The notes beneath the pieces are model-generated. The model searched no databases. It was given only the letters and a program-made list of their open reading frames with translations, and had not been told where the DNA came from. The position numbers and the translations under genes are program-made. Positions 1 through 64,000 of a stretch of 64,000 bases of DNA are shown in pieces (the first letter of the stretch is position 1; each line of letters opens with the position of its first letter). This DNA comes from a bacterium (lineage in GTDB: Bacteria; Patescibacteriota; Minisyncoccia; JAHIHE01), in contig JAUYBG010000006.1 in the NCBI GenBank assembly GCA_030693205.1, forward strand, positions 68,015 through 132,014. The letters run 5' to 3'.

Positions 1-119
1 GCTTGATCAATTTCAATATTTTCCGGTTTTACGGATAAAACCGGACGGGAAATGATTTCGAACGATATCCCGAAAAAAACCAATGGCACGCTCACTAAAA
101 CAGCGATTTTATTTTTCAT
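1..119 (-). CDS. hypothetical secreted protein, N-terminal part only; the gene runs off the window start
   Basis: Minus-strand ATG at 117-119; translation MKNKIAVLVSVPLVFFGISFEII... is signal-peptide-like; frame stays open to position 1. Confidence 0.3.
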   Translation of the reverse strand, partial: MKNKIAVLVSVPLVFFGISFEIISRPVLSVKPENIEIDQ

Positions 120-124
120 ATTGA

Positions 125-655
125 TTATGCTTTTTCAATTTCTTTTTTTAATTCTTCGTATCGGGGCAATTCCTCTATGCGAGCGAAATTCAGTTTCTTT
201 AAAAAATCAAAGCTTATCTTATAATGCCAGCTTCTTGAATCATTGGGATTCTCAATCCTGTCAATTAACCCCCTAAGCAATAAATACCTCAAAGTAAAAG
301 TGCAGTTTACCCCCCTGATCTGCTCCACTTCCATTCGGCTCAAAGGTCCGCGATAAGCGACTATCGCCAAAGTTTCAAGCGACGCCCGAGTCAATCCTTG
401 CTCCAGTTCATTTTTCAAGAAATCATTGATATATTCCGCATTTTCTGAATTAGTCGCCAGCTGGACTTCCTCGTCTTTTTCAATAATTCTAATGCCGCGA
501 TGGCTTGAAGCAAGATCTTGTTTCAAGCTCTCAATTCCTTTTTTTATTTCTCCGCTGCCGAGCTTGGCGATAGCGGCGATTTTTTTTATCTTAATCGGCT
601 CTCCGGAAACAAACAAAATGCTTTCAATAATTGATTTTATTTTTTCATTTTCCAT
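125..655 (-). CDS. scpB: segregation and condensation protein B
   Basis: 176-aa ORF with the ScpB winged-helix signature (ESILFVSGEPI, LETLAIVAYRGPLSRMEVEQIRGVN); immediately downstream of scpA. Confidence 0.85.
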   Translation of the reverse strand: MENEKIKSIIESILFVSGEPIKIKKIAAIAKLGSGEIKKGIESLKQDLASSHRGIRIIEKDEEVQLATNSENAEYINDFLKNELEQGLTRASLETLAIVAYRGPLSRMEVEQIRGVNCTFTLRYLLLRGLIDRIENPNDSRSWHYKISFDFLKKLNFARIEELPRYEELKKEIEKA

Positions 656-701
656 AAAAATAACTCCTAATTTATTATACTTAATGCATTACTATGTTTA
701 A

Positions 702-1415
702 CTATACCGCAATTTCTTTCTTGCTGATCATTATCTCTCCAAATATTTCTTTCTGTTCAACATTAATTATTTTCGCCTTAAAAAGCTCCAAAATCGCCAA
801 AAAGGTCACGATAATCTCTGTTTTGTTTTTCGCGCTTGCGGTAAGCGTTTTGAAACTCATTTCGATCCTCTGCTGCAAAGACGACTTTAATTCAATTATC
901 TTTTGTTCAAGAGTAATTACTTCCTTTACCCGTTCTTCAACCAGCTTTTCCGCTTTGGGCATTTCCGCCAAAATCCGGCTCATTGTTTTTTCGAGTATTG
1001 CCGCATCAATATCCGGCGGAGGGAAAAAACCCTGTTTCACTCCTTCGAAACCCTTGCGGCTAAAAGAAAATTGGCGTTTGTCAAATTCCAAGCCAAGCAA
1101 TTGTGAGACTTCCTTGAATTTTTTATATAAAGCCAGTCTCGCTTCAAGATCCGCAATAGAATCCTCTTCTTCCGGCGTCAATTCCAATATCGGCAACAAC
1201 GCTTTTGATTTGATCAAAATCAATCTCGCGGCCACAACCAAAAAATCTGAAAGATTATCGGACGAAATATCCAAATTCCCTTTAAGATGCCCGAGATAAC
1301 TATTGGTAACTTTTGCCAGCGATATCAATGTAATTTCCAATTTTTCCTTTTGGATCAATTCCAGAAGCAAATCCAACGGGCCTTCAAATTGTTCAAGTTT
1401 TACTGTAAATGGCAT
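702..1415 (-). CDS. scpA: segregation and condensation protein A
   Basis: ScpA N-terminal motif (FEGPLDLLLELIQKEKLEI). The track ORF extends to 1469, but the likely start is the internal Met (MPFTVKLEQ...) at 1415. Confidence 0.85.
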   Translation of the reverse strand: MPFTVKLEQFEGPLDLLLELIQKEKLEITLISLAKVTNSYLGHLKGNLDISSDNLSDFLVVAARLILIKSKALLPILELTPEEEDSIADLEARLALYKKFKEVSQLLGLEFDKRQFSFSRKGFEGVKQGFFPPPDIDAAILEKTMSRILAEMPKAEKLVEERVKEVITLEQKIIELKSSLQQRIEMSFKTLTASAKNKTEIIVTFLAILELFKAKIINVEQKEIFGEIMISKKEIAV

Positions 1416-1497
1416 ATTGCAGAGATTTAAGATTAAAGATTTATGATTTAAGAATAAATTCAAACCCATTCGTAAATCTTAAATCGTACATCGTAAA

Positions 1498-2034
1498 TCA
1501 TTTTTTTGTCTTTGAAAAACTACCTTTGATCATATTCTCAATCTTTTCAATCTGGCTACCAGCTATTCTAATCGACTCTTCAAATCCGCCCGCGTTAATC
1601 ACCAATTTTTTTACTTTCAATAATGATCTATCGATAAATGCCGGCAATTTAAACAAGCTTCCGAAAGGCGGAACTGTCCCGCCTTTTTTAATTTTAATTA
1701 TATTTTTTTTGATTATCGCCTCAGCTGCAAAATCAATTTCTTTAACCGCTTTAAAAACTTTCTTTTCCGTTTTAGCTGTTTTCTTCAGCCAATCATTATA
1801 CAACTTCTTGAATTTTTCCTTGTCAAAATTCTTATCCGCCGGAATCGAAGCGATCACATATTGCGCGAATTTACCTGCACCTAATTTCAACGCCACGGTT
1901 TTCGCCACTTCCTTTGGTTTGATCTTTAGCGTATTAGCCTTATCCAAAGCCGTGTAAACCGTCTTATGCTTTATAAGCTCGTATTTTACTTTCGCATTTT
2001 TCAATAATTTTTCGAGGTTTTTTAAAATAGCCAT
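1498..2034 (-). CDS. YbaK/ProX-type aminoacyl-tRNA deacylase
   Basis: 178 aa, Lys-rich YbaK-like fold signature (GGTVPPFG, INAGG). Confidence 0.55.
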   Translation of the reverse strand: MAILKNLEKLLKNAKVKYELIKHKTVYTALDKANTLKIKPKEVAKTVALKLGAGKFAQYVIASIPADKNFDKEKFKKLYNDWLKKTAKTEKKVFKAVKEIDFAAEAIIKKNIIKIKKGGTVPPFGSLFKLPAFIDRSLLKVKKLVINAGGFEESIRIAGSQIEKIENMIKGSFSKTKK

Positions 2035-2132
2035 AAGTTTATTTCTCCTTGTTCTAATTAACTGTCATTCTGAACTTGTTTCAGAATCTTTAAAAAATTT
2101 TAGATGCTGAAATAAATTCAGCATGACACTTT

Positions 2133-2852
2133 TTATCTACAATCGTTTATCACTTTTTCCACATTAAATATAGCCTCTTTATCCGATTTTTGAACCTTAA
2201 CAATATGAAACGGGCTTGTAAGCGCTTGGGTTACCGCGCATCCGCGCCCGGGAGAATTTTCAAGCACTGAAACTTCAATTGTATTTCCTTTTTCCGCGAT
2301 CATATTGATTTCTGTGCCATATCCGCCGGTGGATTTTCCGCCCTGGAATACGGCAATGATCATATCTTTATCAAAATCTATCGGCGCCGGTAATTCCGCG
2401 TTGGTTTTTTGCAAAATCGGCATCCATTCGGATTTGCTTTTTATCACATAATTGCCTTGCCCTGTTGGATTGCCGTTTAAGCCCTTTATTATTGTTTTAA
2501 ACTTCAATTCGTTTCCCGGCATCGCATTGGCTTCGCAAGTATTCCGGCATTCTTCCAAACTGCCAAAAGGAAGTTTATCTATGCATCCGGCGCCATTTAC
2601 AACAACACATTTTCCTTCAATCGAATCAAACTCAAATCCTATTGCCGAACAAATATCGCTAACTTTAGCTTTCTGGCTGCACGGCGAATTAACTGATTTT
2701 ATTTTTGAATCAACTGCGGGGTTTACCGCAACCGGCAAATTACTTTTCCCTTTCTTTTCAAAAGCCAAAATAAATCCCAGTACGGCGCTAATGCTTAGAA
2801 TGATCATCAGAAGTAAATATATTCGAGCTGGCGATATTTTTCGTGCAAACAT
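2133..2852 (-). CDS. membrane-anchored protein with a Kunitz/BPTI-like six-Cys domain fused to a PrcB-C-like domain
   Basis: N-terminal TM helix, then C-x9-C-x13-C-x7-C-x11-C-x3-C with a Kunitz-like ...GKCvvvnGAGC...FgsleeCrntC block. C-terminal half resembles the PrcB_C family (AVFQGGKSTGGYGTEI ... VTQALTSPFHIVKV). Confidence 0.5.
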   Translation of the reverse strand: MFARKISPARIYLLLMIILSISAVLGFILAFEKKGKSNLPVAVNPAVDSKIKSVNSPCSQKAKVSDICSAIGFEFDSIEGKCVVVNGAGCIDKLPFGSLEECRNTCEANAMPGNELKFKTIIKGLNGNPTGQGNYVIKSKSEWMPILQKTNAELPAPIDFDKDMIIAVFQGGKSTGGYGTEINMIAEKGNTIEVSVLENSPGRGCAVTQALTSPFHIVKVQKSDKEAIFNVEKVINDCR

Positions 2853-2880
2853 ATTTTAAAATTTTTTAATGATTATGAAA

Positions 2881-4254
2881 TTATTTTTTTTCTTCCTTGA
2901 TAATCTTTTCTTTATGTAATAACAAATCGATCCGCTTCATATCGCGCGGAAAAAGAGTCGCTTCTTTCACATTCGCCAGTCCAAGAAGTTTCGCGGTTAA
3001 GCGCTCCAAGCCAAGCGCTAATCCGCCTTCCGGCGGCATGCCGTATTGAAAAGCCATCAGATAGAACTTAAAATTATCCGGATCAATTCCCCGGCTTTTT
3101 ATGCTTTGCACCAATTGATCGTAATTATTGATGCGCTGACCGCCGGTAGTGATCTCCGCGCCGCGAAACAGCAAATCAAAGCTCTTGGTGTAAGCCGCGT
3201 CTTTCTCGTCCGGCATCGTGTACCACGGCCTCTTCTTGGTCGGATAATGAGTGACAAACAAAAACTCCGAACCGAATTCTTTCTCGGCATATTCCGAAAG
3301 TATGCGCTCTTCTTCCGGTTCCAAGTCAAGATCGTCGGTTTTTTTACCGGAAATTTTTCTGGCGATTTTTTTAGCTTCCGGAAAAGTAATCGCGAGAATA
3401 TCGCCTATTGCTTTAGGCAATGCCACTCCAAGCGTCTCAAATTCACTTCGGCAATTAGCGCTCAGATGCGCAAATAAAAACTTAAGCCATTCAGTTTCAA
3501 TTTTCATCAAATCCGTATGATCTTTAATAAAACCCATTTCAATATCCAAACTAGTGTATTCGTTCAAATGCCTCGTGGTATCGTGCGGCTCGGCCCGATA
3601 AACATTGCCAATCGTAAAAACGCGCTCAAATACCCCCACCATGATCTGCTTATAAAATTGCGGGCTTTGCGCCAAATACGCCTTGCTTTCAAAATATTCG
3701 ATCGGAAAAACCTCGCTTCCGCCTTCGGTTGCTTCCGCCACTATTTTTGGCGCCTGAATTTCCGTAAATCCATTTTTTGAAAAAAAATCATGGAAAGTTT
3801 TTATAATCTCGGCCTGTACTTTAAAAATCGCCCGCACTCTGGCGTGCTTAAGGGTTAAAGGCCTCATATCCAAAAGTGTTTCAAGTCCCATATCAAGTTT
3901 CTCCGCGCCAAGATCAATAGGCAAAGGCTGCGCGGAGTTCAATACTACTAACTCTTCCGCCAGCATTTCCACTTTCCCGGTCGGAATTTTTTCATTGATC
4001 ATATTTTTCGGCCGTTCATTGATTGTGCCTGTGATCTGTACCACGTATTCGGCTCGCAAGGTTTCAGCGAGCTTTTGAAATTCCGGATTTTTCTTATTCG
4101 GCACAAAAACCACCTGGATAATTCCGGTGCGATCACGAAGATCGATAAAAATTATTTTGCCGTGATCCCGCCTGACATTCACCCAGCCGGCAAGCATCAC
4201 TTTTTGACCAATATTTTTTGGAGTATCTATGGTTAAAATTCGTTCCATATGCAT
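2881..4254 (-). CDS. aspS: aspartyl-tRNA synthetase (archaeal/eukaryal type 2)
   Basis: OB-fold N-terminus (KVMLAGWVNVRRDHGKIIFIDLRD) and class II core motifs (FRAE, GGSEV, GLERL). The track start at 4311 is probably upstream of the true start (MHMERILT, 4254/4248). Confidence 0.85.
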   Translation of the reverse strand: MHMERILTIDTPKNIGQKVMLAGWVNVRRDHGKIIFIDLRDRTGIIQVVFVPNKKNPEFQKLAETLRAEYVVQITGTINERPKNMINEKIPTGKVEMLAEELVVLNSAQPLPIDLGAEKLDMGLETLLDMRPLTLKHARVRAIFKVQAEIIKTFHDFFSKNGFTEIQAPKIVAEATEGGSEVFPIEYFESKAYLAQSPQFYKQIMVGVFERVFTIGNVYRAEPHDTTRHLNEYTSLDIEMGFIKDHTDLMKIETEWLKFLFAHLSANCRSEFETLGVALPKAIGDILAITFPEAKKIARKISGKKTDDLDLEPEEERILSEYAEKEFGSEFLFVTHYPTKKRPWYTMPDEKDAAYTKSFDLLFRGAEITTGGQRINNYDQLVQSIKSRGIDPDNFKFYLMAFQYGMPPEGGLALGLERLTAKLLGLANVKEATLFPRDMKRIDLLLHKEKIIKEEKK

Positions 4255-4417
4255 AGTATTAGGTATTATTAAGTATAAATCTATAAGATATAAAAATCTA
4301 AAAACAGCCAAAATTCGTCATTTCTTATAATTCATTCTAGCAAATCTTTTACTTTTTGGCAAAGAAAAAACAGCCCTTTGGCTGCAACGCAAAAAATCAA
4401 AGATATTAAGTCCGGCT

Positions 4418-4744
4418 CTAGTCGTTTTCCTCTTTATTACCGCCGTTTCCTTCTTCCTCTTCCTCTGCGCCTTCTTCCGAAGCAACGCCATCAAGCTGTT
4501 CGCGCTCTTTTTGTAAAATATCTTCCCACTCCTTATCATCCTGATTGGTCAGGGCGCGCACTTTTGATTTAAAGCTTTTATTGAATTCCACGACCATTTT
4601 CGGATTGCCAAAAAAGATCCTGTTCAATACGCCAATCGCTTCTTCGGGCAAAGTCGGCAAAACAACCAAAATATCATTTTGGTCCTGCACCGGAATATTC
4701 GACTCCGTAATTATTTTTTGAAACTCATCAAGCACTTGAGACAT
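4418..4744 (-). CDS. hypothetical small protein with a poly-acidic C-terminal tail
   Basis: Likely the real gene within the 199-aa track ORF, starting at MSQVLDEF... The N-terminal 90 aa of the track ORF is K/R-rich AT-derived junk. Confidence 0.4.
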   Translation of the reverse strand: MSQVLDEFQKIITESNIPVQDQNDILVVLPTLPEEAIGVLNRIFFGNPKMVVEFNKSFKSKVRALTNQDDKEWEDILQKEREQLDGVASEEGAEEEEEGNGGNKEEND

Positions 4745-4754
4745 AAAAAACATT

Positions 4755-4961
4755 TTAAGTATTTTCCGCTTTTTCTTTTTTAGATTCAACAAAATACTTT
4801 GCCAGTTCGGTAGCATTATCGCACAAAGTCTTCCAGTCTTCAACCGCTTGCCTTTTTTCTTTAGCCAAAGCCATCGCGCCTTCATTTCCAAGACTACCGG
4901 TTTTAATTTCCGCCTCGGCTTTGATAAAGTCCTCCCTGTTTCCTGGTCCTTCTCCAAACAT
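4755..4961 (-). CDS. hypothetical small helical protein
   Basis: 68-aa ORF in a different frame, directly upstream of the 4418-4744 gene; balanced composition. Confidence 0.3.
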   Translation of the reverse strand: MFGEGPGNREDFIKAEAEIKTGSLGNEGAMALAKEKRQAVEDWKTLCDNATELAKYFVESKKEKAENT

Positions 4962-5045
4962 AATTTTATAAAAATTAATATTTTATTAATTCTCCTTGAT
5001 TTTACTTCATTATACACAAAATTTATAATTTGTCAACCCCGTTAG

Positions 5046-5156
5046 AAATTTAAACCAGAACTTTCAAAAATCTAGATCGTCAAGCGAAGCGGCTTCGCCT
5101 TACAACCAGATTTAATGATGAGAGTAATTTAAAAAATTCTAACGGGGTCAAACCCC
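5046..5156. repeat. structured intergenic element bounded by ~15-bp inverted repeats
   Basis: accccgttagaaattt (5047-5062) versus aaattctaacggggt (5134-5148); internal hairpins gcgaagcggcttcgc and ggggtcaaacccc. Confidence 0.4.
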
Positions 5157-5645
5157 TTATATGGTTTTTTCTTCTAAAAATTCGTTCGCTTTTTGCAGTA
5201 TTTTTTGCGACTTAAGAAAAGTGAGCTCGCTGATAGCTTTGTTAAAATCCAGCCATTTGTATCCGATATGTTCGTCGGAAATTTTAACCTGATGCACTTT
5301 GGTTTCCGCCAAAAAAAGCACCGCGGTTTTATTGCTCATCAGTGTTTTTTTGCCGACTTTTTTCCGATAGAACCAGGAAATGGCAAATCGAAACTCGGGA
5401 ATAAAATTTATTTTTTTAATTCCCGTTTCTTCCCGGATCTCGCGCCGCGCGGTTTCCTGCTCCGTTTCTCCGCGTTCAATATGGCCTCGGGGAAAATCCC
5501 AGTGCCCGGATTCGTAATGAAGAAGCAAGTATCTGATTTTTTTTCTTGCTCGAGTCGATTCGCTCGAGTCGAAGCGGGCCTCGCCGTTTTTAGGCGGGCC
5601 GGCTCGGCGGAAAATTATCGCCCCGGCTGATTTTTCTCGTATCAT
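5157..5645 (-). CDS. Nudix hydrolase
   Basis: Nudix box GHIERGETEQETARREIREETG. Confidence 0.8.
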   Translation of the reverse strand: MIREKSAGAIIFRRAGPPKNGEARFDSSESTRARKKIRYLLLHYESGHWDFPRGHIERGETEQETARREIREETGIKKINFIPEFRFAISWFYRKKVGKKTLMSNKTAVLFLAETKVHQVKISDEHIGYKWLDFNKAISELTFLKSQKILQKANEFLEEKTI

Positions 5646-5746
5646 AATAAAAACTCTAATCTTAACTTTAATTTAATCCTACCTTTTTCCCTCTAAAAAA
5701 TCAAGAAAAAAAGCTACTGTTTGGCGCACAGTAGCAAGCACGGTTT

Positions 5747-5941
5747 TTATGGAGGGCCTTTTGACACTTCGTGTTTTTCACGCAATATGCGGAATTTTTC
5801 CTCAGAAAACTCTTTTATACATTTATTGCATTGAAACGGCGCTCCTTTTACGCCTGAAGGGTTCTTGATTATTATCCCTCCGTGGCATTTATCGCTGTCA
5901 CAAGGCACACCTGTGACGGCTTGTTCCGCCGGAACAAACAT
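5747..5941 (-). CDS. small Cys-containing (zinc-ribbon-like) protein
   Basis: Start taken at MFVPAEQ; motifs PCDSDKCHGG and FQCNKC. Confidence 0.35.
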   Translation of the reverse strand: MFVPAEQAVTGVPCDSDKCHGGIIIKNPSGVKGAPFQCNKCIKEFSEEKFRILREKHEVSKGPP

Positions 5942-6111
5942 ACTTATTATTAACACTTGATTCACCTCTGAATATATTATAATAAAAAGTTCATAAAAAA
6001 TCAACCCCACTATATATTATTGCAAAGCCATAGATTTAAAAAAAATAAACCATTAAAAAGCGGCTCGATATCATCTCGCCGCTTGCCAATATGATTTTTA
6101 TTCCAATTTTT

Positions 6112-7851
6112 TTACATTCTCTCTAGCGTCTCGATCCCGAGCAATTTCAATCCGTTTTTTATCACGATCGCCGCGCCCGAAACCAACCCAAGCCGCGCCG
6201 CGCGCAGGTCTTTCTCAACAGTCAACACCTGGACATTTTCATAAAACGCGTTAAAATTATTCGCCAGTTTATAGATATAATCGGCTAAGATGTTCGGCAT
6301 ACGTTCCTCGCCCGCCCGCTCAATGATTTCATCAAAAATAGCCAATTGCCGCAACACTGCCGACTCGCGAGTATCTTTTAATAACTCCGGCTTGAATTTA
6401 AAAGTTTTGGCTGTTTTCGCTTTTCTCAAAATGCTTTTTATGCGCGCGTAAGTGTACTGCAAATACGGCGCCGAATTTCCCCGCAAATCAAGCATTTTAT
6501 CCCAGTTAAAACTAATGTCAGTCAGGCGATTCTGCGACAGGTCATTGTATTTTATCGCGCCGATCCCGACCGCTTTGGCAATTTTTTTCTTTTCCGCGTC
6601 AGGCAATTTCGGATTTTTTTCTTCCACGATCTTCCTGGCGCGGCCGATCGCCTCGCCAAGCACTTCTTCCAAAAGGATCACTTTTCCCTCGCGAGTGGAA
6701 AATTTCTTTCCATCGGCGCCCAGCACCATGCCAAATTTCACGTGTTCCGCCATCCCCGGTTTTATATAGCCCATAAGTTCCCCTGCTTTTAAAAGCTGCT
6801 GGAAATGTCCGGCTTGTTCGTTCGCGACGACATAAATGATCTTTTCCGCTTTCCATTTTTCCACCCGATATTTCATTGCCGCCAGATCTGTCGTCCCGTA
6901 AAGCGTGGCGCCATCGGTTTTCCGGATCATAAGCGGCGGCAGATTGTACTTATCCAGCGGAATGATCACCGCGCCTTGCGAGTGAATCGCGATATTTCTT
7001 TTTTCCAAAGCTTCGGAAATAATGTCATTGAGCATTGGCTGATAAAAACTTTCGCCCAGAGTATGATCAATTTTTACGCCAAGAATTTTATAGATCTTAT
7101 TGAACTCTTTCAAGCTTTCGCGGACAAAATATTTCCAGATCTTCACGCTTTCTCTGTCTCCTTCCTGGAATTTCTTGGTTTCCGCTCTCGCGTAATCGTT
7201 TAATTCCTCGTCTTCTTTCGCCCGCGCGTTAAAATCCACGTAAAGCCGGTTCATTTCTTTGGCAAAATTTTCCTTTAACGCTTTTTTATCCGCAAAATTT
7301 TTATACGCATAGATAAGCTTTCCGAAATGCGTGCCCCAATCGCCGATATGATTAACGCCTTTGACTTTGTATCCTTCCAGTGCATAAATATTATAGATCG
7401 CCTGTCCGATGATCGTTGACCGCAAGTGGCCCACGTGCATTCTTTTGGCAATATTGGGCTGTGAATAATCTATCACAACGACTTTTCCTTTGCCTATTTT
7501 TGCGCTTCCATATTTATCTTTTTGTTTTAAAATCACATTCAAGTTTTTCTCGGCGATTTCCGGCTTCAAATAAAAATTCATAAAACCCGGCTGTACAGCT
7601 TCAATTTTCTCAATAATCCCTTTTCCTAGTTTGTCATCCTGAGCTTGTCGAAGGACGACTTTCAGCTTGATGGCATTTGCAATCTCCATCGGCGGTTTTT
7701 TCAAAATTTTCGCCGCGACCAAAGCGACATTGCTCGTATAATCGCCTAATTTCGAATCAGGCGGATAAGATACGTTAAAATTGAGCATTTCGGCAATGCC
7801 CATGTCTTTCAAAGCTTTAGCAATTAGATCGTGGATTTGATGTTTATACAT
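6112..7851 (-). CDS. argS: arginyl-tRNA synthetase
   Basis: HIGH-type motif (AKRMHVGHLRSTIIG), DALR anticodon-binding C-terminus. Probable start is MYKHQIHDLIAK at 7851, not the track start at 7905. Confidence 0.9.
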   Translation of the reverse strand: MYKHQIHDLIAKALKDMGIAEMLNFNVSYPPDSKLGDYTSNVALVAAKILKKPPMEIANAIKLKVVLRQAQDDKLGKGIIEKIEAVQPGFMNFYLKPEIAEKNLNVILKQKDKYGSAKIGKGKVVVIDYSQPNIAKRMHVGHLRSTIIGQAIYNIYALEGYKVKGVNHIGDWGTHFGKLIYAYKNFADKKALKENFAKEMNRLYVDFNARAKEDEELNDYARAETKKFQEGDRESVKIWKYFVRESLKEFNKIYKILGVKIDHTLGESFYQPMLNDIISEALEKRNIAIHSQGAVIIPLDKYNLPPLMIRKTDGATLYGTTDLAAMKYRVEKWKAEKIIYVVANEQAGHFQQLLKAGELMGYIKPGMAEHVKFGMVLGADGKKFSTREGKVILLEEVLGEAIGRARKIVEEKNPKLPDAEKKKIAKAVGIGAIKYNDLSQNRLTDISFNWDKMLDLRGNSAPYLQYTYARIKSILRKAKTAKTFKFKPELLKDTRESAVLRQLAIFDEIIERAGEERMPNILADYIYKLANNFNAFYENVQVLTVEKDLRAARLGLVSGAAIVIKNGLKLLGIETLERM

Positions 7852-7957
7852 ATAACTTAAGTATATCTCAAAAGTGAAATAAAAAAAAGAGGCATTGATC
7901 CGCAATTTATGGTGAGTTTAATTTACCAAAAAATTTGGATCAGATGCCTTTGAAATT

Positions 7958-8875
7958 TTATATTGTCGTGCTGTTATCTATCGTGTTTGTTTCAGGATAG
8001 AATTTACAGAATTGATCCGTCAATGCGGCAAGGGCTTCAAAAGCATTTTTTACCGTAACAAGATCTTCGCCATCCCGGAAACGCTGCTTATCAAGATTTC
8101 CTTTTGGATCAAGCTGATCCATCAGATTATCTTTTGAAAGATCAAACTTCTTTGCTTTTATCGGCCAGATTCTTATATTTCCCGCAGTTATCTCATCAAT
8201 CATTATCAGGTCTTCTGCCGCAAAAGACGATGTGGAAATATTCTTGATTATTTGAGATTTCAATTCCACGGGCCAGCCATATTCTTGCTTCCAGTCAATC
8301 AGCTGATAGTCAAGTTCATGAAGCACTTGTTCGGCAACCAGAAAGGCTCGCTCGTTAATATTCCGCATTGCCGCAAAATGCCCTTTTTTGTCTTTTACCC
8401 TTATGAAATTTGGGTCAATCATTGGATCGTGGAAGAAATCGTCTTTGTAAAAGAATTCTGTGTAAAGATCCTTGAAATGATGGCCTTCCTTGATATTTGG
8501 ATTTCTTTCCAAAATAGAGCCCGTACCAACTCGTCTGGTGACGACTTCAAATGGCGCCTTTTGAGCCAATCGCCTTGCCAAAAATTCGGCATCGCCCACC
8601 TTGCCCATATAATGCGTAGGTATTCCCCATACATTCAGCAGACGGAAAAAGTTGTCATTTGTTCTGCAGTCTATTATTTCCTTTCCCGGTATCGTTTCCC
8701 GCGTTTCGCCGTCATGAGCGGTAATATCGGACTTAAACTGAATCGCTACCGCAATTTGACCGATATGCGGAAGTTCGTTGCCTGCACATTCAAAGACTCT
8801 TTTTGTCTTTCCTTCTATTATAAGTTTTCCTTTTTTTACTTCTCTAAATTCTCCCATTTCAACCACCTTTTCCAT
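7958..8875 (-). CDS. purC: SAICAR synthetase-like protein
   Basis: Block-wise similarity to PurC by eye (IIEGKTKRVFE; FKSDITAHDGE; PFEVVTRRVGTGS; FFHDPMIDP). Confidence 0.6.
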   Translation of the reverse strand: MEKVVEMGEFREVKKGKLIIEGKTKRVFECAGNELPHIGQIAVAIQFKSDITAHDGETRETIPGKEIIDCRTNDNFFRLLNVWGIPTHYMGKVGDAEFLARRLAQKAPFEVVTRRVGTGSILERNPNIKEGHHFKDLYTEFFYKDDFFHDPMIDPNFIRVKDKKGHFAAMRNINERAFLVAEQVLHELDYQLIDWKQEYGWPVELKSQIIKNISTSSFAAEDLIMIDEITAGNIRIWPIKAKKFDLSKDNLMDQLDPKGNLDKQRFRDGEDLVTVKNAFEALAALTDQFCKFYPETNTIDNSTTI

Positions 8876-9030
8876 TAATTTCTTTTTCCATTTTCAATCA
8901 CCTTTTCCTTTTATTCTCTGTTTTTTCAAAGAGCAAAAAATAAACAGATTATACTCTAATCCGCCTCCTTGTTAATATTAACCTTAAATGAAAATCTCTA
9001 AAATGTCAATAAAAAAAGGCGTCTATGCGC

Positions 9031-9405
9031 CTAAAATTTACGTTTGTTTTTTGATATGCTTATCAGGAAGATCATTAGATCATTGCCCGAATCAGTGATC
9101 CTATACTTATACAATTGACCGGTATCCGTGCCGATTTCCGCAATAACTTCTTCCACCCAATCTTCCTTAACAAGCCAACGGATAACTTCTTCGATTTTAA
9201 TGCTTTTATCCGTCTCAATGCCGACCGCATATCCGTTTATTGATTTTACAATCTCTTCCTTTGACCAAATTTTCTTACGATGCGAATACCATTTTTTACT
9301 CGCCAAACACCGCAAGATAATCAAATGCAGCGATTCCTGCGAAGCTTTATTAAAAAACTTATTCGATTTTTCTATCGAGGGATTAAAATTATCTTTTTCT
9401 TTCAC
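9031..9405 (-). CDS. hypothetical protein
   Basis: 124-aa ORF followed by a hairpin plus T-run (8998-9030). Confidence 0.4.
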   Translation of the reverse strand: MKEKDNFNPSIEKSNKFFNKASQESLHLIILRCLASKKWYSHRKKIWSKEEIVKSINGYAVGIETDKSIKIEEVIRWLVKEDWVEEVIAEIGTDTGQLYKYRITDSGNDLMIFLISISKNKRKF

Positions 9406-9531
9406 TTTTTTGCCTCCTATGATTTCGTAAACTCAAGCTACTATAAAAATGGAATTTTGTCAACTCTTGCTCTTGCTTTTTTTCTCAAAATGCGTATAAT
9501 ATGAAAATAGTTCCAAAGTAGTTTTTATTTT

Positions 9532-9604
9532 GGGTCGGTAGCTCAGTCGGTAGAGCAACAGCCTTTTAAGCTGATGGTCGTGGGTTCGATTCCCACCCGA
9601 CCCA
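9532..9604 (+). tRNA. tRNA-Lys (anticodon TTT)
   Basis: Cloverleaf by eye: acceptor gggtcgg/ccgaccc, anticodon loop cttttaa, T-loop ttcgatt. Close to E. coli tRNA-Lys. Confidence 0.85.
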
Positions 9605-9652
9605 CTAAAATAACGCATAACTTGTAATTAAAAACTTATAACGCTATATATT

Positions 9653-9680
9653 AAAAACCGGCAAAGCGCCGGTTTTTGTT
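9653..9680. terminator. bidirectional intrinsic terminator
   Basis: aaaaaccggcaaagcgccggtttttg, with A-run and T-run on either side. Confidence 0.5.
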
Positions 9681-9740
9681 TGAAAATTAAAGAATTGAAA
9701 ATTCATTGAAAATTTAAAATTGTGAATTGAAAATTATTCG

Positions 9741-10865
9741 TTAAAGTCCTTCCTTCCCTAATTCTTCCAATAATTCCCTTTGCTTTTTGGTCAAAGATTT
9801 CGGCGTTTTAATTTTAATTTTCACATATTGATCGCCGCGGCCATAGCTATCCATGCGCGGCATTCCTTTGCCCGTCATCCGGATAACTTTTCCCGATTCA
9901 ATGCCGGCCGGCACGGTCAAAACCGCAGTTCCTTCGATCGTCGGCACATCAATTTTTGCGCCAAGGCTAGCTTCTGAAAAATTAATTTCCGCTTCATAAA
10001 TAATATCGGCGTTCTGACGATTAAAGTTTTTATGCGGCTTAATATGAATATTGATATACAGATCCCCGCTCACTCCGCCTTTTGGTCCGGCCTCGCCGGC
10101 TCCTCGCAAAGTCAAAGTCATTCCGTCTTCCACGCCTTTGGGTATCTTTAACTTTATCGGCACGCTCTCCCGAACTCTGCCGTCGCCGCCGCAAGCTTTG
10201 CATTTTTTCTCCACCGTCTTTCCTTCCCCTCCGCAATCCGGACAGGTTGAAACCTGGGCAAAGCTTCCCAAAATTGTCCGGCGTGTCTGGCGGATCTCGC
10301 CTGTTCCTTTGCATTTTTGGCACTCCACGATTTTTGATCCGGCTTCGGCGCCGCTTCCTTTGCACGATGCGCAAACCGCTCTTTTATATAAATTTATTTC
10401 CCTTTCAATCCCGCTAAAAACTTCTTCAAGGGTCAATTCGATATCAATCGCGACGTCTTCGCCCTTCTTTGCCCTTCTTCCGCCTCGCCCGCCCCGGCTC
10501 CTGCCGCCGCCGAATATATCGGAAAAAATATCGCCGAACCCTTCCCCGCCGAATTCAAAATTTATTCCTTCGCCGCCAGCGCCGCGAAATATATCTTCAA
10601 AGCCCCCGAAACCTTGAGCCCCGCCAAATCCGCCTCCGCCTTGAGCTTGAGCTTGTTCAAATGTCTGGCCATATTGATCATACTGGCCTCTTTTTTGCTT
10701 GTCGGAAAGCACTTGATAAGCTTCGTTTATTTCTTTGAATTTTTTTTCTTCCCCGCCGGGCTTATCCGGATGATGTTTTTGCGCCAAACGCCGATAAGCG
10801 CGTTTGATCTCTTCATCCGACGCGCCTTTGCCAACTCCTAAAATTTCATAATAATCTCGAGCCAT
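9741..10865 (-). CDS. dnaJ: chaperone DnaJ
   Basis: J-domain (YYEILGV...HPDK), Gly/Phe-rich region, four CxxCxGxG zinc repeats. Start at [11 protein letters not shown]. Confidence 0.9.
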
Positions 10866-11034
10866 AATAAAAAATCTAATAAATCTATTATACACTGCTT
10901 ACACAAAATAAAAAAGACCTTGAAGTGTCTAAAATTATACTAACCCCGAAATTAGGAAGGAAGGGAATTTAATTTACAATCTTTATTAATTATTAACTTA
11001 ATTCCCGTCCTAGAATACTTGGTTTTACTTTCCG

Positions 11035-11208
11035 TTAAAAACGGATATTCACCCCTGCCTCAAAAAAGTCTGGCAAACCGTGTCCTACAAGACAAGGTTG
11101 TATTTCATTATATTCTCTTTGGCATGCTCCGCATGCTGTTTGAGAAGCTCCGATTTCTACACCACACCCACAATAAAATTTTTCTTTATTTATTACTTTT
11201 ATTTCCAT
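11035..11208 (-). CDS. small Cys-rich protein (57 aa)
   Basis: Not in the ORF track (below 60 aa). Translation MEIKVINKEKFYCGCGVEIGASQTACGACQREYNEIQPCLVGHGLPDFFEAGVNIRF; GGAGG seven nt upstream of the ATG; lies between dnaK and dnaJ. Confidence 0.45.
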   Translation of the reverse strand: MEIKVINKEKFYCGCGVEIGASQTACGACQREYNEIQPCLVGHGLPDFFEAGVNIRF

Positions 11209-11370
11209 ACTGTTCCTCCATTTAACTTTTCTCTTTCTCTTATTTTAAATGTACCAAGTATTCCTAACTCATATTATACTCAAAAAACTTGTTTTGTCAA
11301 GAAAAATCGTGTATAATTAAAAAGGTTATTACAATTATTTTGATTCGTATTTTATAATTTATTTTTTACT

Positions 11371-11550
11371 ATGAGCGACAAAAAACGTTGGAATGATCCG
11401 GCAAACGACGGACAAATAGATTATATAAAAATCGGCATAAGAATGTTCGCGCTTATAATGCTTTTGGCTTTGGCCGCTCTGATTAAAATCGCTATTGCGA
11501 ACCACTGGATAGATTCATTCAACGAAAACGCAAGAATCTTAGGACTCTAA
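11371..11550 (+). CDS. small hydrophobic peptide (59 aa), antisense-oriented between dnaK and dnaJ
   Basis: MSDKKRWNDPANDGQIDYIKIGIRMFALIMLLALAALIKIAIANHWIDSFNENARILGL; single predicted TM helix; no clear SD. Confidence 0.3.
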   Translation: MSDKKRWNDPANDGQIDYIKIGIRMFALIMLLALAALIKIAIANHWIDSFNENARILGL

Positions 11551-11637
11551 AACAACATTGAATAAAAATTTAAATCAGAATCTTCTAAATTAAAAAAAAC
11601 CGCCGAATTTCTCGGCGAGTTTTTTAATATTCATCTC

Positions 11638-13488
11638 CTATTTCTTCTTATCTTTTTCTTGAAATTCCCCCTCTACGGGGCCTTCCTTGGATTTATCATC
11701 CGCTTTTCCTTTAGGCGCTTCTCCCGCGCTTGGACCTTGCGGCTGGGCTTTATACAATTCCGCGCCTATTTTTTGCAGCGACTGGGATAATTCATCAGTA
11801 GCCTTTTTGATCGCGGCAGAATCGTCGCCGTCTTTTATTTTTTTCAAAGCGGCAATTTTTTCTTCCACTTCTTTTTTCATCGCTTCCGGCGCTTTTGCGC
11901 CCGCGTCTTTAATGGATTTTCCAGCAGTATACATCAAATTATCCGCAATATTCCGGACTTCCACCAATTCTTTTCTTTGCCGATCGGCGGCGGAGAATTT
12001 TTCCGCTTCCGCTTTCATCTTCTCAATATCTTCCTTGCTAAGTTTTGAAGAATCTTGAATGGTAATATTTTGGCTTTTACTTGTAGTTTTATCTTTCGCG
12101 GTAACCGTCAAAATTCCATTAGCATCAATGTCAAAAATCACTTCGACTTGCGGAATGCCGCGCGCTGCCGGAGGGATCCCGTCCAAAATAAATCTGCCTA
12201 ATGATTTATTATCAGAAGCCATCGGCCTCTCGCCTTGCAAAACATGGATTTCTACCGAAGTCTGATTGTCAGCCGCGGTGGAAAATACTTGCGACTTTGA
12301 AGTCGGAATAGTGGTATTGCGATTGATCAAAGGAGTAGCGACCGTGCCCATCGTCTCAATGCCAAGAGTAAGCGGAGTAACATCCAAAAGTAAAACTTCC
12401 TTCGCTTCTCCGCCCAGCACAGCGCCTTGGATCGAAGCTCCAACCGCCACGCATTCCATCGGATCCACGCCCCGCTCGATCTTTTTTCCGGCATAATCTT
12501 CCACGAATTTCTGCACGATCGGCATTCGGGTCGGCCCGCCGACCAAAATCACTTTATCGATTTGCTGAGGGGTCAATTTCGCGTCGCTAAGCGCCTGCTC
12601 CACCGGATGGCGCATTCTATCGATGATCGGCTTGATAAGAGATTCGAGCTTGGCTCGGGTAAGTTTCAAAGCTAAATGTTTCGGCCCGGCTTCATTCGCC
12701 GTAACAAACGGCAGATTAAGATCGGTTTCGAGCGTCGTGCTCAATTCAATTTTGGCTTTCTCCGCCGCTTCTCTGATCCTTTGCATCGCCATTTTATCAG
12801 CAGACAGATCAATGCCATTGTCTTTTTTAAATTCTTCAACTATAAAATCGATCAAAGCTTTGTCCATATCGGTCCCGCCCAGCTGGGTATCGCCGGAAGT
12901 GGATTCCACTTCAAAAACTCCTTCGCCAAAATCCATGATCGTCACATCAAGCGTTCCACCGCCGAGATCAAAAACCAAAATTTTCTGATCTTTGCCGACT
13001 TTATCCAATCCATAAGCCAAAGCCGCGGCCGTCGGTTCATTTATAATACGCACCACTTCCAATCCCGCGATCGCGCCTGCATCCTTAGTTGCTTGGCGCT
13101 GAGAATCATTGAAATACGCCGGCACCGTGATCACCGCTTTTTCCACTCTCTGTCCGAGATAAGCCTCCGCGTCTTTCTTGATCTTCTGCAAAATAAAAGC
13201 GGAGATCTGCTCAGGCGTATATTCTTTGCCGAATATTTTATATTTAAAATCCGTGCCCATTTTTCTTTTGGCGGCCATTACTGTTCCTTCCGGATTGGTT
13301 ACCGCCTGGCGGCGCGCCGGTTCGCCCACCAAAAGCTCGCCGGTCTTGGTAAAAGCCACCACCGACGGAAAAGCTTTTCCGCCCACAGAAGTTCCTTCAG
13401 CCGAAGGAATAATAGTCGGTTTTCCCGCTTCCATTACCGCCGCAGCCGAGTTTGAAGTTCCCAGATCGATTCCTATGATTTTTGACAT
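11638..13488 (-). CDS. dnaK: chaperone DnaK (Hsp70)
   Basis: Hsp70 signatures [27 protein letters not shown]; 616 aa. Confidence 0.95.
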
Positions 13489-13773
13489 GTATTTGAAAAT
13501 TATAAATTACTAATTTTAAATCCAAAAACAATCTTAAATATCAAATTTTAAATGTTAAAAGTTTTAGAATTAAGCATTTATCACTTGAAATTGTTTTTAA
13601 ATTTTGAATTTATTATTTTTAATTATTCTTTTATGTTGACTTCTTGTGTATTTTATTATACTATTGATTCAATAAAATTTCAAGAGGAGGTGAAGTAAAC
13701 GAACATTAAAACAATACTTAAGTGGGCAAGAAACCTTTTAGCAGCTATAAATATCTTTTTATGGCGGGATTTC

Positions 13774-13950
13774 ATGGAACTTGGCAGTAACTTCGGCTAT
13801 GATCCAAAACCACATCTTAAGGAAACAACTGTTGGCAATCTAGTTTGGCATGCAATTGTTTTTATACTAACGCCGGTTGCTTTGATAATTACTGCTTGCG
13901 CGATAATTATCAAAATTGCTTGCGCGATAAAAGATATCAAACTTGCGTAA
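13774..13950 (+). CDS. small hydrophobic peptide (58 aa), antisense-oriented between grpE and dnaK
   Basis: MELGSNFGYDPKPHLKETTVGNLVWHAIVFILTPVALIITACAIIIKIACAIKDIKLA; paralog-like to the 11371 ORF; hairpin plus T-run immediately after the stop. Confidence 0.3.
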   Translation: MELGSNFGYDPKPHLKETTVGNLVWHAIVFILTPVALIITACAIIIKIACAIKDIKLA

Positions 13951-13952
13951 TA

Positions 13953-13976
13953 GGAACTTCGGTTCCTCTTTTTTTA
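13953..13976 (+). terminator. intrinsic terminator
   Basis: ggaacttcggttcc followed by tcttttttt. Confidence 0.45.
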
Positions 13977-14110
13977 TTTCTGTCATTTCGACTATAAGGA
14001 GAAATCCCTTAGAGACGACGAATACTTACAAAATAAACTACTTATCGCATAATCATGTTTGGGGAATTCCTCTTTGCCTGCTGGCAAATTCGGAATGGCA
14101 AAAAATATAT

Positions 14111-14653
14111 TTATTTTTTTGCCACTTTCACTTTCGCCGTCCTGATCACCATTCCGTTCAGCTTATATCCTTTCTGAACTTCTTCCAAAATCTCGCCTTC
14201 CTGTTTTTTACTTTCCACTATCTCTACCGCTTCGTGAAATTCCGGATCGAATTTCTCGCCGATTGATTTAATTTCTTCCAACCCTTTGCTTTTCAACAAA
14301 CTCGCCAATTGTTCTTTTAGCTGGGTCACGCCTTTTGTCCATTCTTTATCTTTCAAGTCTTCCGGAATGTGCTTCACTGCCAAAGTAAAAGTATCAAAAA
14401 TCGGAAGCAACGCCAAAATCAATTCCTGATTGGCCGCGCCCACCAATTCCCCGAATAATTCGCTTTGCCTTTTTTTATAATTTTGAAAATCCGCCATTGC
14501 TCGCTTCCAGTGGTCATGATATTCGGCTGATTTTTTCTTTTCTTCTTCCAGCTGTTTTTTCAATAGCTCTAGTTCGTTTCCGCCTTTTTCATCCTGTTCG
14601 TCGCTTGTCGCGCCTGATTTTACCCCATCATCTTCTTTTTTAGTTGAAAACAT
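14111..14653 (-). CDS. grpE: nucleotide exchange factor GrpE
   Basis: GrpE coiled-coil and C-terminal beta domain. The track start at 14680 is a GTG; the first ATG is at 14653. Confidence 0.85.
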   Translation of the reverse strand: MFSTKKEDDGVKSGATSDEQDEKGGNELELLKKQLEEEKKKSAEYHDHWKRAMADFQNYKKRQSELFGELVGAANQELILALLPIFDTFTLAVKHIPEDLKDKEWTKGVTQLKEQLASLLKSKGLEEIKSIGEKFDPEFHEAVEIVESKKQEGEILEEVQKGYKLNGMVIRTAKVKVAKK

Positions 14654-14681
14654 AATTTTTTTATTAAGCCTCGCTGCCACT

Positions 14682-14766
14682 TGTCATTGCGAGCCCTGTA
14701 CTCAGGGCGCGGCAATCTCATTTTTCGGCTATAGATTGCTTCGTCATTTCACTCCTCGCAATGACA
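14682..14766. repeat. ~85-bp palindromic element, copy 1 (12-bp terminal inverted repeats tgtcattgcgag/ctcgcaatgaca with nested hairpins)
   Basis: Near-identical second copy at 51279-51364; both sit ~30 nt upstream of a start codon (grpE, uvrB). Confidence 0.6.
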
Positions 14767-14957
14767 AAATAACGACTTTAACAAAATTCCCTAATAATTT
14801 ATTAATCTCTAAACTGCTAATCCAATTTAACATAGTTTTTAAAAAAATTCAAGAGCTTCCCTTTAAAAAAGTAACATTGAATTATACCAATTTTTACCCA
14901 TTTGTCAAGGTTTGATTTTTGTAATATAATACAAGCAATCAGTTAAACAACTTTTTT

Positions 14958-15884
14958 ATGCTCAAAAAACTTACCGCCAAAGGATTTAATTGGATCGATA
15001 TCGACCACCCAACCGCCGAAGATATCAAACAATTAAAAAAAGAATTCGTAATTAGAGACAGTGTTCTTGAGCGTTTAGTACCCCCCATCAAAAGATCCGA
15101 GATCGAAGAGTACAAAAGCTATCTTTTTATAATCCTTCATTTTCCACTTTATAGTTCCGAAAGCCGCCAGAGCCGTTCGACAGAACTTGATATAGTAATT
15201 ACAAACGACACATTGATCACTTCTCACGACGGAAATCTCTCCGAACATAATAATTTTTTTCGTATTTGCAATAATTGCTTGAAAGACAAAAGCGCTTATC
15301 TGGGCAAAGGACATATTCATCTTTTATATCATCTGCTTGATTCTTTGATTGATGCTCAAATGCCTATGCTTAATCATATTGCCGATAATATTTATGCGAT
15401 CGAAGAAAATGTATTTAAAGGCAAAGAAAAAGAAATGCTAAGAGAGATTGCCATTGTAAAACGCGATATTATAAATTTTCGAAGAATTATCAAGCCTCAG
15501 CACGCGATTTTGGAATCATTAATGCGAAAAGCTTATCGTTTTTGCGGAATAAAAAACACTGCAAAGATCGAAAGGCACGCCCAAGAAGTTATCGGATCAA
15601 ATATCAAAATTTGGAATACGATAGAAAACCACAAAGAAATGATAGAATCTATCGAGGTAACAAACGAAAGCCTTTTGTCTTACCAGCTCAATGAAACAAT
15701 GAAAGTTCTTACCGTTGTTTCCGTGATACTGGCGCCAATGGCTTTGATCGTAAATATATGGGGAATGAATATCGGCGGACTTCCCCTTACCGAAGATCCT
15801 TTTGGCTTTTCCATAATACTGCTGGTAATGTTTTTGGCGGGCGCTCTTCTGCTGGCTTATTACAAAAATAAAAAATGGATGTAA
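14958..15884 (+). CDS. corA: CorA family magnesium/cobalt transporter
   Basis: GMN motif (WGMNIGGLP) and two C-terminal TM helices. Confidence 0.85.
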   Translation: MLKKLTAKGFNWIDIDHPTAEDIKQLKKEFVIRDSVLERLVPPIKRSEIEEYKSYLFIILHFPLYSSESRQSRSTELDIVITNDTLITSHDGNLSEHNNFFRICNNCLKDKSAYLGKGHIHLLYHLLDSLIDAQMPMLNHIADNIYAIEENVFKGKEKEMLREIAIVKRDIINFRRIIKPQHAILESLMRKAYRFCGIKNTAKIERHAQEVIGSNIKIWNTIENHKEMIESIEVTNESLLSYQLNETMKVLTVVSVILAPMALIVNIWGMNIGGLPLTEDPFGFSIILLVMFLAGALLLAYYKNKKWM

Positions 15885-15898
15885 TAAAATTTAAAATT

Positions 15899-17284
15899 AT
15901 GCTGCAACTATACAACTCGTTGACCAGAAAAAAAGAAGAATTTAAACCCATTAACCCTCCGGAAGTGGGTCTTTATACTTGTGGACCGACGGTTTATGAT
16001 TATGACCATATCGGCCACGCTTGGACATATACTACTGCCGATCTATTGCGCCGCACTCTGGAATTCAATGACTACAAAGTGCGCCAGGTAATGAATATCA
16101 CCGATGTGGGCCACCTGACCTCCGATGGCGATACCGGCGAGGACAAACTGGAAAAAGGCGCGCGCCGCGAAGGAAAAACTGTTTGGGAAGTCGCCAAATA
16201 CTACACTGATATTTTTTTAAAACATCGCAATGATTTGAATTTGCTGAAACCCAACGTAATCTGCAAAGCCACCGATCATATTCCCGAAATGATCGATCTG
16301 ATCAAAAAATTGGAAGCCAAAGGCGCGACATATGTCATAACCGACGGAGTTTATTTCGATATTTCCAAATTTCCCGCCTACGGAAAATTATCCGGCAATA
16401 CTTTGGAAAAGTTAAAAGCCGGAGCGAGAATTGAAGTTAATCCGGAGAAGAAAAATCCGGCTGATTTCGCGCTTTGGAAATTCAGTCCCGCTGATTCTAA
16501 ACGAGAAATGGAATGGGATTCGCCGTGGGGCAAAGGATTTCCCGGCTGGCATATCGAATGCTCGGCAATGAGCATGAAATACTTGGGCGAATCTTTTGAT
16601 ATCCATAGCGGCGGCGAAGACAATAAATTTCCCCACCATGAATGCGAAATCGCCCAAACCGAAACCGCAACCGGAAAAACTTTCGTGAATTACTGGTTCC
16701 ACACGAGATTCCTGATGATCAACGGGCAAAAGATGAGCAAATCCCTGAAAAATTTTTATACGCTGGATGATGTAATAAAAAAAGGCTTCTCGCCTTTGGC
16801 TATGCGTTATCTCTGCCTGACCGCGCACTACCGGACCAATCTTAATTTTACCTGGAAATCACTGGAAGCGGCTCAAACCGCCCTGAACAATTTATACGAC
16901 GCCGTCGGCCGGATGAAAATCAAAAAAAACGATTCCAAGATCAACTGCGCGAAATTCGACCGCCAATTTACCGAAGCGATCAATGACGACATTAACACTC
17001 CGAAAGCTATAGCCATAATGTGGGAACTTATGAAATCCCAATATCCGGATTCGGCCAAAAAGCAATCGCTTTTAATTATGGATAAAATTTTCGGGCTGGG
17101 CTTGGATAAGATCAAAAAGAAAAAAATAACGATCCCGCCGGAAATTAAAAAATTGGCCGAACAGCGTGAAAAAGCCCGAGAAGAAAAAAATTGGGCGCTG
17201 GCGGATCAATTGCGGGAAAAAATCGAAAAAGAAGGGTTTGCAGTGGAAGATACGGACGGGAAGACCAAGGTAAAGAATAAATAG
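15899..17284 (+). CDS. cysS: cysteinyl-tRNA synthetase
   Basis: HIGH (HIGHAWTY) and KMSKS; strong similarity to E. coli CysS from MLQLYNSLTR onward. Confidence 0.9.
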   Translation: MLQLYNSLTRKKEEFKPINPPEVGLYTCGPTVYDYDHIGHAWTYTTADLLRRTLEFNDYKVRQVMNITDVGHLTSDGDTGEDKLEKGARREGKTVWEVAKYYTDIFLKHRNDLNLLKPNVICKATDHIPEMIDLIKKLEAKGATYVITDGVYFDISKFPAYGKLSGNTLEKLKAGARIEVNPEKKNPADFALWKFSPADSKREMEWDSPWGKGFPGWHIECSAMSMKYLGESFDIHSGGEDNKFPHHECEIAQTETATGKTFVNYWFHTRFLMINGQKMSKSLKNFYTLDDVIKKGFSPLAMRYLCLTAHYRTNLNFTWKSLEAAQTALNNLYDAVGRMKIKKNDSKINCAKFDRQFTEAINDDINTPKAIAIMWELMKSQYPDSAKKQSLLIMDKIFGLGLDKIKKKKITIPPEIKKLAEQREKAREEKNWALADQLREKIEKEGFAVEDTDGKTKVKNK

Positions 17285-17383
17285 AATGTTATCAACTCGT
17301 GCATAAAAAGAGGATAAAAAACCTCTTTTTATGTATTTACACGGAATAAAAATAGTGATAGAATTTGTATACTAAATAAAAAA

Positions 17384-18844
17384 ATGGCTTTTGACAATAA
17401 AAACAAAAAAGACATTATTCCTGTTTCCGACCTCGCGGCTTTCGATCGCCTTCCGCCTCAAAATCTGGAAGCCGAGCAAGCGCTACTCGGATCTTTAATG
17501 CTGGACAAAGACGCGATCATCAAAATCGAAAATATGATCGTCCCGGATGATTTTTACAAAAACACCCACGCTAAAATATTTTCCGCTATGGTTGAACTAT
17601 ATGCCCACCAGGAACCGATCGATATGCTAAGCTTGACCAATAGGCTGGAAGAAAAAAACCAGCTGGAAGAGATCGGCGGCAGCGGATATTTGGCGAGCCT
17701 CGTCAATTCCGTGCCTTCCGCCGCCAATGTCGTCTATTACGCGAAGATCATCCAGAAAAAAGCGACTCTCCGCCGCCTGATCAATACCGCCGGACAGATA
17801 TTAACTCTGGGATACGAGGAATCGGAAGAAGTCGACAAGCTTCTCGACGATGCCGAAAAATTGATCTTTGGAATCTCGCAAAAATATTTAAGCCAAAGTT
17901 TTCTCCATGTCAAACCGATCTTGCAGGAAACTTTTGACCGGATCGACCGCTTGCACCAGAACAAAGATAAATTCCGGGGAGTCGCGACCGGTTTTCAGGA
18001 TCTGGATATGGCCTTGAACGGATTGCAAAAATCCGACCTGCTTATCATCGCCGCCCGCCCCAGCTTGGGAAAAACCTCTATTGCTTTGGATATAGCGCGC
18101 CATGTCAGCATCAGAGAAAAAAAAGGCGTGGGGATATTCTCGCTTGAAATGAGCAAAGAACAATTAGTCGACAGATTGCTTTGCTCGGAAGCCAAAGTTG
18201 ACTTACGGCGCCTCCGGAGCGGCCGACTATCCAGTGAAGGAGAAAACGATGAATTTTCAAGAATTAGCGAAGCCATGGATACTTTGTCCGGCGCCCCGAT
18301 CTATATCGATGACGCGGGATCAACCAACGTAATGGCTATGCGCACTATGGCGCGCCGGCTCCAAAACGAAACCGGAAATCTGGGATTGATAATCATCGAC
18401 TACTTGCAGCTAATGCAATCCGATCGGACGAAAAGATCGAACTACTCTGACAACCGCGTGCAAGAATTGGGCGAAATCACCCGTTCTTTGAAATCGCTGG
18501 CCAAAGAATTAAATATTCCGATTATCGCCATTTCCCAGTTATCCCGAGCCGTAGAATCGCGGGAAGGGCAAAAACCGCGCCTTTCAGACCTTAGAGAAAG
18601 CGGTACGATCGAACAAGATGCCGATGTCGTCCTGATGATCTATCGCGAAAGCCGCGTGCATGAAACCGAAGAAAACCGGAATATTGTCGATATCATAATC
18701 GCCAAGCACAGAAACGGCCCGATCGGCACGATCAAGCTATACTTCAGAAGCGAAAGGGCTTCATTCGAAAATCTTAGCCAAAAAGATTCCGTTTATCAAG
18801 ATTATATTAATTCTCAAGATTACAAAGACCTAACTACGTATTAA
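17384..18844 (+). CDS. dnaB: replicative DNA helicase DnaB
   Basis: Walker A (ARPSLGKTS), RecA-like C-terminal domain, DnaB N-terminal domain. Confidence 0.9.
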   Translation: MAFDNKNKKDIIPVSDLAAFDRLPPQNLEAEQALLGSLMLDKDAIIKIENMIVPDDFYKNTHAKIFSAMVELYAHQEPIDMLSLTNRLEEKNQLEEIGGSGYLASLVNSVPSAANVVYYAKIIQKKATLRRLINTAGQILTLGYEESEEVDKLLDDAEKLIFGISQKYLSQSFLHVKPILQETFDRIDRLHQNKDKFRGVATGFQDLDMALNGLQKSDLLIIAARPSLGKTSIALDIARHVSIREKKGVGIFSLEMSKEQLVDRLLCSEAKVDLRRLRSGRLSSEGENDEFSRISEAMDTLSGAPIYIDDAGSTNVMAMRTMARRLQNETGNLGLIIIDYLQLMQSDRTKRSNYSDNRVQELGEITRSLKSLAKELNIPIIAISQLSRAVESREGQKPRLSDLRESGTIEQDADVVLMIYRESRVHETEENRNIVDIIIAKHRNGPIGTIKLYFRSERASFENLSQKDSVYQDYINSQDYKDLTTY

Positions 18845-18848
18845 AACA

Positions 18849-19493
18849 ATGCCTGCAAAACCGATAGAAATATTATCCAAACAATTGTCAAAACTTCCCG
18901 GGATCGGCCCGAAATTCGCCGAGCGGCTGGTGTTCTTCTTAGCCAGCCAGCCCAAGGAATATTCGAGCGCTATCGCTTATGCCTTGATCGATTTCACGAA
19001 AAAAATAAAGCACTGCGCCGAATGCGGCAATATTTCCGAAGAAAATCTCTGCCTGATCTGCGCCGACCCCAAAAGAGACAAAACAAAGATCTGCGTGATC
19101 GAAAGCGCTTTGGATATTATAATCCTCGAAAAATCCGGCCAATACAAAGGGCTTTATCATGTCTTGGGCGGAGTGATCAGCCCTCACAAGCATATTATGC
19201 CGGAAAATCTGCGAATCAAACAATTGATCGCGAGAATTTCAAAACGCAATAATTCCCCTGCCTCCACCGCATCTCCCGACAAAGAAAAAAATAATCCCAA
19301 GATCCAGGAAATAATAATTGCCACCAATCCCAACACCGAAGGCGATACCACCGCGCTTTATTTGGTCCGGGTCTTATCTCCTTTGGGAGTAAAAATCACG
19401 CGCCTCGCCCGAGGCCTTCCCAGTGGAAGCGAATTGGAATATATGGATGAAGCAACTATCTCCAGCGCGCTGGCAGGAAGAAGAAATTTATAA
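18849..19493 (+). CDS. recR: recombination protein RecR
   Basis: HhH (LPGIGPKFAERL), C4 zinc finger (CAECGNISEENLCLIC), Toprim. Confidence 0.85.
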   Translation: MPAKPIEILSKQLSKLPGIGPKFAERLVFFLASQPKEYSSAIAYALIDFTKKIKHCAECGNISEENLCLICADPKRDKTKICVIESALDIIILEKSGQYKGLYHVLGGVISPHKHIMPENLRIKQLIARISKRNNSPASTASPDKEKNNPKIQEIIIATNPNTEGDTTALYLVRVLSPLGVKITRLARGLPSGSELEYMDEATISSALAGRRNL

Positions 19494-19597
19494 ACAATAG
19501 AGAAATTCTTTTTAACAAATTTATAAAAAAGTAAAATTATTGTTTTTATTCAACCATAATGCTATATTTATATAAGAAAAAATAATCTTTTCTAATT

Positions 19598-20173
19598 ATG
19601 ACGTCAATAACAATCAACCTTATTATCAAAAATCCGGGAAAATTACTTGCCGCTAAAAACGCATTTAGTAAATATGGAATTTTAATAAACCAAATTAATA
19701 AAGAATTCCCCGAAATTCAAGCGGACACAAGCTTGGAAATAGCTAAATATACAGCAATACAAGCTGCTAAAGAATTTAAAATGCCTATGATCAGAGAAGA
19801 CCACAGTATGTTTATAAACGCACTAGGCATTCCCGGTCCATACGCAAATTTTATAGAAAAACATCTGCCAGTTGAAAAATTATTGAAAATTCTTAAGACC
19901 CAAAAAGACAGAAGCGGCTATATGGAAGTTGCAACTGTTTTTGCTGAACCAAACGGCTTTACTTTAGAATATATGTACAAAGTACCTATTTATTTTGAAA
20001 ATAAAATTAATATTCCTGACCCGAAAAATGGCTGGAGCGGAATTATCAGACTCGCAAACGAAACAAGAACATTAACAGAATACCCTGAAGAAGAACGAGT
20101 GAATATATGGAATAAAAATTATATTTCTATCGCTGAATTCTTAATTAAAAATAAAGAAAAATATTTAAAATAA
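19598..20173 (+). CDS. Ham1/RdgB-like non-canonical purine NTP pyrophosphatase
   Basis: NPGKLLAAKNAF, EDHSM and ALGIPGPY blocks resemble the ITPase family. Confidence 0.55.
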   Translation: MTSITINLIIKNPGKLLAAKNAFSKYGILINQINKEFPEIQADTSLEIAKYTAIQAAKEFKMPMIREDHSMFINALGIPGPYANFIEKHLPVEKLLKILKTQKDRSGYMEVATVFAEPNGFTLEYMYKVPIYFENKINIPDPKNGWSGIIRLANETRTLTEYPEEERVNIWNKNYISIAEFLIKNKEKYLK

Positions 20174-20866
20174 TTTTAACATCTCGTTAACCCAATTATA
20201 AACACTTGGATACTTTTTCCACAAACGACTACCTTGTAAAATCAAATCTTTATGATCTGGATAACCGATATTTTTTATTTTTCCATGCAAAGAAATAAAA
20301 TCTTCAGTATCTTGGATTACAGCATTAAACACTTCTGCCATACCCCATAACTTTCCTTGTTCAGTATCCATCTTTCTAGTCTCGGGAAAGTTTTTTTGCA
20401 CAAAATCATAAAATATAAAATGGAGCATTTCGTGAAAAATAGTAAAAAGCTGAAAACTGCGATTATTATAAATAAAAACCTGAAACTCACCTGAATCAAG
20501 AAAACGAGGACAAAAATCAAATATAGAAAAATCGCCAATATATTTTTTCCTTGGCCACGGATACCCATTAAATAACTTACTTACCACTAAAAAGAAATTA
20601 TTTTGTTCTTGATTAATATATTTAATAGTATTTTCACTAAGAATTTTTATTTCTCTGTTATTAGATTTATAAAAATCTATAATGTATTTATTTAAAAATT
20701 TCTTTGGATTTTCAGCTGATTTAATTTCAATAAGTTTCGGATGATACTTCAAAGCTCTTTCCTTCCAAAAATCACACCCTCCAAAATTTGAGCTAAGGTA
20801 AAAATCCCAAGCTTTGACTTGATCTAGTTTTTGATCAAATTTTAATTTTATAATTGGTTGCTTCAT
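20165..20866 (-). CDS. HExxH-motif protein (putative zinc metallopeptidase-like) downstream of radical SAM enzyme A
   Basis: HEMLH motif (TIFHEMLHFIF); same strand, 80 nt after rSAM A. Confidence 0.45.
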   Translation of the reverse strand: MKQPIIKLKFDQKLDQVKAWDFYLSSNFGGCDFWKERALKYHPKLIEIKSAENPKKFLNKYIIDFYKSNNREIKILSENTIKYINQEQNNFFLVVSKLFNGYPWPRKKYIGDFSIFDFCPRFLDSGEFQVFIYNNRSFQLFTIFHEMLHFIFYDFVQKNFPETRKMDTEQGKLWGMAEVFNAVIQDTEDFISLHGKIKNIGYPDHKDLILQGSRLWKKYPSVYNWVNEMLKLF

Positions 20867-20947
20867 AAATAAAACCCACTATCATTCTATCTTTTTTTTA
20901 AGAAAAAATCCAGTGGGTATAAAACCTCCCTTTTTATATTTCACTAT

Positions 20948-22336
20948 TTAACTAACCTGCGCTTGCTTATAAAGATCCCAAACAAGCCATTCGAGCGTCA
21001 TTTTCGCATGTACGCAAAAGCGTTTATCGAGTGCCCAAATAGAACCCTCTTCAAGCTCTGCTTGATATGGACAGCCTCCACCACAAATACCTAAAGCAGG
21101 GCAGCTTTGACATTCCGGCATATTCAGAGGCGATCTCATACTCCATTCTCTGAAATCTTTATCATTGCTGATATTAAAGTCGTTGTCGTAGACATTTGTT
21201 GGGAAATATTTCTTTTTACCAACAAACCCATGGCAAACTCCAATATCTCCATCAGGTGCAATCACTATCTGATTGCCCCCAGTTGCTCCGCAGTCAAATG
21301 GCCAAACTGTCTTTTCGATAAAAGCATTCGCTTTTCTCATTATGCGATCTTCGTAGACGCCTCTTTTTCTAAAAACTTGAAAAGCATCAAGAATAAATTT
21401 TGCCGCTCTTTCGTTGTAACCATTATCCATTTTTCCGTCATTACTAATCAGCAGATTTAATCCTAAATTGGATATTCCGCATTCATCCAGTAAAACCCGT
21501 ATGGTAGCGTCGAAATCACGGATACTTGCCTCTGAAAGAGTGCATGACGCACCGATATTCATACCTGCTTCTTTGCAAACCTGAAAGCCTCTTTTGATGT
21601 CTTGATAAACGGGCTCTCCGCTTGCATAGATCCGGCTGGAGTTAGTTGCAAAGTCATCGCCGTCAATTGATATTGAGACCTGAACATCGTGGCTCTTAAG
21701 CATTCTGGCAATCTCGTGATTTAATAAACTTCCATTAGTCACTAGATTAAGGGTTGTTTTTTTGGGAAGCTTACCACTTTCCATGTACTTTTTAATCTTA
21801 TTTAAAAGCATCTCAAGTACTGTCCAATTCAACAAGGGCTCTCCGCCATAAAAAACAATTGTTTTTTCTAGATCAAACTGTTCAGGATCTTCTGCAATTA
21901 ATCGACAAAAGAAATCAAGTCCTTTAAAAGCTATCTCCTCTGTCATATTACCCATGGGATTATTATTTTTTACAAAACAATAACCGCAACGGAAATTACA
22001 CCTTTCTGTTAGGATGACATAGGCTAAGTGGGGATAAGGCTTGCCAAGCAAATCCATGAAATAATCAATAGCTTTTTTATCTTCTGCGGGATCCTGGATC
22101 AAAACTTTTACATTTTTAAGGGCATCAACCGCTCTTAAAAAAGTTTCTTGATCTTTTGAGCCAACAAGCGCGAGTAGGCTTTGCGAATCAGCGCCTCCCT
22201 CAAATTTCTTAATTATCGGCAGAAGCGCATCCGGAATATAAACTGGCATCATCCGAAGAGAATGATAGCAAGCTATTACAGGTTTTTGCTCAAAAAAATG
22301 AGCGTATCTTGAAAGGAAAAGGGTTGTTCTTTCCAT
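20948..22336 (-). CDS. radical SAM/SPASM peptide-modifying enzyme A with an N-terminal RRE-like domain
   Basis: CNFRCGYC (CxxxCxxC); C-terminal SPASM cysteines (CGATGGNQ...CHGF...CQSCPALGICGGGCPYQ); AGGAGG ahead of the ATG. Confidence 0.8.
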   Translation of the reverse strand: MERTTLFLSRYAHFFEQKPVIACYHSLRMMPVYIPDALLPIIKKFEGGADSQSLLALVGSKDQETFLRAVDALKNVKVLIQDPAEDKKAIDYFMDLLGKPYPHLAYVILTERCNFRCGYCFVKNNNPMGNMTEEIAFKGLDFFCRLIAEDPEQFDLEKTIVFYGGEPLLNWTVLEMLLNKIKKYMESGKLPKKTTLNLVTNGSLLNHEIARMLKSHDVQVSISIDGDDFATNSSRIYASGEPVYQDIKRGFQVCKEAGMNIGASCTLSEASIRDFDATIRVLLDECGISNLGLNLLISNDGKMDNGYNERAAKFILDAFQVFRKRGVYEDRIMRKANAFIEKTVWPFDCGATGGNQIVIAPDGDIGVCHGFVGKKKYFPTNVYDNDFNISNDKDFREWSMRSPLNMPECQSCPALGICGGGCPYQAELEEGSIWALDKRFCVHAKMTLEWLVWDLYKQAQVS

Positions 22337-22433
22337 ACATTACCTCCTTTATTTCTATATAATCTATTTTCCTTTATTCGAACAAGGAAGGAGAAACCTT
22401 TGCTTCCCCATCCCTATTCGGCCGAACAGGTTT

Positions 22434-22577
22434 TTACCATAGCGATTTATCTATGCCCTTGTTGTATCTACATGCGCACTTACACGCACATGTACCACAT
22501 TTGGCTGCATGTACAGTATTTGCAGCATTACCTAGCACCTTAGCGGCATCTACCGCTGTTGGCGAAATAACATCCAT
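22434..22577 (-). CDS. candidate precursor peptide A (47 aa, five Cys)
   Basis: Unannotated ORF MDVISPTAVDAAKVLGNAANTVHAAKCGTCACKCACRYNKGIDKSLW; AGGAGG nine nt upstream; 97 nt upstream of rSAM A. Confidence 0.55.
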   Translation of the reverse strand: MDVISPTAVDAAKVLGNAANTVHAAKCGTCACKCACRYNKGIDKSLW

Positions 22578-22595
22578 TTTTACATCCTCCTGTAT

Positions 22596-22684
22596 GTTTT
22601 AAAAGAACTCATCTGGCTAAATAGCTTCTATTTAGCCATCCTTCCTTGAGCACAACTCTAACAAATCCGGGAGTTTTGTCAATG
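22596..22684 (-). promoter_or_regulatory. conserved promoter plus 5'-UTR hairpin element, copy A
   Basis: Minus-strand TTGACA-16nt-TAGAGT, then a 10-bp-stem hairpin ggctaaatag/ctatttagcc and agatgagttcttttaaaa before the SD; copies at 29237-29322 and 31934-32019. Confidence 0.5.
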
Positions 22685-22780
22685 ACAAGTTGCCATATAA
22701 AATAATCTTACAAAAAACATTCCCGCATTTATATACAAGAATGTTTTAATAACCAGAATAAACCTCGCCGATCTTTCATT

Positions 22781-23098
22781 CTATTTTTCCACAATATCTA
22801 CGATTTTAATTTCGGTAAAAGGCTGTTTGTGCCCTTTGTGAACTCTTTGGCGTTCCTTTGCCTTGTATTTGGTCAAAGTCACTTTTGGCAATCTTCCTTG
22901 TTTCAAGACATCGCCGGTCACTTTCGCGCCTTTGATGACAGGAGTGCCAATGACCGTCTTGCCGTCATTGTTAATAAGCAAAACATTGTTAAAATCAATC
23001 TTATCGCCTTCCTTGACGCTTAATTTTTCCACTTTAATTTTATCGCCGGGAGAAACCAAATACTGCTTCGCTCCGGATTCAATCACTGCAATTTTCAT
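22781..23098 (-). CDS. rplU: 50S ribosomal protein L21
   Basis: Typical L21 sequence (MKIAVIESGAKQYLV...). Confidence 0.9.
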   Translation of the reverse strand: MKIAVIESGAKQYLVSPGDKIKVEKLSVKEGDKIDFNNVLLINNDGKTVIGTPVIKGAKVTGDVLKQGRLPKVTLTKYKAKERQRVHKGHKQPFTEIKIVDIVEK

Positions 23099-23306
23099 AT
23101 AAAAATAATTATCTGAATTAATATAATATTTACTTTAACAAATAATGGGTGGAATGTCAACCTCTTTAGTCTGTAAGCCCTCTTAATGCTTTACCCCGTC
23201 AGAAGTTGTAATCTAACCTTGCTTTTAAATGAAAACTGAAGGCGAAGCCGATTTATCTTTAAATATAAGGAAATAAATGAGATTTTCCTAAAACTTCTGA
23301 CCGGGG

Positions 23307-23336
23307 TTGACAAATCCTGAATTTCTGCTATACTTT
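23307..23336 (+). promoter_or_regulatory. sigma70-like promoter (TTGACA-17-TATACT)
   Basis: ttgacaaatcctgaatttctgctatact, a near-consensus -35/-10 pair. Confidence 0.35.
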
Positions 23337-23494
23337 AGATAATTTACTAACGCACTAGATTTACCTATGATTAGTTTCTGCAATCAAAGCAAAAAGGGTC
23401 AAATGCTCAATACCGGCTTAAAAACCGTGCAATTCCGCTACCGCGCGAACCTAGGCGACATAAAAGAGATGGCAGAAAAAATCTAATAGTGAAT

Positions 23495-23526
23495 CCGGTG
23501 CGGGAGCAATTCCCGTATTTTTTTAA
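23495..23526 (+). terminator. intrinsic terminator
   Basis: cgggagcaattcccg hairpin followed by tattttttt. Confidence 0.45.
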
Positions 23527-23747
23527 AAAAGGAGGGGATGTCGTTCTTTTACAATTTAAATAATTTTCTTCAGGGCAGAAATTTGATTGCACAAAAATGT
23601 AATCAATAACTGTCTTGAAGATACAAAAATCTCGAAGCAGAATGAAAATCACGAATAGGATAGAATGGGAATGTACAGAATACGAATACTTCATCTGGAA
23701 GTAAAACAGAACCGAAATAAAATAAAGCCCCTTAGGGCAGGATAAAA

Positions 23748-24536
23748 GTGATTGAAATGGTAATCAAGAAAGAAGGCAATGGCGAAGTAGGAAAAATTGA
23801 ACAGATTAAACTGCCAAAGTGGCTCGAAGAACTGATAACGAAAAAATGGTTTCTGTATCTGTTTGCCGCTGTAGTGCTTGTGATGGTTATCGGATTCTCA
23901 TTGCCGGCAAGTACGCGAGACAATATTGCAAATGCAATATTTGCTAAAACTGCAACTGATGGTTCGCTCTCGTCTGGCGGCAGTTCGTCTGGCGGCGGAA
24001 TGATGGGTAATAGTCAACCTGTAGTCGGAACGGCAACTCCAACCCCGACAGAGGGGAAGGAGAAGAATCAGATCAGTGCGGATCGTAATGACCCGATTCT
24101 TGCGCAAAGAATTAACCGTCTGGAAATAGGCGGAAAATCTTTAATGCCAATTGGCAATCTTCCGCAAGAGATAAGAATTGGAAAATCAAATCTCTATATT
24201 ACAAGCATGATTGTCAATAATAAAGTTAGCGGCTATTTAGAAAATCGTGGCGCCAATAATATAAATATAATAGGTGAAAAAAAATTCACTTTCATAACGA
24301 AAGATTATCTATATTTAACGGAATTACCTATAATTTATATAAACGGCCAAAGTAGCTCAAGCGCTTCCACCTTTTTGAAAGCTGGAGAAAAAAAATCATT
24401 CCAGACAATTGATACGCAAAACATAAACGAATATCAAAAGCTTGGAGGATTAAAAGACGATCTCTTAAAAATAAACAATTTAGTAAAACAATCCGCTTAT
24501 ATACAAATAAGCGAATTCAGCACTTCAGATGCATAA
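23748..24536 (+). CDS. hypothetical membrane-anchored protein
   Basis: 262 aa, N-terminal TM helix, Gly/Ser-rich linker. Confidence 0.5.
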   Translation: MIEMVIKKEGNGEVGKIEQIKLPKWLEELITKKWFLYLFAAVVLVMVIGFSLPASTRDNIANAIFAKTATDGSLSSGGSSSGGGMMGNSQPVVGTATPTPTEGKEKNQISADRNDPILAQRINRLEIGGKSLMPIGNLPQEIRIGKSNLYITSMIVNNKVSGYLENRGANNINIIGEKKFTFITKDYLYLTELPIIYINGQSSSSASTFLKAGEKKSFQTIDTQNINEYQKLGGLKDDLLKINNLVKQSAYIQISEFSTSDA

Positions 24537-24562
24537 GTAAGTATATGCATCTTTTTTATTTT

Positions 24563-25984
24563 TTATGGATTAACGTTGATCTGAACTCTATCCATAATAG
24601 GACCGTAACAACCATTCTTACTAGTTATTCTTAACCACCCCTCATACTTACCAGCTGCCGCATATGTCGTCGATGTCATACCTCCAGTATATGTTACATC
24701 AAATAATGCATTACCGAGAACACCTAAAACACCAAGTAATAAATCACAATTCGTTGTTTCACTTTTTGCATAATCTGATGTCCATCCTAACCATGGGGTA
24801 GTATAATCGATCTCATATCTATCTACCCCGTTATCAAAACCCGGACCATCACTGAGAACATCGGTTTTTAAATTTGGATAAGCATAGTCCGCTGAATAAG
24901 TTCTTCCATCGAAATAAACAGTTTCACCCACTTTAACGCTTACTTGTTTTCCCATAGGCATAAAAGTTGTCCCTACCCTTAAATCCGCTTTCATACAATG
25001 ATACAACCCATCGCTTGCCCAAGACGGATTTGAACAAATATCTTTGCAGGCAAGCTTTCCCGAAACAAAAATTTTCGCCGGATGTCGCGGGTAATCGGTT
25101 GCGATGCAGGCAGGAACTCCGGTAGCGGTAAAATTTACTACATTACTGGCAATAAAAGTTGAGCTGGAATACGGATCAGTTTCCGGAAAAATCGCCTGAA
25201 GTTTTACATCATCGGCACAAAATGTAGGAAGCGTAGACAAAATAGAAAAAATACCGCTAGCGTTCGTTTGTATTTGAGTATATCTCATTCCATCAATTCC
25301 TGCCCCATCATTAATAACATATACTCTTATATTGGTGTTAACCACGGGATTACCGCTTGCATCAGTAAGCTTCCCTGCCAGAGTTACAGAAGCGCCAACA
25401 GCCGCGGATGCTCCGTCTGCGGGAGAGGTTAAAGTGATTTTAGCGGGAGCATTAGGACTGACAAAAACATCTGCTTCCATATTATCTATGCAATGGCACG
25501 GCGCATTAACTGTTCCATTTCCCAATGAACCGGGTCCATCGCACATCTCAAGCGGATCGCTTGCCGTCGGACTATAACCTACCGCACTCCACGGCATCGC
25601 CGGATTTTTAAGCACTAGAATATCGGGGTTGATCGTGTTAATAATCACCCAAGAAGAAATGGCCAGAAGAAGGCCGATAATTGCCGAATTAATCGTGTGT
25701 TTGGCATCTTCGATGGCTGAAGGATTGCCGGCGGAAGTCAGATATCTTGCGCCCCCGATGACGATCGCGCCCATCGCCACAATACCGACTACGGAAATAA
25801 GAAAAGTATAAAGCCCGGAAAGATAGACTTGAACTTTTGCGCCGGGTGGAATGCCGGGAATAGTGACCAAAGCGTTATAAGTTGTCTGAGCTAAAGCGGA
25901 ATTCGAATAAAAAAATAAGCTTAGTAAAAATATAATGCTAGCTAAAACTATTTTTTTGTTTTTGCTAAAAATTTTTAAAATCAT
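24563..25984 (-). CDS. large secreted/membrane protein with an N-terminal TrbC/VirB2-like (T4SS pilin-like) domain
   Basis: Signal peptide; YLSGLYTFLISVVGIVAMGAIVIGGARYLTSAGNPSAIEDAKHTINSAIIGLLLAISSWVI pattern typical of CPR pilin-like proteins; large extracellular C-terminus. Confidence 0.45.
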   Translation of the reverse strand: MILKIFSKNKKIVLASIIFLLSLFFYSNSALAQTTYNALVTIPGIPPGAKVQVYLSGLYTFLISVVGIVAMGAIVIGGARYLTSAGNPSAIEDAKHTINSAIIGLLLAISSWVIINTINPDILVLKNPAMPWSAVGYSPTASDPLEMCDGPGSLGNGTVNAPCHCIDNMEADVFVSPNAPAKITLTSPADGASAAVGASVTLAGKLTDASGNPVVNTNIRVYVINDGAGIDGMRYTQIQTNASGIFSILSTLPTFCADDVKLQAIFPETDPYSSSTFIASNVVNFTATGVPACIATDYPRHPAKIFVSGKLACKDICSNPSWASDGLYHCMKADLRVGTTFMPMGKQVSVKVGETVYFDGRTYSADYAYPNLKTDVLSDGPGFDNGVDRYEIDYTTPWLGWTSDYAKSETTNCDLLLGVLGVLGNALFDVTYTGGMTSTTYAAAGKYEGWLRITSKNGCYGPIMDRVQINVNP

Positions 25985-26014
25985 ATTGTTTTAAAGAAAT
26001 TATCTATACCGTTA

Positions 26015-26172
26015 TTATACAATTATTGGGGTTTTTAGACAAGCGTGAACTATATATTTTCCCAAATTTTATCTTTATCTTTATCTTCCTGCCGCACCGG
26101 CAAAATTACGGTAAAAGTCGAGCCTTTACCTTCCCCTTCCGAGATTACCTTAATTTTTCCGTGACAGTACTT
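26015..26172 (-). pseudogene. histidine kinase 3'-end fragment, copy 1
   Basis: DNA-level homology to the last ~50 codons of the HK gene at 32065-34050 (cctgccgcaccggcaaaattacggtaaaagtcgagcc...); the +strand track ORF 26026-26220 is a wrong-strand artefact. Confidence 0.5.
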
Positions 26173-26850
26173 TTATTTTTTCTTTCCAATAATAATTACT
26201 CGCCGACTATTAATATTTAATTTCTCCATATCATAATTTCCATATACTGAAGATATGAATAAGTTATTATCGTTAAACTTTCTTTTAAGTTCTGGAAAAG
26301 TATAATACCTTACTCCTTTATTACTATGATCTTTGTCTACGACAAGCTCCATCTTGGTAAAATCAAATTTATATGGAGCTTTCGGATTTTCTCTTAAATA
26401 GCCGATAACCCTAAATACATTATCGCAGTCCAGTAAAAACATTCCATTCTTTTCCATTATTTTAGTAATATTTTTCAATGTTTCGTCAGGCTCAATCATT
26501 CTAAGATCAGAAAAAAATAAGAATATTTTATTATACTTTTTTTTAAGATCTAATTTATGAATATCCTGTGTAAAAAAATTTATCTCTAAATTTTCTTGTT
26601 TGGCGTGCTTTTTGGCAACCTCGATCAAATAATCGGAAAAATCCAAACCATCAATATTATATCCTCTTTTTTTAAGCTCAATAGTATGCCGTCCGTTACC
26701 GCAAGCAACATCTAATATCTTGTCTCTCTTTTTTAATTTTAAGGATTTAATAAGAAAATCAACGTCTTTTTGCAGCTGTTCCGGGGAAAAATATTCTTTA
26801 TGCTCTTCTAGATAAGAACCTTTTGGACCATAATACCGTTTTAGACTCAT
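26173..26850 (-). CDS. class I SAM-dependent methyltransferase
   Basis: Motif I (ILDVACGNGRH) and post-I acidic residue. Confidence 0.8.
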   Translation of the reverse strand: MSLKRYYGPKGSYLEEHKEYFSPEQLQKDVDFLIKSLKLKKRDKILDVACGNGRHTIELKKRGYNIDGLDFSDYLIEVAKKHAKQENLEINFFTQDIHKLDLKKKYNKIFLFFSDLRMIEPDETLKNITKIMEKNGMFLLDCDNVFRVIGYLRENPKAPYKFDFTKMELVVDKDHSNKGVRYYTFPELKRKFNDNNLFISSVYGNYDMEKLNINSRRVIIIGKKK

Positions 26851-26864
26851 AATTTTATTTATAA

Positions 26865-27608
26865 TTATATTTTTACTCCAACAATAATCATTCTCTTGCT
26901 GTTAAAATCAAAATTCTCTCCTTCATAAGATCCATAAACTTTTTTTATCCTTAAACCATTTTCTTCTAAGATTTTTTTAATTTCTGGAAAAGAATACAGT
27001 CTTAAAATATATTCGGATTTTTTTTGTTTTCCTTTTTCTGTAATTTTTAGTTTTACATGGTCTTGGAAAGTAATTGGATTAAAAGCATGATTTTCCAAAA
27101 TATTTTTTTTACCATTTTTGTATTTAAAAACACTTTTAAAATGAGATAAAAAATAACAAATATTCCGAGTGTCAATTATAAATTTCCCTTTACGATTTAA
27201 TGATTTAGAAATATTTTCAATAATTTTTCTGTTGTCGCTATCGCTAAAATATCCGAATGAAGTAAAAAGATTAAGAATAACATCAAATCTTTTTTTAAAT
27301 AAAAACTTACAAATATCCCCATAAATAAAATCTGCTTTAACGCCTTTTTCTTTGGCAATATTTTTTCCAACTCTTAAAAAAGGTTTTGAATAATCAATGC
27401 CCACCACATTATATCCTCTTTCTGCTAATCCAATCATATGTCTGCCCCAGCCACAACATAAATCTAAAATTTTGTCTTCTTTTTTTAATCTTAAAATATT
27501 AATGATAAAATCAATTTCTTTTTTGGTTCTCTTGTCGTCAAAAAGAAAATAATAAAGCTCTAAATAATCTTTATTAAAATAGTATTTCCACCAATTATTT
27601 TTAATCAT
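26865..27608 (-). CDS. class I SAM-dependent methyltransferase, paralog of 26173-26850
   Basis: ILDLCCGWGRHMIGLAERGYNVVGIDYS. Confidence 0.8.
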   Translation of the reverse strand: MIKNNWWKYYFNKDYLELYYFLFDDKRTKKEIDFIINILRLKKEDKILDLCCGWGRHMIGLAERGYNVVGIDYSKPFLRVGKNIAKEKGVKADFIYGDICKFLFKKRFDVILNLFTSFGYFSDSDNRKIIENISKSLNRKGKFIIDTRNICYFLSHFKSVFKYKNGKKNILENHAFNPITFQDHVKLKITEKGKQKKSEYILRLYSFPEIKKILEENGLRIKKVYGSYEGENFDFNSKRMIIVGVKI

Positions 27609-27681
27609 TTTATTTTTTTATTTATTAAACCTTTGGTTTATTTTAGTATAGCATAAATAAAAATTTTATCAATATAAAAAT

Positions 27682-27707
27682 AACTGTAAAATTTGAATTT
27701 TACAGTT
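27682..27707 (-). terminator. hairpin plus T-rich tract at the stop of rSAM B
   Basis: aactgtaaaat/attttacagtt perfect inverted repeat. Confidence 0.35.
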
Positions 27708-29025
27708 ATAAACTTTTTAAATTCCAGCAAGTCTGATCGGCATGAACATCATCGCCAAATTTTGACATAGATATTCCCTTGCATCCTCCATTGCACGACA
27801 AAGAAAATTTACATACTAGACATTCTTGTACTATATCCATCGAAAACGGATTTGTTTTTTCCCAAATCGAACGGATATTATTATTCGTCAAATTTCCTAA
27901 AACCGGAAGTCGCGAATGTGGACAAGGAGTAATTTTTCCGTCGAAAGTTATATTACAAATACTTCTTCCTGCTTCACATCCTCTTATTGCTTTTATAGAT
28001 TGATCTATAAGAAAAGGAAAAAATACCAATTTCTCGTAAGAAATCATTTTGGGGTATTTTTTTTCTAACAAAACCAATGTTTCGGTCGCGATTCTGAGTT
28101 GGTCGCTTGTTAATTTAGAAAGAGAATTTGCTCTTCCTTCTTGCATACATCTAAAAGCAATAAACCAGTCTATTCCTAAATCATAAACAGCTAAAAATGT
28201 TTCTTCTATTTTATCAAAGTTTAGATTATTAACCGTCATTGCGCAGCGAACATTCATTCCCTGATTTTTAAGAATCGTAATCGCTCTAATGGCTTTTTCG
28301 TATACTCCTTTTCCTCGAATAAAATCGTGTATCGTTTCTGGACCATCAATGCTTACTTGAATTACCGATAAACCTGTTCTCGATAGTTTTGCCGCTCTTC
28401 TTTTAGTTACCAATATTCCATTGGTGCTAAGCGAAACGCTGACACCTTCTTTCGTTGCTCTTTCGATTATTTCATCAAGGCAACAGACAAGCAATGGCTC
28501 TCCGCCACCAAGACCAAGATAGAATATTCCATTATCCAATAGCTGCTTTTCTATCGCAAATATTTGCTCTGCAGATAAAGCATTTTTTGTTAAACCAGAT
28601 CCTGTATAGCAATGCTTGCATCTTAAATTACAAAGATCAGTTAATTCCCAAAAAACTATTGAAGGGAATTTTAATTTGGGAAATACAATAGGTTTATCGT
28701 CTGTATTATTGGAAAATTTTTTAGTTGATAATATTATGCGTCTATTACAGCTATCAAATAAACCAATTTCTCCAATCTGATTTACGAAAGCAATAATTGT
28801 TTCATCGTTTATATTTTTATGCCTTCTTTTTATTTCCTGAACAATGTCACTAAGACTGATTTCTCCTGTGCATAATTCTATAATTTCTATTCCAATTTTA
28901 TTTACCCGAAAACATATTTGATCAGTTTCTATGGCTAGCTCTACTGGCGGTTTAACTAATCCACCAAAATTTTCTCTGCGATGGCGTACCCCTTTTGTCA
29001 AGTGTGGCTTAAAATCTTGTTCCAT
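27706..29025 (-). CDS. radical SAM/SPASM enzyme B with an N-terminal PqqD-like RiPP recognition element
   Basis: N-terminus (VNKIGIEIIELCTGEISLSDIVQEI) is PqqD-like; CNLRCKHC; SPASM C-terminus (CLVCKFSLSCNGGCKG). Confidence 0.8.
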   Translation of the reverse strand: MEQDFKPHLTKGVRHRRENFGGLVKPPVELAIETDQICFRVNKIGIEIIELCTGEISLSDIVQEIKRRHKNINDETIIAFVNQIGEIGLFDSCNRRIILSTKKFSNNTDDKPIVFPKLKFPSIVFWELTDLCNLRCKHCYTGSGLTKNALSAEQIFAIEKQLLDNGIFYLGLGGGEPLLVCCLDEIIERATKEGVSVSLSTNGILVTKRRAAKLSRTGLSVIQVSIDGPETIHDFIRGKGVYEKAIRAITILKNQGMNVRCAMTVNNLNFDKIEETFLAVYDLGIDWFIAFRCMQEGRANSLSKLTSDQLRIATETLVLLEKKYPKMISYEKLVFFPFLIDQSIKAIRGCEAGRSICNITFDGKITPCPHSRLPVLGNLTNNNIRSIWEKTNPFSMDIVQECLVCKFSLSCNGGCKGISMSKFGDDVHADQTCWNLKSL

Positions 29026-29111
29026 TATTAACCTCCATATAATTCAATTTCTTGTCTAAATAAAATATTTGGAATTATTGCCTTTTAAAAAACAATAATT
29101 CCAAAACCCGT

Positions 29112-29219
29112 CTAATCTCCGGCATAAGTTGGGAGCATTACGCATCCTGTAGATATCCTTTCTATTACTGGACTTTCTTGCTCCGAATCTTTCTCTGTCT
29201 TAGAATTTTCTAAACCCAT
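29112..29219 (-). CDS. candidate precursor peptide B (35 aa)
   Basis: MGLENSKTEKDSEQESPVIERISTGCVMLPTYAGD; gaggaggtgaaaaaATG; hairpin ggaattattg/caataattcc between it and rSAM B. Confidence 0.5.
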   Translation of the reverse strand: MGLENSKTEKDSEQESPVIERISTGCVMLPTYAGD

Positions 29220-29236
29220 TTTTTCACCTCCTCAAA

Positions 29237-29322
29237 TTTTAAAAGAACTCATCTGGCTAAATAGTTTCTATTTAGCCATCCTTCCTTGCGTATAACCCTA
29301 GCAAATCCAGGGGTTTTGTCAA
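29237..29322 (-). promoter_or_regulatory. conserved promoter plus 5'-UTR hairpin element, copy B
   Basis: TTGACA-16nt-TAGGGT and the same hairpin, with loop tttc instead of gctt. Confidence 0.5.
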
Positions 29323-29334
29323 ATACTGACTCCC

Positions 29335-29580
29335 GCTGATTACTTATATTGGGGTTTTTAGACAAGCACGAACTATATATATTCCCAAATTTTATCTTTA
29401 TCTTCCTGCCGCACCGGCAAAATTACGGTAAAAGTCGAGCCCGCGCCTTCCCCTTCCGAGACCACCTTAATTTTTCCGCCATGCTTGGCTATGATCTGCT
29501 TGGCGATAAAAAGTCCCAGGCCGGAACCGTTCGGATTGATATAATTGGATTTTTTCCCGCGTGAAAATTTTTGAAAAATC
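29335..29580 (-). pseudogene. histidine kinase 3'-end fragment, copy 2
   Basis: ~240 bp homologous to the last ~75 codons of HK 32065-34050 (ATP-lid to C-terminus), with the stop region mutated. Confidence 0.55.
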
Positions 29581-30332
29581 TATTTTAGACCACCTTTCCA
29601 TTCCTTTTCTAATTCTTCGATCGATTTTTCGAAACCATTTTCAATAATTTTTAAATTTTCCTCGGAATTATTTAATCGCGACAATCTTTGGTAAGTTTTT
29701 TTAAACTTATCCCATCCGTAAGTATTGATTAAAAATCTGACAAAAGAGCCAACTTCCGGATAAATTATTTTAGAATCAACCTTTTCCCAATTTTTATTAT
29801 CAATTAAGTTTTTGATAGAATACAGTTTTTTCTGACTCAATAACTCTTTGGAAATTATATCAATATCCTTACCGAATAAATTTCCTTCCATAAACTGAGC
29901 TAATCCCTCGCAAAACAAATATATCGATAACCCAAGGGATAAAGACAAAAAATGAGTATCTTCATGCTCGCCGATAAACTGGCATTTATCATTATAAATC
30001 GTATGAATTTCAAATTTGTTTGTTTTTGGTTCGCTATTAACTAATTCAAAATCTCCCCAAATCACATTACCAGGGCTGTCATCGCCCATTAAAGATGCTT
30101 TGCTTTTTAAGGACGGATAAATATAATAATGAATAATTTGCTTATTTTTTAAATCAAGAAACGATAAAATTTTATTGTGATGTTTTTCTTTTAGCTTAAT
30201 AATTTTATAAATATCATTTTCAGCTAAAGAATTTTTGAGATAGTAAAAAACATAATGGTTGCTTTTTTGTTTAATCCATTTTTGCCTCAAATAATCGTTT
30301 TTATACCACGGAATTTCTTGTTTTATTTTCAT
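29580..30332 (-). CDS. HExxH-motif protein downstream of radical SAM enzyme C
   Basis: IGEHEDTHF motif; 250 aa; directly after rSAM C. Confidence 0.45.
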   Translation of the reverse strand: MKIKQEIPWYKNDYLRQKWIKQKSNHYVFYYLKNSLAENDIYKIIKLKEKHHNKILSFLDLKNKQIIHYYIYPSLKSKASLMGDDSPGNVIWGDFELVNSEPKTNKFEIHTIYNDKCQFIGEHEDTHFLSLSLGLSIYLFCEGLAQFMEGNLFGKDIDIISKELLSQKKLYSIKNLIDNKNWEKVDSKIIYPEVGSFVRFLINTYGWDKFKKTYQRLSRLNNSEENLKIIENGFEKSIEELEKEWKGGLK

Positions 30333-30406
30333 ATTGATATATTAGCTTAAATATTATACCAAACAATAAAAAAATTAGCCATTATTGTGTTTAAATGGCT
30401 ATAGCT

Positions 30407-31909
30407 TTATTCAAAGTTTAATTTTACTAATCCCTTATTTATTTTTTCCACAAGTTCACGCCTGCAATATGGTTCTAATAGACTACCTATTGTTACATAG
30501 GCATCAAACCGACATCCTCCGCCACAAATAGGAACGAACGGGCAATCTTCTGAAAGACATTTATCCAGATAGCTAAAATCCATAAATTTTGCATCATCGG
30601 TATTAGCCGTTGAATCTATGTTTCCAAAAGAAAATCCATCTCTTCCTACTGTGCTTATGCATTTAAGCAATGCTCCGTCTGGCTCTATTGTAGCCGAATT
30701 TATAGCTCTCGCGGTACACCAAGGACCGACTAAATATTCTTGAGGAATTACAAATCCTCTTTTCTTTGCTTCCTTGCAAAGCCACAGATATTTATCAGCG
30801 CTCTCGCTAAAACTTAATCCAAATTCATTAAGGTAAGAGTCCGGCGCTCGCTTGCCCATATCTCCGCAAATAGTTGGAGCCACTATACCAAAAGAGAATT
30901 CTATTTTATCCTGCAGTTTATTTTCTGCCAAAAAATCAAACAGCTGCGGTATTAAATCAACATTCTGCCGGTCAAAATTGACTCTAAGGTGAATTTTTTT
31001 AACAAAACCTTGATTTATAGAACTCAAGATATTTTTTGAAATTTTATCAAATGTACCCTTGCCGTCTTTTCTGAACCTTCTTAAGTCGTGTACTTTTCCG
31101 TATCCATCAAGAGTTATCTGAACTCTATCAAGGTTGCATCCGTTTAAGAAAGAGGCAATTTCTTTATCAAAAAATTCACCATTTGTCATTATGCCGAGTT
31201 CAAGTGCTAAGTTTTTTTGCTTGGCTATCGTGTGCAGTTTTGGCAAAATAAATCTGATTGTCTTTTTATTCAATAACGGCTCGCCCCCGTACAGAACTAC
31301 TCTTAGCTTATTGCAACCAGCATGGTTACCTAGATAAGCATCACACCAATTCACTATTTCATCGGCTATTTGAATTGACATTGATTTATGTTTTTCTATT
31401 CCTCTCTCGAAACAGTAAGGGCAGGCCAGCTGGCAATTTCTAGTAAGGACAAGATATATTCCGAAAGTTTTATCATCCAATCTGGCCTTATGGAATAGCT
31501 CTTTGTATTTTAGCTTTTCGTTTAATTCCGCAGGAACGAGCATTTCCATTTTTACGAGCTCATTTATGTAATCGCCTAAATACGAACCAGTAATATTAGA
31601 TTGTCCATTGTTTGTAATTTCATCGATTTCTCTTTTTAGCCGTCCGGTTAATCTTACTGTGCTTGTAGTCAGCGTATTTCTAGCGATGATTTTATCGCTG
31701 TTTTCATATTCAATCCAAAACACAAATCGAGACCATTTCAGTTTCACATCGTTCACCTCTTTGTCATTGATATATTTTTGGGGAAGTTTTATTAAACCTC
31801 CCCCTTTGCTTATGCGGTTAATAACCGCAGCCATCTTTACCCATATCGCCGGTACGGGTTCCGGAATCAGTGCCTTTTTGGAGCACTTCAAAATCTTGGT
31901 TGCCGTCAT
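30407..31909 (-). CDS. radical SAM/SPASM enzyme C
   Basis: CQLACPYC; SPASM (CLSEDCPFVPICGGGCRFD). The track start (31909) overlaps candidate precursor C; the true start may be M26 (31834) or similar. Confidence 0.75.
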   Translation of the reverse strand: MTATKILKCSKKALIPEPVPAIWVKMAAVINRISKGGGLIKLPQKYINDKEVNDVKLKWSRFVFWIEYENSDKIIARNTLTTSTVRLTGRLKREIDEITNNGQSNITGSYLGDYINELVKMEMLVPAELNEKLKYKELFHKARLDDKTFGIYLVLTRNCQLACPYCFERGIEKHKSMSIQIADEIVNWCDAYLGNHAGCNKLRVVLYGGEPLLNKKTIRFILPKLHTIAKQKNLALELGIMTNGEFFDKEIASFLNGCNLDRVQITLDGYGKVHDLRRFRKDGKGTFDKISKNILSSINQGFVKKIHLRVNFDRQNVDLIPQLFDFLAENKLQDKIEFSFGIVAPTICGDMGKRAPDSYLNEFGLSFSESADKYLWLCKEAKKRGFVIPQEYLVGPWCTARAINSATIEPDGALLKCISTVGRDGFSFGNIDSTANTDDAKFMDFSYLDKCLSEDCPFVPICGGGCRFDAYVTIGSLLEPYCRRELVEKINKGLVKLNFE

Positions 31910-31916
31910 TGCTCAT
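31818..31916 (-). CDS. candidate precursor peptide C (32 aa)
   Basis: MSNDGNQDFEVLQKGTDSGTRTGDMGKDGCGY; the same gaggaggtgaaaaaATG context as precursor B. Confidence 0.45.
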   Translation of the reverse strand: MSNDGNQDFEVLQKGTDSGTRTGDMGKDGCGY

Positions 31917-31933
31917 TTTTTCACCTCCTCAAA

Positions 31934-32019
31934 TTTTAAAAGAACTCATCTGACTAAATAGCTTCTATTTGGTCATCCTTCCTTACAATAACCTTAACAA
32001 ATCTCAATAATTTGTCAAT
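31934..32019 (-). promoter_or_regulatory. conserved promoter plus 5'-UTR hairpin element, copy C
   Basis: TTGACA-16nt-TAAGGT; hairpin gaccaaatag/ctatttagtc (one mismatch). Confidence 0.5.
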
Positions 32020-32064
32020 CTTTAGCTTTAATGTACAAGTTATAGATTTTGCAAGTTTTATCCC

Positions 32065-34050
32065 CTATCTTCCCTGCCGCACCGGCAAAGACACGATAAA
32101 AGTCGAACCTTTGCCTTCCCCCTCCGAGATTACTTTGATTTTTCCGTGATGCTTAGCTATGATCTGCTTGGCGATAAAAAGTCCCAGGCCGGAACCGTTC
32201 GGATTGATATAATTGGATTTTTTCCCGCGGGAAAATTTCTGAAAAAGAATTTTTTTATCATCCCCGCTCAAGCCTATGCCCGTATCAGTAAAATAAATAT
32301 TCACGTTATCTTTCTCCCGCTTAACTTCAATAATCAATCCGCCTTTTTCGGTATATTTTTCTGCGTTATCTATTAAGTTCATAAAAACATTGTGAAGAAG
32401 CTTTTCGTCAGCTTCGATCTTCGGAATCTTCTGGGAAGATCTTTTGTATTTCAAATATAAATTCTTTTTTTTGAAATTAAGATTAAGCATTTCGATATTT
32501 TCCTGAAGCATCTTCCGTATATCAATTGGCTGAAAATTCAATTTTAACTCCCCTTCGCTTTCCGTCGCTGTCACCATATCGTTGACGATATTGTTAAGAC
32601 GCTCTGTATTATCCACGATTCTCGCTTTTACTTCCAACTTTTTTTCCGGAGTAGCTTTGTCAAAATCCTTGGCATTCCACATTGAAATAAATCCCCGCAT
32701 TACAGTCAAGGGAGTCCTAAGCTGGTGAGAGACGATATGTAAAAAATCACTCTTCACATCCAATGCGTTTTTAAGCTTGTCTTTGGCTATAGTAAGCTCT
32801 TCGATATTTTTATTCAAATTTTGATAAAATTGAAGGTTATCCATAACTACGCTTACATGCTGGGTAAAAGCATTGATTAGATCTAAATCTCTCGGGCTGA
32901 CTTCCGTAATTTCTTTGGTAAAAATAAAAATCAAAGCTCCTTTTTTCTCGCCTCTGATTGTCATTGGAACCGATGCGAATGTTTTTCCGCCAAGTTTCTC
33001 TTGTATCAATAGGGACGTGGGCTTATCCAACGGCGGACAAATAAAATCCGCTATGTTCGACCCTTTTTCAATTTCGTTATTGAGAATACTTTTGATAACC
33101 AGACCGCAATTTTTAGAATTTTTGCTATCAACAATCAAGCTGTAATCGCTTAATTCAGGCTTAGATAATAAACACCTTGCTTGCCTCATTTTATCTGATT
33201 CTGTGGTAATATAAGCGCAAGCTTTTCCACTATCTTCATCGTAGCGAATTAAAAATGTTCCCATAATACCAAGATGCCCGAGTTTTGCCGGCACAGCATC
33301 CATAATATTCTGCACGCTTTTTTCAATTTCCACTCCCAAAGAAACCATTTTGTTTAAAGACAGAAGGGATTCCAAATCCTGCGTTTTTTCCTCAAGATTT
33401 TTTAATTGATTTCTAATTTGTTCGTATTGACGAATATTATTGATTGCAATAGCCACTTGATCAGAAAAAGTTTTAAGCATTTCCTGCTCTTCTTGAGAAA
33501 ATTCTTTTCTGGTTGAGGTAAAGAATACTACTCCCAAAATTTTGTCTAAAAATATAACAGGAAGAGAAATACAAAGATTCATGCCCATAAATTTCTGCAT
33601 AGTATCAGCCAATGATGCATTTACAGCGGGACTGATAAATTCACTCATATGTGCCCCTACATGAATTTTTCTTGTAAGGTAAGTTTGTACGGTTAAATTA
33701 TCATCAAGATTTAATGGGTAAGTGTGTTCTTTGAATGGCTTATTCAGCCATCCGACAACTTTTTGGCCTAAATATGATTGCGTATAAGACCAAGGTATAA
33801 GTTGCTTATTAATTTCGTCAGGTAAAAACAACACTCCTCCTATGAAATCCATCTCTTCAACCATAACGTTCACCATCTTTTGGGTCAATGCTTCATAATC
33901 TTTGATAGTAACAAGCATAGAGAATATTTTCTGCAAAGTCTTGTAGCGCATCTCTTTTGAGGTTGGTTTTTCTACAAGTCTACCTTTAAATCTATCGGTA
34001 TCAATGTTTGGGAAGATAAGCTTTCTTATTATACCTTGGATTAAGTTCAT
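32065..34050 (-). CDS. cytoplasmic sensor histidine kinase (GAF-GAF-HisKA-HATPase)
   Basis: H-box HQLRTPL; N, G1, G2 boxes (NLIDNAEKYT, DTGIGLS, GSGLGLFIAKQII); no TM segments. Confidence 0.85.
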   Translation of the reverse strand: MNLIQGIIRKLIFPNIDTDRFKGRLVEKPTSKEMRYKTLQKIFSMLVTIKDYEALTQKMVNVMVEEMDFIGGVLFLPDEINKQLIPWSYTQSYLGQKVVGWLNKPFKEHTYPLNLDDNLTVQTYLTRKIHVGAHMSEFISPAVNASLADTMQKFMGMNLCISLPVIFLDKILGVVFFTSTRKEFSQEEQEMLKTFSDQVAIAINNIRQYEQIRNQLKNLEEKTQDLESLLSLNKMVSLGVEIEKSVQNIMDAVPAKLGHLGIMGTFLIRYDEDSGKACAYITTESDKMRQARCLLSKPELSDYSLIVDSKNSKNCGLVIKSILNNEIEKGSNIADFICPPLDKPTSLLIQEKLGGKTFASVPMTIRGEKKGALIFIFTKEITEVSPRDLDLINAFTQHVSVVMDNLQFYQNLNKNIEELTIAKDKLKNALDVKSDFLHIVSHQLRTPLTVMRGFISMWNAKDFDKATPEKKLEVKARIVDNTERLNNIVNDMVTATESEGELKLNFQPIDIRKMLQENIEMLNLNFKKKNLYLKYKRSSQKIPKIEADEKLLHNVFMNLIDNAEKYTEKGGLIIEVKREKDNVNIYFTDTGIGLSGDDKKILFQKFSRGKKSNYINPNGSGLGLFIAKQIIAKHHGKIKVISEGEGKGSTFIVSLPVRQGR

Positions 34051-35000
34051 TTGTTTTTTAGGTTATCGGCTAAATCTTGATAAGCAGTTAAAATTTCCAG
34101 AGGAAAAACAGGAGAGAATACTTCTATCAAAATTTTAAGCTGAGCCCTTCTGAGATTCCCTAAATTATCTTTATAGTTTGGAAGGTGTTTTTTTGCGAGC
34201 TTTAACATATTTTTCATTTCTGTTAATTCAGGCAACTTTTGAGTATAAAAATTAAGCTCGCCTTTTTCTTGTTCTTCCTTCCAATCATGCAAATAAATTG
34301 CCGGAGCATAAGCAATTGACCATAATTCTGCTAATGTTAAATTTTCAGTAGGCTCAACGGAGAAAAAAAATTCTTGTATAGTTTTGGTAGTCATCCAATA
34401 AGGAATATCTCTGAGTTTTAAAATGTCACCAGCAACCTCTTTATCTACATACTCTACCCCAAGTTTTTTATACTCGGAAAGATAACTGTGTTGTTCGTTC
34501 TCTGTCCCTGCAAGTTGAATTAAACCTCCATACATTAATCTTTTAAGACCATTATTAAAACCTGTCACATTTTTGATTCTAGAAGCCGCTATTATATCAA
34601 CAAATTCACCTAAACCCTTCACCGAATTAACTAAAGAACGAATATCATTTCGTTTTTCTTTCATTTGCTGAGGAGTTGGAGGAAAATCAGATCTATCAAA
34701 AAAATCATCAATAAAATGTGTAGCAAACGCCAGATACGCCTTCTTACACATCTCTTCCTTGTCGTTAGAAGGAATAGCCATAATAAATGCTTGTATTTTC
34801 GAATCATTAAATCCGTGAACCGAACTTGTATGAAAAAAATCATTGAATCCAATTAATGCAACATCTCGTTTAAATTGCATTTCAGCTTTATTTACTGCTC
34901 TCATTATTTGATTCGATTCTTTCACTCTAGAGAAAAGCTTTTGTAATTTATCTATGTGTGATATTTCTATACCTTTACGAAACCCAATCATAGACTCCAT
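34047..35000 (-). CDS. hypothetical protein, stop overlaps the HK start; contains a DDxxD motif
   Basis: 317 aa; FIDDFFD motif. Confidence 0.45.
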   Translation of the reverse strand: MESMIGFRKGIEISHIDKLQKLFSRVKESNQIMRAVNKAEMQFKRDVALIGFNDFFHTSSVHGFNDSKIQAFIMAIPSNDKEEMCKKAYLAFATHFIDDFFDRSDFPPTPQQMKEKRNDIRSLVNSVKGLGEFVDIIAASRIKNVTGFNNGLKRLMYGGLIQLAGTENEQHSYLSEYKKLGVEYVDKEVAGDILKLRDIPYWMTTKTIQEFFFSVEPTENLTLAELWSIAYAPAIYLHDWKEEQEKGELNFYTQKLPELTEMKNMLKLAKKHLPNYKDNLGNLRRAQLKILIEVFSPVFPLEILTAYQDLADNLKNK

Positions 35001-35087
35001 AATATATAAAGGTCTATATTACTTTAGTAACTGACATTTGCTAGAATAGATTGTCTAGAAAATGAAAGACAAGTAATACACCTTTTT

Positions 35088-35303
35088 CTAAATAAACCCA
35101 CCTTGTTTTCCCACTTTCTCATACTCCTTCACCCATTTTTGCAACTCCGCCGGCAATTTCACGTTTTTAACTTCCTCAATTTCTTTTTCGATCCTCTTTG
35201 GGGTCAATTCTCTTAATATTCCGCAAACTACCGGATATTTTCTCTGCTCCGCCTTGGTAAAACCGTAATAATTAAGAAGCGATTGTGTTTTTTCTTTAGC
35301 CAT
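35088..35303 (-). CDS. small hypothetical protein (71 aa)
   Basis: Start at [15 protein letters not shown]; a truncated paralog lies at 37325-37447. Confidence 0.4.
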
Positions 35304-35389
35304 TTTAAAAAAATTATTAATTAAGTTCTCTTTTTCCTCCCTTGGTAAGCCGTAGCCTTGGCGCAAGGTGACTATCCTGCAAATTTTAA

Positions 35390-35728
35390 TTATTTTTCCT
35401 GCTTCTTTTTTATAACTAAATCTTTACCGTGATACAGTGCCAATATAAGCAGATAGAAAAATGCCGCGTCAAGAATAAAATACTGCCAGTTAAATTCTTT
35501 TGTACTGCCCTGTCCATAAGGACCTCTTAAAAAACCGCACGAAACTTTCCATGGCATAGGCGGATCCAACAAACTATCATCGTGTACAACAAATTTTAGC
35601 GGCCAGCCGCACGAAAGATTTTTTAAATCCGAGTGCTTAGTTACCTCAACTTTTGGATAGGTAGATACTAATGCAACTATAAAAGAAAGCGCGATAAAGA
35701 AAACTTGGACAAATATTTTTTTTCGCAT
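35390..35728 (-). CDS. small membrane protein
   Basis: 112 aa with N- and C-terminal hydrophobic helices. Confidence 0.45.
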
Positions 35729-35742
35729 ATAGGTTTATATTA

Positions 35743-37185
35743 TCAATACGTTATTCCGCATGCTTCGTTTGAGTATGCAGAACCGCCAATGTTATTTGTT
35801 GCTTTTAGGCGGTAGCAGTATTGAGTCATCGACGAAAGAGAAGAATTTATCCAATACCATTTCCCTGCTCCGGGCAAAAGTTCATCATATGCTCCGACAA
35901 GAGCCCCAAAACTGCCAAGAGATACCCAACTTCCACCTGTGCCAGTTTTTCTTTCTATCCAAATATTGGTTTCGTCATATGTATTATCGGTAAAATTCAC
36001 TTGCAAACTAGTCGCTGTTGGATTTGTAACCGATACATTACTTGGTGCATCAGGCACTTGACCATTATATGTCCATGATTGTGTTCCCGGCACAGCGGTA
36101 CTCCACGCGGGAATTAGAGTATAAATTTTATATTTCGCACTGCACCAAGTTGTGTAACAAAAACTTGGACTACGATACCCGACCTGCCCTTGAAGCTTAA
36201 ACTTGTCAGACGCATCATTTCCGTCAGCAGTACGAATATATGTGTAATAATTTGTATTTGCTTGCAAGGCATCTGCTTGAGCAGCTCCTATTGTATAAGA
36301 TAACTCATCAATTTCACAACCAATTCCTTTTGTTGGTTCCATAAATCTGGTATCAATATATGGTTTAGATGCTGCTGGCCAACTAGTAGCTGCATAAGTT
36401 GTTGTCGGGTAACACCCGGGATATGATGTGCTATTCCCGTCTAAATATGTTTTTCTGTCGTAATTATAAAGAATAATTTTATGCTCATAAGTCTGGTCGG
36501 AAGCAAAATTTATTGTATTCCATATCATATTTTGTTGCGTGTATCTTCCACCATAGGAAGAAGGATAGAAATATGAAGTACCAGAGGTTGGGAGTGACAG
36601 GTACATCGGTGTTGTCGTTAATGCTGCGGTACTTATAGTTTCACTACCTGAAAGGTACGCTTCTTTTGGAGCAGTTTTCCCGCGAGTTTGCAGAGCAATA
36701 TCATGCTGATTATTTTTGACATTGATCTTGTCTACTACAAGACCTTTTTTAATTTGATCGATACTGCTGTTCTCGCCTGTTACCGTGATTTTCGTTATTA
36801 AAATATTTTCGATATTACCAGAACTGCCGGACGATAACTGGTTAATACCTTTAACATCAGCAAGGAATGCTTTGCGGTTTTTTATATAATCTTCTTTGAT
36901 GTTTTTTTTGTTTTTAGGATCAACCACGTAAAAATCATGAACGGCTTCGTTATTAACCGTAAAGTTGCTTTCTAATATTATTTCATCAAAGAAAGTATTG
37001 TTTCCTCCTGCAAAAAGCGCATCTAGCGCAATAGGATTTTTAAGTTCAATTTGAACAGTTGAGGTGTTGTTTTTAAGCAAACCTGCATCTCCCGCTTTTG
37101 CCTGCGTTAGTTGTGAATAGTCGAAGCCGGACGCAAGCGCAGTTATTGCAAGCGCAAACACTATGACATAGTAGATATTTTTCAT
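35743..37185 (-). CDS. secreted protein with a C-terminal fibronectin-III-like domain
   Basis: Signal peptide, Asn/Thr/Ser-rich; C-terminus VSVTNPTATSLQVNF...YCYRLKATN. Confidence 0.55.
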   Translation of the reverse strand: MKNIYYVIVFALAITALASGFDYSQLTQAKAGDAGLLKNNTSTVQIELKNPIALDALFAGGNNTFFDEIILESNFTVNNEAVHDFYVVDPKNKKNIKEDYIKNRKAFLADVKGINQLSSGSSGNIENILITKITVTGENSSIDQIKKGLVVDKINVKNNQHDIALQTRGKTAPKEAYLSGSETISTAALTTTPMYLSLPTSGTSYFYPSSYGGRYTQQNMIWNTINFASDQTYEHKIILYNYDRKTYLDGNSTSYPGCYPTTTYAATSWPAASKPYIDTRFMEPTKGIGCEIDELSYTIGAAQADALQANTNYYTYIRTADGNDASDKFKLQGQVGYRSPSFCYTTWCSAKYKIYTLIPAWSTAVPGTQSWTYNGQVPDAPSNVSVTNPTATSLQVNFTDNTYDETNIWIERKTGTGGSWVSLGSFGALVGAYDELLPGAGKWYWINSSLSSMTQYCYRLKATNNIGGSAYSNEACGITY

Positions 37186-37324
37186 AAATGTGAATATTTT
37201 TAATTAATAAAAAACTTTAGTTTTGATCATATCCTAAAATAAACCCTGATGACATACGGTTAATTTTACAACATATTTTTTATTTCAGTTAAAAACTTTA
37301 ATTTTAATTTTTAACTTCCTCGAT

Positions 37325-37447
37325 TTATTTTTCAATCCTTCCCGGAATTAATTCCCCCAGAATTCCCGCCACCACCGGATATTTTTTCTGCTCCATTGCT
37401 GTAAAACCATAATAACCGAGAAGCGATTCTGTTTTTTCTTTAGCCAT
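37325..37447 (-). pseudogene. truncated duplicate of the 35088-35303 gene
   Basis: MAKEKTESLLGYYGFTAMEQKKYPVVAGILGELIPGRIEK then stop; flanking DNA also conserved. Confidence 0.4.
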
Positions 37448-37730
37448 TTTAAAAAAAATATTAATTAAACTTTTTTCTCATTTTTAATTTCCTTTTCTCG
37501 AACTTCTTTATTAACTTTATCAACATTCTGTAAAATTTTATCGTCCATTATAAATTTTTTACAAATTAATCCTTTGATTTTCATTTTTTAGATTATACCA
37601 TATTTTGCCAAAATAAACAAAATACCCGTATAACATTAACCAAAAACGGGAATATAGAATGAATTTATACGGAAATAAAAAACTCCAAGAGCAATTCCTG
37701 GATTTTTTATAAATTTAACAATTGTGAGCG

Positions 37731-37766
37731 ATAAAAAAACAGGCGAATCTTTACCTGTTTTTTATT
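37731..37766. terminator. bidirectional intrinsic terminator
   Basis: aacaggcgaatctttacctgtt flanked by A- and T-runs. Confidence 0.45.
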
Positions 37767-37775
37767 TTATTATTT

Positions 37776-38426
37776 TTATTTTTGCGAATCTAAAATTTGT
37801 TTTATTAATCTTGATTCTGTCGCTTCTAATCCCGATTGTTCATTCTCTGTCTCTATCACGACATCTCTTAATTGTTGTTTTTCAATTTTCCATTCCCCAT
37901 TAACATTTTTGAAAATAAAAACCTGAAGTATGATTCCTGGCCACCCGTCAAGTTCTTGACTAAAACTAAAATCAACAAGACTTATTATTCCAATTCTATC
38001 AAACAAATTTTTATAGATTCTTGGTAAACTAAATTTTAATGTTCCAATTGTATCGTTTACTTCTAACGGATAACGAGTAATTAGCCTCTTTGACTCTTCT
38101 TTATGCGCCTCAAATACTCCTGGTAAATATAAGTTTTTAACTTTCTCTAAGCTTTCTTCTTTTTTAGTAGAATTATATTCTTCTTGCGCTTTAATAATTT
38201 TTTCTATAATTCCATTAAACTTTTTGATTTCTTCTTCCGATATTTTAGCAGTTTCAATACCTAAGCTTTTATTATGTTTTTCTGAAGTATTAAAAACCTT
38301 AACACCAAGTATTGGTTCAAGCAATCCATAAGTATCCGAAGAAGTTTGAAGTTGTACAACAAAAAACATTAAAACGCCTACAACAAGCGCTATTCCTATA
38401 ATAATTGTAATAAGTTTTTTATTCAT
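37776..38426 (-). CDS. hypothetical membrane-anchored protein
   Basis: 216 aa with an N-terminal TM helix. Confidence 0.5.
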   Translation of the reverse strand: MNKKLITIIIGIALVVGVLMFFVVQLQTSSDTYGLLEPILGVKVFNTSEKHNKSLGIETAKISEEEIKKFNGIIEKIIKAQEEYNSTKKEESLEKVKNLYLPGVFEAHKEESKRLITRYPLEVNDTIGTLKFSLPRIYKNLFDRIGIISLVDFSFSQELDGWPGIILQVFIFKNVNGEWKIEKQQLRDVVIETENEQSGLEATESRLIKQILDSQK

Positions 38427-38540
38427 AGTATTTTTTTAATTTTTATAATTTAAGTTTATCCTATAAATGGTAAAAAGTAAATCTTTAGAAGATAATACGA
38501 TGATTATCCCCTAAAGATTGTTTAATCGCTTGCTCTTTGT

Positions 38541-38960
38541 TTAATCGAACAGGTAAAAGATCGGCTCCATCTTTTTATCCATTTCGATATCCATCGGATC
38601 GGCTATTTCCCATGTCCAGCGCCACGATCCGCTTCTTGGAACCAAAACATTGGGCGCCATTCTTATTGCTGCATGGCCCCTAATTTCTGCCATTATCGAA
38701 TTCTTGTCCCTGACAATGGTCATTCCTTGCTGTTTTGCTACTTGCAGAACTACATCTGCTGCATATTGTGGGAAATAATACATTTGCCATGCATCAGAGT
38801 AGGTATAGGAACATAATTGTATAACTTGTGTTCCTGAGCCCCAGCCATTGCAAGGATTACTTGCACTTCTTGGACCGATTGAATATGCTGATGCATTTGG
38901 TATCATGGCAAACATTGCCACTATCAGCAGTGCGATGACTGCTAAACTCATTTTCTTCAT
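38541..38960 (-). CDS. small secreted protein
   Basis: Signal peptide MKKMSLAVIALLIVAMFAMIPNASA; upstream region duplicated ahead of the M23 gene at 40011. Confidence 0.5.
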   Translation of the reverse strand: MKKMSLAVIALLIVAMFAMIPNASAYSIGPRSASNPCNGWGSGTQVIQLCSYTYSDAWQMYYFPQYAADVVLQVAKQQGMTIVRDKNSIMAEIRGHAAIRMAPNVLVPRSGSWRWTWEIADPMDIEMDKKMEPIFYLFD

Positions 38961-39123
38961 TTCTGATCACTTCTTGATTTATTTTCGTTTTTCGTTTTTC
39001 TGCTTTTAATTTCCCCAGTCTTCTTTGCGCTTTTTGCGCGTTTTTTTTGTTTTAGAGAGCTACATTTTGTTTGCCTCCAATACCACTAATACTAACAAAA
39101 AAAGCCGTTCTGTCAAACGCTTT

Positions 39124-39190
39124 TTGGGGGATAAATAATTAATAAAAAAATGGGCGGTATATCAATAATATAATTGCTCGCTCGGAAAAA
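39124..39190. repeat. conserved upstream block, copy 1 (...tgggcggtatatca...atataattgctcgctcggaaaaa)
   Basis: Shared with 40801-40876; both lie ~200-300 nt upstream of secreted-protein genes. Confidence 0.45.
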
Positions 39191-39279
39191 GCGGCAAATA
39201 AAAATTTGACCGACGACGATTTAAATGATAAACTGGAATTACTAAATAAATAAATTTTATAAAATATAGTAATAAATTT

Positions 39280-39933
39280 ATGATTATAAAAGATATTTTA
39301 AAAGAAACAATTAATAAAATACTAATTTTATCGATTGCTATTGTTGCTGTTTTTTTAAGTTACTATTTAGTAAGCAAGAATAATAATAAATTACCGCAAA
39401 AGCCAATAGTTTTTTTATCGTCAAATAATATTTGGGTTATGAATTCCGACGGAACGGACAAAAAACAATTAACAGACACGGGATATGACACGACTCCTTC
39501 TTTTAATTCCAATGAATCAAAAATTGTTTTTAGTAGAAAAGGAGAAATATTAACAATGGACTCTAGCGGAAATGATCAAATAGTTCTAGTGAATAATGAC
39601 GAATATAGTAATGGGTTTCCAGCGTGGAGTCCTAACGGTAGTAAAATAGTTTACGTAGCAGCTAAAAGTATAAAACTCATGAGCTATAACGAATGGCAAC
39701 CAATACCGTATGAGATATGGATAATGGATAGCGATGGAAATAACAAAAAAAAGATATTCGAAGATTTAAAAGACAAAAAAGATTTATCATGGAATCCTGA
39801 TGGATCAAAAATATCTTTTAAAGCTTCTATTAAAGAAATTACTCAGCCTGAAATGTATGATCTTCCTTATGAACTTTGGGAAATTAATACTGACGGTAGC
39901 GGTTTAAAACAATTAACAAAATTTGAAGAATAG
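39280..39933 (+). CDS. TolB-like beta-propeller (PD40 repeat) protein
   Basis: Repeated DGT/DGS...(I/L)...F/Y PD40-like motifs. Confidence 0.5.
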   Translation: MIIKDILKETINKILILSIAIVAVFLSYYLVSKNNNKLPQKPIVFLSSNNIWVMNSDGTDKKQLTDTGYDTTPSFNSNESKIVFSRKGEILTMDSSGNDQIVLVNNDEYSNGFPAWSPNGSKIVYVAAKSIKLMSYNEWQPIPYEIWIMDSDGNNKKKIFEDLKDKKDLSWNPDGSKISFKASIKEITQPEMYDLPYELWEINTDGSGLKQLTKFEE

Positions 39934-40010
39934 CCGAGTGTGGTAACTAAAAATTAAATAAAAAAATGGAGCAGTTGTTTATTACTGCTCCTTGTATATT
40001 TCTCTGTATT

Positions 40011-40580
40011 TTACCAGAGATCACTTCCTCCTGTTTGTGGGGCATAGCCGAATCTGATGTATTCTCTGGGATTACGGAAAGTCCCATACCTGCTATTTTC
40101 ATTGAGTTCAAAATGCAAATGCAGTCCAGTAACGCCTACTGTGTTTCCAGTATTACCTACTGTTCCGATTTGCGTTCCAGCGTAGATCGTATTTCCCACG
40201 TTAACATTTACAGTATTTAGGTGGTAATATTTTGTCCATTCTTCCGTTGGACAATAATTTCTATATTTGTTTGAGTCACCTGGATTATGTTGGATAATAA
40301 CATAGTTTCCAGCTCCATATGCGCCTGTGTCGTATCTGTAAGATCCTGTTCTAATCTCTTTCACAACGCCTGTTGAGGGAGCATATACCGGAGTGTCTAG
40401 TGGTGCATATATATCTATACCTGTGTGAGCATCACCATACTCTTGTGTTATTACTGCGCTTGATGCGGTTATTGGCTTTACCATTGTTTGTCCGAATGAT
40501 CCCATAACTGGCTGTATTGCCAGAAGCCCTATCGCAGCTAGCATTATTATTGCTAGCAATCCAAATCTGATTTTCCTCAT
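40011..40580 (-). CDS. secreted M23 family peptidase
   Basis: HTGIDI, GNYVIIQH, GNTGNTVGVTGLHLHFE. Start at MRKIRFGLLAII, since the track N-terminus is implausible. Confidence 0.75.
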   Translation of the reverse strand: MRKIRFGLLAIIMLAAIGLLAIQPVMGSFGQTMVKPITASSAVITQEYGDAHTGIDIYAPLDTPVYAPSTGVVKEIRTGSYRYDTGAYGAGNYVIIQHNPGDSNKYRNYCPTEEWTKYYHLNTVNVNVGNTIYAGTQIGTVGNTGNTVGVTGLHLHFELNENSRYGTFRNPREYIRFGYAPQTGGSDLW

Positions 40581-40800
40581 TTCTACCACTTCTTGTTTTA
40601 TTTTCTTTTTTTGTTTTTCTGCGTTCAAATTACTTAATCGTCTATGCGTTTTTTGCGCTTTTTTATTTCTAGTGTGCTCGCCTCGTATTTATTACGGGCT
40701 ATTTTTAAAATTCCTCCATTTTTATCATCCTTCACCCCTTGAGGTTAAAATGATACTTCTAATGATACAAAAAAAAAGGCCATTTCGTCAATGTCCAAAT

Positions 40801-40876
40801 TGGGGATAACTTCCCAATAAATTTATTAAAAAATTGTGGGCGGTATATCAGCGATATAATTGCTCGCTCGGAAAAA
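40801..40876. repeat. conserved upstream block, copy 2
   Basis: See 39124-39190. Confidence 0.45.
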
Positions 40877-40995
40877 ATAAAAGTAAACTTTTGCTTTTTC
40901 CTCGTTTCACAATTATAGGACTTGAACCCCGATACCATTTGCCTTCGGCAAAGCTACGGGGCAGGCCTATGACCTTTTGTTGTTTCACACATCGG

Positions 40996-41069
40996 TGGGC
41001 ATATCTGGACTCGAACCAGAGACCTCGTCGATGTGAACGACGCGCTCTAACCAACTGAGCTATATGCCC
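40996..41069 (-). tRNA. tRNA-Val (anticodon CAC)
   Basis: Minus-strand cloverleaf gggcatatagctcagttggttagagcgcgtcgttcacatcgacgaggtctctggttcgagtccagatatgccca. Confidence 0.8.
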
Positions 41070-41075
41070 TTGCCT

Positions 41076-41669
41076 TTATTCGTCCCGCCTGTCTTTTTCT
41101 TCCAGCTTCATCTTATTGACGATTACCATATTGGGCTCTTCCAGCATCGCCATAATAAATTTATCATAAAGATCAAACCGATAAAGAAACTCTTTGCTGT
41201 CCATCAGGGTAAAATTCACTTCCTGCCCGATCTCCGCTTCCAAATTCTCGACGATTTTTTTAAACCGAGTTTTGTTCAGCTTGTCGCTTACCGCCAAAAG
41301 ATCCACCGATCCTTTTTGATTTCCCAGCAATACGCCCCCCACGGCGGCAAACCGGATCTCGCTGATCTTCTTGATCACGCCGGAGACGGAACTATTCGCC
41401 ATCGGCGTTTCTTTTAAAATCAATCTTTTAACTTCAAGGAGATAGGAGAATTTGGGATTAAGCTGATATTTTTTGGCTCCTTTTGTGTTTTTGGAAATTA
41501 TAAACTTCACCCTTGAAAGCCGGCGCAAAAAAATGGAAATGGTTTTTACTCTCCCTTTTACTTTTTCCCCGATTTCCGCTTGAGTAAAAATGTTTTCGGG
41601 ATTCTGGATAAATAATTTCAAAATCCTGATAAAAAACTTTGAACCAAAAAAAATTTCTAAATTCGACAT
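41076..41669 (-). CDS. hypothetical protein (possible wHTH plus nucleotidyltransferase-like)
   Basis: 197-aa ORF. Confidence 0.4.
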   Translation of the reverse strand: MSNLEIFFGSKFFIRILKLFIQNPENIFTQAEIGEKVKGRVKTISIFLRRLSRVKFIISKNTKGAKKYQLNPKFSYLLEVKRLILKETPMANSSVSGVIKKISEIRFAAVGGVLLGNQKGSVDLLAVSDKLNKTRFKKIVENLEAEIGQEVNFTLMDSKEFLYRFDLYDKFIMAMLEEPNMVIVNKMKLEEKDRRDE

Positions 41670-41802
41670 AAATTAATGATTATAAACTCGCCCTTAAAAT
41701 TAAAAAAACGCGAGATTACGCTAAAAACATAGCCGTGTTTGCTTAATAGCCCCAAAAACTGTATAATAATGTATGATGTTATTATATTAGCAATAACGCC
41801 TT

Positions 41803-44076
41803 ATGTCAAATATAGAAATCAAAACCGTAGAGCTGACTATCGCGCCAAAGAACGAAAGATCCAGGGCTTTTTTGGATACCTGCGTTTTTGAACCGGAAAA
41901 TATCGAAGAACAAAACCTGGGCAATCTATATATTACCGGCGAAATCGCTAAAATCCCTTCAAACTCGGAATATCTTATAAACCTCCTGGTTTCCACGATA
42001 AGAAAAGAATATTATTCCAATACCAGCCGCTCTCCTATCGAAAGCCTGGAGCAAAGCTTGAGCAAGACGAACGAAGTGCTGGCGGATTTTGCCGAACAAG
42101 GCAATATTGAATGGATCGGCAATTTGCACATAGTCATTGCCGTATTGAAAAACGACACTCTCTATTTCAGCCAGACGGGACTCGCGCAAACTTTTCTTCT
42201 TCGAGACAAAAATGTGATCAATATCGGACTGGATCTGGTCAGCGATCCGAAACCCCATCCGCTTAAAACTTTTTCCAATATTGCCAGCGGACAGATCAGC
42301 GAAGGCGATAAAATAGTATTGGCCACGTCGGAGTTCAAAAATATCGCCACCGAACTGAAGATCAGAAAAATTTTCGGCGAAGGAGTGAATGAATTTTTTG
42401 AAGAAAAAATAGAATCCAATCTGGGTAAAAATATAAACGTCGCGATAATATTTCTGGAAGTCAAAAAAAAGGCGTCTTCGACGGGCATCAATTTCATAAA
42501 AATACTAACGGAACCGAATCTCGAAAATCTGGGAATAAACCCGAGGCAGGAATTGGATCTCCGCGAGACGCAAAAATTCTCTCCGAAATTCCCGGGAGAC
42601 AATGACCGGGTCGAAGAAGTGATCAACGAGCTGAACTTGCAAGAAATGGAAATGCCGGTAAGCCAGAAGATCAGAAGGGCGGCAAAAACGGTCAAGTTCG
42701 TCGTTGAAAGTATCAAAAAAATAATCATTTTTTTCTACTTTCTTGTTCGAAAAATTATAATTTACATTTATTCTTTCTTGGGGCCGAAAATAAGCGCCTT
42801 GATAAATTATCTTTTAACGAAAATCGGTAATTTCATCAGGTCTGTTTCCTTATTCGCAGCGATCATCGAAACAATAGGAAGCGTGTCGGATACCGCCAGA
42901 GAAAAAATCAGCAGCGCCACTCCCCGATATATCAAGAACCTCTCTCTTAGAAATAAAATAATAATTACCGCCGCCCTAATCATCGTGGCCGGGGCCGTTT
43001 TTAGCGTTTCTCTTTATAACGATAAGAAAAAAGAAGAAAATAATATCCGCACTTTTTCCGCGCTTCTTGAAACTGCCAAAAAAGCCCAGAAAGACGCTGA
43101 AATTGCCCAAGCGAATGAAATTTACCAGGGAAAAGATAAAACTATCGGCTTTGTCAGAACCGCTTTATCCACTTCCGAAAAAATCATCCAGTCGGGTTAT
43201 TTTGTAAATGAAGCGCGAGCGATAAAAGAAAACGCGCTGAAACAAATGGATAAAGCGGAAGGGATCACCAGGCTGAACGGCATCTCTAAAATTTTTGATT
43301 TTGCCGCCCGTTCCAAAAATATCCGCACTGACGGCCTTGTTTGGCTCGGGAAAAAATTATATTCATTCAATTCCGCCAACAACGCTATCTATAAATACGA
43401 CCTCGCTCTGAAAACCGGCGAGATCATGGCGGTAAATTCCAAAGACATCGGGCATCTTAAGATCTCTATAATAGCCAATGCTGAAATAGTTTTCTTCACC
43501 GATCTGCCGGGAACCGCCTCTTACGAACCTTCAAAAAGCGATATTAAAAAATTATCAATTAAGTTCGCCGAAAAAGAAAGCGATATAGCCGGCATTGCGT
43601 TTTATAAACAAAACTCCAGCCTTTACGCCCTTAGCAAAAACGATAATGAAATTTACAGGCACCGCTCGATTGCCGCGGGCTTTACGATTGGAGAAAAATG
43701 GACGAAAGGAACGGAAAAAAATCCACTGCTTATCAATCCGGTATCCCTGGCGATAGATGGCGATATCTATGTCCTGCAAAACAACAATATCGATCCGATC
43801 GTAAGATTGACCAAAGGATCAAAAAATGATTTTTCAACTCCCGACCTTTTCATACCGCTCAATGAAGCTACGAAAATAGCCACGGAAATCGGAGCAATGA
43901 ATCTTTATATACTCGATCCGAAAAATAAGCGGGTGGTGGTGATCGCCAAAACCGGAAAAGTGGTAAAACAATTTGTCAGCGATAAATTCGACAATTTAAC
44001 CGATATCGCGATCAGCCCGGCGGAAAAAGATATCTATGTCCTGAACGGCACTTCGGTGTATGAAATCGCGCTATAA
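41803..44076 (+). CDS. large membrane protein with an N-terminal PP2C-like region and C-terminal beta-propeller-like repeats
   Basis: 757 aa; NLHIVIAVLKNDTLYFSQTGLAQTFLLRD and GDKIVLATSEF resemble PP2C blocks (weak); TM helices mid-protein. Confidence 0.45.
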   Translation: MSNIEIKTVELTIAPKNERSRAFLDTCVFEPENIEEQNLGNLYITGEIAKIPSNSEYLINLLVSTIRKEYYSNTSRSPIESLEQSLSKTNEVLADFAEQGNIEWIGNLHIVIAVLKNDTLYFSQTGLAQTFLLRDKNVINIGLDLVSDPKPHPLKTFSNIASGQISEGDKIVLATSEFKNIATELKIRKIFGEGVNEFFEEKIESNLGKNINVAIIFLEVKKKASSTGINFIKILTEPNLENLGINPRQELDLRETQKFSPKFPGDNDRVEEVINELNLQEMEMPVSQKIRRAAKTVKFVVESIKKIIIFFYFLVRKIIIYIYSFLGPKISALINYLLTKIGNFIRSVSLFAAIIETIGSVSDTAREKISSATPRYIKNLSLRNKIIITAALIIVAGAVFSVSLYNDKKKEENNIRTFSALLETAKKAQKDAEIAQANEIYQGKDKTIGFVRTALSTSEKIIQSGYFVNEARAIKENALKQMDKAEGITRLNGISKIFDFAARSKNIRTDGLVWLGKKLYSFNSANNAIYKYDLALKTGEIMAVNSKDIGHLKISIIANAEIVFFTDLPGTASYEPSKSDIKKLSIKFAEKESDIAGIAFYKQNSSLYALSKNDNEIYRHRSIAAGFTIGEKWTKGTEKNPLLINPVSLAIDGDIYVLQNNNIDPIVRLTKGSKNDFSTPDLFIPLNEATKIATEIGAMNLYILDPKNKRVVVIAKTGKVVKQFVSDKFDNLTDIAISPAEKDIYVLNGTSVYEIAL

Positions 44077-44100
44077 TCAAAATTAAATTTTTTAATAAAA

Positions 44101-44140
44101 AATAACCGGAATTTAGACTCACTAAATCCGGTTTTATTTA
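44101..44140. terminator. bidirectional terminator
   Basis: ccggaatttagactcactaaatccgg followed by tttt. Confidence 0.45.
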
Positions 44141-44200
44141 TGTTTAATTTTATTAATTGCTTTTCTATTTTTCACCTTCGTGAATTTCTAACTTTGCCAT

Positions 44201-46081
44201 TTAGCCAGTATATGGATTCATCAGCGGGTATCTGTCTCTATTGCTGCCTCCGGGTATTGGATACGGGATATCACCTATGCCGTCGCCATTCAAGTCTATG
44301 CCTGTGTAGTCTGAATAATAGTTGCCTACAGTGCCATTGTCCCACTGATTGCTGCCTGTGTCGTAACAATTGAGACTATTGTTAACAAGATTATTTTGGT
44401 AAACTTTGTTGTAGACAGAAGCTTCCAAAACGATCCCATAGCTGTTATTCGAGGCGCTGTTGCCATTCAATGTGTTGTTATTGCTGGACTGCCACAGATA
44501 GATGCCGTTACGATAGTTGTTTGATACATTGTTGCCAGTCAGAGTGTTGTTGTTGGAAGAGTGCAGGAATATACCATCAAAATTATTCGAGCTGACATTG
44601 TTGTCAATCAGAGTATTGTTATTGTTTCCGTCTTCCGTCAGAATACCGTGGGCATTGTTCGCGCTAATATTGTTGCCAATTAGCATATTATTGCTGGAAG
44701 ATACCATACTGATACCGAAGTAATTATTCGAGGCTTTGTTGTTTATCAGCGTATTATTATTGGTATAATACAGAGATATGCCGAAGTAGGCATTAAGGTT
44801 GGCTTCATTATCGCTTAATCTGTTGTTATCAGAAGTAACCCTAATTCCTATATTAGCCTTGATCATTTTAAAGCCTTTCAGAGTGATTCCATCGGCAGAA
44901 AGCGTAATCGCGCTTCCGTTACTATTGGCATCTATGACAGGATTTCCAATTCCTTTCAGTATTAACTGCTTATTTACATTTACGTTTTCATAATACGTGC
45001 CGCTGTAAACATCAATCTCGTCTCCAATACTTGCATCGTTGATGGCTACCTGAATACTTGTGTAGTCAGTATTTTTATTGACATTATGCACAGGTCCGGT
45101 GGGTGCTGGTGTTGGCGTGGGTGTTGGGGTCGGTGTTGGAGGCGGTGCTGGCGCGCTGATAGTAAAATATCCATCGCTAGCATCGGTACGTTTTGAGTTC
45201 TCCATACTGGTAACAACTATCCTGTAGTCTGTTCCTGTCTCATGAGTGGCAGGAATAGTCCAAAGATACGAGCCATCGCCGTTATAGTCTGTCGGGACAA
45301 AAAAGGCAATGAGTTCGGTGAACAAGGAAGAAGAACCTTTTTGAAGTTCAATTTTTACCGAAGTTGTCTGCTTTCCTGTATACTTCCACTGGATCTTTTG
45401 CTCGCTTCCAGCTGGCCAGTTTTCTCCGCCGTTGGGAGAGAGAACTGTGAGTTTTTGTTTTGGTGGAATTGGTGGTAATAGGTGTTCATTAATAAACGCT
45501 GATGGATTATACCATGTATCAACCTGTTGTTCATGAGTAAATTTTTTACATGGTTGCGAGTACCCTACATATGGCCAATTACCGCAAACATTAGCATTTA
45601 TAGAATCTAATCCCTTGCGGATACCAAAATGTAAGTGTGTAAATAACCACCCACCATTTTCTGAACTATTTCCAATATATCCAATTATTTGTCCTTTACT
45701 TACAGAATCTTTATTGCTTACATTAAGACCTTTACCTAAATGGCCATAGAGAGTAGTTACGTCACTATTTGGGTGTTTGATTATAACTACATTTCCATAC
45801 CCTTTCTTTGGACCGGCAAATATGACAATACCATCGGAAGCGGCTTTAACTTGTATAAGTGGATCTGCGGGTATGTCTACGCCCAAATGGTAACCGCTAG
45901 ATCCATTTCCATCCCAGTTATTTATCCACCAGTTTAAACCAAAGCCACGTGATTCGTTCCACGGTATATCAAGTGGATATTGAAAGGTGTTATTTGCTGC
46001 CATTGCTATGCTGGAAAATAGTATTACTATTATTCCAGATACAAGCACTGCACTTACTGTATTTCTAATTTTTTCTTTCAT
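44201..46081 (-). CDS. secreted M23 peptidase, Pro/Thr linker, right-handed beta-helix repeat domain
   Basis: YHLGVDI, GYGNVVIIKH, FTHLHFG; PTPTPTPTP linker; tandem NN..L..N.(A/S).NN..GI repeats. Confidence 0.75.
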   Translation of the reverse strand: MKEKIRNTVSAVLVSGIIVILFSSIAMAANNTFQYPLDIPWNESRGFGLNWWINNWDGNGSSGYHLGVDIPADPLIQVKAASDGIVIFAGPKKGYGNVVIIKHPNSDVTTLYGHLGKGLNVSNKDSVSKGQIIGYIGNSSENGGWLFTHLHFGIRKGLDSINANVCGNWPYVGYSQPCKKFTHEQQVDTWYNPSAFINEHLLPPIPPKQKLTVLSPNGGENWPAGSEQKIQWKYTGKQTTSVKIELQKGSSSLFTELIAFFVPTDYNGDGSYLWTIPATHETGTDYRIVVTSMENSKRTDASDGYFTISAPAPPPTPTPTPTPTPAPTGPVHNVNKNTDYTSIQVAINDASIGDEIDVYSGTYYENVNVNKQLILKGIGNPVIDANSNGSAITLSADGITLKGFKMIKANIGIRVTSDNNRLSDNEANLNAYFGISLYYTNNNTLINNKASNNYFGISMVSSSNNMLIGNNISANNAHGILTEDGNNNNTLIDNNVSSNNFDGIFLHSSNNNTLTGNNVSNNYRNGIYLWQSSNNNTLNGNSASNNSYGIVLEASVYNKVYQNNLVNNSLNCYDTGSNQWDNGTVGNYYSDYTGIDLNGDGIGDIPYPIPGGSNRDRYPLMNPYTG

Positions 46082-46346
46082 TTCTGATCACTTTTCTCCT
46101 ATATTGTTTTTTATTTCTCTATCGATACCTTGGAAATCTGTTAGATTCCTCGTTTTTTTTATTCTCAATTTTAGTGTGCATTTTAGCTCCTTTTTATCAC
46201 TTTTTGTTTAAAGTGAACCTATGTAGATTAGTATATCTTAGCTAATTTGTCAATAATTTGCACACATAGTTATTATAGCAATAGTTTGACTTAAAAGATT
46301 ATTTATGGTAATTTTATAATGTTAAAATAAATAAATTAAAATTCAT

Positions 46347-46919
46347 ATGAAATTATCTATTACTGAAAAAACTTTACTTCTAGCCGGAATAATTTTAGCT
46401 ATACTACTTTACACTGTAGCTGTATATGAAAGTGGAAAAAAGACACCTGTCAGTTTAACTCCCACTCCAAATGCTTCTTCGATATTATTAACTACTCCCG
46501 AGACTGATATATCAAACTGGAAGACTTACACCAATAATCAATATGGATTTGAAATTAATTATCCTGAGAATTTAAAAACTGAACAGCCTGTTCCTAATGT
46601 TTTTATTATCTATGCACCAAACAATATAGAATATCTACAAATTTCTAATGCTAGCGATACAATACCGCCAAGACCAGAAAACTATATTCCTAATCTTGCA
46701 AAATTTGTTGGTACAGTAAATATCGGCGATAAAAAGGCGGATAAATATTATACCAATAATCCGCAGGGCGAGGGAGGTATAATCGAAAATACTTCTTATA
46801 CAGATTACGTTGTTATTCTAGACGAAAAACGATGGGTACATATCAGTTATTTTGGTGAAAAAGAGATCGCAAATTTGTTTGAAACAATTATTTCTACTTT
46901 TAAATTTTTAAACAAATAA
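46347..46919 (+). CDS. hypothetical secreted protein, paralog of 47179-47811
   Basis: N-terminal TM/signal; shared motifs DISNWKTYTNNQYGFEINYPEN and ISTFKFLN. Confidence 0.5.
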   Translation: MKLSITEKTLLLAGIILAILLYTVAVYESGKKTPVSLTPTPNASSILLTTPETDISNWKTYTNNQYGFEINYPENLKTEQPVPNVFIIYAPNNIEYLQISNASDTIPPRPENYIPNLAKFVGTVNIGDKKADKYYTNNPQGEGGIIENTSYTDYVVILDEKRWVHISYFGEKEIANLFETIISTFKFLNK

Positions 46920-46923
46920 TAAT

Positions 46924-46957
46924 AGAAAAAACAACCTTTCGCGGGTTGTTTTTTTAA
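46924..46957. terminator. bidirectional terminator
   Basis: aaaaaacaacctttcgcgggttgttttttt. Confidence 0.45.
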
Positions 46958-47122
46958 ATTAATTTTACATTTCTGTTTGATTTATTTCATTTCTGATCAC
47001 TTTTTCTCCTGCCTTAAGGCAAATTTATTCGATTTTGAAGGTACTGTGTTATTTTTCCTCCGTTGGTAATATTAAAGGAAATGGAGTATTTGTCAAGAGT
47101 TTGTTATTGTAAAAAGCAAATT

Positions 47123-47149
47123 AAAAAGCGAGATTTTACTCGCTTTTTG
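47123..47149. terminator. terminator
   Basis: aaaagcgag...ctcgcttttt. Confidence 0.4.
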
Positions 47150-47178
47150 GAAAATTATTCTAAGTCTAAATTTTAAAT

Positions 47179-47811
47179 CTATTCTATAAATTTAAAAGTA
47201 GAGAGCATTTGATTAAAAGTATCTTCCAATAATTTTTTTTCAGAGACACCAAGAGCCAATGCATTAATACGACTAGTTATTATAAAGGAAAAGTTTTGTT
47301 TTGGGTACTCAACTGCAAAAGAAGTACCCCCCCATTTTTCATCCACTTGACGAATAAATGACAAATCATTAATCAAAACTTTTTTCTCTATTGTGTTCTT
47401 CGATTTTGGATATACTTTATAGTAATCTTCGAGTGACCCACTGCTTACTATTATTGCAATTGGATCTACTCTGCTTTCTTCTAACAAATAAACTTTATTT
47501 TTAGGGAAAAAATTAATTAGACTTATAATAGGTTTTATTGCTTCTGGATTTATTATTTTAGCTTCTTCAGCTACCCATTCAGGATTCTGAGAATATTTTA
47601 TTTCAAACCCATATTCTTCGTTCCCATAAGTCTTCCAGTCCGAAATATTAACAACAGGCGTTGGTTCTACCGTCGGTTGAACCGTACCCAGCGGATAATT
47701 TTTAAGTGGATAATAGATATAGATATTTATACACAACGCCGCAATAAGAGCAAACAAAACAATGACAAAAATTAAAAGTGATTTTGAAGATGATGATTTA
47801 TTTTCAGCCAT
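47179..47811 (-). CDS. hypothetical secreted protein, paralog of 46347-46919
   Basis: NISDWKTYGNEEYGFEIKYSQN and LSTFKFIE. Confidence 0.5.
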   Translation of the reverse strand: MAENKSSSSKSLLIFVIVLFALIAALCINIYIYYPLKNYPLGTVQPTVEPTPVVNISDWKTYGNEEYGFEIKYSQNPEWVAEEAKIINPEAIKPIISLINFFPKNKVYLLEESRVDPIAIIVSSGSLEDYYKVYPKSKNTIEKKVLINDLSFIRQVDEKWGGTSFAVEYPKQNFSFIITSRINALALGVSEKKLLEDTFNQMLSTFKFIE

Positions 47812-47883
47812 AAATTATTTTAACAATTATATTTTCATTCTAACATAAAAACGCAAAGCTTACAACCACTACGTCTAATACGC

Positions 47884-47915
47884 AAAAACTCCACAGATAA
47901 ATCTGTAGAGTTTTT
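47884..47915. terminator. terminator downstream of rplL
   Basis: aactccacagataaatctgtagagtt with flanking A/T runs. Confidence 0.45.
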
Positions 47916-47936
47916 AAGCATAAATTGCTCTTGTTC

Positions 47937-48350
47937 TTATTTTAATTCTACGGTTGCGCCAGCGGCTTCCAATTTTTTCTTGATCTCTTCAGCTTCAACT
48001 TTTGAAGCTTTTTCTTTGATCATTTTTGGAGCGGCATCAACCAGATCTTTGGCATCTTTCAAGCCCTTGCCGGTAACTTCCCTGACCACTTTGATCACGG
48101 CAATTTTTTGATCGCCAGCGGCTTTTAATTCAACATTGAATTCGGTCTTTTCTTCAGCGGCGGCAGCGCCAGCGGCGGCAGGCATTGCGCCCATCATTAC
48201 CGGAGCTTGGGCGGATACGCCGAATTTTTTCTCCAAAACTTTCACTAATTCCGCCAAATCAAGAACGCTTAACTTCTCGATTTTTTCAACCAGATCCGCG
48301 AATTTCGCCGGAACTACAACTGCTTCTTCTTTTTTTGTTTCTTCTGCCAT
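47937..48350 (-). CDS. rplL: 50S ribosomal protein L7/L12
   Basis: Ala-rich hinge and conserved C-terminal domain ([19 protein letters not shown]). Confidence 0.9.
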
Positions 48351-48534
48351 ATTTTTATTATTTATTTTATTAATTTATTAAAATTTATTAATTAACTTCG
48401 CTGTTCGCAATTATTTATTGCTTTTTTCGCTCTGCGTCCCGGTACCAATCCGCCATCAAGCGGATGCTACGGGACTGCTTTGATCGTTTAGTTTCTCTTC
48501 TTTATCTTATTTTTCCAAACAAGATAATTCTGTT

Positions 48535-49065
48535 TTAATTTTTTAATTCGGATTTTGCTTTTAAAACATTGATCAAACCAACTACATTTCCGTTCAACAC
48601 TCTTACAAATCCGGTCAAGGGCGAAGCAATGACATTTACCACCTGGCCTCTTAATTCCTTCTTGCCCGGCAATCCGGCCAATAGTTTAATATCGATAGCG
48701 TTAAAAATCTTCCCTTCAATAATACCCCCGACAATTTTCAGCGCCGTAACTCCGCTTTTTATCATCTGGTCGACCACTTTTAATGCTCCAGTTTCCCCTT
48801 CATAATCGAGCGCGACGCCGATCTGCCCTTCCATCTCGCTGATCTTCGTCTCAGGCAATCCGGCTTCTTTGATAGCCACGTCCAATAAAGTTTTTTTAGC
48901 CACTTTATATTCGGATTTCTCGGCTCGCAGCGCTCTTCTTAATTTTTCCGCGTTCGCCACTGTCAAACCTTTATAGCTTATAAAAACCGCCGCTTTGATC
49001 TTGGCAAGTTTTTCTTTAAGTTTTTTTACTTCATCTTCTTTTTTTTGCCGCAATAATGATGCCAT
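48535..49065 (-). CDS. rplJ: 50S ribosomal protein L10
   Basis: L10 family; immediately upstream of rplL. Confidence 0.85.
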   Translation of the reverse strand: MASLLRQKKEDEVKKLKEKLAKIKAAVFISYKGLTVANAEKLRRALRAEKSEYKVAKKTLLDVAIKEAGLPETKISEMEGQIGVALDYEGETGALKVVDQMIKSGVTALKIVGGIIEGKIFNAIDIKLLAGLPGKKELRGQVVNVIASPLTGFVRVLNGNVVGLINVLKAKSELKN

Positions 49066-49260
49066 AAATTTTATTAATTTAAATTAAAAAAATCTGTGCC
49101 GTCCACAGAATTTGTTTGAATAACTAAAATACGAATATTTCAGTTTTTTCATCCTCGACAGGTCTTATTCGGGCTTTAAAGCCATTCGCCTGTTGTCTGT
49201 GGATAACTTTATTTTTGATAAATTAAGTATACTACTATATAAAATTATGTCAAGCCTTAT
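49066..49260 (-). promoter_or_regulatory. rplJ promoter and structured leader (candidate L10 autoregulatory leader)
   Basis: Minus-strand TTGACA-16-TATACT at ~49230-49258; leader hairpin tctgtgccgtccacaga. Confidence 0.35.
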
Positions 49261-49280
49261 GTGATTTTTCGCCTGCAATA

Positions 49281-51245
49281 TCAACTTTTCAGCTGTAATC
49301 TCTTTAACTGCATAATCTCATCCCGAATCAGCGCCGCTTTTTCAAACTCGAGATCTTTCGCCGCCTCGCGCATTTCTTTTTCTTTTATCTTCACATATCC
49401 GTCAATGTCTTCCAAATGCTCGATATTAATGAATTCCGGCGCGACCTCCGGCTTTAACTCGTGATCAATGATCGATTTGATGGATTTTTCGACCGAAGCC
49501 GGAGTGATATGGTGCGCCGTATTATATTCTTTCTGGATCTCGCGCCGGCGATTAGTTTCACTGATCGCCCGCTTCATCGAACCGGTAACTCGATCCGCGT
49601 AAAGAACTACTCGTCCCCGGATATGGCGCGCCGCGCGGCCCATCGTCTGGATAAGCGAAGTTTCCGAACGCAAAAATCCTTCCTTGTCCGCGTCCAAGAT
49701 CCCGATCAATGACACTTCGGGCAGATCAAGGCCTTCCCGCAAAAGATTAACACCCACCAAAACATCGAATTTTCCTTTTCGCAGATCCTCCAGGATCACT
49801 ATTCGATCAAGCGTGGAAACCTCGGAATGCAAATATCTGGATTTTATTCCAAGCTCGACAAGATGCTCGGTCAGATCTTCGCTCATCCGCTTGGTCAGAG
49901 TCGTCACTAAAACTCTTTCTTTGCGCGCCACCACTTTTTCAATTTCTTTTAGCAGATCTTTTATTTGGCCTTGTGCCGGACGGATGACAACTTCCGGATC
50001 AATTAATCCGGTAGGCCGGATGATCTGTTCCACGACTTGAGTGGAATTTTTCAGCTCGTATTTTCCGGGAGTCGCGGTCGTATAAATCGCCTGATTGACC
50101 TTGCTTTCAAATTCAGCAAATCTCAACGGGCGATTATCGATCGCCGAAGGCAGCCGAAATCCATATTCCACCAAATTAGTTTTCCGCGATCTATCGCCTT
50201 CATACATGCCTCCCAGCTGGGGAATCGTAATGTGCGATTCATCGATCACAATCAATAGATCCTTAGGAAAATAATCCATCAGCGTATAAGGCGCCTCGCC
50301 TGCCGCGCGGCCGGTCAGAAACCGCGAATAATTTTCAATGCCGTTGCAATAGCCGATCTGGCGCATCATTTCCAAGTCATAGCGAGTCCGGCGCCGCAAT
50401 CTTTCCTCTTCCAAAAATTTATTATGTTTTTTAAAATAACCGAGGCGATCTTCCAGCTCGCTTTCAATTTTATCAAGCGCCTCTCCCATTATCGGTTCCG
50501 GCACGACAAAATGCTTGGCCGGAAAAATATCAACGTGCTTTGGGTTTTGAATAATATTCCGGTTTAATTCATTGAGGATCTGGATTTTTTTTATTCGATC
50601 GCCGTCAAGCTCAATATGAATTATCCAATCATCCGACGGCGGCATAATCTCGATAATATTGCCTTGGGCGCGAAACACGCTCCGCTTCAAAACCACGGAG
50701 CGGACATAATGCAATTTTACGAGATTCTCAATAATATCATCTCGCCCGATGATCTGTCCGACCGCAAACTGCGTCACAAAATCCTTATAGCTCCCGGGCG
50801 AACCTAAACCGTAAATACAAGAAACCGTGGCGCAAATTATCACGTCGCGGCGGCTCATCAACGCTGAAGTGGCGCGATGGCGCAATCGGTCAATTTCTTT
50901 GTTTATCTCCGCTTCTTTTTCAATATATGTGTCACTGGAAGCAATATACGCCTCCGGCTGATAATAATCGTAATAACTGACAAAATATTCCACGGCATTA
51001 GCCGGAAAAAATTCGCGAAACTCGCTAGTCAACTGGGCGGCCAAAGTCTTATTCGGCGCGATCACGAGCGTCGGTCGCTGAACGGCCGCAATTACATTGG
51101 CAACAGTAAAAGTCTTGCCTGAACCGGTCACACCCAATAATGTCTGATGCCGATATTTTTTCTTCACCCCATCAATAAGCTGTTTTATTGCCTTAGGCTG
51201 ATCACCCTTGGGTTTGAATTTGGATTGTATTTTAAATTTATGCAT
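49281..51245 (-). CDS. uvrB: excinuclease ABC subunit B
   Basis: Walker A (GVTGSGKT), helicase motifs, UvrB C-terminal domain. Confidence 0.95.
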   Translation of the reverse strand: MHKFKIQSKFKPKGDQPKAIKQLIDGVKKKYRHQTLLGVTGSGKTFTVANVIAAVQRPTLVIAPNKTLAAQLTSEFREFFPANAVEYFVSYYDYYQPEAYIASSDTYIEKEAEINKEIDRLRHRATSALMSRRDVIICATVSCIYGLGSPGSYKDFVTQFAVGQIIGRDDIIENLVKLHYVRSVVLKRSVFRAQGNIIEIMPPSDDWIIHIELDGDRIKKIQILNELNRNIIQNPKHVDIFPAKHFVVPEPIMGEALDKIESELEDRLGYFKKHNKFLEEERLRRRTRYDLEMMRQIGYCNGIENYSRFLTGRAAGEAPYTLMDYFPKDLLIVIDESHITIPQLGGMYEGDRSRKTNLVEYGFRLPSAIDNRPLRFAEFESKVNQAIYTTATPGKYELKNSTQVVEQIIRPTGLIDPEVVIRPAQGQIKDLLKEIEKVVARKERVLVTTLTKRMSEDLTEHLVELGIKSRYLHSEVSTLDRIVILEDLRKGKFDVLVGVNLLREGLDLPEVSLIGILDADKEGFLRSETSLIQTMGRAARHIRGRVVLYADRVTGSMKRAISETNRRREIQKEYNTAHHITPASVEKSIKSIIDHELKPEVAPEFINIEHLEDIDGYVKIKEKEMREAAKDLEFEKAALIRDEIMQLKRLQLKS

Positions 51246-51278
51246 AATATTCTCTGTTATTGCAAATTCGCTTTTTTT

Positions 51279-51364
51279 CTGTCATTGCAAGCCCTGTATT
51301 CAGGGCGAAGCAATCTCAAAACTCGACTATAGATTGCTTCGTCGCTTCGGCTCCTCGCAATGAC
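51279..51364. repeat. ~85-bp palindromic element, copy 2
   Basis: tgtcattgcaag...ctcgcaatgaca; ~34 nt upstream of the uvrB start; see 14682-14766. Confidence 0.6.
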
Positions 51365-51428
51365 AAATGAAAGTATTTACTAGTTTTATTGTAGCATTTT
51401 GGCGAACTTTGGCAAAAAAAGAAGGGGT

Positions 51429-51584
51429 TTAATGTCCCCTGTCAAAATCGCTGCTTGGTATTATCGGTTTCGCTTTTTTTCTATTCATTCTGCTAACAAA
51501 TATACAGAGTAATATTATAGCCACAATGGTCAATATTGCGATTATAATAACGGCTATTAAAATTAATGATGCATCTACTGTCAT
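51429..51584 (-). CDS. small membrane protein (51 aa)
   Basis: Not in the track; MTVDASLILIAVIIIAILTIVAIILLCIFVSRMNRKKAKPIIPSSDFDRGH; AAGGAGG six nt upstream. Confidence 0.4.
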   Translation of the reverse strand: MTVDASLILIAVIIIAILTIVAIILLCIFVSRMNRKKAKPIIPSSDFDRGH

Positions 51585-51628
51585 TTTTTCCTCCTTATCC
51601 CAAATCCTAAACCAAAATCAACCGAAAG

Positions 51629-52195
51629 TCAACACCCTAAACTATGCCGCCTTAATTCTTTCCTAATTCGCAAATAATCCGGAATTGTTTTCGCGACTAA
51701 ATTCCAAAAATTTTTCGAATGATTCATTTCTCCCAAATGGCATAATTCATGCACCACGACATAATCAACTATGTGTTCGGGAAGAAACGCCAGCTTAAAA
51801 TTAAAATTAAGATTTTTCCTTCTTGAACAGCTTCCCCAGCAAGTTTGCTGGCTTTTTACCCGAATTTTATTAAAAGCAAAATTATAAATATTATTATAAT
51901 ATTCCAAACGCTTTCGCACCATCTCCAAGGCTGTCTGGCGATGGGTCAGATAAGCATGCCTTTCGTTTGGAAAAGATAAAGGTTTTTTAAAATCCTTAAA
52001 CTCGGCGGTTTTTTCCAAAATCCAACCCGCTTTCTCGCGCATAAATCTTTCCAGATCTGATTCTCTGAATTTGCGCGGCACAGTCACCACAAATCTCCCG
52101 CCGCCATAGATCGCGAATCTTATTCTTCTCGCGCGAACGCTTATTTTTAAAATATACTCTATCTTTTCGCCGCGAAGTTCAATATATTTTTTCAT
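51629..52195 (-). CDS. DUF45/YgjP-like (WLM-type) metal-dependent hydrolase
   Basis: HELCHLGEMNHS HExxH motif; start at MKKYIELRG, since the track N-terminus is junk. Confidence 0.55.
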   Translation of the reverse strand: MKKYIELRGEKIEYILKISVRARRIRFAIYGGGRFVVTVPRKFRESDLERFMREKAGWILEKTAEFKDFKKPLSFPNERHAYLTHRQTALEMVRKRLEYYNNIYNFAFNKIRVKSQQTCWGSCSRRKNLNFNFKLAFLPEHIVDYVVVHELCHLGEMNHSKNFWNLVAKTIPDYLRIRKELRRHSLGC

Positions 52196-52304
52196 AAAAA
52201 TATATCCGATAACAGTTCTCGGAAAAAATATTATTTTCTCCCTAAACTTCAAAAATCTTAAATTTAATTTTTTACTACAAAAGATAATATTTACGTAACA
52301 CTTA

Positions 52305-52862
52305 TTACTTTCGTAAAAATAATGCAAATATAGAAATAATAATAGCAGCAATTGATAGTAATGTAGCAAAAGGATTTTTTTTAGCATCCTCTAAAAAATA
52401 TATCCAACCACTCTTTCCTTTGGTTGTCAATATAATGCTTTCGGAAGTAAAGCTAACACCTTCATCATAATCAGGTCCATATTTACTATCTGCGTAAGCG
52501 TATTTAATAGCTTCTTGTGTACTTATCATTAAAAAACCATCCATTTCCATTCTTTTTAATTCCGCTCTTATACTATTACTTAGGATTACAGGAGTTTGAC
52601 CTCTATGTTTAAGCAATGGATATTTTTCATTATAACGCCTTGTAATTAGTCTATAATTTGGAAAATCAAGATATTCTTCAACTGAATAATCACATAGCAG
52701 ATCTCCAAAATTATCGGCATAAGAGTTTTGAAAACCACTTTCTTCTTCAAAATGTCTTAACAGTTTTATAAGATTTTCTCTCATGCCGCATGAAACAGTC
52801 AACGATCCCTTTATTGTTTTTACACTATCGGAAAATAAATTTTTTAAGAAAAATAATCTCAT
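52305..52862 (-). CDS. hypothetical protein with a C-terminal TM helix
   Basis: 185-aa ORF. Confidence 0.4.
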   Translation of the reverse strand: MRLFFLKNLFSDSVKTIKGSLTVSCGMRENLIKLLRHFEEESGFQNSYADNFGDLLCDYSVEEYLDFPNYRLITRRYNEKYPLLKHRGQTPVILSNSIRAELKRMEMDGFLMISTQEAIKYAYADSKYGPDYDEGVSFTSESIILTTKGKSGWIYFLEDAKKNPFATLLSIAAIIISIFALFLRK

Positions 52863-52888
52863 ATTTTTATCTCCTAATCTTCAAAAAT

Positions 52889-53770
52889 TTAATTTTCCTC
52901 TTTCAATTTCTTAACCGCTTTGGGTAATTTTTTGTCTTCCGACTTTAATTTTCGCTCAAGTTTTTTTGTATCCTCTTCCGGCGGCAAAGCTTCCGGACGA
53001 ATACCGCTTTTAACAAGCATATCCCGCATATTTTTATTATTCTTTACATGCTCCGAAGTAATTGGCGTTTCGCCTTTAAGCGCTTGGTCTTTCTTTAAAT
53101 TAAAACTGGTAATTTCAGTAGCCAGATCTTTAGCTTTTATAGTAACGCTCGGCAAAAAATCCGCCAGCGGCCGTTTATCCGGTATGCCGAGTTTCTTTTT
53201 CATCTCTTGAGTATTGTATCCGCCAAACAAAGCTTGATCGCCTTTGCTGCGAATTCTAGCAAATCCTTGGCCGTCAACACCACGCTCAAATAAAACCCCA
53301 GAAAGTTCCTTTTCAGAAATTGAAAGTTTCTCTCTGGCGTGCACTCGCTCCCATTGCGCCAAACGCTGTTCCACGATTTCCTGTTTTCTGGTTTGGACGG
53401 CAAAATAAGTCATAGCAAAAGCAATCTCATCTTTTCGTGGATCACCATTCTGAGCTATAAGATAACAGGCGTAGCGAGTTAACATAATATCGGCTATTTC
53501 TTTGCTAGCTCCTTTAGGCATCGGTATCGTTTTGCCGGCGTCGGCAAAATGATCGGAAACCTTTTGCTTAGCGGTTTCACAAGCTGTTTTTGCTTTATTG
53601 ATAACATTTTCAAAATTGCTCCATTTGTCATAACCCAATAATCCTTGCAGTTCACGAGCATACCAAAACTCCACCCCGTCTTTTTCATGAGCGCAATCTT
53701 CAAAATTTTTATGCAACCTAACAATTAGTTGTTTTTCCATGACTCTATGATGATTTTTTGTTAAAAACAA
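52889..53770 (-). CDS. dinD: DNA damage-inducible protein D-like
   Basis: Strong block similarity to E. coli DinD by eye (GVEFWYARELQGLLGYDKWSNF...KAKTACE; LTRYACYLIAQNGDPRK; TYFAVQTRKQE). Confidence 0.7.
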   Translation of the reverse strand: MFLTKNHHRVMEKQLIVRLHKNFEDCAHEKDGVEFWYARELQGLLGYDKWSNFENVINKAKTACETAKQKVSDHFADAGKTIPMPKGASKEIADIMLTRYACYLIAQNGDPRKDEIAFAMTYFAVQTRKQEIVEQRLAQWERVHAREKLSISEKELSGVLFERGVDGQGFARIRSKGDQALFGGYNTQEMKKKLGIPDKRPLADFLPSVTIKAKDLATEITSFNLKKDQALKGETPITSEHVKNNKNMRDMLVKSGIRPEALPPEEDTKKLERKLKSEDKKLPKAVKKLKEEN

Positions 53771-53797
53771 AATCCCTTCTTTAATATTTTCAAAAAA

Positions 53798-55873
<2,076 letters not shown>

Positions 55874-57541
55874 TTAATGTTTTAACTTATACTTATAATC
55901 TTCGTAATTTCCAAGATATTTCTTGACTTCGTTGTTCCCGACCTCCCAAATGATATTAACGACTTTATTCAGAACATGCCTGTCATGAGAAACCATAATG
56001 ATCGGACCTTTAAAATTTTTCAGAACCTCCGCCACCGCGTCTTTGCTGGCCAGGTCCAAATGATTGGTCGGTTCATCAAGCAAAAGAATATTGGAATTAT
56101 TCAGGATCAATTCGGCAATTGCCACTCTGGCCCGCTCGCCTCCGCTCAAAGCCCCAACCAGTTTAAAAGCATCTTCCCCGGAAAAAAGCAAAGAACCAAG
56201 AATACTCCGGATCGCCCCATCGGCGACTTCGGTTTTCGACCGCACTTCATCCAAAATATTCTTATCAGGATCAAGCTCTTCGTGCGCTTGAGCATAGTAA
56301 CCTATTTTAGTATTTCCAAAAAACTTTATTTTTCCTTCCAGGGCTTTTTCTTTATAAACCAGCGTTTTCAGAAGCGTCGATTTTCCCGCGCCGTTCGGCC
56401 CGATTATACCAATCTTATCGTTCTTTTCAACCTCCCAAACTCCTTCCATTGTCAATAATGGCATATCTTTTGCCCCAACCATCAGATCTTCAATTTCCAA
56501 AACTTTTGCCGGCAATCCTTCCGAATCTTTCAGCTTGACTTTAATTTTTTTCTTCGCCGTTTCGGGATCTTCTATTTTTTCCATCTTATCAAGTAATTTA
56601 ATCCTGCTGTGCACTTGCCTTGTTTTTGTAGCTTTATATCTGAATCGCTCAATAAATTCTGACTGCTGAGATAAATATTTTTCTTGCCTCTTAAAAGCTT
56701 CCTCTTGTTTCTTGAGATTTTCCGCTTTCTGAATCAGATACTCCGAATAATTACAGAAATATTTTTCAATTCCGGTTTTATTAAGCTCATAGGTCTTGTC
56801 GCATATCTTATCCAAGAACTGATGATCATGGGAAACTACGATCAGCGCCATCTGCCATTCAGCTAAAAAACTTTCCAGCCATTCGATTGTTTCCAAATCA
56901 AGATGATTGGTCGGTTCGTCCAAAATCAGGATATTCGGCCGGCATAAAATAATTTTTGCCAATGCCAGGCGAGTGCGTTCTCCGCCGCTTAGAGATTTAA
57001 CTTTTCTTTTCCAGTCTTTTTCAGGAAAATTGAATTTTTTCAAGGTTTCTTCCACCTGCCTTTCATATTCATAACCCTTGCTCGATTCGTATAAATGGCT
57101 CACTGCGCCATACTCGGCAACTTTTGCTTTCAAATCTTTTCTTTTCGTGTTCGCGATCAGCGCTTCGTATTCTTTCTTTTTATTTATCAGATCGCAAATC
57201 TTGGAATCGGCGGTTTTTGCTTCTTTCAATATTTCATTATCCAAAGAATCCCAGTGCGTTTCTTGCGGCAAATAGCCAAAACGAATATCTCGATATCTGG
57301 CAACAGACCCGCTATCCGGCTGGAACAATCCGATGATTATTTTAAGCAAAGTGCTTTTTCCCGCGCCATTCGGACCGATTATCGCAATCCTATCTCCGCT
57401 ATTCACCACCATCTCGACATCGGAAAAAACTTCCTGTCCCAAAAACTTCATTGAGATGTCGTTCAATATCACCAATGGTTCATCAATATATTCATAATTA
57501 ACTTCAATATCACTTTTCAACATAAATAAAAAATTAACCAA
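55874..57541 (-). CDS. ABC-F family ATPase (tandem ABC domains, no TM)
   Basis: Two Walker A (GPNGAGKST twice) and two LSGGE signatures. Confidence 0.8.
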   Translation of the reverse strand: MVNFLFMLKSDIEVNYEYIDEPLVILNDISMKFLGQEVFSDVEMVVNSGDRIAIIGPNGAGKSTLLKIIIGLFQPDSGSVARYRDIRFGYLPQETHWDSLDNEILKEAKTADSKICDLINKKKEYEALIANTKRKDLKAKVAEYGAVSHLYESSKGYEYERQVEETLKKFNFPEKDWKRKVKSLSGGERTRLALAKIILCRPNILILDEPTNHLDLETIEWLESFLAEWQMALIVVSHDHQFLDKICDKTYELNKTGIEKYFCNYSEYLIQKAENLKKQEEAFKRQEKYLSQQSEFIERFRYKATKTRQVHSRIKLLDKMEKIEDPETAKKKIKVKLKDSEGLPAKVLEIEDLMVGAKDMPLLTMEGVWEVEKNDKIGIIGPNGAGKSTLLKTLVYKEKALEGKIKFFGNTKIGYYAQAHEELDPDKNILDEVRSKTEVADGAIRSILGSLLFSGEDAFKLVGALSGGERARVAIAELILNNSNILLLDEPTNHLDLASKDAVAEVLKNFKGPIIMVSHDRHVLNKVVNIIWEVGNNEVKKYLGNYEDYKYKLKH

Positions 57542-57639
57542 ATAAAAAATTACCGCGCAACTATCGCTTTCTTATCTCTATCAACCCTCGAGACAATCAG
57601 TTAAAATTTTATAATATTGTCTAAAAGTCATATTCGCTC

Positions 57640-60153
57640 TTATACTCTCAGGCTTACGCCGAGTTTATTTTTTAATTCCGCGATTATTTTATCCATAACT
57701 TTCTTTACTTCTTCGTCTTTCAGGGTTTTTTCCGGCGACTGAAAAACAATATGGAAAGCCAGACTTCTCTTGCCGGCTAAATTATCGGTAATAATGTTTT
57801 TTCCTTCGTAAATATCGAACAATTCAATATTCCTGACCAATCCGCTTCCCGCGCCATAAACCGCTTTTTCGATCTGACTCCATAAAATGTTTTTCGGCGC
57901 CAATACGGCAATATCCAGCTTAACGCCCGGAAATTTAGAAAATTTCTTATAAGTAATTTTTTCGGCGGCGGCGATCGCCGCGATCTTTTTAAAATCCAGA
58001 TTGAACAATCCGACTCTTCCTTCGATTTTAAAATTTTCTCTTATTCTCGGATCTATTTCGCCCATAATACCGACAACGCTCCCGTTAACTGATAAAAATG
58101 CAGTCCGTCCCAAATGCCAAACCGGCATATGCGCGCATTGCTCCGAGACAGAAGAATATACGGCGTTTTTTATTCCCAAAAAATTCAATAGCAATTCCAC
58201 TGTTTCTTTTGTTTGATAGAACAGCTCTTTGGAATTTTTATCATAAATTACCCCGGTCAGCATAAATTTTTCGTCAACGCCGCTCGCGCCCGGCGCAAAC
58301 GATCCATCAAGAGCGCAAGTATTATTGCCCATATAATTTCGATAATAAACTTTTCCCAGTTCAAAAATTTTTATTTTTTCATCCGCCAAAGTCCGGCTAT
58401 TATCCGATATATTATTCAGGACGGAGGGAATCAGGCTCAAGCGTAAATATTTATGCTCCGGATTAAGAGGGTTGGCCAGCTCCAAATGATGCTTACTGCC
58501 CGTACCCGCGTTGGATAGATCTTTTTCTCCGATAAATGAATCGTTATATGTTTCGGTAAAACCATTGGCGATCAGCGCGTTTTTCATCTTGTTCCGATAG
58601 CTTACGGCCAAATTTATTTCCGGCAAAAATAAATCCACTTTCGGCGGCGCCGGAACAATCTTCTGGTAGCCATAGATCCTGCCTATCTCGCGAATTACTT
58701 CTATCGGCCCCGTAATATCCAATCTTCTAGTCGGCACGATAATTTCCAAAGTTTCTTTTTTAATTTTTCGCGCTTTTAATCCCAGATCATTTAAAATTTT
58801 GATAATGTTTTCCGCGGGAATTTTAACGCCCAAAAGTTTCTCCACCGCGAGTAGCTCAAGCTTTATTTTTATCGGCCTGGTTTTCGCGTGATAAGCATCG
58901 ATCACGCCGCGCATAACCTCGCCGCCGGAAATTTCCTGGATCAATTCAGCTGCTCTGTTTAACGCTATCAATGTCAAATTCCTGTCCATTTCCCGCTCAA
59001 AACGATAAGAAGAATCTGAAACTAACCCTAAGGATCTCGAAGATTGCCGAATATTCACAGGATCAAAACTCGCCGCTTCGATCACAATATTTTTTGTTTT
59101 ATTTGTTACACTGGAATATTCCCCGCCCATAATTCCGGCAATAGCCAGCGGTTTTTTAATATCGGCAATAACCAGATTGTTCTCGTTCAATATATATTCT
59201 TTTCCGTCCAGTGCCGATATTTTCTCGCCTTTTTTCGCCTTCCGCACAATGATTTTTTTCGATTCAATTTTGTCAAAATCAAATATATGCAAAGGTTGCC
59301 CTGTTTCCAGCATCACCAAATTGGCGATATCCACCAAATTATTGATTGGCCTGATGGATGACAATTTCAGCTTATTTTGGATCCAAAGCGGCGCGGGCGC
59401 CACCAATACATTTTTAATCACTCTGGCTGAATAGCGGCGGCATAATTTTTTATCCTGTATATTCACGTCAATTATTTTTTTTACGCTTTCTTTTTTATTT
59501 TCCGCGAATTCACTCTTAGCGCCATCATAGATCCCTTTTTTCGTCTTCCTGGCAAGCACAGCCGCAATTTCCTGAGCGATGCCCCAATAACTCAAAGCAT
59601 CATGAGCTCTGTCAGGCAAAATATTCAGATCTATAAGCGTATCTTCTAAATTCAAAAAACGAGCAACGGACATTCCGATCTTAGCCTCCTCCGGCCCGCC
59701 TACCGGCGAGGCAGGCCCGCCTAGACTCGCGCTAGTCGAGGCAGGCAAAACAAAAATTCCCGCGTGATTAACGCCCAGACCTAACTCGTCCTCCGCGCAG
59801 ATCATACCATAAGATTTTACTCCCCTCACCTCCCGCTCTTCAATTTTTATGCCATTGGGGAGTTCCGCGCCAACTAATGCCACGGCTACTTTTTGCCCTG
59901 CCGCCACATTGGGAGCGCCGCAGACTATCTCTAAAACTTTCTTGCCCGTGTTTACCGTTGCAACCGTCAATCTATCGGCATTAGGGTGTTTTTTGATTTC
60001 TAAGACCTTGCCAACAATAACCTTTTCCAGACCTTTATCCATCTTTTCAACCCCTTCCGCTTCAAAAGAATGCATTGTCAAAACTTCAGCCAGTTTTTCC
60101 GGCGATTCTTTGATGTCAACGTATTCTTTCAGCCAATTATAGGAAAATTTCAT
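57640..60153 (-). CDS. pheT: phenylalanyl-tRNA synthetase beta subunit
   Basis: tRNA-binding N-terminus, B3/4 and B5 domains; 837 aa. Confidence 0.9.
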   Translation of the reverse strand: MKFSYNWLKEYVDIKESPEKLAEVLTMHSFEAEGVEKMDKGLEKVIVGKVLEIKKHPNADRLTVATVNTGKKVLEIVCGAPNVAAGQKVAVALVGAELPNGIKIEEREVRGVKSYGMICAEDELGLGVNHAGIFVLPASTSASLGGPASPVGGPEEAKIGMSVARFLNLEDTLIDLNILPDRAHDALSYWGIAQEIAAVLARKTKKGIYDGAKSEFAENKKESVKKIIDVNIQDKKLCRRYSARVIKNVLVAPAPLWIQNKLKLSSIRPINNLVDIANLVMLETGQPLHIFDFDKIESKKIIVRKAKKGEKISALDGKEYILNENNLVIADIKKPLAIAGIMGGEYSSVTNKTKNIVIEAASFDPVNIRQSSRSLGLVSDSSYRFEREMDRNLTLIALNRAAELIQEISGGEVMRGVIDAYHAKTRPIKIKLELLAVEKLLGVKIPAENIIKILNDLGLKARKIKKETLEIIVPTRRLDITGPIEVIREIGRIYGYQKIVPAPPKVDLFLPEINLAVSYRNKMKNALIANGFTETYNDSFIGEKDLSNAGTGSKHHLELANPLNPEHKYLRLSLIPSVLNNISDNSRTLADEKIKIFELGKVYYRNYMGNNTCALDGSFAPGASGVDEKFMLTGVIYDKNSKELFYQTKETVELLLNFLGIKNAVYSSVSEQCAHMPVWHLGRTAFLSVNGSVVGIMGEIDPRIRENFKIEGRVGLFNLDFKKIAAIAAAEKITYKKFSKFPGVKLDIAVLAPKNILWSQIEKAVYGAGSGLVRNIELFDIYEGKNIITDNLAGKRSLAFHIVFQSPEKTLKDEEVKKVMDKIIAELKNKLGVSLRV

Positions 60154-60177
60154 AGATCTTAATATTTTAACTCTTCT

Positions 60178-60347
60178 GTTAAAGCAATGTTTAAATTTTA
60201 TTTAAAGCTCATTTTAGCGACTCAAATAAACAAGTATTTTTATTTATTCTTTTGAAGAGCTAAAATTAGAGCGAGGTGTGACTAAGCTTTTTAAAAAATA
60301 TGGTACCGTCCGAGCGTCTTTAAATAAAATTTAAACATTGCTTTAAC
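60178..60347. repeat. 30-bp perfect inverted repeat pair (60178-60207 / 60318-60347) enclosing 110 bp in the pheS-pheT spacer
   Basis: gttaaagcaatgtttaaattttatttaaag and its exact reverse complement; nested imperfect palindrome inside. Confidence 0.6.
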
Positions 60348-60364
60348 TTTATTTTAGCTACTAA

Positions 60365-61438
60365 CTAAAACTGTTTCAAAAATCTCAAATCGCCGCTGTG
60401 AAATAATCTAATGTCATCAATGCCATGCAGCATCATCGGAAACCGATCCAAACCAAAACCAAAAGCAAACCCTTGATATTTATTTTTCGGATATCCGGCG
60501 GCGGTAAAAACTTTTTGATTGACCATTCCCGCGCCAAAAATCTCAAGCCATCCGGTTCCTTTGCAAAGCCGGCAGCCTTTTCCCTGGCAGATCATGCAAC
60601 TGACATCTCCTTCCAGTCCGGGCTCGACAAAAGGAAAATAGCTCGGCCGTAATCTTATTTTCACATCAGCCTCAAAAAAATTACTAAAGAATGTTTCAAA
60701 AACACTTTTAATATTGGCTATATTTATATCCTCTCCCACCATCAATCCTTCCAGCTGAAAAAAAGTCGATGCGTGCCGCGCGTCTGTCGCTTCATGGCGG
60801 AAAACCCTGCCTGGAACAATAATCCTGAAAGGCGGTTTATTTTTTTGCATATATCTTACTTGCATCGGCGAAGTATGAGTCCGCATCAATAATCTTTCTG
60901 ATTTGTTTGGGATTTGGGATTTGGGATTTGGGATTTCATGGTTGCCGCGCAACCAGAACGTATCCCACATATCCCTCGCCGGATGGCTGGCAGGAATATT
61001 CAACGCGTCAAAATTGTAAAACTCGGTTTCTATCTCCGGACCCTCCACGATCTCAAAACCGAGAAAAGAAAATATTTTTTCCGCTTTTTTTAAAGTTTGA
61101 GTGATCGGGTGCAAATGCCCGGCAGAAATTTTATTTACCGAAGCGGTTACGTCAAGCTTTTCGCTTTCAAGTATTTTCCCGTATTTGAGATTTTCCAAAT
61201 ATTTTTTCTTTTCATTCATCTGTTTCTCTAATATCAACCTGATCTCATTAGCAAGCTTGCCGATGTTTTTTCTGTCGCTCAGCGGATATTTTTCGAGACT
61301 TCTGAGAATATGCGTCAAATCACCATTGCGGCCCAAATACTTAACCCGCAGATTTTCCAATCCGTTTATTTCCTGCGCTTTGGAAATTTCTTCCAAGGCG
61401 AATGATTTAATTTTTTCGATTTCTTCTATTATACTCAT
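60365..61438 (-). CDS. pheS: phenylalanyl-tRNA synthetase alpha subunit
   Basis: Class II motifs (FRHEATDARH, GFAFGFGLDR). Confidence 0.9.
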   Translation of the reverse strand: MSIIEEIEKIKSFALEEISKAQEINGLENLRVKYLGRNGDLTHILRSLEKYPLSDRKNIGKLANEIRLILEKQMNEKKKYLENLKYGKILESEKLDVTASVNKISAGHLHPITQTLKKAEKIFSFLGFEIVEGPEIETEFYNFDALNIPASHPARDMWDTFWLRGNHEIPNPKSQIPNKSERLLMRTHTSPMQVRYMQKNKPPFRIIVPGRVFRHEATDARHASTFFQLEGLMVGEDINIANIKSVFETFFSNFFEADVKIRLRPSYFPFVEPGLEGDVSCMICQGKGCRLCKGTGWLEIFGAGMVNQKVFTAAGYPKNKYQGFAFGFGLDRFPMMLHGIDDIRLFHSGDLRFLKQF

Positions 61439-61808
61439 GATTGGAGCTTAAATAATATGCTTCGATAAATATTACGAAAATGATCAATAAAATCACGTTA
61501 ACCAAGTTCAGCATCTGCAGACTTTTAAGAATTAGCAGGGTATCGATCGCCAGCGCGAAAATGATCGCCTGGCGCACCGAATTGGATAGAACATTAAAAG
61601 GCATTTTTTGGGGAGAAAAAATAGTTCTGGAATAAAAACCGATCAAAACTAAAAATCCGGAAAGCCACAAAAAAAGACTGAAATAAAAAAGAAATAAACC
61701 GCCTATCCCGGCGCCGGCCGGATCGCTGAGCGCGATCACCGCGAACCAGGCTATAAAACAAATTAAAGTTGAAATCGCTATTCCAACCAAAAAACTCCGA
61801 ATAGTCAT
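61407..61808 (-). CDS. small multi-TM membrane protein
   Basis: 133 aa, three or four hydrophobic helices. Confidence 0.4.
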   Translation of the reverse strand: MTIRSFLVGIAISTLICFIAWFAVIALSDPAGAGIGGLFLFYFSLFLWLSGFLVLIGFYSRTIFSPQKMPFNVLSNSVRQAIIFALAIDTLLILKSLQMLNLVNVILLIIFVIFIEAYYLSSNHEYNRRNRKN

Positions 61809-61991
61809 AAAAATAGCCTAAACTAATGGTCAAAAATTCTTTTTTAAATAAACGTTTCTTTTTATATGAATAAAAAGACAGCCTTTTACTTACTTATATT
61901 TTACACTATTTTTCATCAAAAGGCAAGGGAAAATACTTGCAAATACTTGCCAAAAATCCATTTAAACTGTATACTTTTAGAGTGTTTTTAT

Positions 61992-62063
61992 CGCGGGGTA
62001 GAGCAGCGGCAGCTCGCAAGGCCCATAACCTTGAGGACGCTGGTTCGAATCCAGCCCCCGCAA
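61992..62063 (+). tRNA. tRNA-Met (CAT), initiator-like
   Basis: Acceptor cgcgggg/ccccgca with a C1xA72 mismatch; anticodon loop cccataa; T-loop ttcgaat. Confidence 0.75.
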
Positions 62064-62152
62064 CTATCAAACCCATAACTCATAACATATAACTAATAAC
62101 GATAAAAAATTTTTTGTTATAAGTTATGGGTTATTGATTATGAATTGATTAG

Positions 62153-62226
62153 GCCGGGATAGCTCAGCCGGTTAGAGCGTGGGACTCATAAGCCCAAGGT
62201 CGAGAGTTCGATTCTCTCTCCCGGCA
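62153..62226 (+). tRNA. tRNA with CAT anticodon (elongator Met or Ile2/lysidine type)
   Basis: Acceptor gccggga/tcccggc; loop ctcataa. Confidence 0.7.
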
Positions 62227-62275
62227 CAAAAATCATTGATTTGAAATTTTAAAACCTGATTATTCCGCGCAAGGC

Positions 62276-62350
62276 GGACCGTTGGTGTAGCCCGGTTAAC
62301 ACGTCTCCCTGTCACGGAGAAGACCGCGGGTTCAAATCCCGCACGGTCCG
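62276..62350 (+). tRNA. tRNA-Asp (GTC)
   Basis: Acceptor ggaccgt/acggtcc, discriminator G, loop ctgtcac. Confidence 0.8.
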
Positions 62351-62436
62351 CTTTGATTGGAATGAAAAATTTATTGAATTTTATAAATCATAATAAAAAG
62401 CGCTTTTGGCGCTTTTTATTATTTGCGAAAATATTC

Positions 62437-63006
62437 CTACATAACTTCCAGGTCTTCCATCGCCCTCTCGAAAGCGGCAACCGCTTTTTTCGCTTCTCCT
62501 TCGGAAAGCTTGAAATTTACATCATGCGACAAAGAATTTCTCACTCGATGCGCGTTCCAGACATCGTTTATATTTTGAATTTCGCTCGGATGAACCTGAT
62601 TTAATCTCTCGTTAAAAGTTTCTCCGCTATAACCCAGACGCCTTAACACTTCGTCAAAAAACTTATCAGCCTCGATAACCGCCAAACGCCAGCTCGATTC
62701 CTGCCCCGCTTGAACTAATTTAGCGATTTCACTCCAGCCGCTAATTGTAATTTTTCTTTCTTCGCCTTTTCCTTGGCCTATGATATTCTCGATGCCTGCC
62801 TTGACTTCCAAGGCGGTTTTTTTAGGCCTGGCGGCGGATACGATCAAAATGATCGCCACCAGCAAAACAAAGCTATAAATAATTAAAATGATTTTAAAAA
62901 AATAATAAACCTTCAAAGCAAAAGGGGATGTTTGCAAAGATGAAACCATGTTTGTCGCGGAAGCAAAATCGTTGGCGGTAATAGCGGCTACTTGTAGTAA
63001 AAACAT
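62437..63006 (-). CDS. hypothetical membrane-anchored protein
   Basis: 189 aa, TM helix near the N-terminus. Confidence 0.45.
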   Translation of the reverse strand: MFLLQVAAITANDFASATNMVSSLQTSPFALKVYYFFKIILIIYSFVLLVAIILIVSAARPKKTALEVKAGIENIIGQGKGEERKITISGWSEIAKLVQAGQESSWRLAVIEADKFFDEVLRRLGYSGETFNERLNQVHPSEIQNINDVWNAHRVRNSLSHDVNFKLSEGEAKKAVAAFERAMEDLEVM

Positions 63007-63041
63007 ATATTGTAAATTAAACTAATTATTGGTTGATCTAA

Positions 63042-64000
63042 TTATTTTAATTTCGGCCTCGCTTTATGCCAGTCCGTCGCTTTTTCGTAAATATTAGCCA
63101 CCGATAAGACAGTTTGCTCATCAAAGCCTTTTCCGATTATCTGCATGCCGATCGGCATAGGAATATCCCCGTCCTTAGGCTTGGCAAAACCGCAAGGAAT
63201 GGAAATTGCCGGAAGGCCGGCCAGCGACACCGCGCTGACAAAAATATCTTCCAAATACATCTCCAGAGGAGTAGCTCTTGAGCCGATCTTGAAAGCCACA
63301 TGAGGCGCGGTTGGGGTTATCAGGCAATCAACTTCTTTAAAAGCCTCATCAAAATCTTTTTTGATCAAAGTCCTGACTTTTTGCGCTTTTAAATAATACG
63401 CATCGTAATAACCGGCGGAAAGCGTATAGGTTCCCAGCATTATTCTTCTTTTGGCTTCATCGCCAAACCCATATCGCCGGCTTTTTAAATAAACTTCCCA
63501 AAGATTTTTTATTTCCGAGCTATACTTGCCGTCGTTCTCCACCGAGTAACCATACCTTATCCCGTCAAAACGCGCCAAATTCGAGCTAACTTCGGCGGGA
63601 GTGATAATATAATAAACCGGAACAGCATATTTTGTATTGGGCAAACTGACAGGAATTGCCTTTGCGCCTTTTTCTTCCAAAAGCGCGATGGCTTCCCTAA
63701 CCGCTTTCAAAACTTCCGGATCTAATCCTTCGGCAAAATACTCATCGGGCACGCCGATCTTCAAGCCGTTAATATTTTCCTTATCCAAATATTTTACATA
63801 ATCAAACACCGCGATATTCGGCGTTGTCAGGTCTTTTTTATCCTGACCCGCCAAACGTTCCAAAACTATCGCCGCGTCTTTTACTGTCTTAGTGATAATT
63901 CCCGGGCAATCGGTGGATGAAGTCATGCTAATCAAGCCATAACGGGATATTCGGCCATAACTGGGCTTTAATCCGACCACGCCGCAAAATGACGCCGGAC
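63042..64000 (-). CDS. gatA: Glu-tRNA(Gln) amidotransferase subunit A (C-terminal part; the gene continues past the window end)
   Basis: Amidase-signature C-terminal region; no start codon within the window. Confidence 0.75.
   Translation of the reverse strand, partial: PASFCGVVGLKPSYGRISRYGLISMTSSTDCPGIITKTVKDAAIVLERLAGQDKKDLTTPNIAVFDYVKYLDKENINGLKIGVPDEYFAEGLDPEVLKAVREAIALLEEKGAKAIPVSLPNTKYAVPVYYIITPAEVSSNLARFDGIRYGYSVENDGKYSSEIKNLWEVYLKSRRYGFGDEAKRRIMLGTYTLSAGYYDAYYLKAQKVRTLIKKDFDEAFKEVDCLITPTAPHVAFKIGSRATPLEMYLEDIFVSAVSLAGLPAISIPCGFAKPKDGDIPMPIGMQIIGKGFDEQTVLSVANIYEKATDWHKARPKLK

Follow-up and report, generated by a model that had tools for sequence, protein, structure and literature searches.

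A promoter-leader element with a candidate kink-turn stem-loop shared by unrelated radical-SAM peptide cassettes in Patescibacteria

The kink-turn (k-turn) is an RNA motif to which a protein usually binds. In archaea, L7Ae represses its own mRNA via a k-turn stem-loop in the leader (PMC6298567), and in bacteria YbxF/OapC and YlxQ bind k-turns (PMC9723947). Stem-loops at the 5' terminus stabilise mRNAs (PMC3997798), and in T4 gene 38 a hairpin shortens the spacing between the Shine-Dalgarno sequence (SD) and the AUG from 22 to 5 nt (PMC3014915). By analyzing a 64-kb stretch of DNA from a Patescibacteria genome (hereafter the window), we found a compact and strongly conserved promoter-leader that is common to at least four unrelated radical-SAM peptide cassettes. 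To our knowledge, almost nothing is known of gene regulation or of the purpose of modified peptides in the uncultivated Patescibacteria (Candidate Phyla Radiation).

The promoter-leader module and its peptide cassettes

An initial annotation of the window had described three minus-strand copies of TTGACA, a 16-nt spacer and a leader, and both a repeat search and direct reading bear this out. Copy A lies at 22597-22682 (-35 TTGACA 22682-22677; TG 22663-22662; -10 TAGAGT 22660-22655; 85.7 bits with model R1), its leader running as far as TTTTAAAA. Copy B lies at 29237-29322 (-35 29322-29317; -10 TAGGGT 29300-29295; 87.6 bits) and copy C at 31934-32018 (-35 32018-32013; -10 TAAGGT 31996-31991; 84.0 bits). 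In the repeat search (family D3), copy B was 91% identical to A and copy C 70%, the latter being delimited at 31934-32019, 1 nt out of register. All three share the consensus TTGACA-16 nt-TGnTA(G/A)(A/G)GT and a near-identical leader, with the same order 3' of the -10: (C)AAGGAAGGA, the inverted repeat, GATGAGTTCTTTTAAAA, the SD and ATG. Within the window, the 11-nt and 19-nt flank patterns are confined to the three copies (three matches to the 19-mer were reached in 0 of 100 shuffles), and the palindrome pattern has no site besides them.

Every copy has a perfect -35 and a spacer of 16 nt, and the -10 hexamer matches at 4/6 positions in A and 3/6 in B and C. Only copy A passes a promoter scan (10/12, with TG), in which promoter-like sites of the region show no excess over shuffles. 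TTGACA is also kept in five leaders from other genomes (L002 and L025-L028), and a sixth, L034, has TTGGAC. Since the perfect -35, the TG extension and the position are conserved, and without leaning on the scan statistics, we regard the sequence as promoter-like and of sigma-70 type, in which the -35 has no mismatch and a weak -10 hexamer is extended by TG.

Every copy stands before a small Cys-containing ORF and a radical-SAM/SPASM enzyme. These downstream genes, all on the minus strand, are cassettes for ribosomally made, modified peptides (RiPPs) of the radical-SAM type, which had been overlooked in the initial annotation. Cassette A comprises a precursor-like ORF of 47 aa (22434-22577; ...AAKCGTCACKCACRYNKGIDKSLW), found as the same 47-aa ORF in orthologous cassettes, a 462-aa radical SAM/SPASM maturase (20948-22336) near the FibroRumin family TIGR04136 (387 bits for a cut-off of 400), and a 233-aa accessory protein (20165-20866) that is kept in all cassette-A orthologues and has no assigned family. 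PDB sequence searches with this protein and with a 317-aa protein gave no match. Cassette B consists of a 35-aa precursor-like ORF (29112-29219) and enzymes at 26173-29025, namely a radical SAM/SPASM protein with a PqqD-like N-terminus (27706-29025) and two methyltransferases (26865-27608 and 26173-26850). In cassette C, a 32-aa precursor-like ORF (31818-31916) is accompanied by enzymes at 29580-31909: a CefB/geopeptide-like radical SAM protein (ORF 30407-31909), whose true start is probably downstream of 31818, and a peptidase-MA-like protein (29580-30332). The three radical SAM enzymes share only 21-27% identity, and no alignment of the precursors is possible.

Hairpins directly follow two of the precursors. 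After precursor A there are two (22390-22430, minus strand), a palindrome at 22413-22430 and a terminator-like stem at 22409-22390, and the precursor-maturase spacer that holds them is highly conserved in the cassette-A orthologue L034. After precursor B there is a long hairpin of 17-19 bp (29068-29105, minus strand). Hairpins in this place follow the classical RiPP arrangement, by which short transcripts of the precursor become abundant.

An intact GAF sensor histidine kinase gene (32065-34050, minus strand) lies directly upstream of module C. Its product is identical to protein P0001, an exact look-up of the window translation returning no record, and it is part of the syntenic backbone, not a cassette member. 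In two relatives (L016 and L017), the kinase-pilin...rplU-recR backbone is present but has no cassettes at these sites, so that each cassette brought or acquired its module. A remnant of the kinase 3' end with intergenic DNA has been copied upstream of module B (29391-29578, minus strand; repeat families D1, D2 and D6). A second remnant, with the original kinase-pilin intergenic region, lies downstream of cassette B (26024-26161, minus strand) and no module follows it. The cassettes are thus stacked at a hotspot adjoining the sensor-kinase gene. A MITE and an integron attC site were also considered and rejected, for the element has no terminal inverted repeats and the palindrome sits at the cassette 5' end beside the promoter.

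Conservation and covariation of the leader

Beyond the window we found two further copies, L002 and L034, and three diverged homologues, L025-L027. L002 comes from another Patescibacteria MAG, in which the same leader precedes a fourth, unrelated radical-SAM cassette. L034 is a cassette-A orthologue with the same leader, and model R1, although built without it, matches it at E = 7e-17. The diverged leaders are also detected by R1 and fold into the same shape of a first helix, internal loop and second helix (P1/loop/P2). Scans with an invariant-flank pattern gave six matches in the genome collection, L002 being the only real one, a single match in metagenomes, within coding DNA, and eight in the viral collection, all eight due to chance. 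This pattern is too strict, as L034 with its one different flank base would escape it. Nothing was found in viral contigs by a protein-based scan, or in phages and plasmids by BLAST. With Rfam (release 15), only tRNAs reached the gathering score across the window, and 22380-22720 had no match at E <= 10.

Comparing copy A with L034, 50 of the 52 positions of the leader core are identical (96%), for 66%, 54% and 70% at third codon positions of the three adjacent genes and about 45% in the promoter spacer. The single substitution in the L034 flanks falls at 3n, a known variable position of k-turns. The initial annotation had also suggested selection on the stem and had proposed to look for covariation over more copies. 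Once copies from other genomes were added to those of the window, 54 of 55 hairpin cells were paired, with three compensatory pairs and one G.U, which upholds selection on structure, and covariation was indeed found: only 2 of 500 shuffles equalled its score and slid controls collapsed. Given the 96% identity of the core against 54-70% at third codon positions, together with the compensatory pairs, the leader is, on these sequence comparisons, under purifying selection and not hitch-hiking.

The same data bear on the caveat, raised at first, that the element might have no function of its own and be the residue of a recent promoter-region duplication or gene conversion. That caveat holds in part, because modules B and C were copied along with non-functional kinase 3' fragments, part of them about 98% identical. 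However, it leaves unexplained copy A, L002 and L034, which have nothing in common upstream of the -35 or downstream of the leader, and both the excess identity of the core over synonymous-type sites and the compensatory substitutions speak against it, making a functionless residue very improbable.

A DNA operator, bound by a dimeric repressor at +10 to +35 just past the promoter, could also preserve the palindrome. An inverted repeat of 11 bp with a 3-bp spacer, perfect save for the breaks of symmetry given below, lies right after the -10 in all copies, is confined within the window to these promoters, and undergoes symmetric changes that keep it palindromic. The half-site itself, however, is not conserved (three positions differ in L002 and one in copy C of the same genome as A), the repeat of L025-L027 is only 3-4 bp and of unrelated sequence while the flanks stay constant, and the symmetry is broken in L034 and copy C. 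Moreover, no gene for a DNA-binding regulator lies beside the cassettes, and an operator would not explain flanks that are invariant and complementary to each other. We consider this reading improbable.

Four orthologous cassettes (L019, L028, L029 and L030) have leaders without the k-turn box described below, indicating that the motif is not essential to the cassette family.

The 5' stem-loop and its candidate functions

The conserved flanks of the hairpin are mutually complementary, and the hairpin is the distal half (C helix) of a larger P1/k-turn/P2 stem-loop. The predicted fold and the k-turn positions are given here for copy A (22602-22647, minus strand; MFE -16.5, z -4.98). Its NC helix pairs a 5' strand AAGGAA (22647-22642) with a 3' strand UUCUUU (22607-22602). 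On the 5' side, the internal loop has 3n G (22641) and G2n A1n (22640-22639); on the 3' side, the bulge GAU (22613-22611), G1b A2b (22610-22609) and 3b G (22608). The C helix (22638-22628/22624-22614) closes a loop AAG (22627-22625). Copy B folds likewise at 29287-29242 (C helix 29278-29268/29264-29254, loop AAA) and copy C at 31984-31939 (C helix 31975-31965/31961-31951), both on the minus strand. Hence the stem is not 10 bp with a four-nucleotide loop, as first described, but 11 bp (TGGCTAAATAG/CTATTTAGCCA) with a 3-nt loop. Of the loop differences then reported, that of copy B survives as one base, whereas A and C are alike on the transcribed strand (AAG). The one stem mismatch noted in copy C is real (C.A), but the description was incomplete since a compensatory change from G:C to A:U accompanies it.

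A k-turn is defined by a 3-nt bulge followed on its 3' side by G.A and A.G pairs, with a Watson-Crick helix 5' of the bulge (PMC5061560). The internal loop fits this definition in 8/8 leaders, with GA 5' of the hairpin and a 3-nt bulge and GA 3' of it. The bulge directly follows the hairpin and reads GAU in the five window-type copies and L026, AAU in L027 and CGU in L025, and both GA dinucleotides, the one after the bulge and the one immediately 5' of the C helix, are invariant (alignment A5, columns 11, 12, 26 and 27). In a trimmed alignment of the eight sequences, the invariant columns are exactly G2n, A1n, the U of L3, G1b, A2b, G3b and U4b-C6b. There, the C helix and position 7b:7n covary with a score reached in 0 of 500 shuffles. 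The C helix, 3 to 11 bp long, shows compensatory changes and pairing of 98-100%, and over NC positions 4-9 pairing reaches 86%, with a single compensatory pair. At -1b:-1n, where k-turns usually have G-C or C-G, the window-type copies have A-U. A generic k-turn descriptor is not rare (7 matches in the window for 6.95 in shuffles), so the argument for a k-turn rests on the pattern of conservation over eight leaders, five of which are close relatives.

The 3b,3n pair is G.G in the window copies (3n = G), G.C in L025 and L026 and G.U in L034. The G.G class is able to fold without protein. The class of the G.C and G.U leaders does not fold in Mg2+ alone and requires protein, like U4 snRNA. Applied to these sequences, the 3b,3n folding rules predict mixed behaviour across the leaders.

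We propose that the module would be the promoter and 5' leader of mobile radical-SAM RiPP cassettes of Patescibacteria. With a usual start 7-8 nt after the -10, the RNA 5' end is predicted exactly at AAGGAA, and from its first nucleotides the RNA would fold into one irregular stem-loop made of the AAGGAA/UUCUUU outer helix, an asymmetric internal loop and the 11-bp hairpin. In a k-turn layout, the hairpin would be the C helix, followed by the GAU bulge and the G.A/A.G pairs, and the outer helix would be the NC helix. Such a stem-loop may act post-transcriptionally, its buried 5' end shielding the precursor mRNA from 5'-end-dependent decay. The k-turn may also recruit a protein, either of the L7Ae/YbxF/YlxQ type or another, and a binder placed there, 9-10 nt ahead of the SD, could modulate translation or stability. 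As the same leader heads all three unrelated window cassettes, these would answer to the same factor. We give an even chance to this reading as a whole, in which the 5'-terminal k-turn stem-loop coordinates the cassettes by protecting the mRNA end, by docking a k-turn-binding protein, or by both.

The initial annotation's view of the element as a common promoter and structured leader is supported by these data. Its suggestion of an RNA-binding protein gains weight from an internal loop that is conserved and fits a k-turn; against it, a search of the 64-kb window and some 123 kb of related loci with approximate query sequences found no L7Ae/YbxF/YlxQ-like ORF. A resemblance to CsrA-type GGA sites was also considered and not retained.

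A rival reading is a plain expression leader with no dedicated regulator. Its 5'-terminal stem-loop and purine-rich 5' strand would only stabilise the mRNA and enhance translation, as in the aprE, ermC and cryIIIA STAB-SD elements. It would serve high precursor output, and the GA/GA loop would be a tolerated or stabilising irregularity. The stem-loop indeed begins at the predicted +1 (P1 starts at +1 or +2 if the start is 7-8 nt after the -10), and its hairpin forms with a probability of 0.88-0.98, folding z-scores going from -1.6 in copy C to -5.0 in copy A. Hairpins also follow the precursor genes, and the box-less orthologues mostly retain a leader hairpin (L019, L028 and L029). Yet a stabiliser needs structure, not sequence, and here some 30 nucleotides of the flanks show little or no variation while the stem changes in a compensatory way. 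Furthermore, the invariant loop nucleotides are exactly those that define a k-turn, in leaders with completely different helices. We thus view a plain leader as possible but doubtful.

In another reading, the functional core would be a translated mini-ORF (AUG AGU UCU UUU AAA AUU UGA; MSSFKI and stop) that couples or attenuates precursor translation. The 25 nt that separate the SD-like AAGGA from the AUG would be looped out by the hairpin, cutting the spacing from 30 to 5 nt, and translation would terminate on or beside the main SD. A start codon is found at the same place in 8/8 box-containing leaders (AUG; GUG in L025), the stop is 2-3 nt ahead of the main AUG in copy A and L025 and immediately precedes the main SD in window copies B and C, L002, L034 and L027, and the variable sites inside the box sit at third codon positions. 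Against this reading, both its AUG and its "third-position" variation are accounted for by the k-turn and P1: the AUG is merely L2-L3-1b of the k-turn, and one of the two variable sites (box position 7) covaries with its P1 pairing partner. Besides, a U followed by RR at the boundary between AU-rich sequence and SD makes a stop in 3/4 cases by chance, the L026 frame continues into the precursor, and the SD-like GAGGG lies within the stem in L025 and L026. Leader-peptide attenuation of the ermC/cat type would call for a short ORF with a ribosome-binding site of its own and for an alternative structure that hides the main SD. Pairing of UUCUUU with the main SD, which could supply that structure, is weak and differs from copy to copy (probability 0.01-0.83). 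Finally, the mini-ORF is absent from L019 and L028-L030, the last three keeping a UUCUUUAA-like sequence without any start codon. It is therefore unlikely to be the functional core.

Several other candidates were rejected. A first mini-ORF (AUG GCU AAA UAG) is not conserved, L002 having lost the stop via a compensatory stem change. For an SD/anti-SD/anti-anti-SD switch or a fourU-type thermometer (UUCUUU with AAGGAA or the main SD), the predicted partition varies by copy and temperature. A hammerhead core would read CUGAUGA where the element has CAGAUGA, and Rfam gave no match. A 10-nt complementarity of the leader to the region after precursor A, which could allow long-range pairing, is not conserved in L034.

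A structured and conserved leader ahead of biosynthetic genes might also be a small-molecule riboswitch or an intrinsic-terminator attenuator. But this leader folds as one stem-loop whose loop has 3 nt and whose stem varies freely, without a multi-helix junction or conserved pocket, and Rfam had no match even at the permissive threshold given above. As for attenuation, the stem is A+U-rich, the U run begins only 9 nt after it and a terminator scan gave no call. Both are extremely unlikely.

Returning to the k-turn reading, a bolder version, which we rate as less likely than not, is a stand-alone bacterial "regulon tag", through which a putative Patescibacteria k-turn-binding protein would switch unrelated RiPP cassettes together, on or off. 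The unit of about 86 nt would be exchanged between mobile cassettes and would plug newcomers into the host control circuit. If true, the k-turn reading would offer the first indication that Patescibacteria co-regulate secondary metabolism post-transcriptionally, and would be a bacterial counterpart to the archaeal switch of L7Ae and a leader k-turn. The analysis yields a small RNA of about 50 nt for in vitro work and a covariance model to find further members and a co-occurring binder, and the promoter-leader could be transferred as an expression element for making these peptides in heterologous hosts. The locus also illustrates cassette stacking beside a sensor-kinase gene.

Comparison with known systems

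As in the archaeal L7Ae leader (Daume et al. 2017, PMC5539422; Huang, Ashraf and Lilley 2019, PMC6298567), a stand-alone k-turn stem-loop would lie here near the ribosome-binding site, and L025, L026 and L034 have protein-requiring 3b,3n pairs. In contrast, the host is bacterial, the leader precedes RiPP precursor genes rather than the gene of the binder itself, and the window copies, with 3n = G, may fold in Mg2+ alone. The SD is found 9-10 nt downstream of the stem-loop and outside it, whereas it is inside in archaea, so the archaeal occlusion mechanism is not directly transferable.

In the U4 snRNA k-turn, the core is CC-AAU-GA-G with GA before the C helix, and box C reads RUGAUGA. L027 has the bulged strand CC-AAU-GA-G and GA before the C helix, and the window copies have A-GAU-GA-G, so that the core of the U4 5' stem-loop and of box C/D k-turns matches the leaders. 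Unlike box C/D RNAs, the leaders have no guide function and no D-box CUGA, and 3b/4b differ from box C. The helix closed by the loop differs too, being the NC helix in U4 and the C helix here.

Bacterial leader RNAs and the OLE RNA (PMC4316175, PMC9723947) carry k-turns, in Gram-positive-type bacterial RNAs and with L7Ae homologues as binders. In riboswitches, however, the k-turn is one structural piece of a large aptamer, while the leader described here has no further domain.

The leader resembles the split ribosome-binding sites of T4 genes 38 and 25 (PMC3014915), where a hairpin also separates an SD-like sequence from an AUG and shortens their effective spacing. In the leader, the reading frame served in this way would be a 6-codon upstream ORF and not the main gene, and the AUG is also explained by the k-turn.

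Finally, like the Bacillus stabilisers (aprE leader stem-loop, ermC leader and cryIIIA STAB-SD; PMC3997798), the leader has a stem-loop at what is predicted to be the 5' end and a purine-rich SD-like tract, and it precedes a gene that needs expression far above its operon partners. However, those stabilisers need structure or ribosome binding and no specific loop, whereas here the loop nucleotides are the most conserved.

A leader shared by three unrelated peptide cassettes

By reading the sequence and grouping its repeat families, we could confirm three minus-strand copies of a promoter-leader module: A (22597-22682, the reference of the repeat family), B (29237-29322, 91% identity within the family) and C (31934-32019, 70% identity and one base out of register). 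In each copy, TTGACA is followed by 16 nt ending in TGn and then by TAGAGT (A), TAGGGT (B) or TAAGGT (C); about 7 nt past this -10 element come AAGGAAGGA, an inverted repeat, GATGAGTTCTTTTAAAA, the SD and ATG. Only copy A passed a simple promoter scan, the matches of which were no commoner than in shuffles of this A+T-rich region. The flank motifs and palindrome are confined to the three module sites in the 64 kb, and no shuffle reached three matches. The initial annotation had proposed a 10-bp stem closing a 4-nt loop that varies among copies. The hairpin is present, but its arms are 11 nt long and separated by 3 nt, and only the loop of B (AAA) differs, A and C both having AAG. The single stem mismatch reported for copy C was found (C.A), together with one compensatory pair that had been missed.

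Immediately 3' of each module lies a small ORF of 47 (A), 35 (B) or 32 (C) codons with a Cys near its C-terminus, the precursors A and B being followed by a hairpin. Next in each cassette is a radical-SAM/SPASM enzyme, accompanied by differing accessory genes: a 233-aa protein of no known family in A, two methyltransferases in B and a peptidase-MA-like protein in C. The three loci are RiPP cassettes. Since their maturases share only 21-27% identity and their precursors are unrelated, the common leader is not a remnant left by whole cassettes that were duplicated in tandem and then diverged. Homologues of the window kinase and maturase are found in Patescibacteria.

Two other observations concern cassette A. 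First, the spacer of about 100 nt between precursor A and rSAM A (22337-22433; 2508-2606 in the orthologous locus L034) contains two hairpins and is conserved between the window and L034 far above the third codon positions of the genes on either side. Another functional non-coding element may lie here, e.g. a leaky terminator or processing site. Second, CAAGGAAGGA in the leader (22639-22648) is a perfect 10-nt complement of TCCTTCCTTG (22383-22392), just past the hairpin that follows precursor A; this complementarity is not kept in L034 and has no clear counterpart in cassettes B and C.

Predicted kink-turn anatomy and selection on the leader

Scanning the genome collection with both flanks identified one true additional copy, L002, which comes from a Patescibacteria MAG. 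There the module stands in front of an rSAM-methyltransferase cassette that is unrelated to the other three and has 25% identity to rSAM B. Searches of metagenome, viral, phage and plasmid collections returned chance matches or none. In L002 the rSAM gene lies directly 3' of the module, and a 37-codon ORF (6308-6421, minus strand) with a strong SD (AAGGAGGTGA) and a GTG start comes after it. This ORF may be the precursor, which would make the gene order unlike that of the window cassettes. Further copies were sought among orthologous cassettes retrieved with maturase A homologues. L034 (enzyme 86% identical) carries a window-type leader with two substitutions in its core, which was recovered at E = 7e-17 by a covariance model built without it. 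In L025, L026 and L027 (enzymes 69-74% identical) the leader is much shorter but still recognisably homologous, and L019-L024, L028, L029 and L030 have different leaders.

When the stretch between predicted start and SD is folded, all eight box-containing leaders (the three window copies, L002, L034 and L025-L027) adopt a common predicted fold made of an outer helix (P1), an asymmetric internal loop and a distal hairpin (P2). P1 pairs the 5' purine strand AAGGAA with the box UUCUUU, so the flanks described initially as invariant are pairing partners. The internal loop matches the published definition of a standard kink-turn (PMC5061560). In copy A (minus strand), the C helix would be the 11-bp hairpin (22638-22614), followed by the bulge GAU (22613-22611), G1b A2b (22610-22609) facing G2n A1n (22640-22639), the G.G pair 3b.3n (22608 and 22641) and the NC helix UUCUUU/AAGGAA (22607-22602 and 22647-22642). 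A generic k-turn descriptor has 7 matches in the window against 6.95 in shuffles; the case thus rests on the pattern of conservation, not on the match itself.

In the eight-leader alignment, trimmed to the proximal C-helix pairs, the invariant columns are exactly G2n, A1n, L3 = U, G1b, A2b, G3b and U4b-C6b. The C helix shortens from 11 bp to 3-4 bp, where its sequence is unrelated, and its changes are compensated; 7b:7n alternates between G.U and U-A. The initial annotation had suggested covariation analysis over additional copies as a check; compensation was indeed found, with a score reached by none of 500 shuffles. The single flank substitution of L034 sits at 3n, a known variable position among k-turns. 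At 3b,3n, the window copies have G.G, as do L002 and L027, whereas L034 has G.U and both L025 and L026 have G.C; following published rules, G.U and G.C need protein and do not fold in Mg2+ alone, as in U4 snRNA, while 3n = G can fold unaided. At the sequence level, the eight leaders have the defining features of a standard k-turn.

Among the five window-type copies, 54 of 55 hairpin cells are paired; both partners were substituted in three pairs, and one pair became G.U. Shuffled and slid controls stay well below these values, which bears out the earlier proposal of selection on structure. Such compensation makes it improbable that the inverted repeat is a DNA operator, as the half-sites vary in concert and are wholly replaced in L025-L027. 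Between window A and L034, 50 of 52 positions of the leader core (AAGGAA to TTTTAAAA) are identical, compared to 66%, 54% and 70% of third codon positions in the maturase, precursor and 233-aa genes, respectively; the promoter spacer is about 45% identical. Judged from these comparisons, strong purifying selection acts on both the sequence and the structure of the leader, and pure hitch-hiking of an element devoid of function is very unlikely.

Insertion sites and probable mobility of the cassettes

In two relatives (L016 and L017, kinase 63-69% identical), the backbone consists of an unknown protein, a GAF kinase and a pilin-like protein, then rplU and recR, without rSAM cassette. All three window cassettes (20165-22682 and 26173-32018) are thus insertions: by gene order, C and B entered between the kinase and pilin-like genes, and A after rplU. 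A Ham1-like gene (19598-20173) between rplU and recR is found in the window only. In this lineage the gene after the GAF kinase is always the pilin-like one (24563-25984; L016 6867-8168; L017 4503-5882), whose product combines an N-terminus resembling type IV secretion pilins with bacterial Ig-like domains. A separate promoter-like sequence, TTGCACTTGTyTAA...TGTATAAT, belongs to this gene.

The copying of modules B and C included dead pieces from the 3' end of the kinase gene, so the initial caveat of duplication hitch-hiking is partly right for these two; a third fragment follows cassette B. The dead copies 3' of cassettes C and B (29391-29578 and 26024-26161) comprise the terminal 100-235 nt of the GAF histidine-kinase gene and the start of the kinase-pilin intergenic region; they were noted alongside 32065-32246, which lies in the intact kinase gene. 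Over part of its length, the fragment upstream of B matches the live kinase gene at about 98% identity, the remainder being closer to the other fragment than to that gene. The pattern suggests that cassettes were stacked at a single hotspot via recombination between different alleles. Orthologues of cassette A adjoin a large serine recombinase (L019 4023-5456), an IS30-like integrase (L027 2057-3046) or a tRNA gene (L025 ~60-130), which suggests that cassette A moves within small mobile elements. Upstream of the kinase operon, a direct repeat (35164-35324 and 37308-37468, 80% identical) spans in each copy the 5' end of a small ORF whose product opens with MAKEKT..SLL.YYGFT; these look like two paralogous small genes.

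Proposed mode of action and known systems

We propose, with moderate confidence, that the leader is a 5'-terminal k-turn stem-loop acting post-transcription. What the sequences show directly is the repeat and its context, additional copies, covariation, purifying selection and agreement with the consensus; the start site, kinked fold, binder and sign of effect are what we infer. In this model, transcription would start 7-8 nt past the -10, placing the RNA 5' end at the initial A of AAGGAA. This end would be buried in P1, and the whole stem-loop would finish 9-10 nt 5' of the SD. It would protect the mRNA end in the manner of known 5' stabilisers (PMC3997798), and dock a k-turn-binding protein, either a bacterial L7Ae homologue (YbxF/OapC or YlxQ, PMC9723947) or some other binder. 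Sharing this leader, the three unrelated cassettes would be co-controlled. No L7Ae-like gene was found in the 64-kb window or 123 kb of related loci, a weak negative given the small part of each genome covered.

A plain stabiliser or translation leader with no dedicated binder is possible but doubtful: it accounts for the position and for the hairpins after the precursors, and leaves unexplained why conservation is highest at the loop nucleotides. It is unlikely that a mini-ORF, MSSFK(I/T/N)*, is translated from a split ribosome-binding site like those of T4 genes 38 and 25 (PMC3014915). Its start is conserved and its stop adjoins the main SD; however, the AUG coincides with L2-L3-1b of the k-turn, a covarying position of P1 accounts for one of the two 'synonymous' sites, and the U/A-rich sequence is kept in orthologues lacking the start codon. 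A riboswitch or terminator is hardly credible, fitting poorly with the anatomy, the terminator scan and Rfam, where the leader matches no family.

We found no published account of a conserved leader heading Patescibacteria RiPP cassettes. The case rests on eight sequences; the leader is a specific candidate that can be tested, and it may represent a new class of cis-regulatory RNA in a phylum that is unexplored. The k-turn as a motif is of a known kind, and the core sequence is similar to U4 snRNA and box C/D k-turns; what appears new is that a putative k-turn leader stands alone in bacteria and is linked to probably mobile cassettes for peptide biosynthesis. The proposed leader would be closest in its mode of working to the archaeal L7Ae leader switch (PMC6298567), whose arrangement is analogous.

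What the first reader, a model, noticed from the sequence alone, without database searches (positions are those of the whole stretch)
29112..29219. 35-aa single-Cys precursor-like ORF upstream of the RRE-containing rSAM B; hairpin attenuator between them
MGLENSKTEKDSEQESPVIERISTGCVMLPTYAGD, with gaggaggtgaaaaaATG. A 10-bp-stem hairpin (ggaattattg/caataattcc) plus T-rich tract sits between its stop and the enzyme start, which is a classic precursor>>enzyme stoichiometry device. The acidic leader and single Cys near the C-terminus differ completely from precursor A, suggesting a distinct product. Two SAM methyltransferases follow.
Basis: partly seen in the sequence, partly recalled or inferred. 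Interest (0 to 1): 0.65.

Follow-up and report, generated by a model that had tools for sequence, protein, structure and literature searches.

The report
Unannotated precursor peptide for a radical-SAM maturase
The 35-codon reading frame is a real, unannotated gene for a small peptide that the neighbouring iron-sulfur (radical SAM) enzyme very probably modifies, and it belongs to a rare, uncurated peptide family whose 11-residue business end is kept identical across distant microbes, although its chemistry and function remain unknown.

Summary

- The peptide recurs upstream of every relative of rSAM B with at least 34% identity (17 of 17 loci). It is absent from 78 loci carrying more distant rSAMs.
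- The core GCVMLPTY(A/D)G(D/T) is unchanged while leaders diverge and the enzymes fall to about 45% identity. Up to 7 of 11 core codons differ synonymously with no amino-acid change.
- The N-terminus of rSAM B is a genuine PqqD-type recognition element. It exists as a separate PqqD gene in relatives, and its model (pLDDT 85.6) best matches TbiB1, PqqD and TfuB1.
- A hairpin follows the precursor gene in all eight homologous loci folded. The closest relative carries one compensatory pair.

Across the wider family only a leader Pro, the Cys, Pro+4 and an aromatic residue at +6/+8 are conserved. This points to one Cys-centred crosslink, but the chemistry is inferred.

No Pfam or NCBIfam model matches the peptide, and only 11 clusters match among 1.84 billion representatives.

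New here: the same promoter, palindrome and ribosome-binding block precedes three precursor-like ORFs in the window.

The parts
29112..29219 (-). Precursor peptide gene (35 aa). The leader is roughly residues 1-24 (29219..29148). The conserved core GCVMLPTYAGD is residues 25-35 (29147..29115). The stop codon is 29114..29112.
   Evidence: Searches give the ORF. Searches give homologous peptides. One search shows up to 7 of 11 core codons synonymous with 0 non-synonymous. One search shows the 17/17 versus 0/78 co-occurrence with the rSAM clade.
29225..29233 (-). Ribosome-binding site GAGGAGGTG, 7 nt before the ATG. The identical string precedes the 32-aa ORF at 31916.
29295..29322 (-). Promoter-like TTGACA-16 nt-TAGGGT. 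It is conserved as TTGACA-16-TA(G/A)(A/G)GT in all three copies of the 86-nt repeat.
   Evidence: family D3; alignment A4. Promoter function is inferred. The scan reported no promoter-like site at this position.
29254..29278 (.). Perfect palindrome TGGCTAAATAG-N3-CTATTTAGCCA between the promoter-like site and the RBS. It is either an operator or a 5'-UTR stem-loop.
   Evidence: 3 copies in the window against 0 expected, each upstream of a precursor-like ORF. The third copy keeps its symmetry through a paired change (TGAC..GTCA).
29058..29105 (-). 17-bp hairpin (29105..29068) plus the TATTTTATTT tail, lying between the precursor stop and the rSAM B start. It is a terminator- or attenuator-like element.
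   Evidence: L001 has A-U changed to G-C on both arms (GGAGTTATTG/CAATAACTCC); all eight homologous precursor-to-next-gene spacers folded contain a hairpin of 9 bp or more (z -2.1 to -4.2), as do the two other cassettes in the window (z -3.6, -3.7).
27706..29025 (-). rSAM B (439 aa): an N-terminal PqqD-type RRE, a radical SAM core (CNLRCKHC, C132/C136/C139) and a complete 7-Cys SPASM domain (C350, C368, C402, C405, C411, C415, C433).
   Evidence: The closest solved relative of the family profile is SkfB at 134.6 bits. The best NCBIfam hit is MftC at 128 bits, below its 265 cut-off.
28756..29007 (-). RRE (PqqD-like winged-helix) domain, residues 7-90 of rSAM B.
26865..27608 (-). Methyltransferase MT1 (247 aa, class I SAM-dependent). 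Orthologues follow the rSAM in L001 (76%), L006 (40%) and L003 (38%).
26173..26850 (-). Methyltransferase MT2 (225 aa), a 34%-identical paralogue of MT1.
29347..29578 (.). Remnant of the 3' end of the histidine-kinase gene plus spacer. It is a duplicate of 32041..32246 and forms the upstream flank of the cassette.
   Evidence: D1, D2, D5; 29217-29578 matches 31914-32246 at 78% over 364 nt.
26024..26164 (.). Second histidine-kinase 3' remnant, forming the downstream flank. It is a direct repeat of 29347..29478 (89%).
   Evidence: The independent assembly L094 breaks inside both repeats.
31818..31916 (-). Sister element: a 32-aa ORF, MSNDGNQDFEVLQKGTDSGTRTGDMGKDGCGY. It has the same promoter, palindrome and RBS, is followed by a hairpin, and precedes the CefB-like rSAM.
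22434..22577 (-). Sister element: a 47-aa Cys-rich precursor with the same promoter and palindrome block (22597..22682), upstream of a FibroRumin-type rSAM (22336..20948).
   Evidence: (TIGR04136 386.9 bits; TIGR04135 E 5.5e-4).

Best explanation
The ORF encodes the precursor (substrate) peptide of a small RiPP cassette: promoter, palindrome, RBS, precursor, hairpin, RRE-fused rSAM/SPASM maturase, two methyltransferases.

Shown by comparison:
- The peptide is a conserved, translated gene that co-occurs strictly with this rSAM clade.
- Its C-terminal 11 residues are under very strong purifying selection.
- The enzyme's N-terminus is a PqqD-type leader-recognition domain.

Inferred:
- The leader segment P-x-(I/V)-x-x-(L/I/V), which is YxKPx(I/V) in most relatives and SPVIERI here, docks as a strand on the RRE, like the YxxPxL leaders of lasso peptides.
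- This places the core in the rSAM active site.
- The enzyme then makes one modification centred on the invariant Cys26. The most likely one is an intramolecular sulfur-to-carbon thioether, as made by SkfB, closing a ring towards Tyr32 with Pro30 providing the turn.
- MT1 and MT2 then methylate the product. The site is unknown.
- The hairpin with its weak U-tract stops most transcripts after the precursor gene, so that peptide mRNA outnumbers enzyme mRNA.

Leader removal and export are not encoded in the cassette.
For: ORF, RBS and hairpin.

Homologous peptides upstream of the homologous enzymes:
- L001/L095, with 81% rSAM identity in L001.
- L003-L005, L006, L009 and L012/13, with 43-46% identity.
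- These carry the identical GCVMLPTY core while leaders range from net -6 to +10.

Selection: 5-7 synonymous and 0 non-synonymous codon differences in the core between the window and L003, L006 and L013.

Co-occurrence: the motif P.[IV]..[LIVM]..[GSN]C...P.{1,3}[WYF] is in 17 of 17 loci with at least 34% rSAM identity, always on the enzyme's strand. It is in 0 of 78 loci with at most 30% identity, across 762 kb read in six frames.

Family alignment: the invariant columns are leader P17, C26 and P30, and an aromatic residue (Y or W) lies at Cys+6 or +8.

RRE.

Enzyme: CxxxCxxC plus a full 7-Cys SPASM. Nearest solved relatives of the family profile are SkfB (134.6 bits), SuiB, anSME, CteB and PqqE.

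MT1 orthologues occur in four clade-1 loci.

A hairpin follows the precursor gene in all eight homologous loci folded, with a compensatory pair in L001. The attenuator design is described as common in RiPP operons (PMC7113386).
Against: - No chemistry can be read from sequence. rSAM B is below the cut-off of every curated equivalog (best MftC 128 against 265; SkfB 98 against 300; PapB 95 against 340; PqqE 94 against 381).
- Its nearest named relatives make very different bonds: thioether, C-C, and decarboxylation.
- The acceptor residue is a guess, based only on conservation of Pro+4 and an aromatic at +6/+8.
- Sactipeptides usually have several Cys. This peptide has one.
- No protease, transporter or immunity gene sits in the cassette.
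- One relative (L012/L013) lacks the methyltransferase, so methylation is not essential to the family.
- The U-tract after the hairpin is interrupted (UAUUUUAUUU), and in several relatives it is weak. The hairpin could instead be an mRNA-stabilising 3' end or a processing site.
- No charge complementarity was seen between leaders and RREs.
Confidence: 0.85

Rival explanations
1. The peptide is the scaffold of a small peptide-derived cofactor or metabolite, built from the Cys...Tyr segment by the rSAM in the manner of PQQ (PqqA/D/E) or mycofactocin (MftA/B/C). It would then not be a secreted bioactive peptide.
For: - The 8-11 residue core is invariant across lineages whose enzymes are only 43-46% identical. 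This is typical of cofactor precursors and unusual for bacteriocin-like RiPPs.
- The minimal cassette, precursor + PqqD + rSAM, sits among housekeeping genes (MreB, LeuRS, RRF) with no protease, transporter or immunity gene.
- The best NCBIfam hit of the enzyme is the mycofactocin maturase MftC. PqqE is among the solved relatives.
- By eye, the leader YxKPx(I/V)xxLxxG resembles that of PqqA. This is recalled from memory and is a lead only.
Against: - No PqqA or MftA model matches any family member, even at E = 10.
- There are no PqqB/C/F or MftD/E/F-like genes in any cassette.
- The family is very rare and patchy: 11 clusters among 1.84e9 representatives.
- Here it is one of three co-regulated accessory RiPP cassettes. 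It has lower GC than the window (31% against 38%) and is flanked by repeats.
- Clade 2 has a different, longer core with three Cys.
Confidence: 0.12
2. It is a precursor peptide as above, but the rSAM does not make a Cys sulfur-to-carbon thioether. It would instead make a C-C or ring crosslink on the aromatic residue (like SuiB or PqqE), or another change at Cys or Tyr, with Cys serving only as a recognition or metal-binding residue.
For: - SuiB (Lys-Trp C-C) and PqqE (Glu-Tyr C-C) are among the nearest solved relatives. MftC is the best curated hit.
- The aromatic position (Y in clade 1, W in clade 2) is as conserved as the Cys.
- MftA also carries a conserved but unmodified Cys next to its modified Val-Tyr. 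This is from memory and was not tested.
Against: - SkfB, a Cys-Met thioether synthase, is clearly the best solved match to the family profile (134.6 bits against 95.3 for SuiB).
- Cys is the only core residue with a reactive side chain that is invariant in all 22 family sequences.
Confidence: 0.3
3. The ORF is a regulatory leader peptide (uORF). Its translation would control formation of the downstream hairpin and hence expression of rSAM B, as in classical attenuation. It would not be a substrate.
For: A short ORF immediately followed by a terminator-like hairpin upstream of an enzyme gene.
Against: - The amino-acid sequence of the C-terminal 11 residues is conserved through many synonymous changes.
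- The hairpin sequences in the same loci are unrelated.
- No alternative antiterminator pairing is evident.
- The ORF always travels with a PqqD-type peptide-binding domain.
Confidence: 0.02
4. It is a chance ORF in AT-rich intergenic DNA.
For: Short ORFs are abundant here: 119 of at least 20 aa in 9.8 kb. The ORF was not called in either deposited assembly.
Against:: the ORF is conserved in 17 of 17 related loci, under purifying selection, with a strong RBS.
Confidence: 0.01

Closest known systems
Sporulation killing factor system SkfA/SkfB (sactipeptide, Cys-Met alpha-thioether)
   Same: - A short precursor is followed by an rSAM maturase.
- SkfB is the best solved match to the enzyme-family profile (6efn, 134.6 bits).
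- A single thioether from one Cys is the defining rSAM step (established knowledge).
   Different: - rSAM B scores 98 bits against the 300 cut-off of TIGR04403.
- rSAM B has a full 7-Cys SPASM domain.
- The precursor shows no similarity to SkfA.
- The skf operon's cyclisation, export and immunity genes are absent.
- Methyltransferases are present here.
Mycofactocin MftA/MftB/MftC
   Same: - A ~30-aa precursor, a PqqD-type chaperone and an rSAM/SPASM enzyme. The chaperone is separate in most relatives, as MftB is.
- MftC is the best NCBIfam hit (128 bits).
- A highly conserved C-terminal core containing Cys, Val and Tyr.
   Different: - The score is below the 265 cut-off.
- The core does not end in Gly-Val-Tyr; Tyr is internal, 3 residues from the end.
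- No MftD/E/F homologues are present.
- No curated NCBIfam or Pfam precursor model matches the peptides.
PQQ PqqA/PqqD/PqqE
   Same: - A PqqD fold for leader binding (5sxy is the second-best structural match).
- PqqE is among the solved relatives (72 bits).
- A Tyr-containing core.
- The leader resembles xKPxFxxL by eye.
   Different: - No statistical match to any curated NCBIfam or Pfam precursor model.
- No Glu-x3-Tyr motif.
- No PqqB or PqqC.
- PqqE scores 94 bits against a 381 cut-off.
Lasso-peptide B1 (RRE) proteins TbiB1/TfuB1 with YxxPxL leaders
   Same: - They are the best structural matches to the RRE model (5v1u TM 0.64/0.74; 6jx3) and the best PDB sequence-profile hits.
- The family leader motif Y-x-K-P-x-(I/V) parallels YxxPxL (PMC6784204).
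   Different: - There is no lasso cyclase or B2 protease.
- The partner enzyme here is an rSAM.
- The window's own leader has Gln in place of the Tyr (QESPVI).
Imperfect terminators ('attenuators') after precursor genes in RiPP operons
   Same: The precursor is the first gene, and a hairpin with a weak U-tract lies before the enzyme genes (PMC7113386 describes this as the most common design).
   Different: Nothing distinctive. Function was not measured here.

Membership tests
RRE-dependent radical SAM/SPASM RiPP (the general class) | A short precursor gene adjacent to, and co-oriented with, the maturase, and conserved with it | tested here: met
   (17 of 17 against 0 of 78 loci).
RRE-dependent radical SAM/SPASM RiPP (the general class) | A PqqD-like RiPP recognition element, fused or discrete | tested here: met
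   - 48 bits, E 6e-17 against a profile of standalone PqqDs.
- 9 of 10 relatives carry PF05402.
- pLDDT 85.6, top matches TbiB1, PqqD and TfuB1.
- Pfam alone is sub-threshold (19.5 against 23.4).
RRE-dependent radical SAM/SPASM RiPP (the general class) | A CxxxCxxC radical SAM cluster motif plus the 7-Cys SPASM motif | tested here: met
   the invariant residues are C132/136/139 and C350/368/402/405/411/415/433. Radical_SAM E 3.8e-25 and SPASM E 6e-6.
RRE-dependent radical SAM/SPASM RiPP (the general class) | The peptide is actually modified by the enzyme | not testable with these tools
   This needs co-expression and mass spectrometry.
Sactipeptide / ranthipeptide | A Cys sulfur to alpha (or beta/gamma) carbon thioether in the product | not testable with these tools
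   Only an invariant Cys and the SkfB similarity point this way.
Sactipeptide / ranthipeptide | The maturase reaches the cut-off of a curated sacti- or ranthi-synthase model (SkfB, AlbA, StsB, PapB, RumMC) | tested here: not met
   SkfB 98 against 300; PapB 95 against 340; StsB 89 against 625; AlbA 72 against 850.
Mycofactocin | The precursor ends in ...Gly-Val-Tyr and matches the MftA model | tested here: not met
   The peptide ends ...PTYAGD. There was no NCBIfam hit at E up to 10.
Mycofactocin | The MftC equivalog score | tested here: not met
   TIGR03962 scores 128.3 bits against a cut-off of 265.
Mycofactocin | MftD, MftE and MftF genes in the cluster | tested here: not met
   The cassette genes are only the rSAM and two class-I methyltransferases. 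The relatives' cassettes are no richer.
PQQ biosynthesis | PqqA with Glu-x3-Tyr, PqqE at equivalog score, and PqqB/PqqC present | tested here: not met
   There is no Glu-x3-Tyr in the core. No Pfam or NCBIfam model of any kind matched the precursors. PqqE scores 93.9 against 381. No PqqB or PqqC is in the cassette.
FibroRumin / CefA-type Cys-rich rSAM peptides (the neighbouring cassettes) | A Cys-rich core, and TIGR04136 or NF038107 as the maturase | tested here: not met
   The 35-aa peptide has one Cys. rSAM B's top NCBIfam hits do not include these models, which match the other two rSAMs in the window.

The most novel reading that the evidence does not exclude
The invariant C-x3-P-x-(Y/W) core is the substrate for a bond type not yet described for radical SAM enzymes, for example a Cys-to-aromatic crosslink. 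Alternatively, the whole cassette makes a PQQ- or mycofactocin-like peptide-derived cofactor in small-genome uncultured bacteria. Either would explain why the core is frozen across lineages and why the minimal cassette has no protease, exporter or immunity gene.
Probability: 0.15. Interest if true: 0.85.

Novelty: new member of a known kind. Interest (0 to 1): 0.5.

Why it matters
The finding adds a real but unannotated gene to the record and defines a small, uncurated RiPP precursor family. Its core is unusually rigid, and comparative data supply a clear substrate motif: leader Pro, then Cys-x3-Pro-x-Tyr/Trp.

That motif, together with a compact three- or four-gene cassette, makes the chemistry directly testable by co-expression.

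The window also shows three different rSAM peptide cassettes wired to one promoter-and-palindrome block, with mosaic leaders and duplicated flanks. This suggests that such cassettes are exchanged or duplicated as modules downstream of a sensor-kinase gene.

If the product proves to be cofactor-like or to carry a new crosslink, the interest would be considerably higher.

Tried and rejected
- **Exact-core DNA scan.** Scanning metagenome contigs for the degenerate back-translation of GCVMLPTYAG found only one contig. That contig was already known through the enzyme, so the scan gave no new contexts.
- **GTDB representative genomes.** Scanning them with the rSAM profile returned no clade-1 member. 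The best hits were 34-35% clade-2 loci.
- **Full-length AF2 model of rSAM B.** It was unusable for the N-terminal domain (pLDDT below 50 for residues 1-58 and 72-115). This was solved by modelling the domain alone with a deeper alignment.
- **Charge complementarity between leaders and their RREs.** No pattern emerged.
- **Literature.** The strings VMLPTY and SQRPDW are absent from the searchable library. The supplement of the rSAM compendium (PMC10288494) is not held. Keyword searches found nothing on this family.
- **Response regulator.** I looked near the histidine kinase for one that might bind the palindrome. None was recognised by Pfam.
- **The two HExxH proteins of the neighbouring cassettes.** They are not homologous to each other.
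- **PqqA and MftA similarity.** Seen by eye, it is not supported by any HMM and is kept only as a lead.
Full report
**1. Observation**

The feature is on the minus strand. The ORF runs 29219..29112 and encodes MGLENSKTEKDSEQESPVIERISTGCVMLPTYAGD. GAGGAGGTG lies at 29233..29225, 7 nt before the ATG.

After the stop comes a hairpin.
- The folding energy is -17.9 to -21.1 kcal/mol, depending on the flanks included.
- The z-score is -3.1 to -3.5, and 2 of 200 shuffles fold as well.
- The consensus scan lists it as terminator-like; the region gave 8 such sites against 2.9 expected.

rSAM B starts at 29025 behind its own GGAGG. It carries Radical_SAM (E 3.8e-25) and SPASM (E 6e-6) domains. Two class-I methyltransferases follow at 27608..26865 and 26850..26173.

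All elements of the observation are therefore present. A 35-aa ORF by itself means little, because there are 119 ORFs of at least 20 aa in 9.8 kb.

**2. Is it a gene?**

Homologues of rSAM B are few.
- An identical copy comes from an NCBI MAG labelled only 'bacterium'.
- One 81% relative was found.
- A group at 41-49% identity lacks the N-terminal ~110 residues.
- More distant relatives lie at 34-37%.

I fetched their contigs. A small ORF lies upstream of the enzyme in every one, in the same orientation:

| Locus | Peptide |
|---|---|
| L001 | MDSEKSLEFEVLREGTDSEQENPVIERISTGCVMLPTYAGT |
| L095 | MGLESSKTEKDSEQESPVIERISIGCVMLPTYAGD |
| L003-5 | MKKMEKKNKKKKAYQKPTIKKLAIGCVMLPTYAGD |
| L006 | ...KYQKPEVEKLAVGCVMLPTYAGD |
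| L009 | ...CYQKPQVKPVAIGCVMLPTYDGD |
| L012/13 | ...CYQKPQVKPVAIGCVMLPTYAGD |

.

The core GCVMLPTY is identical, while the leaders run from strongly acidic to strongly basic and the enzymes share only 43-46% identity. At codon level, 5-7 of the 11 core codons differ synonymously between the window and L003, L006 or L013, and none differs non-synonymously.

I ran a regular expression for the shared motif over all 95 fetched loci (762 kb, six frames).
- It hits all 17 loci whose rSAM is at least 34% identical to rSAM B.
- It hits none of the 78 loci with at most 30% identity.
- Every hit is on the enzyme's strand.

The ORF is therefore translated, and its C-terminal sequence is what selection preserves.

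None of the window's three small ORFs is in the ~15-billion-protein collection, although neighbouring proteins of the same MAG are. The gene is unannotated.

**3. The wider family**

A profile search found a second clade with the core SCSQRPDWxCGPC(K/R/S)(A/V)(Y/F)..., plus one intermediate sequence, SCIQSPNPEW.

Across 22 sequences the invariant columns are a leader Pro, the Cys, and a Pro four residues later. An aromatic residue (Tyr in clade 1, Trp in clade 2) sits at Cys+6, or at +8 in one sequence. The leader consensus is (Y/F)-x-(K/E)-P-x-(I/V)-x-x-(L/I/V)-x-x-(G/S)-C.

Clade-2 cassettes carry a second rSAM and no methyltransferase. The segment common to all substrates of the B-type enzyme is therefore C-x3-P-x-(Y/W).

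The family is rare and uncurated.
- A full HMMER scan of 1.84 billion representatives found only 11 clusters.
- No Pfam or NCBIfam model matches any member, even at E = 10.
- The core strings do not occur in the searchable literature.

**4. The recognition domain**

Pfam PqqD is sub-threshold on rSAM B (19.5 bits against 23.4). In the 41-49% relatives, however, the missing N-terminal part is a separate 92-103-aa gene between precursor and rSAM, and that gene hits PF05402.
- A profile of six such genes matches rSAM B residues 7-90 at 48 bits, E 6e-17.
- A combined profile finds lasso-peptide PqqD chaperones, TbiB1, TfuB1 and PqqD as its best PDB hits.
- Nine of its 10 database relatives carry PF05402.
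- An AF2 model of residues 1-102 has pLDDT 85.6.
- Its best structural matches are TbiB1 bound to its leader (TM 0.64/0.74), PqqD, TfuB1, and the RRE domains of SuiB, TruD, ThcOx and PbtF.

The RRE is real. It is fused in this lineage and split in others.

**5. The enzyme and the likely reaction**

The family alignment keeps CxxxCxxC and the complete seven-Cys SPASM motif. rSAM B is below the cut-off of every curated equivalog:

| Model | Score (bits) | Cut-off |
|---|---|---|
| MftC | 128 | 265 |
| SkfB | 98 | 300 |
| PapB | 95 | 340 |
| PqqE | 94 | 381 |

.

Against solved structures the family profile is closest to SkfB (134.6 bits), then SuiB (95), anSME (77.5), CteB (76.6) and PqqE (72).

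SkfB makes a single Cys-to-Met thioether. Cys is also the only invariant core residue here with a reactive side chain. My best guess is therefore one intramolecular thioether from Cys26, with Pro30 forming the turn and Tyr32 (Trp in clade 2) the probable acceptor or ring boundary. This step is inference. I give the thioether about 0.4, and other chemistry on the same peptide about 0.3.

MT1 has orthologues after the rSAM in L001, L003 and L006, and MT2 is its paralogue. Its solved relatives include glycine/sarcosine N-methyltransferases, the lanthipeptide methyltransferase LahSB and the cypemycin N-terminal methyltransferase. The methylation site cannot be assigned. L012/L013 lack a methyltransferase altogether.

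**6. The hairpin**

I folded the spacers between the precursor gene and the next gene in eight homologous loci (the window, L001, L003, L006, L007, L008, L009, L013). Every one contains a hairpin of 9 bp or more (z -2.1 to -4.2), although the sequences are unrelated between lineages. The window's two other precursor-to-rSAM spacers also contain one (z -3.6, -3.7).

In L001 both arms changed together, from GGAATTATTG/CAATAATTCC to GGAGTTATTG/CAATAACTCC.

An imperfect terminator after a leading precursor gene is described as the most common way RiPP operons raise peptide over enzyme levels (PMC7113386). Termination itself was not measured, and the U-tract is interrupted.

**7.

An 86-nt block is repeated three times, at 22597-22682, 29237-29322 and 31934-32019.
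- Each copy holds TTGACA-16 nt-TA(G/A)(A/G)GT and a perfect 11-3-11 palindrome, TGGCTAAATAG-N3-CTATTTAGCCA.
- In two copies the identical GAGGAGGTGAAAAAATG follows.
- The palindrome occurs only at these three places in the window, against 0 expected.
- The third copy keeps its symmetry through a paired change.

Each copy precedes a small ORF that is followed by a hairpin and an rSAM/SPASM gene:
- the Cys-rich 47-aa FibroRumin-type precursor at 22577..22434;
- the 35-aa ORF studied here;
- a 32-aa ORF at 31916..31818, MSNDGNQDFEVLQKGTDSGTRTGDMGKDGCGY.

The 32-aa ORF overlaps the start of the mechanically listed 500-aa rSAM ORF. The CefB model, however, begins to align only at residue 57, and a GTG with a good RBS lies at about 31747. 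The long ORF is therefore over-extended, and the small ORF is probably a third precursor.

Its leader head, DFEVLQKGTDS, is shared at DNA level with the L001 version of the present peptide (LEFEVLREGTDS...). Leaders are therefore mosaics.

The whole block upstream of the 35-aa ORF (29217-29578) is a 78% copy of 31914-32246, which includes the last ~180 nt of the GAF histidine-kinase gene. A further remnant follows MT2; 26024-26161 is 89% identical to 29347-29478.

The cassette thus sits between direct repeats and has 31% GC against 38% for the window. An independent short-read assembly breaks in exactly these repeats. This looks like modular duplication or exchange of RiPP cassettes behind one regulatory unit. 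I found no response regulator nearby.

**8. Comparison and verdict**

The cassette works like a standard RRE-dependent rSAM/SPASM RiPP system, and all testable class features are met. It is not a member of the mycofactocin, PQQ, SkfA/B, PapB or FibroRumin families, because defining features were tested and not met.

The resemblance of the leader to PqqA and to lasso YxxPxL leaders (PMC6784204) is a lead about binding mode, not a membership claim.

Novelty: a new, uncurated family within a known kind.

Two features are unusual: the frozen core, and the absence of protease and exporter genes, including a minimal cassette set among housekeeping genes in L012/L013. These keep open a cofactor-like or new-crosslink reading, which I put at about 0.15.

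Overall interest is moderate. The finding is correct and useful, and it is directly testable by co-expression. Its architecture, however, is conventional.

Noticed in passing
window 31818-31916 (-): A 32-aa ORF, MSNDGNQDFEVLQKGTDSGTRTGDMGKDGCGY, has the same promoter, palindrome and RBS as the 35-aa ORF and its own downstream hairpin. It overlaps the mechanically listed start of the 500-aa CefB-like rSAM ORF. The true start of that rSAM is probably a GTG near 31747, since the CefB model begins to align only at residue 57. This is likely a third, unannotated precursor ending in GCGY.
   Followed up: partly
window 22597-22682, 29237-29322, 31934-32019: An 86-nt repeat holds TTGACA-16-TA(G/A)(A/G)GT and a perfect 25-nt palindrome, TGGCTAAATAG-N3-CTATTTAGCCA. 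It lies upstream of three different rSAM-peptide cassettes, which suggests one regulon. Whether it is an operator or a 5'-UTR stem-loop is undecided. L001 has a longer palindrome with the same GCTAAAT core at the equivalent place.
   Followed up: partly
window 26024-26164, 29347-29578, 32041-32246: The 3' end of the GAF histidine-kinase gene (34050..32065) is present three times: the real end and two remnants. The remnants flank the 35-aa-ORF cassette as direct repeats. The cassette has 31% GC against 38% for the window, and a Logan assembly (L094) breaks in both repeats.
   Followed up: partly
L001 225-350 compared with window 31916-31818 and 29219-29112: The precursor in L001 is a mosaic. 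Its N-terminal leader (LEFEVLREGTDS) matches the window's 32-aa ORF at DNA level, and the rest matches the 35-aa ORF. The window's 35-aa ORF looks like the same leader with an 18-nt deletion.
   Followed up: partly
window 22434-22577 (-) and 20948-22336 (-): A 47-aa Cys-rich ORF, MDVISPTAVDAAKVLGNAANTVHAAKCGTCACKCACRYNKGIDKSLW, gives a weak TIGR04135 hit (E 5.5e-4). It is followed by a hairpin and an rSAM scoring 386.9 bits on TIGR04136, just under the 400 cut-off. This peptide is also absent from the protein collection.
   Followed up: partly
window 29580-30332 (-) and 20165-20866 (-): Two unrelated proteins with HExxH motifs (HEDTH and HEMLH) end the two neighbouring cassettes. The first gives a sub-threshold Peptidase_MA_2 hit (30.5 bits against 32.4). 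They are possible leader peptidases. The 35-aa-ORF cassette has none.
   Followed up: partly
L003 1093-4818 (-): In the JGI contig that carries a clade-1 cassette, the gene upstream is a 1241-aa Cas12a (Cpf1)-type protein (Pfam REC1, cas_Cpf1_2nd, RuvC_1).
   Followed up: no
L002, L007, L008, L010, L014: Clade-2 precursors (core SCSQRPDWxCGPC...) sit between or beside two rSAM/SPASM genes, and in L010 next to an HTH_3 regulator and a transposase. They occur in MAGs labelled Gammaproteobacteria and Spirochaetota. This core also matches no curated family.
   Followed up: partly
window 24563-25984 (-) and 35743-37185 (-): These are large secreted or surface proteins. The first has a T4SS_pilin domain (PF18895, E 7e-9) followed by sub-threshold Ig-like domain hits. 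The second has only a sub-threshold Ig-like hit. Together with low GC and the NCBI label 'bacterium', this hints at a small-genome uncultured lineage. The taxon was not established.
   Followed up: no

Follow-up and report, generated by a model that had tools for sequence, protein, structure and literature searches.

When an island or prophage sits in the 3' end of a tRNA or protein gene, the duplicated 3' end serves as attL/attR. In multi-operon bacteriocin loci, such as streptococcal blp, one shared promoter/operator is found ahead of each operon. A third type of arrangement is sequential displacement, which others have invoked to explain orphan cdiA/rhs modules and T6SS effector-immunity arrays (PMC6336857, PMC5361080). 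In the cdiA-CT, rhs-CT and T6SS arrays, DNA anchored by the conserved part of a gene inserts and pushes the old 3' end downstream (PMC6336857, PMC5361080). The locus described here resembles this last family, as it contains truncated same-strand 3' copies of a histidine kinase (HK) gene, non-homologous DNA between them, and an unoccupied site or intermediate in relatives. It does not contain a polymorphic effector tip with a cognate immunity gene, and it is thus like the family without being a toxin/immunity member of it.

All genes between 20 and 37 kb of the window (the whole 64-kb stretch of DNA that was analysed) are carried by the minus strand. In gene direction, the order is the 317-aa gene, HK, spacer A, leader A, cassette A, fragment 1, linker, leader B, cassette B, fragment 2 and pilin. 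The features of the locus are the following.

35000 to 34047, minus strand: gene for a 317-aa protein, first in gene direction, ahead of the HK gene.
32065-34050, minus strand: intact GAF-GAF-HisKA-HATPase_c HK gene, 661 aa (from Pfam, the ORF and relatives).
32020-32064, minus strand: spacer A behind the intact HK gene, 45 nt, resembling the spacer of the relative L002 (GGGGATAAAACTTGCAAAATCTATAA...).
31917-32019, minus strand: leader A, with a promoter-like TTGACA-16-TAAGGT, the hairpin GACCAAATAG/CTATTTAGTC and the RBS GAGGAGGTGAAAAAATG.
31818-31916, minus strand: short ORF A, which encodes a putative precursor of 32 aa (MSNDGNQDFEVLQKGTDSGTRTGDMGKDGCGY) and overlaps the mechanically called start of the cassette A radical-SAM gene.
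30407-31909, minus strand: radical-SAM (rSAM) gene of cassette A (Pfam), a 500-aa ORF, given by NCBI as 494 aa and SPASM domain-containing.
29580-30332, minus strand: last gene of cassette A, 250 aa, Peptidase_MA_2-like with an HEDTH motif (Pfam), its C-terminus native to the family.
29488-29578, minus strand: 5' segment of fragment 1, which begins at the stop codon of the 250-aa gene (joint J_A) and differs from the intact HK gene at 2 of 91 nt.
29347-29487, minus strand: 3' segment of fragment 1 plus spacer, extending to CCCCAATA and including the pilin-promoter -35 TTGTCT.
29323-29346, minus strand: linker of 24 nt (TAAGTAATCAGCGGGAGTCAGTAT) between the fragment-1 spacer and leader B.
29220-29322, minus strand: leader B, with TTGACA-16-TAGGGT, the hairpin GGCTAAATAG/CTATTTAGCC and an RBS.
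29112-29219, minus strand: short ORF B, which encodes a putative precursor of 35 aa (...PVIERISTGCVMLPTYAGD) and has a 17-bp hairpin behind it (29105-29068).
26173-29025, minus strand: body of cassette B, consisting of an rSAM-SPASM gene and two class-I methyltransferase genes.
27706-29025, minus strand: rSAM-SPASM gene of cassette B, with a PqqD-like N-terminus (Pfam).
26865-27608 and 26173-26850, minus strand: the methyltransferase genes of cassette B (Pfam), whose products are 34% identical to each other.
26024-26163, minus strand: fragment 2, which starts ~10 nt past the stop codon of the methyltransferase MT2 (joint J_B) and runs into the native pilin promoter.
26014-26042, minus strand: native pilin promoter TTGTCT-17-TATAAT (promoter scan), conserved in the relatives L001 and L002.
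24563-25984, minus strand: T4SS_pilin-domain gene, 473 aa (Pfam), which natively follows the HK gene in relatives.
23098 to 22781, minus strand: gene for ribosomal protein L21, beyond the pilin gene and followed by leader C with cassette C, Ham1 and RecR.
20165-22682, minus strand: cassette C, used for comparison, between L21 and RecR, which are neighbours in L001.
22578-22682, 22434-22577 and 20948-22336, minus strand: leader C, a 47-aa Cys-rich ORF and an rSAM-SPASM gene, which make up cassette C together with a 233-aa gene.

The Pfam scan showed that core genes surround the locus. The GC content is 24-34% in the cassettes, ~35% in the HK gene and 40-48% in the flanking core genes (DnaB, RecR, pilin). 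The intact HK gene belongs to a Patescibacteria family; a search of GTDB representative genomes with the HK protein yielded no confirmed relative, and an exact look-up of the HK sequence returned no record. No integrase, transposase, other recombinase or response regulator was detected by Pfam in 40 of the ~43 larger ORFs of the whole 64-kb window, nor was a pheromone or transporter found in the window, and Rfam reported zero families between 20 and 35 kb.

Both fragments consist of a 5'-truncated HK 3' end followed by the spacer behind the HK gene. Fragment 1 spans 232 nt (29347-29578) and fragment 2 ~138 nt (26024-26163); they are nested, lie on the same strand as the intact gene and lack its 5' ~1.75-1.9 kb, their template region being the last 174 nt of the intact HK gene (32073-32246). 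When the HK 3' end was compared with the whole window by blastn, positions 32246 to 31914 matched 29578 to 29217 with 78% identity over 364 columns (E=5e-82). Within this match, the HK-coding part (32246-32073 against 29578-29405) was 90% identical without gaps, and the homology of fragment 1 ran on through the spacer and the leader to the ATG of the short ORF. The alignment of fragment 2 (26161 to 26024) with fragment 1 covers 138 nt, contains one 6-nt indel and shows 89% identity (E=2e-48); with the intact HK gene, the identity of fragment 2 is 82% (E=5e-25). Neither DNA blast nor a six-frame protein search revealed further copies of the HK tail in the 64 kb.

The original prediction, made from the letters of the window, was correct in proposing homology to the HK 3' end at the DNA level. 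It overestimated the extent of this homology at ~75 and ~50 codons, as the HK-coding part comprises the last ~57 codons in fragment 1 and ~26 codons in fragment 2, the remainder being spacer. The self-comparison of the region that it suggested, carried out here with the HK 3' end against the whole window, returned only the two reported places. We also confirmed that the fragments mark cassette junctions, one being located at the last stop codon of cassette A, upstream of cassette B, and the other ~10 nt past the MT2 stop codon. Likewise, the fragments are closer to each other than to the intact gene, as proposed: over the 74 coding nt common to all three sequences, fragments 1 and 2 agree at 68/74 positions, fragment 1 and HK at 61/74, and fragment 2 and HK at 65/74. 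Furthermore, the spacers of the fragments are 95% identical over 58 nt, and that of the intact gene differs from them by indels. A 1-nt deletion (GGG to GG) is common to both fragments, which have lost the original stop codon (QGR*). The deletion removes the stop, so that the fragments read on as ...LPVRQEDKDK(DK)IWE(Y/N)I*, with 68 (fragment 1) and 37 (fragment 2) in-frame codons without an internal stop.

The window originates from a metagenome-assembled genome (MAG) and contains exact repeats of 74 nt (29488-29561 = 32156-32229), ~49 nt and 30 nt. An assembly artefact was thus considered, in which the cassettes of strain variants would have been chained via shared repeats, or the repeats mis-joined. 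Two Logan contigs from SRR13727537, obtained with a different assembler and possibly from the same reads as the MAG, match the window with 100% identity, L009 from 31943 to 29532 and L008 from 29246 to 26095. Both stop exactly where exact repeats longer than 30 nt begin, a break that would be in line with an artefact, and each crosses one joint only. However, L009 and L008 reproduce, with the fragment-specific bases, the joints of the 250-aa stop codon and of the MT2 stop codon with the HK tail, and J_A is also present in a contig from a different, independent sample (L092). In addition, the window contains 0 Ns, the 74-nt repeat is shorter than typical reads, and the three tails all differ in sequence, by SNPs and indels, so that nothing has been collapsed. 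An artefact is therefore very unlikely. Together, these results establish that the HK-tail fragments and both joints are a real feature.

Both fragments are in frame with the stop codon ahead of them, and fragment 2 holds a weak terminator-like hairpin (26130-26110). These two features, together with the openness of the fragments in the HK frame and the pilin-promoter -35 within fragment 2, would suit fragments that are functional as small proteins, as antisense or regulatory RNAs, or as selected terminators or insulators between the operons. We regard such functions as highly improbable, since the HK frame is devoid of a start codon or RBS, the changes between fragments 1 and 2 are about neutral, no Rfam match was obtained and the copy in L092 is broken by an insertion. 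An obvious role is confined to the spacer and promoter part.

The single-copy ancestral state, which the original prediction had proposed to seek in related genomes, was found in L001 and L002, where the pilin gene is located directly behind the HK gene and L21 adjoins RecR. Amino acid identity to the window is 63-69% for HK, 84-87% for L21, 90% for RecR and 86% for DnaB. The stretch that follows fragment 2 aligns with the HK-pilin spacer of L001 and L002, their TTGTCT-17-TGTATAAT promoter included, which indicates that fragment 2, the spacer and the pilin gene represent the original junction. These alignments show an ancestral order of HK, spacer with pilin promoter, and pilin, inside which cassettes A and B are located. 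The relatives are distant at HK, and loss of the cassettes in them via recombination between the repeats, instead of gain in the genome studied here, could in principle have occurred. A screen of 90 related loci revealed no other HK-tail array, its 4 double hits being tandem full-length HK genes. A 55-nt HK-end repeat in L006 was evaluated as a second case and rejected, as it corresponds to a scaffold gap of 100 N with an un-merged overlap.

The spacers retain traces of this original arrangement. The -35 element of the pilin promoter and the spacer to which it belongs are inside the duplicated segment, and fragment 1 keeps them up to CCCCAATA. The 24-nt linker that follows has no recognisable homology to the native spacer/pilin -10 region, and only the shared CCCCAATA aligns. 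Spacer A retains CTTGTAC, like the pilin-promoter -35, and the TTGACA of leader A occupies the place of the pilin -10 (TTGTATAAT) in relatives.

Cassettes A and B have only the HK tail, the spacer and the ~105-nt promoter/hairpin/RBS leader in common. The leader is composed of TTGACA-16-TA(A/G)(A/G)GT, AAGGAAGGATG, a 10-11-bp hairpin or palindrome, CAGATGAGTTCTTTTAAA and the RBS, with one compensatory change of G-C to A-T in the hairpin of copy A. A short ORF stands at a fixed distance behind each of leaders A, B and C. Pfam detected Radical_SAM and SPASM in cassettes B and C, a weak PqqD in B, and Radical_SAM only in A. With a short precursor ORF beside an rSAM gene with a SPASM and/or RRE (PqqD-like) domain, the cassettes would qualify, on their predicted gene content, as RiPP-type. 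A protein search with a concatenated query of five cassette proteins returned no match. The three rSAM proteins share 23-29% amino acid identity without similarity at the DNA level, and the tailoring genes are unlike, a Peptidase_MA_2-like gene in A versus two methyltransferase genes in B.

Cassettes A and B are not duplicates. Indeed, their non-coding or pseudogenic flanks are 78-95% identical and their cargo is unrelated, the opposite of the pattern expected if a duplicated unit had diverged. Tandem duplication in situ of a unit made of HK tail, promoter, precursor, rSAM and tailoring genes, followed by divergence or replacement of one cassette, would naturally yield a joint between the end of the unit and an internal HK position. 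It would also agree with the contiguity of the A/B upstream homology across the HK tail, spacer, leader and RBS (330-360 nt), and with the resemblance of the leader peptide of precursor A to the B-type precursor of L007. Nevertheless, we judge it quite improbable. Besides the lack of DNA homology between the cassette bodies, with such distant rSAM proteins and with flanks far more conserved than the coding cargo, two joints, at about -232 and -138 nt counted from where the duplicated tail plus spacer ends, are present instead of one. Moreover, the divergence of the tails reflects purifying selection, the fragments hold outgroup-like states, and J_A is found in another lineage beside the cassette-A gene only, as detailed below. 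Tandem duplication or recombination of a unit comprising HK, promoter, precursor, rSAM and tailoring genes had originally been proposed; recombination is retained here, and the duplicated unit is abandoned in view of the unrelated bodies, the empty site and the shared J_A.

The substitutions in the HK tails carry information on their history. Between the intact tail and fragment 1, pS is 0.249 and pN 0.063 (pN/pS ~0.25), and between the intact tail and fragment 2 we counted ~6 synonymous and 3 nonsynonymous differences. Fragments 1 and 2 differ from each other in a roughly neutral manner. At several sites, the fragments match the state of L001 or L002 and the intact tail is derived. The mainly synonymous divergence and the outgroup-like states of the fragments suggest that the tails diverged as working alleles in different lineages, and that at least two working HK alleles contributed. 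The fragments had been described as decayed copies with mutated stops. The stop is indeed displaced, by the 1-nt deletion common to both, but the synonymous divergence contradicts decay in situ of the present gene. Judging by their codons, the tails are not in-situ decayed copies of the present HK gene, and decay-like changes are limited to those specific to the fragments.

Fragment 1 is a mosaic, with 2/91 differences from the intact HK gene in its 5' segment versus 16 differences in 83 coding nt in its 3' segment (max-chi-square permutation P=0.011), the latter being 92-95% identical to fragment 2. The breakpoint (about 29487) falls within ~7 nt of the position equivalent to the 5' end of fragment 2.

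The age of joint J_A was informed by L092 (Logan SRR22388171), in which an HK-tail fragment starts at the same nucleotide past the stop codon of a 69% homologue of the 250-aa protein. This contig carries the cassette-A joint alone. The homologue is internally deleted (residues ~50-162 are gone, HEDTH motif included), and the fragment is broken by an insertion of 106 nt whose ends are imperfect 13-nt inverted repeats. The presence of J_A at the same nucleotide in L092 indicates that the joint predates the genome studied here. In addition, the L092 fragment has the family-consensus GAKS codons versus GKKS in both fragment 1 of the window and the resident HK gene, which suggests that the joint already existed when the 5' part of fragment 1 became homogenised with the resident gene. 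Assignment of the L092 fragment to one HK lineage was attempted and rejected, since it is 82-86% identical to all. Another contig, L091, encodes a 73% homologue of the 250-aa protein followed by a terminator and another leader-like region, without an HK tail.

A tblastn match suggesting that fragment 1 reaches ~130 nt into the 250-aa gene (protein P=0.002 post hoc, DNA P=0.34) was also rejected: ~250-aa homologues from other organisms align through the C-terminus, so fragment 1 starts at the stop codon and the tblastn extension is due to chance.

The two joints are represented by the k-mers GGTCTAAAATAGATTTTTCAAAAATT (J_A) and AAAATAAAAGTACTGTCACGGAAAAATT (J_B). They enter the HK gene at different positions, codon ~602 for fragment 1 versus ~635 for fragment 2, and no core sequence common to both junctions was found, which together argue against site-specific integration. 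Both cassette ends sit 0-10 nt past a stop codon, which is tighter than expected of random illegitimate joining. The succession of intact gene, island, 3' fragment, island and 3' fragment is the typical pattern of tandem islands, and integrase-mediated islands targeting the HK 3' end would leave the fragments as attR-type repeats. Yet neither the cassettes nor the 40 of ~43 larger ORFs scanned encode an integrase or recombinase, the truncation points differ with no common junction core, and cassette C is inserted elsewhere without a repeat. Integrase-mediated islands are thus extremely unlikely at this locus.

Cassette C is located in the L21-RecR gap. Upstream of leader C, the signal for a decayed HK-tail/spacer remnant was at chance level (P=0.37-0.81), and no L21-tail scar was found at the far end of the cassette. 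Cassette C has the leader without an HK-tail or L21-tail scar, which indicates that the leader travels independently of the HK tail. An exact search for the leader pattern GGAAGGATGNNNAAATAGNNNCTATTTNNNCAGATGAG found nothing in GTDB representative genomes or JGI metagenomes. L007 is an orthologue of cassette B (rSAM 81% identical at the amino acid level, identical core peptide) and has a different promoter, a longer hairpin and the same RBS. The leaders of the window are more alike than those of cassette B and its L007 orthologue, a second sign of intragenomic homogenisation.

The best reading of these data, which we consider probable, is serial insertion at the HK 3' end with displacement of the older tails downstream. 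Segments composed of an HK 3' end, spacer, leader, precursor, rSAM and tailoring genes would have come from related strains and recombined into the HK 3' end, with HK homology as the anchor. Each time, the resident tail would have been pushed downstream as a 5'-truncated pseudogene, and two rounds would give the order HK, cassette A, fragment 1, cassette B, fragment 2 and pilin. Since each incoming segment would have brought a complete new HK tail, the kinase stayed intact, and since the original spacer remains attached to fragment 2, the pilin gene keeps its promoter. The novel joints between a cassette end and an internal HK position would have been made by illegitimate joining, that of cassette A at least in an ancestor or donor and not in this genome. 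Later, the cassettes with their HK-tail flanks may have been inherited or moved by ordinary homologous recombination, and the first 91 nt of fragment 1 would have been homogenised by exchange or gene conversion with the resident gene. A point against serial insertion is that an additional event, either gene conversion or a crossover at ~29487, has to be assumed to explain why fragment 1 is a mosaic. The fragments themselves would be non-functional scars, and the direct repeats would permit RecA-type loop-out of a cassette, again leaving an intact HK gene. From the architecture and the shared old joint, we thus infer homology-anchored acquisition with an illegitimate distal joint. No donor locus with the order HK, leader and cassette was found in GTDB representatives, JGI metagenomes or the 90 related loci.

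The route may have been homology-facilitated illegitimate recombination, a double homologous crossover that used an existing joint, or passage through a circular intermediate. As J_A pre-exists elsewhere, the last step in this lineage may have been plain homologous recombination, either through HK sequence flanking the cassette or through one crossover with a circular molecule. In the latter, Campbell-type scheme, small circles carrying HK-tail homology, spacer, leader and cassette, released, for example, by loop-out from a comparable array of another cell, would have entered the HK tail through one homologous crossover and left the cassette between direct HK-tail repeats. The architecture is exactly that of cassettes between direct repeats, with 91 nt at 98% identity around the A tail and cassette A (unit of 2668 nt) and 138 nt at ~94% (89% by gapped blastn) around cassette B (~3.2 kb). 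J_A is pre-existing and common to L092, as the junction of a circle would be, and a recombinase is not required. However, a single crossover would generate uniform donor/host hybrids, yet fragment 1 has a 98% segment followed by a ~81% segment, and neither a circular form nor a replication function was seen. We therefore consider integration of circles unlikely, although in a single genome it would look the same as serial insertion with displacement, the reading preferred here.

Beyond being mere scars, the HK-tail pieces could be the working handles of a recombinase-free cassette system, a possibility that we hold as doubtful. If this were true, a cassette would be bracketed by HK 3' sequence, with the full tail on the left and a truncated tail on the right. 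It would insert by homologous recombination into the HK gene of related Patescibacteria that take up DNA, regenerating an intact kinase, and it would loop out via the direct repeats; newcomers would come under common control through the shared leader. Such a model predicts both the finding of J_A in a second lineage and the homogenisation of the fragment with the resident gene.

With serial insertion, the locus would provide a dated and stepwise record of a CPR genome gaining accessory peptide-biosynthesis operons by recombination with relatives, in an ultra-small genome where mobile-element machinery is not evident at the locus. The HK-tail repeats and the shared leader could serve as markers for finding more cassettes. 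Annotators and assemblers should treat the locus with caution, as it is repeat-bounded and probably polymorphic in the population.

The locus was compared with known systems. As in islands inserted at gene 3' ends, a replacement 3' end keeps the target intact, a displaced fragment marks the far end and tandem arrays repeat the fragments. Unlike these islands, the locus has no integrase and no constant crossover core, its truncations are of 232 versus 138 nt and its cassettes measure only 2.6-3.2 kb. The pseudogenes found at tandem-duplication junctions are similar in joining the end of a unit to an internal position of the upstream gene, but here the units are non-homologous lengthwise, two distinct joints exist and the alleles diverged under selection. 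With regard to the leaders only, the three peptide cassettes with a near-identical ~105-nt promoter, hairpin and RBS near a sensor kinase recall blp-type loci, and the conserved promoters could double as recombination substrates. In contrast to blp-type loci, the window yielded neither a response regulator nor a pheromone or transporter, and control of the leaders by HK is hypothetical.

The closest match is provided by the orphan-module arrays of cdiA-CT/cdiI, rhs-CT and T6SS loci (PMC6336857, PMC5361080, PMC3150448). The displaced end differs from theirs, in that it is the conserved HATPase_c tail and not a polymorphic toxin tip, and so does the cargo, a separate RiPP-type operon with its own promoter and no immunity genes, such that the incoming segment comprises a complete HK tail and the downstream operon. 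The host also differs, being a Patescibacteria (CPR) genome. In both cases, an intact gene is followed by same-orientation 5'-truncated remnants of its 3' end, the remnants are split by acquired non-homologous DNA with the newest placed beside the intact gene, and homology is anchored in the conserved gene portion, the remnants retaining sufficient similarity to recombine with the upstream gene. Altogether, the locus is a recombination scar of a kind already known from toxin loci and not a new machine, and it takes the sequential-displacement architecture beyond polymorphic-toxin loci, to a regulatory gene whose cargo is biosynthetic.

A leader of ~105 nt was common to the three radical-SAM (rSAM) peptide-modification cassettes of the window, which are otherwise unrelated. 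It consisted of a promoter-like site with the hexamer TTGACA, AAGGAAGGATG, a hairpin or palindrome of 10-11 bp, CAGATGAGTTCTTTTAAA, and a strong ribosome-binding site, and its distance to the short precursor ORF was fixed in all three cassettes. The features were as follows.

31917-32019, minus strand: leader A
31818-31916, minus strand: short ORF A, MSNDGNQDFEVLQKGTDSGTRTGDMGKDGCGY
29220-29322, minus strand: leader B
29112-29219, minus strand: short ORF B, MGLENSKTEKDSEQESPVIERISTGCVMLPTYAGD
29068-29105, minus strand: hairpin after ORF B, 17-bp stem
22578-22682, minus strand: leader C
22434-22577, minus strand: short ORF C, 47-aa peptide with a CGTCACKCAC motif
22390-22409, minus strand: hairpin of cassette C

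The hairpin of leader A carried one compensatory change (G-C to A-T). The leader had no match in Rfam, and its exact pattern had none in public collections. At L007, a locus with the cassette-B orthologue, the promoter differed from those of the window leaders and a 20-bp hairpin occupied the equivalent position. The likeness among the three window leaders, together with this divergence at L007, suggests a common regulatory element that was homogenised inside the window genome.

The L007 precursor (L007 224-349), MDSEKSLEFEVLREGTDSEQENPVIERISTGCVMLPTYAGT, joins an A-like leader peptide to a B core, which places a recombination breakpoint within precursor B at about 29190. ORF A overlapped the called start of rSAM A, and the NCBI annotation of that enzyme is 494 aa, not 500. 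The hairpins of cassettes B and C were both strong, were followed by a T-rich tract and were each placed between the short precursor ORF and its own rSAM gene, a position that would fit partial termination yielding a surplus of precursor transcript.

We then considered the two truncated copies of the 3' end of the GAF-GAF histidine kinase (HK) gene. Both were in frame with the stop codon that ends the gene before them, namely that of the 250-aa gene of cassette A for fragment 1 (stop at 29579-29581; GGLK*IFQKF...) and that of the second methyltransferase of cassette B for fragment 2 (stop at 26173-26175; GKKK*KYCHGKIK...); the chance expectation for both is ~1/9. There was no indication of stop-codon reassignment at either position. 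On metagenome contig L092, where a homologue of the 250-aa gene precedes an HK-tail fragment, this fragment is broken up by an AT-rich 106-nt insertion (813-917) that looks like a MITE and is bounded by imperfect terminal inverted repeats of 13 nt, CCCCGTTATTAAT ... ATTAGTAATGGGG.

One further gene separates cassette C from RecR.

19598-20173, plus strand: Ham1-family gene

It was not present in the L21-RecR gap of L001, a relative with HK directly next to the pilin gene, so it may have come in along with cassette C or on its own. A 161-nt direct repeat (35164-35324 and 37308-37468; 80% identity, 2.1 kb apart) lay upstream of the HK locus and overlapped a 92-aa ORF (35088-35366) and a 40-aa ORF.

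A sister genome fragment, L010 (GCA_041643235.1, JBGGGZ010011447.1), shared with the window a 317-aa gene (95% identical) and the first 114 HK codons (89% identical); its contig stops short of the HK tail. No HK tail scars were seen downstream of the HK orthologues in L003, L004, L005, L006, and L012. An apparent duplication of the HK end at L006 3360-3569 was rejected as a scaffolding artefact, since an exact 55-nt repeat brackets 100 N (un-merged contig overlap). In these five loci, the gene upstream of HK (terpene-synthase-like in L005 and L006) was more constant than the 3' flank, which differed from genome to genome: a dCMP-deaminase/DegT/methyltransferase/glycosyltransferase block in L003, a polyprenyl synthase in L004, and an Eco57I/DpnII-like restriction-modification pair in L005, L006, and L012. 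The 3' flank of HK may be an insertion hot spot.
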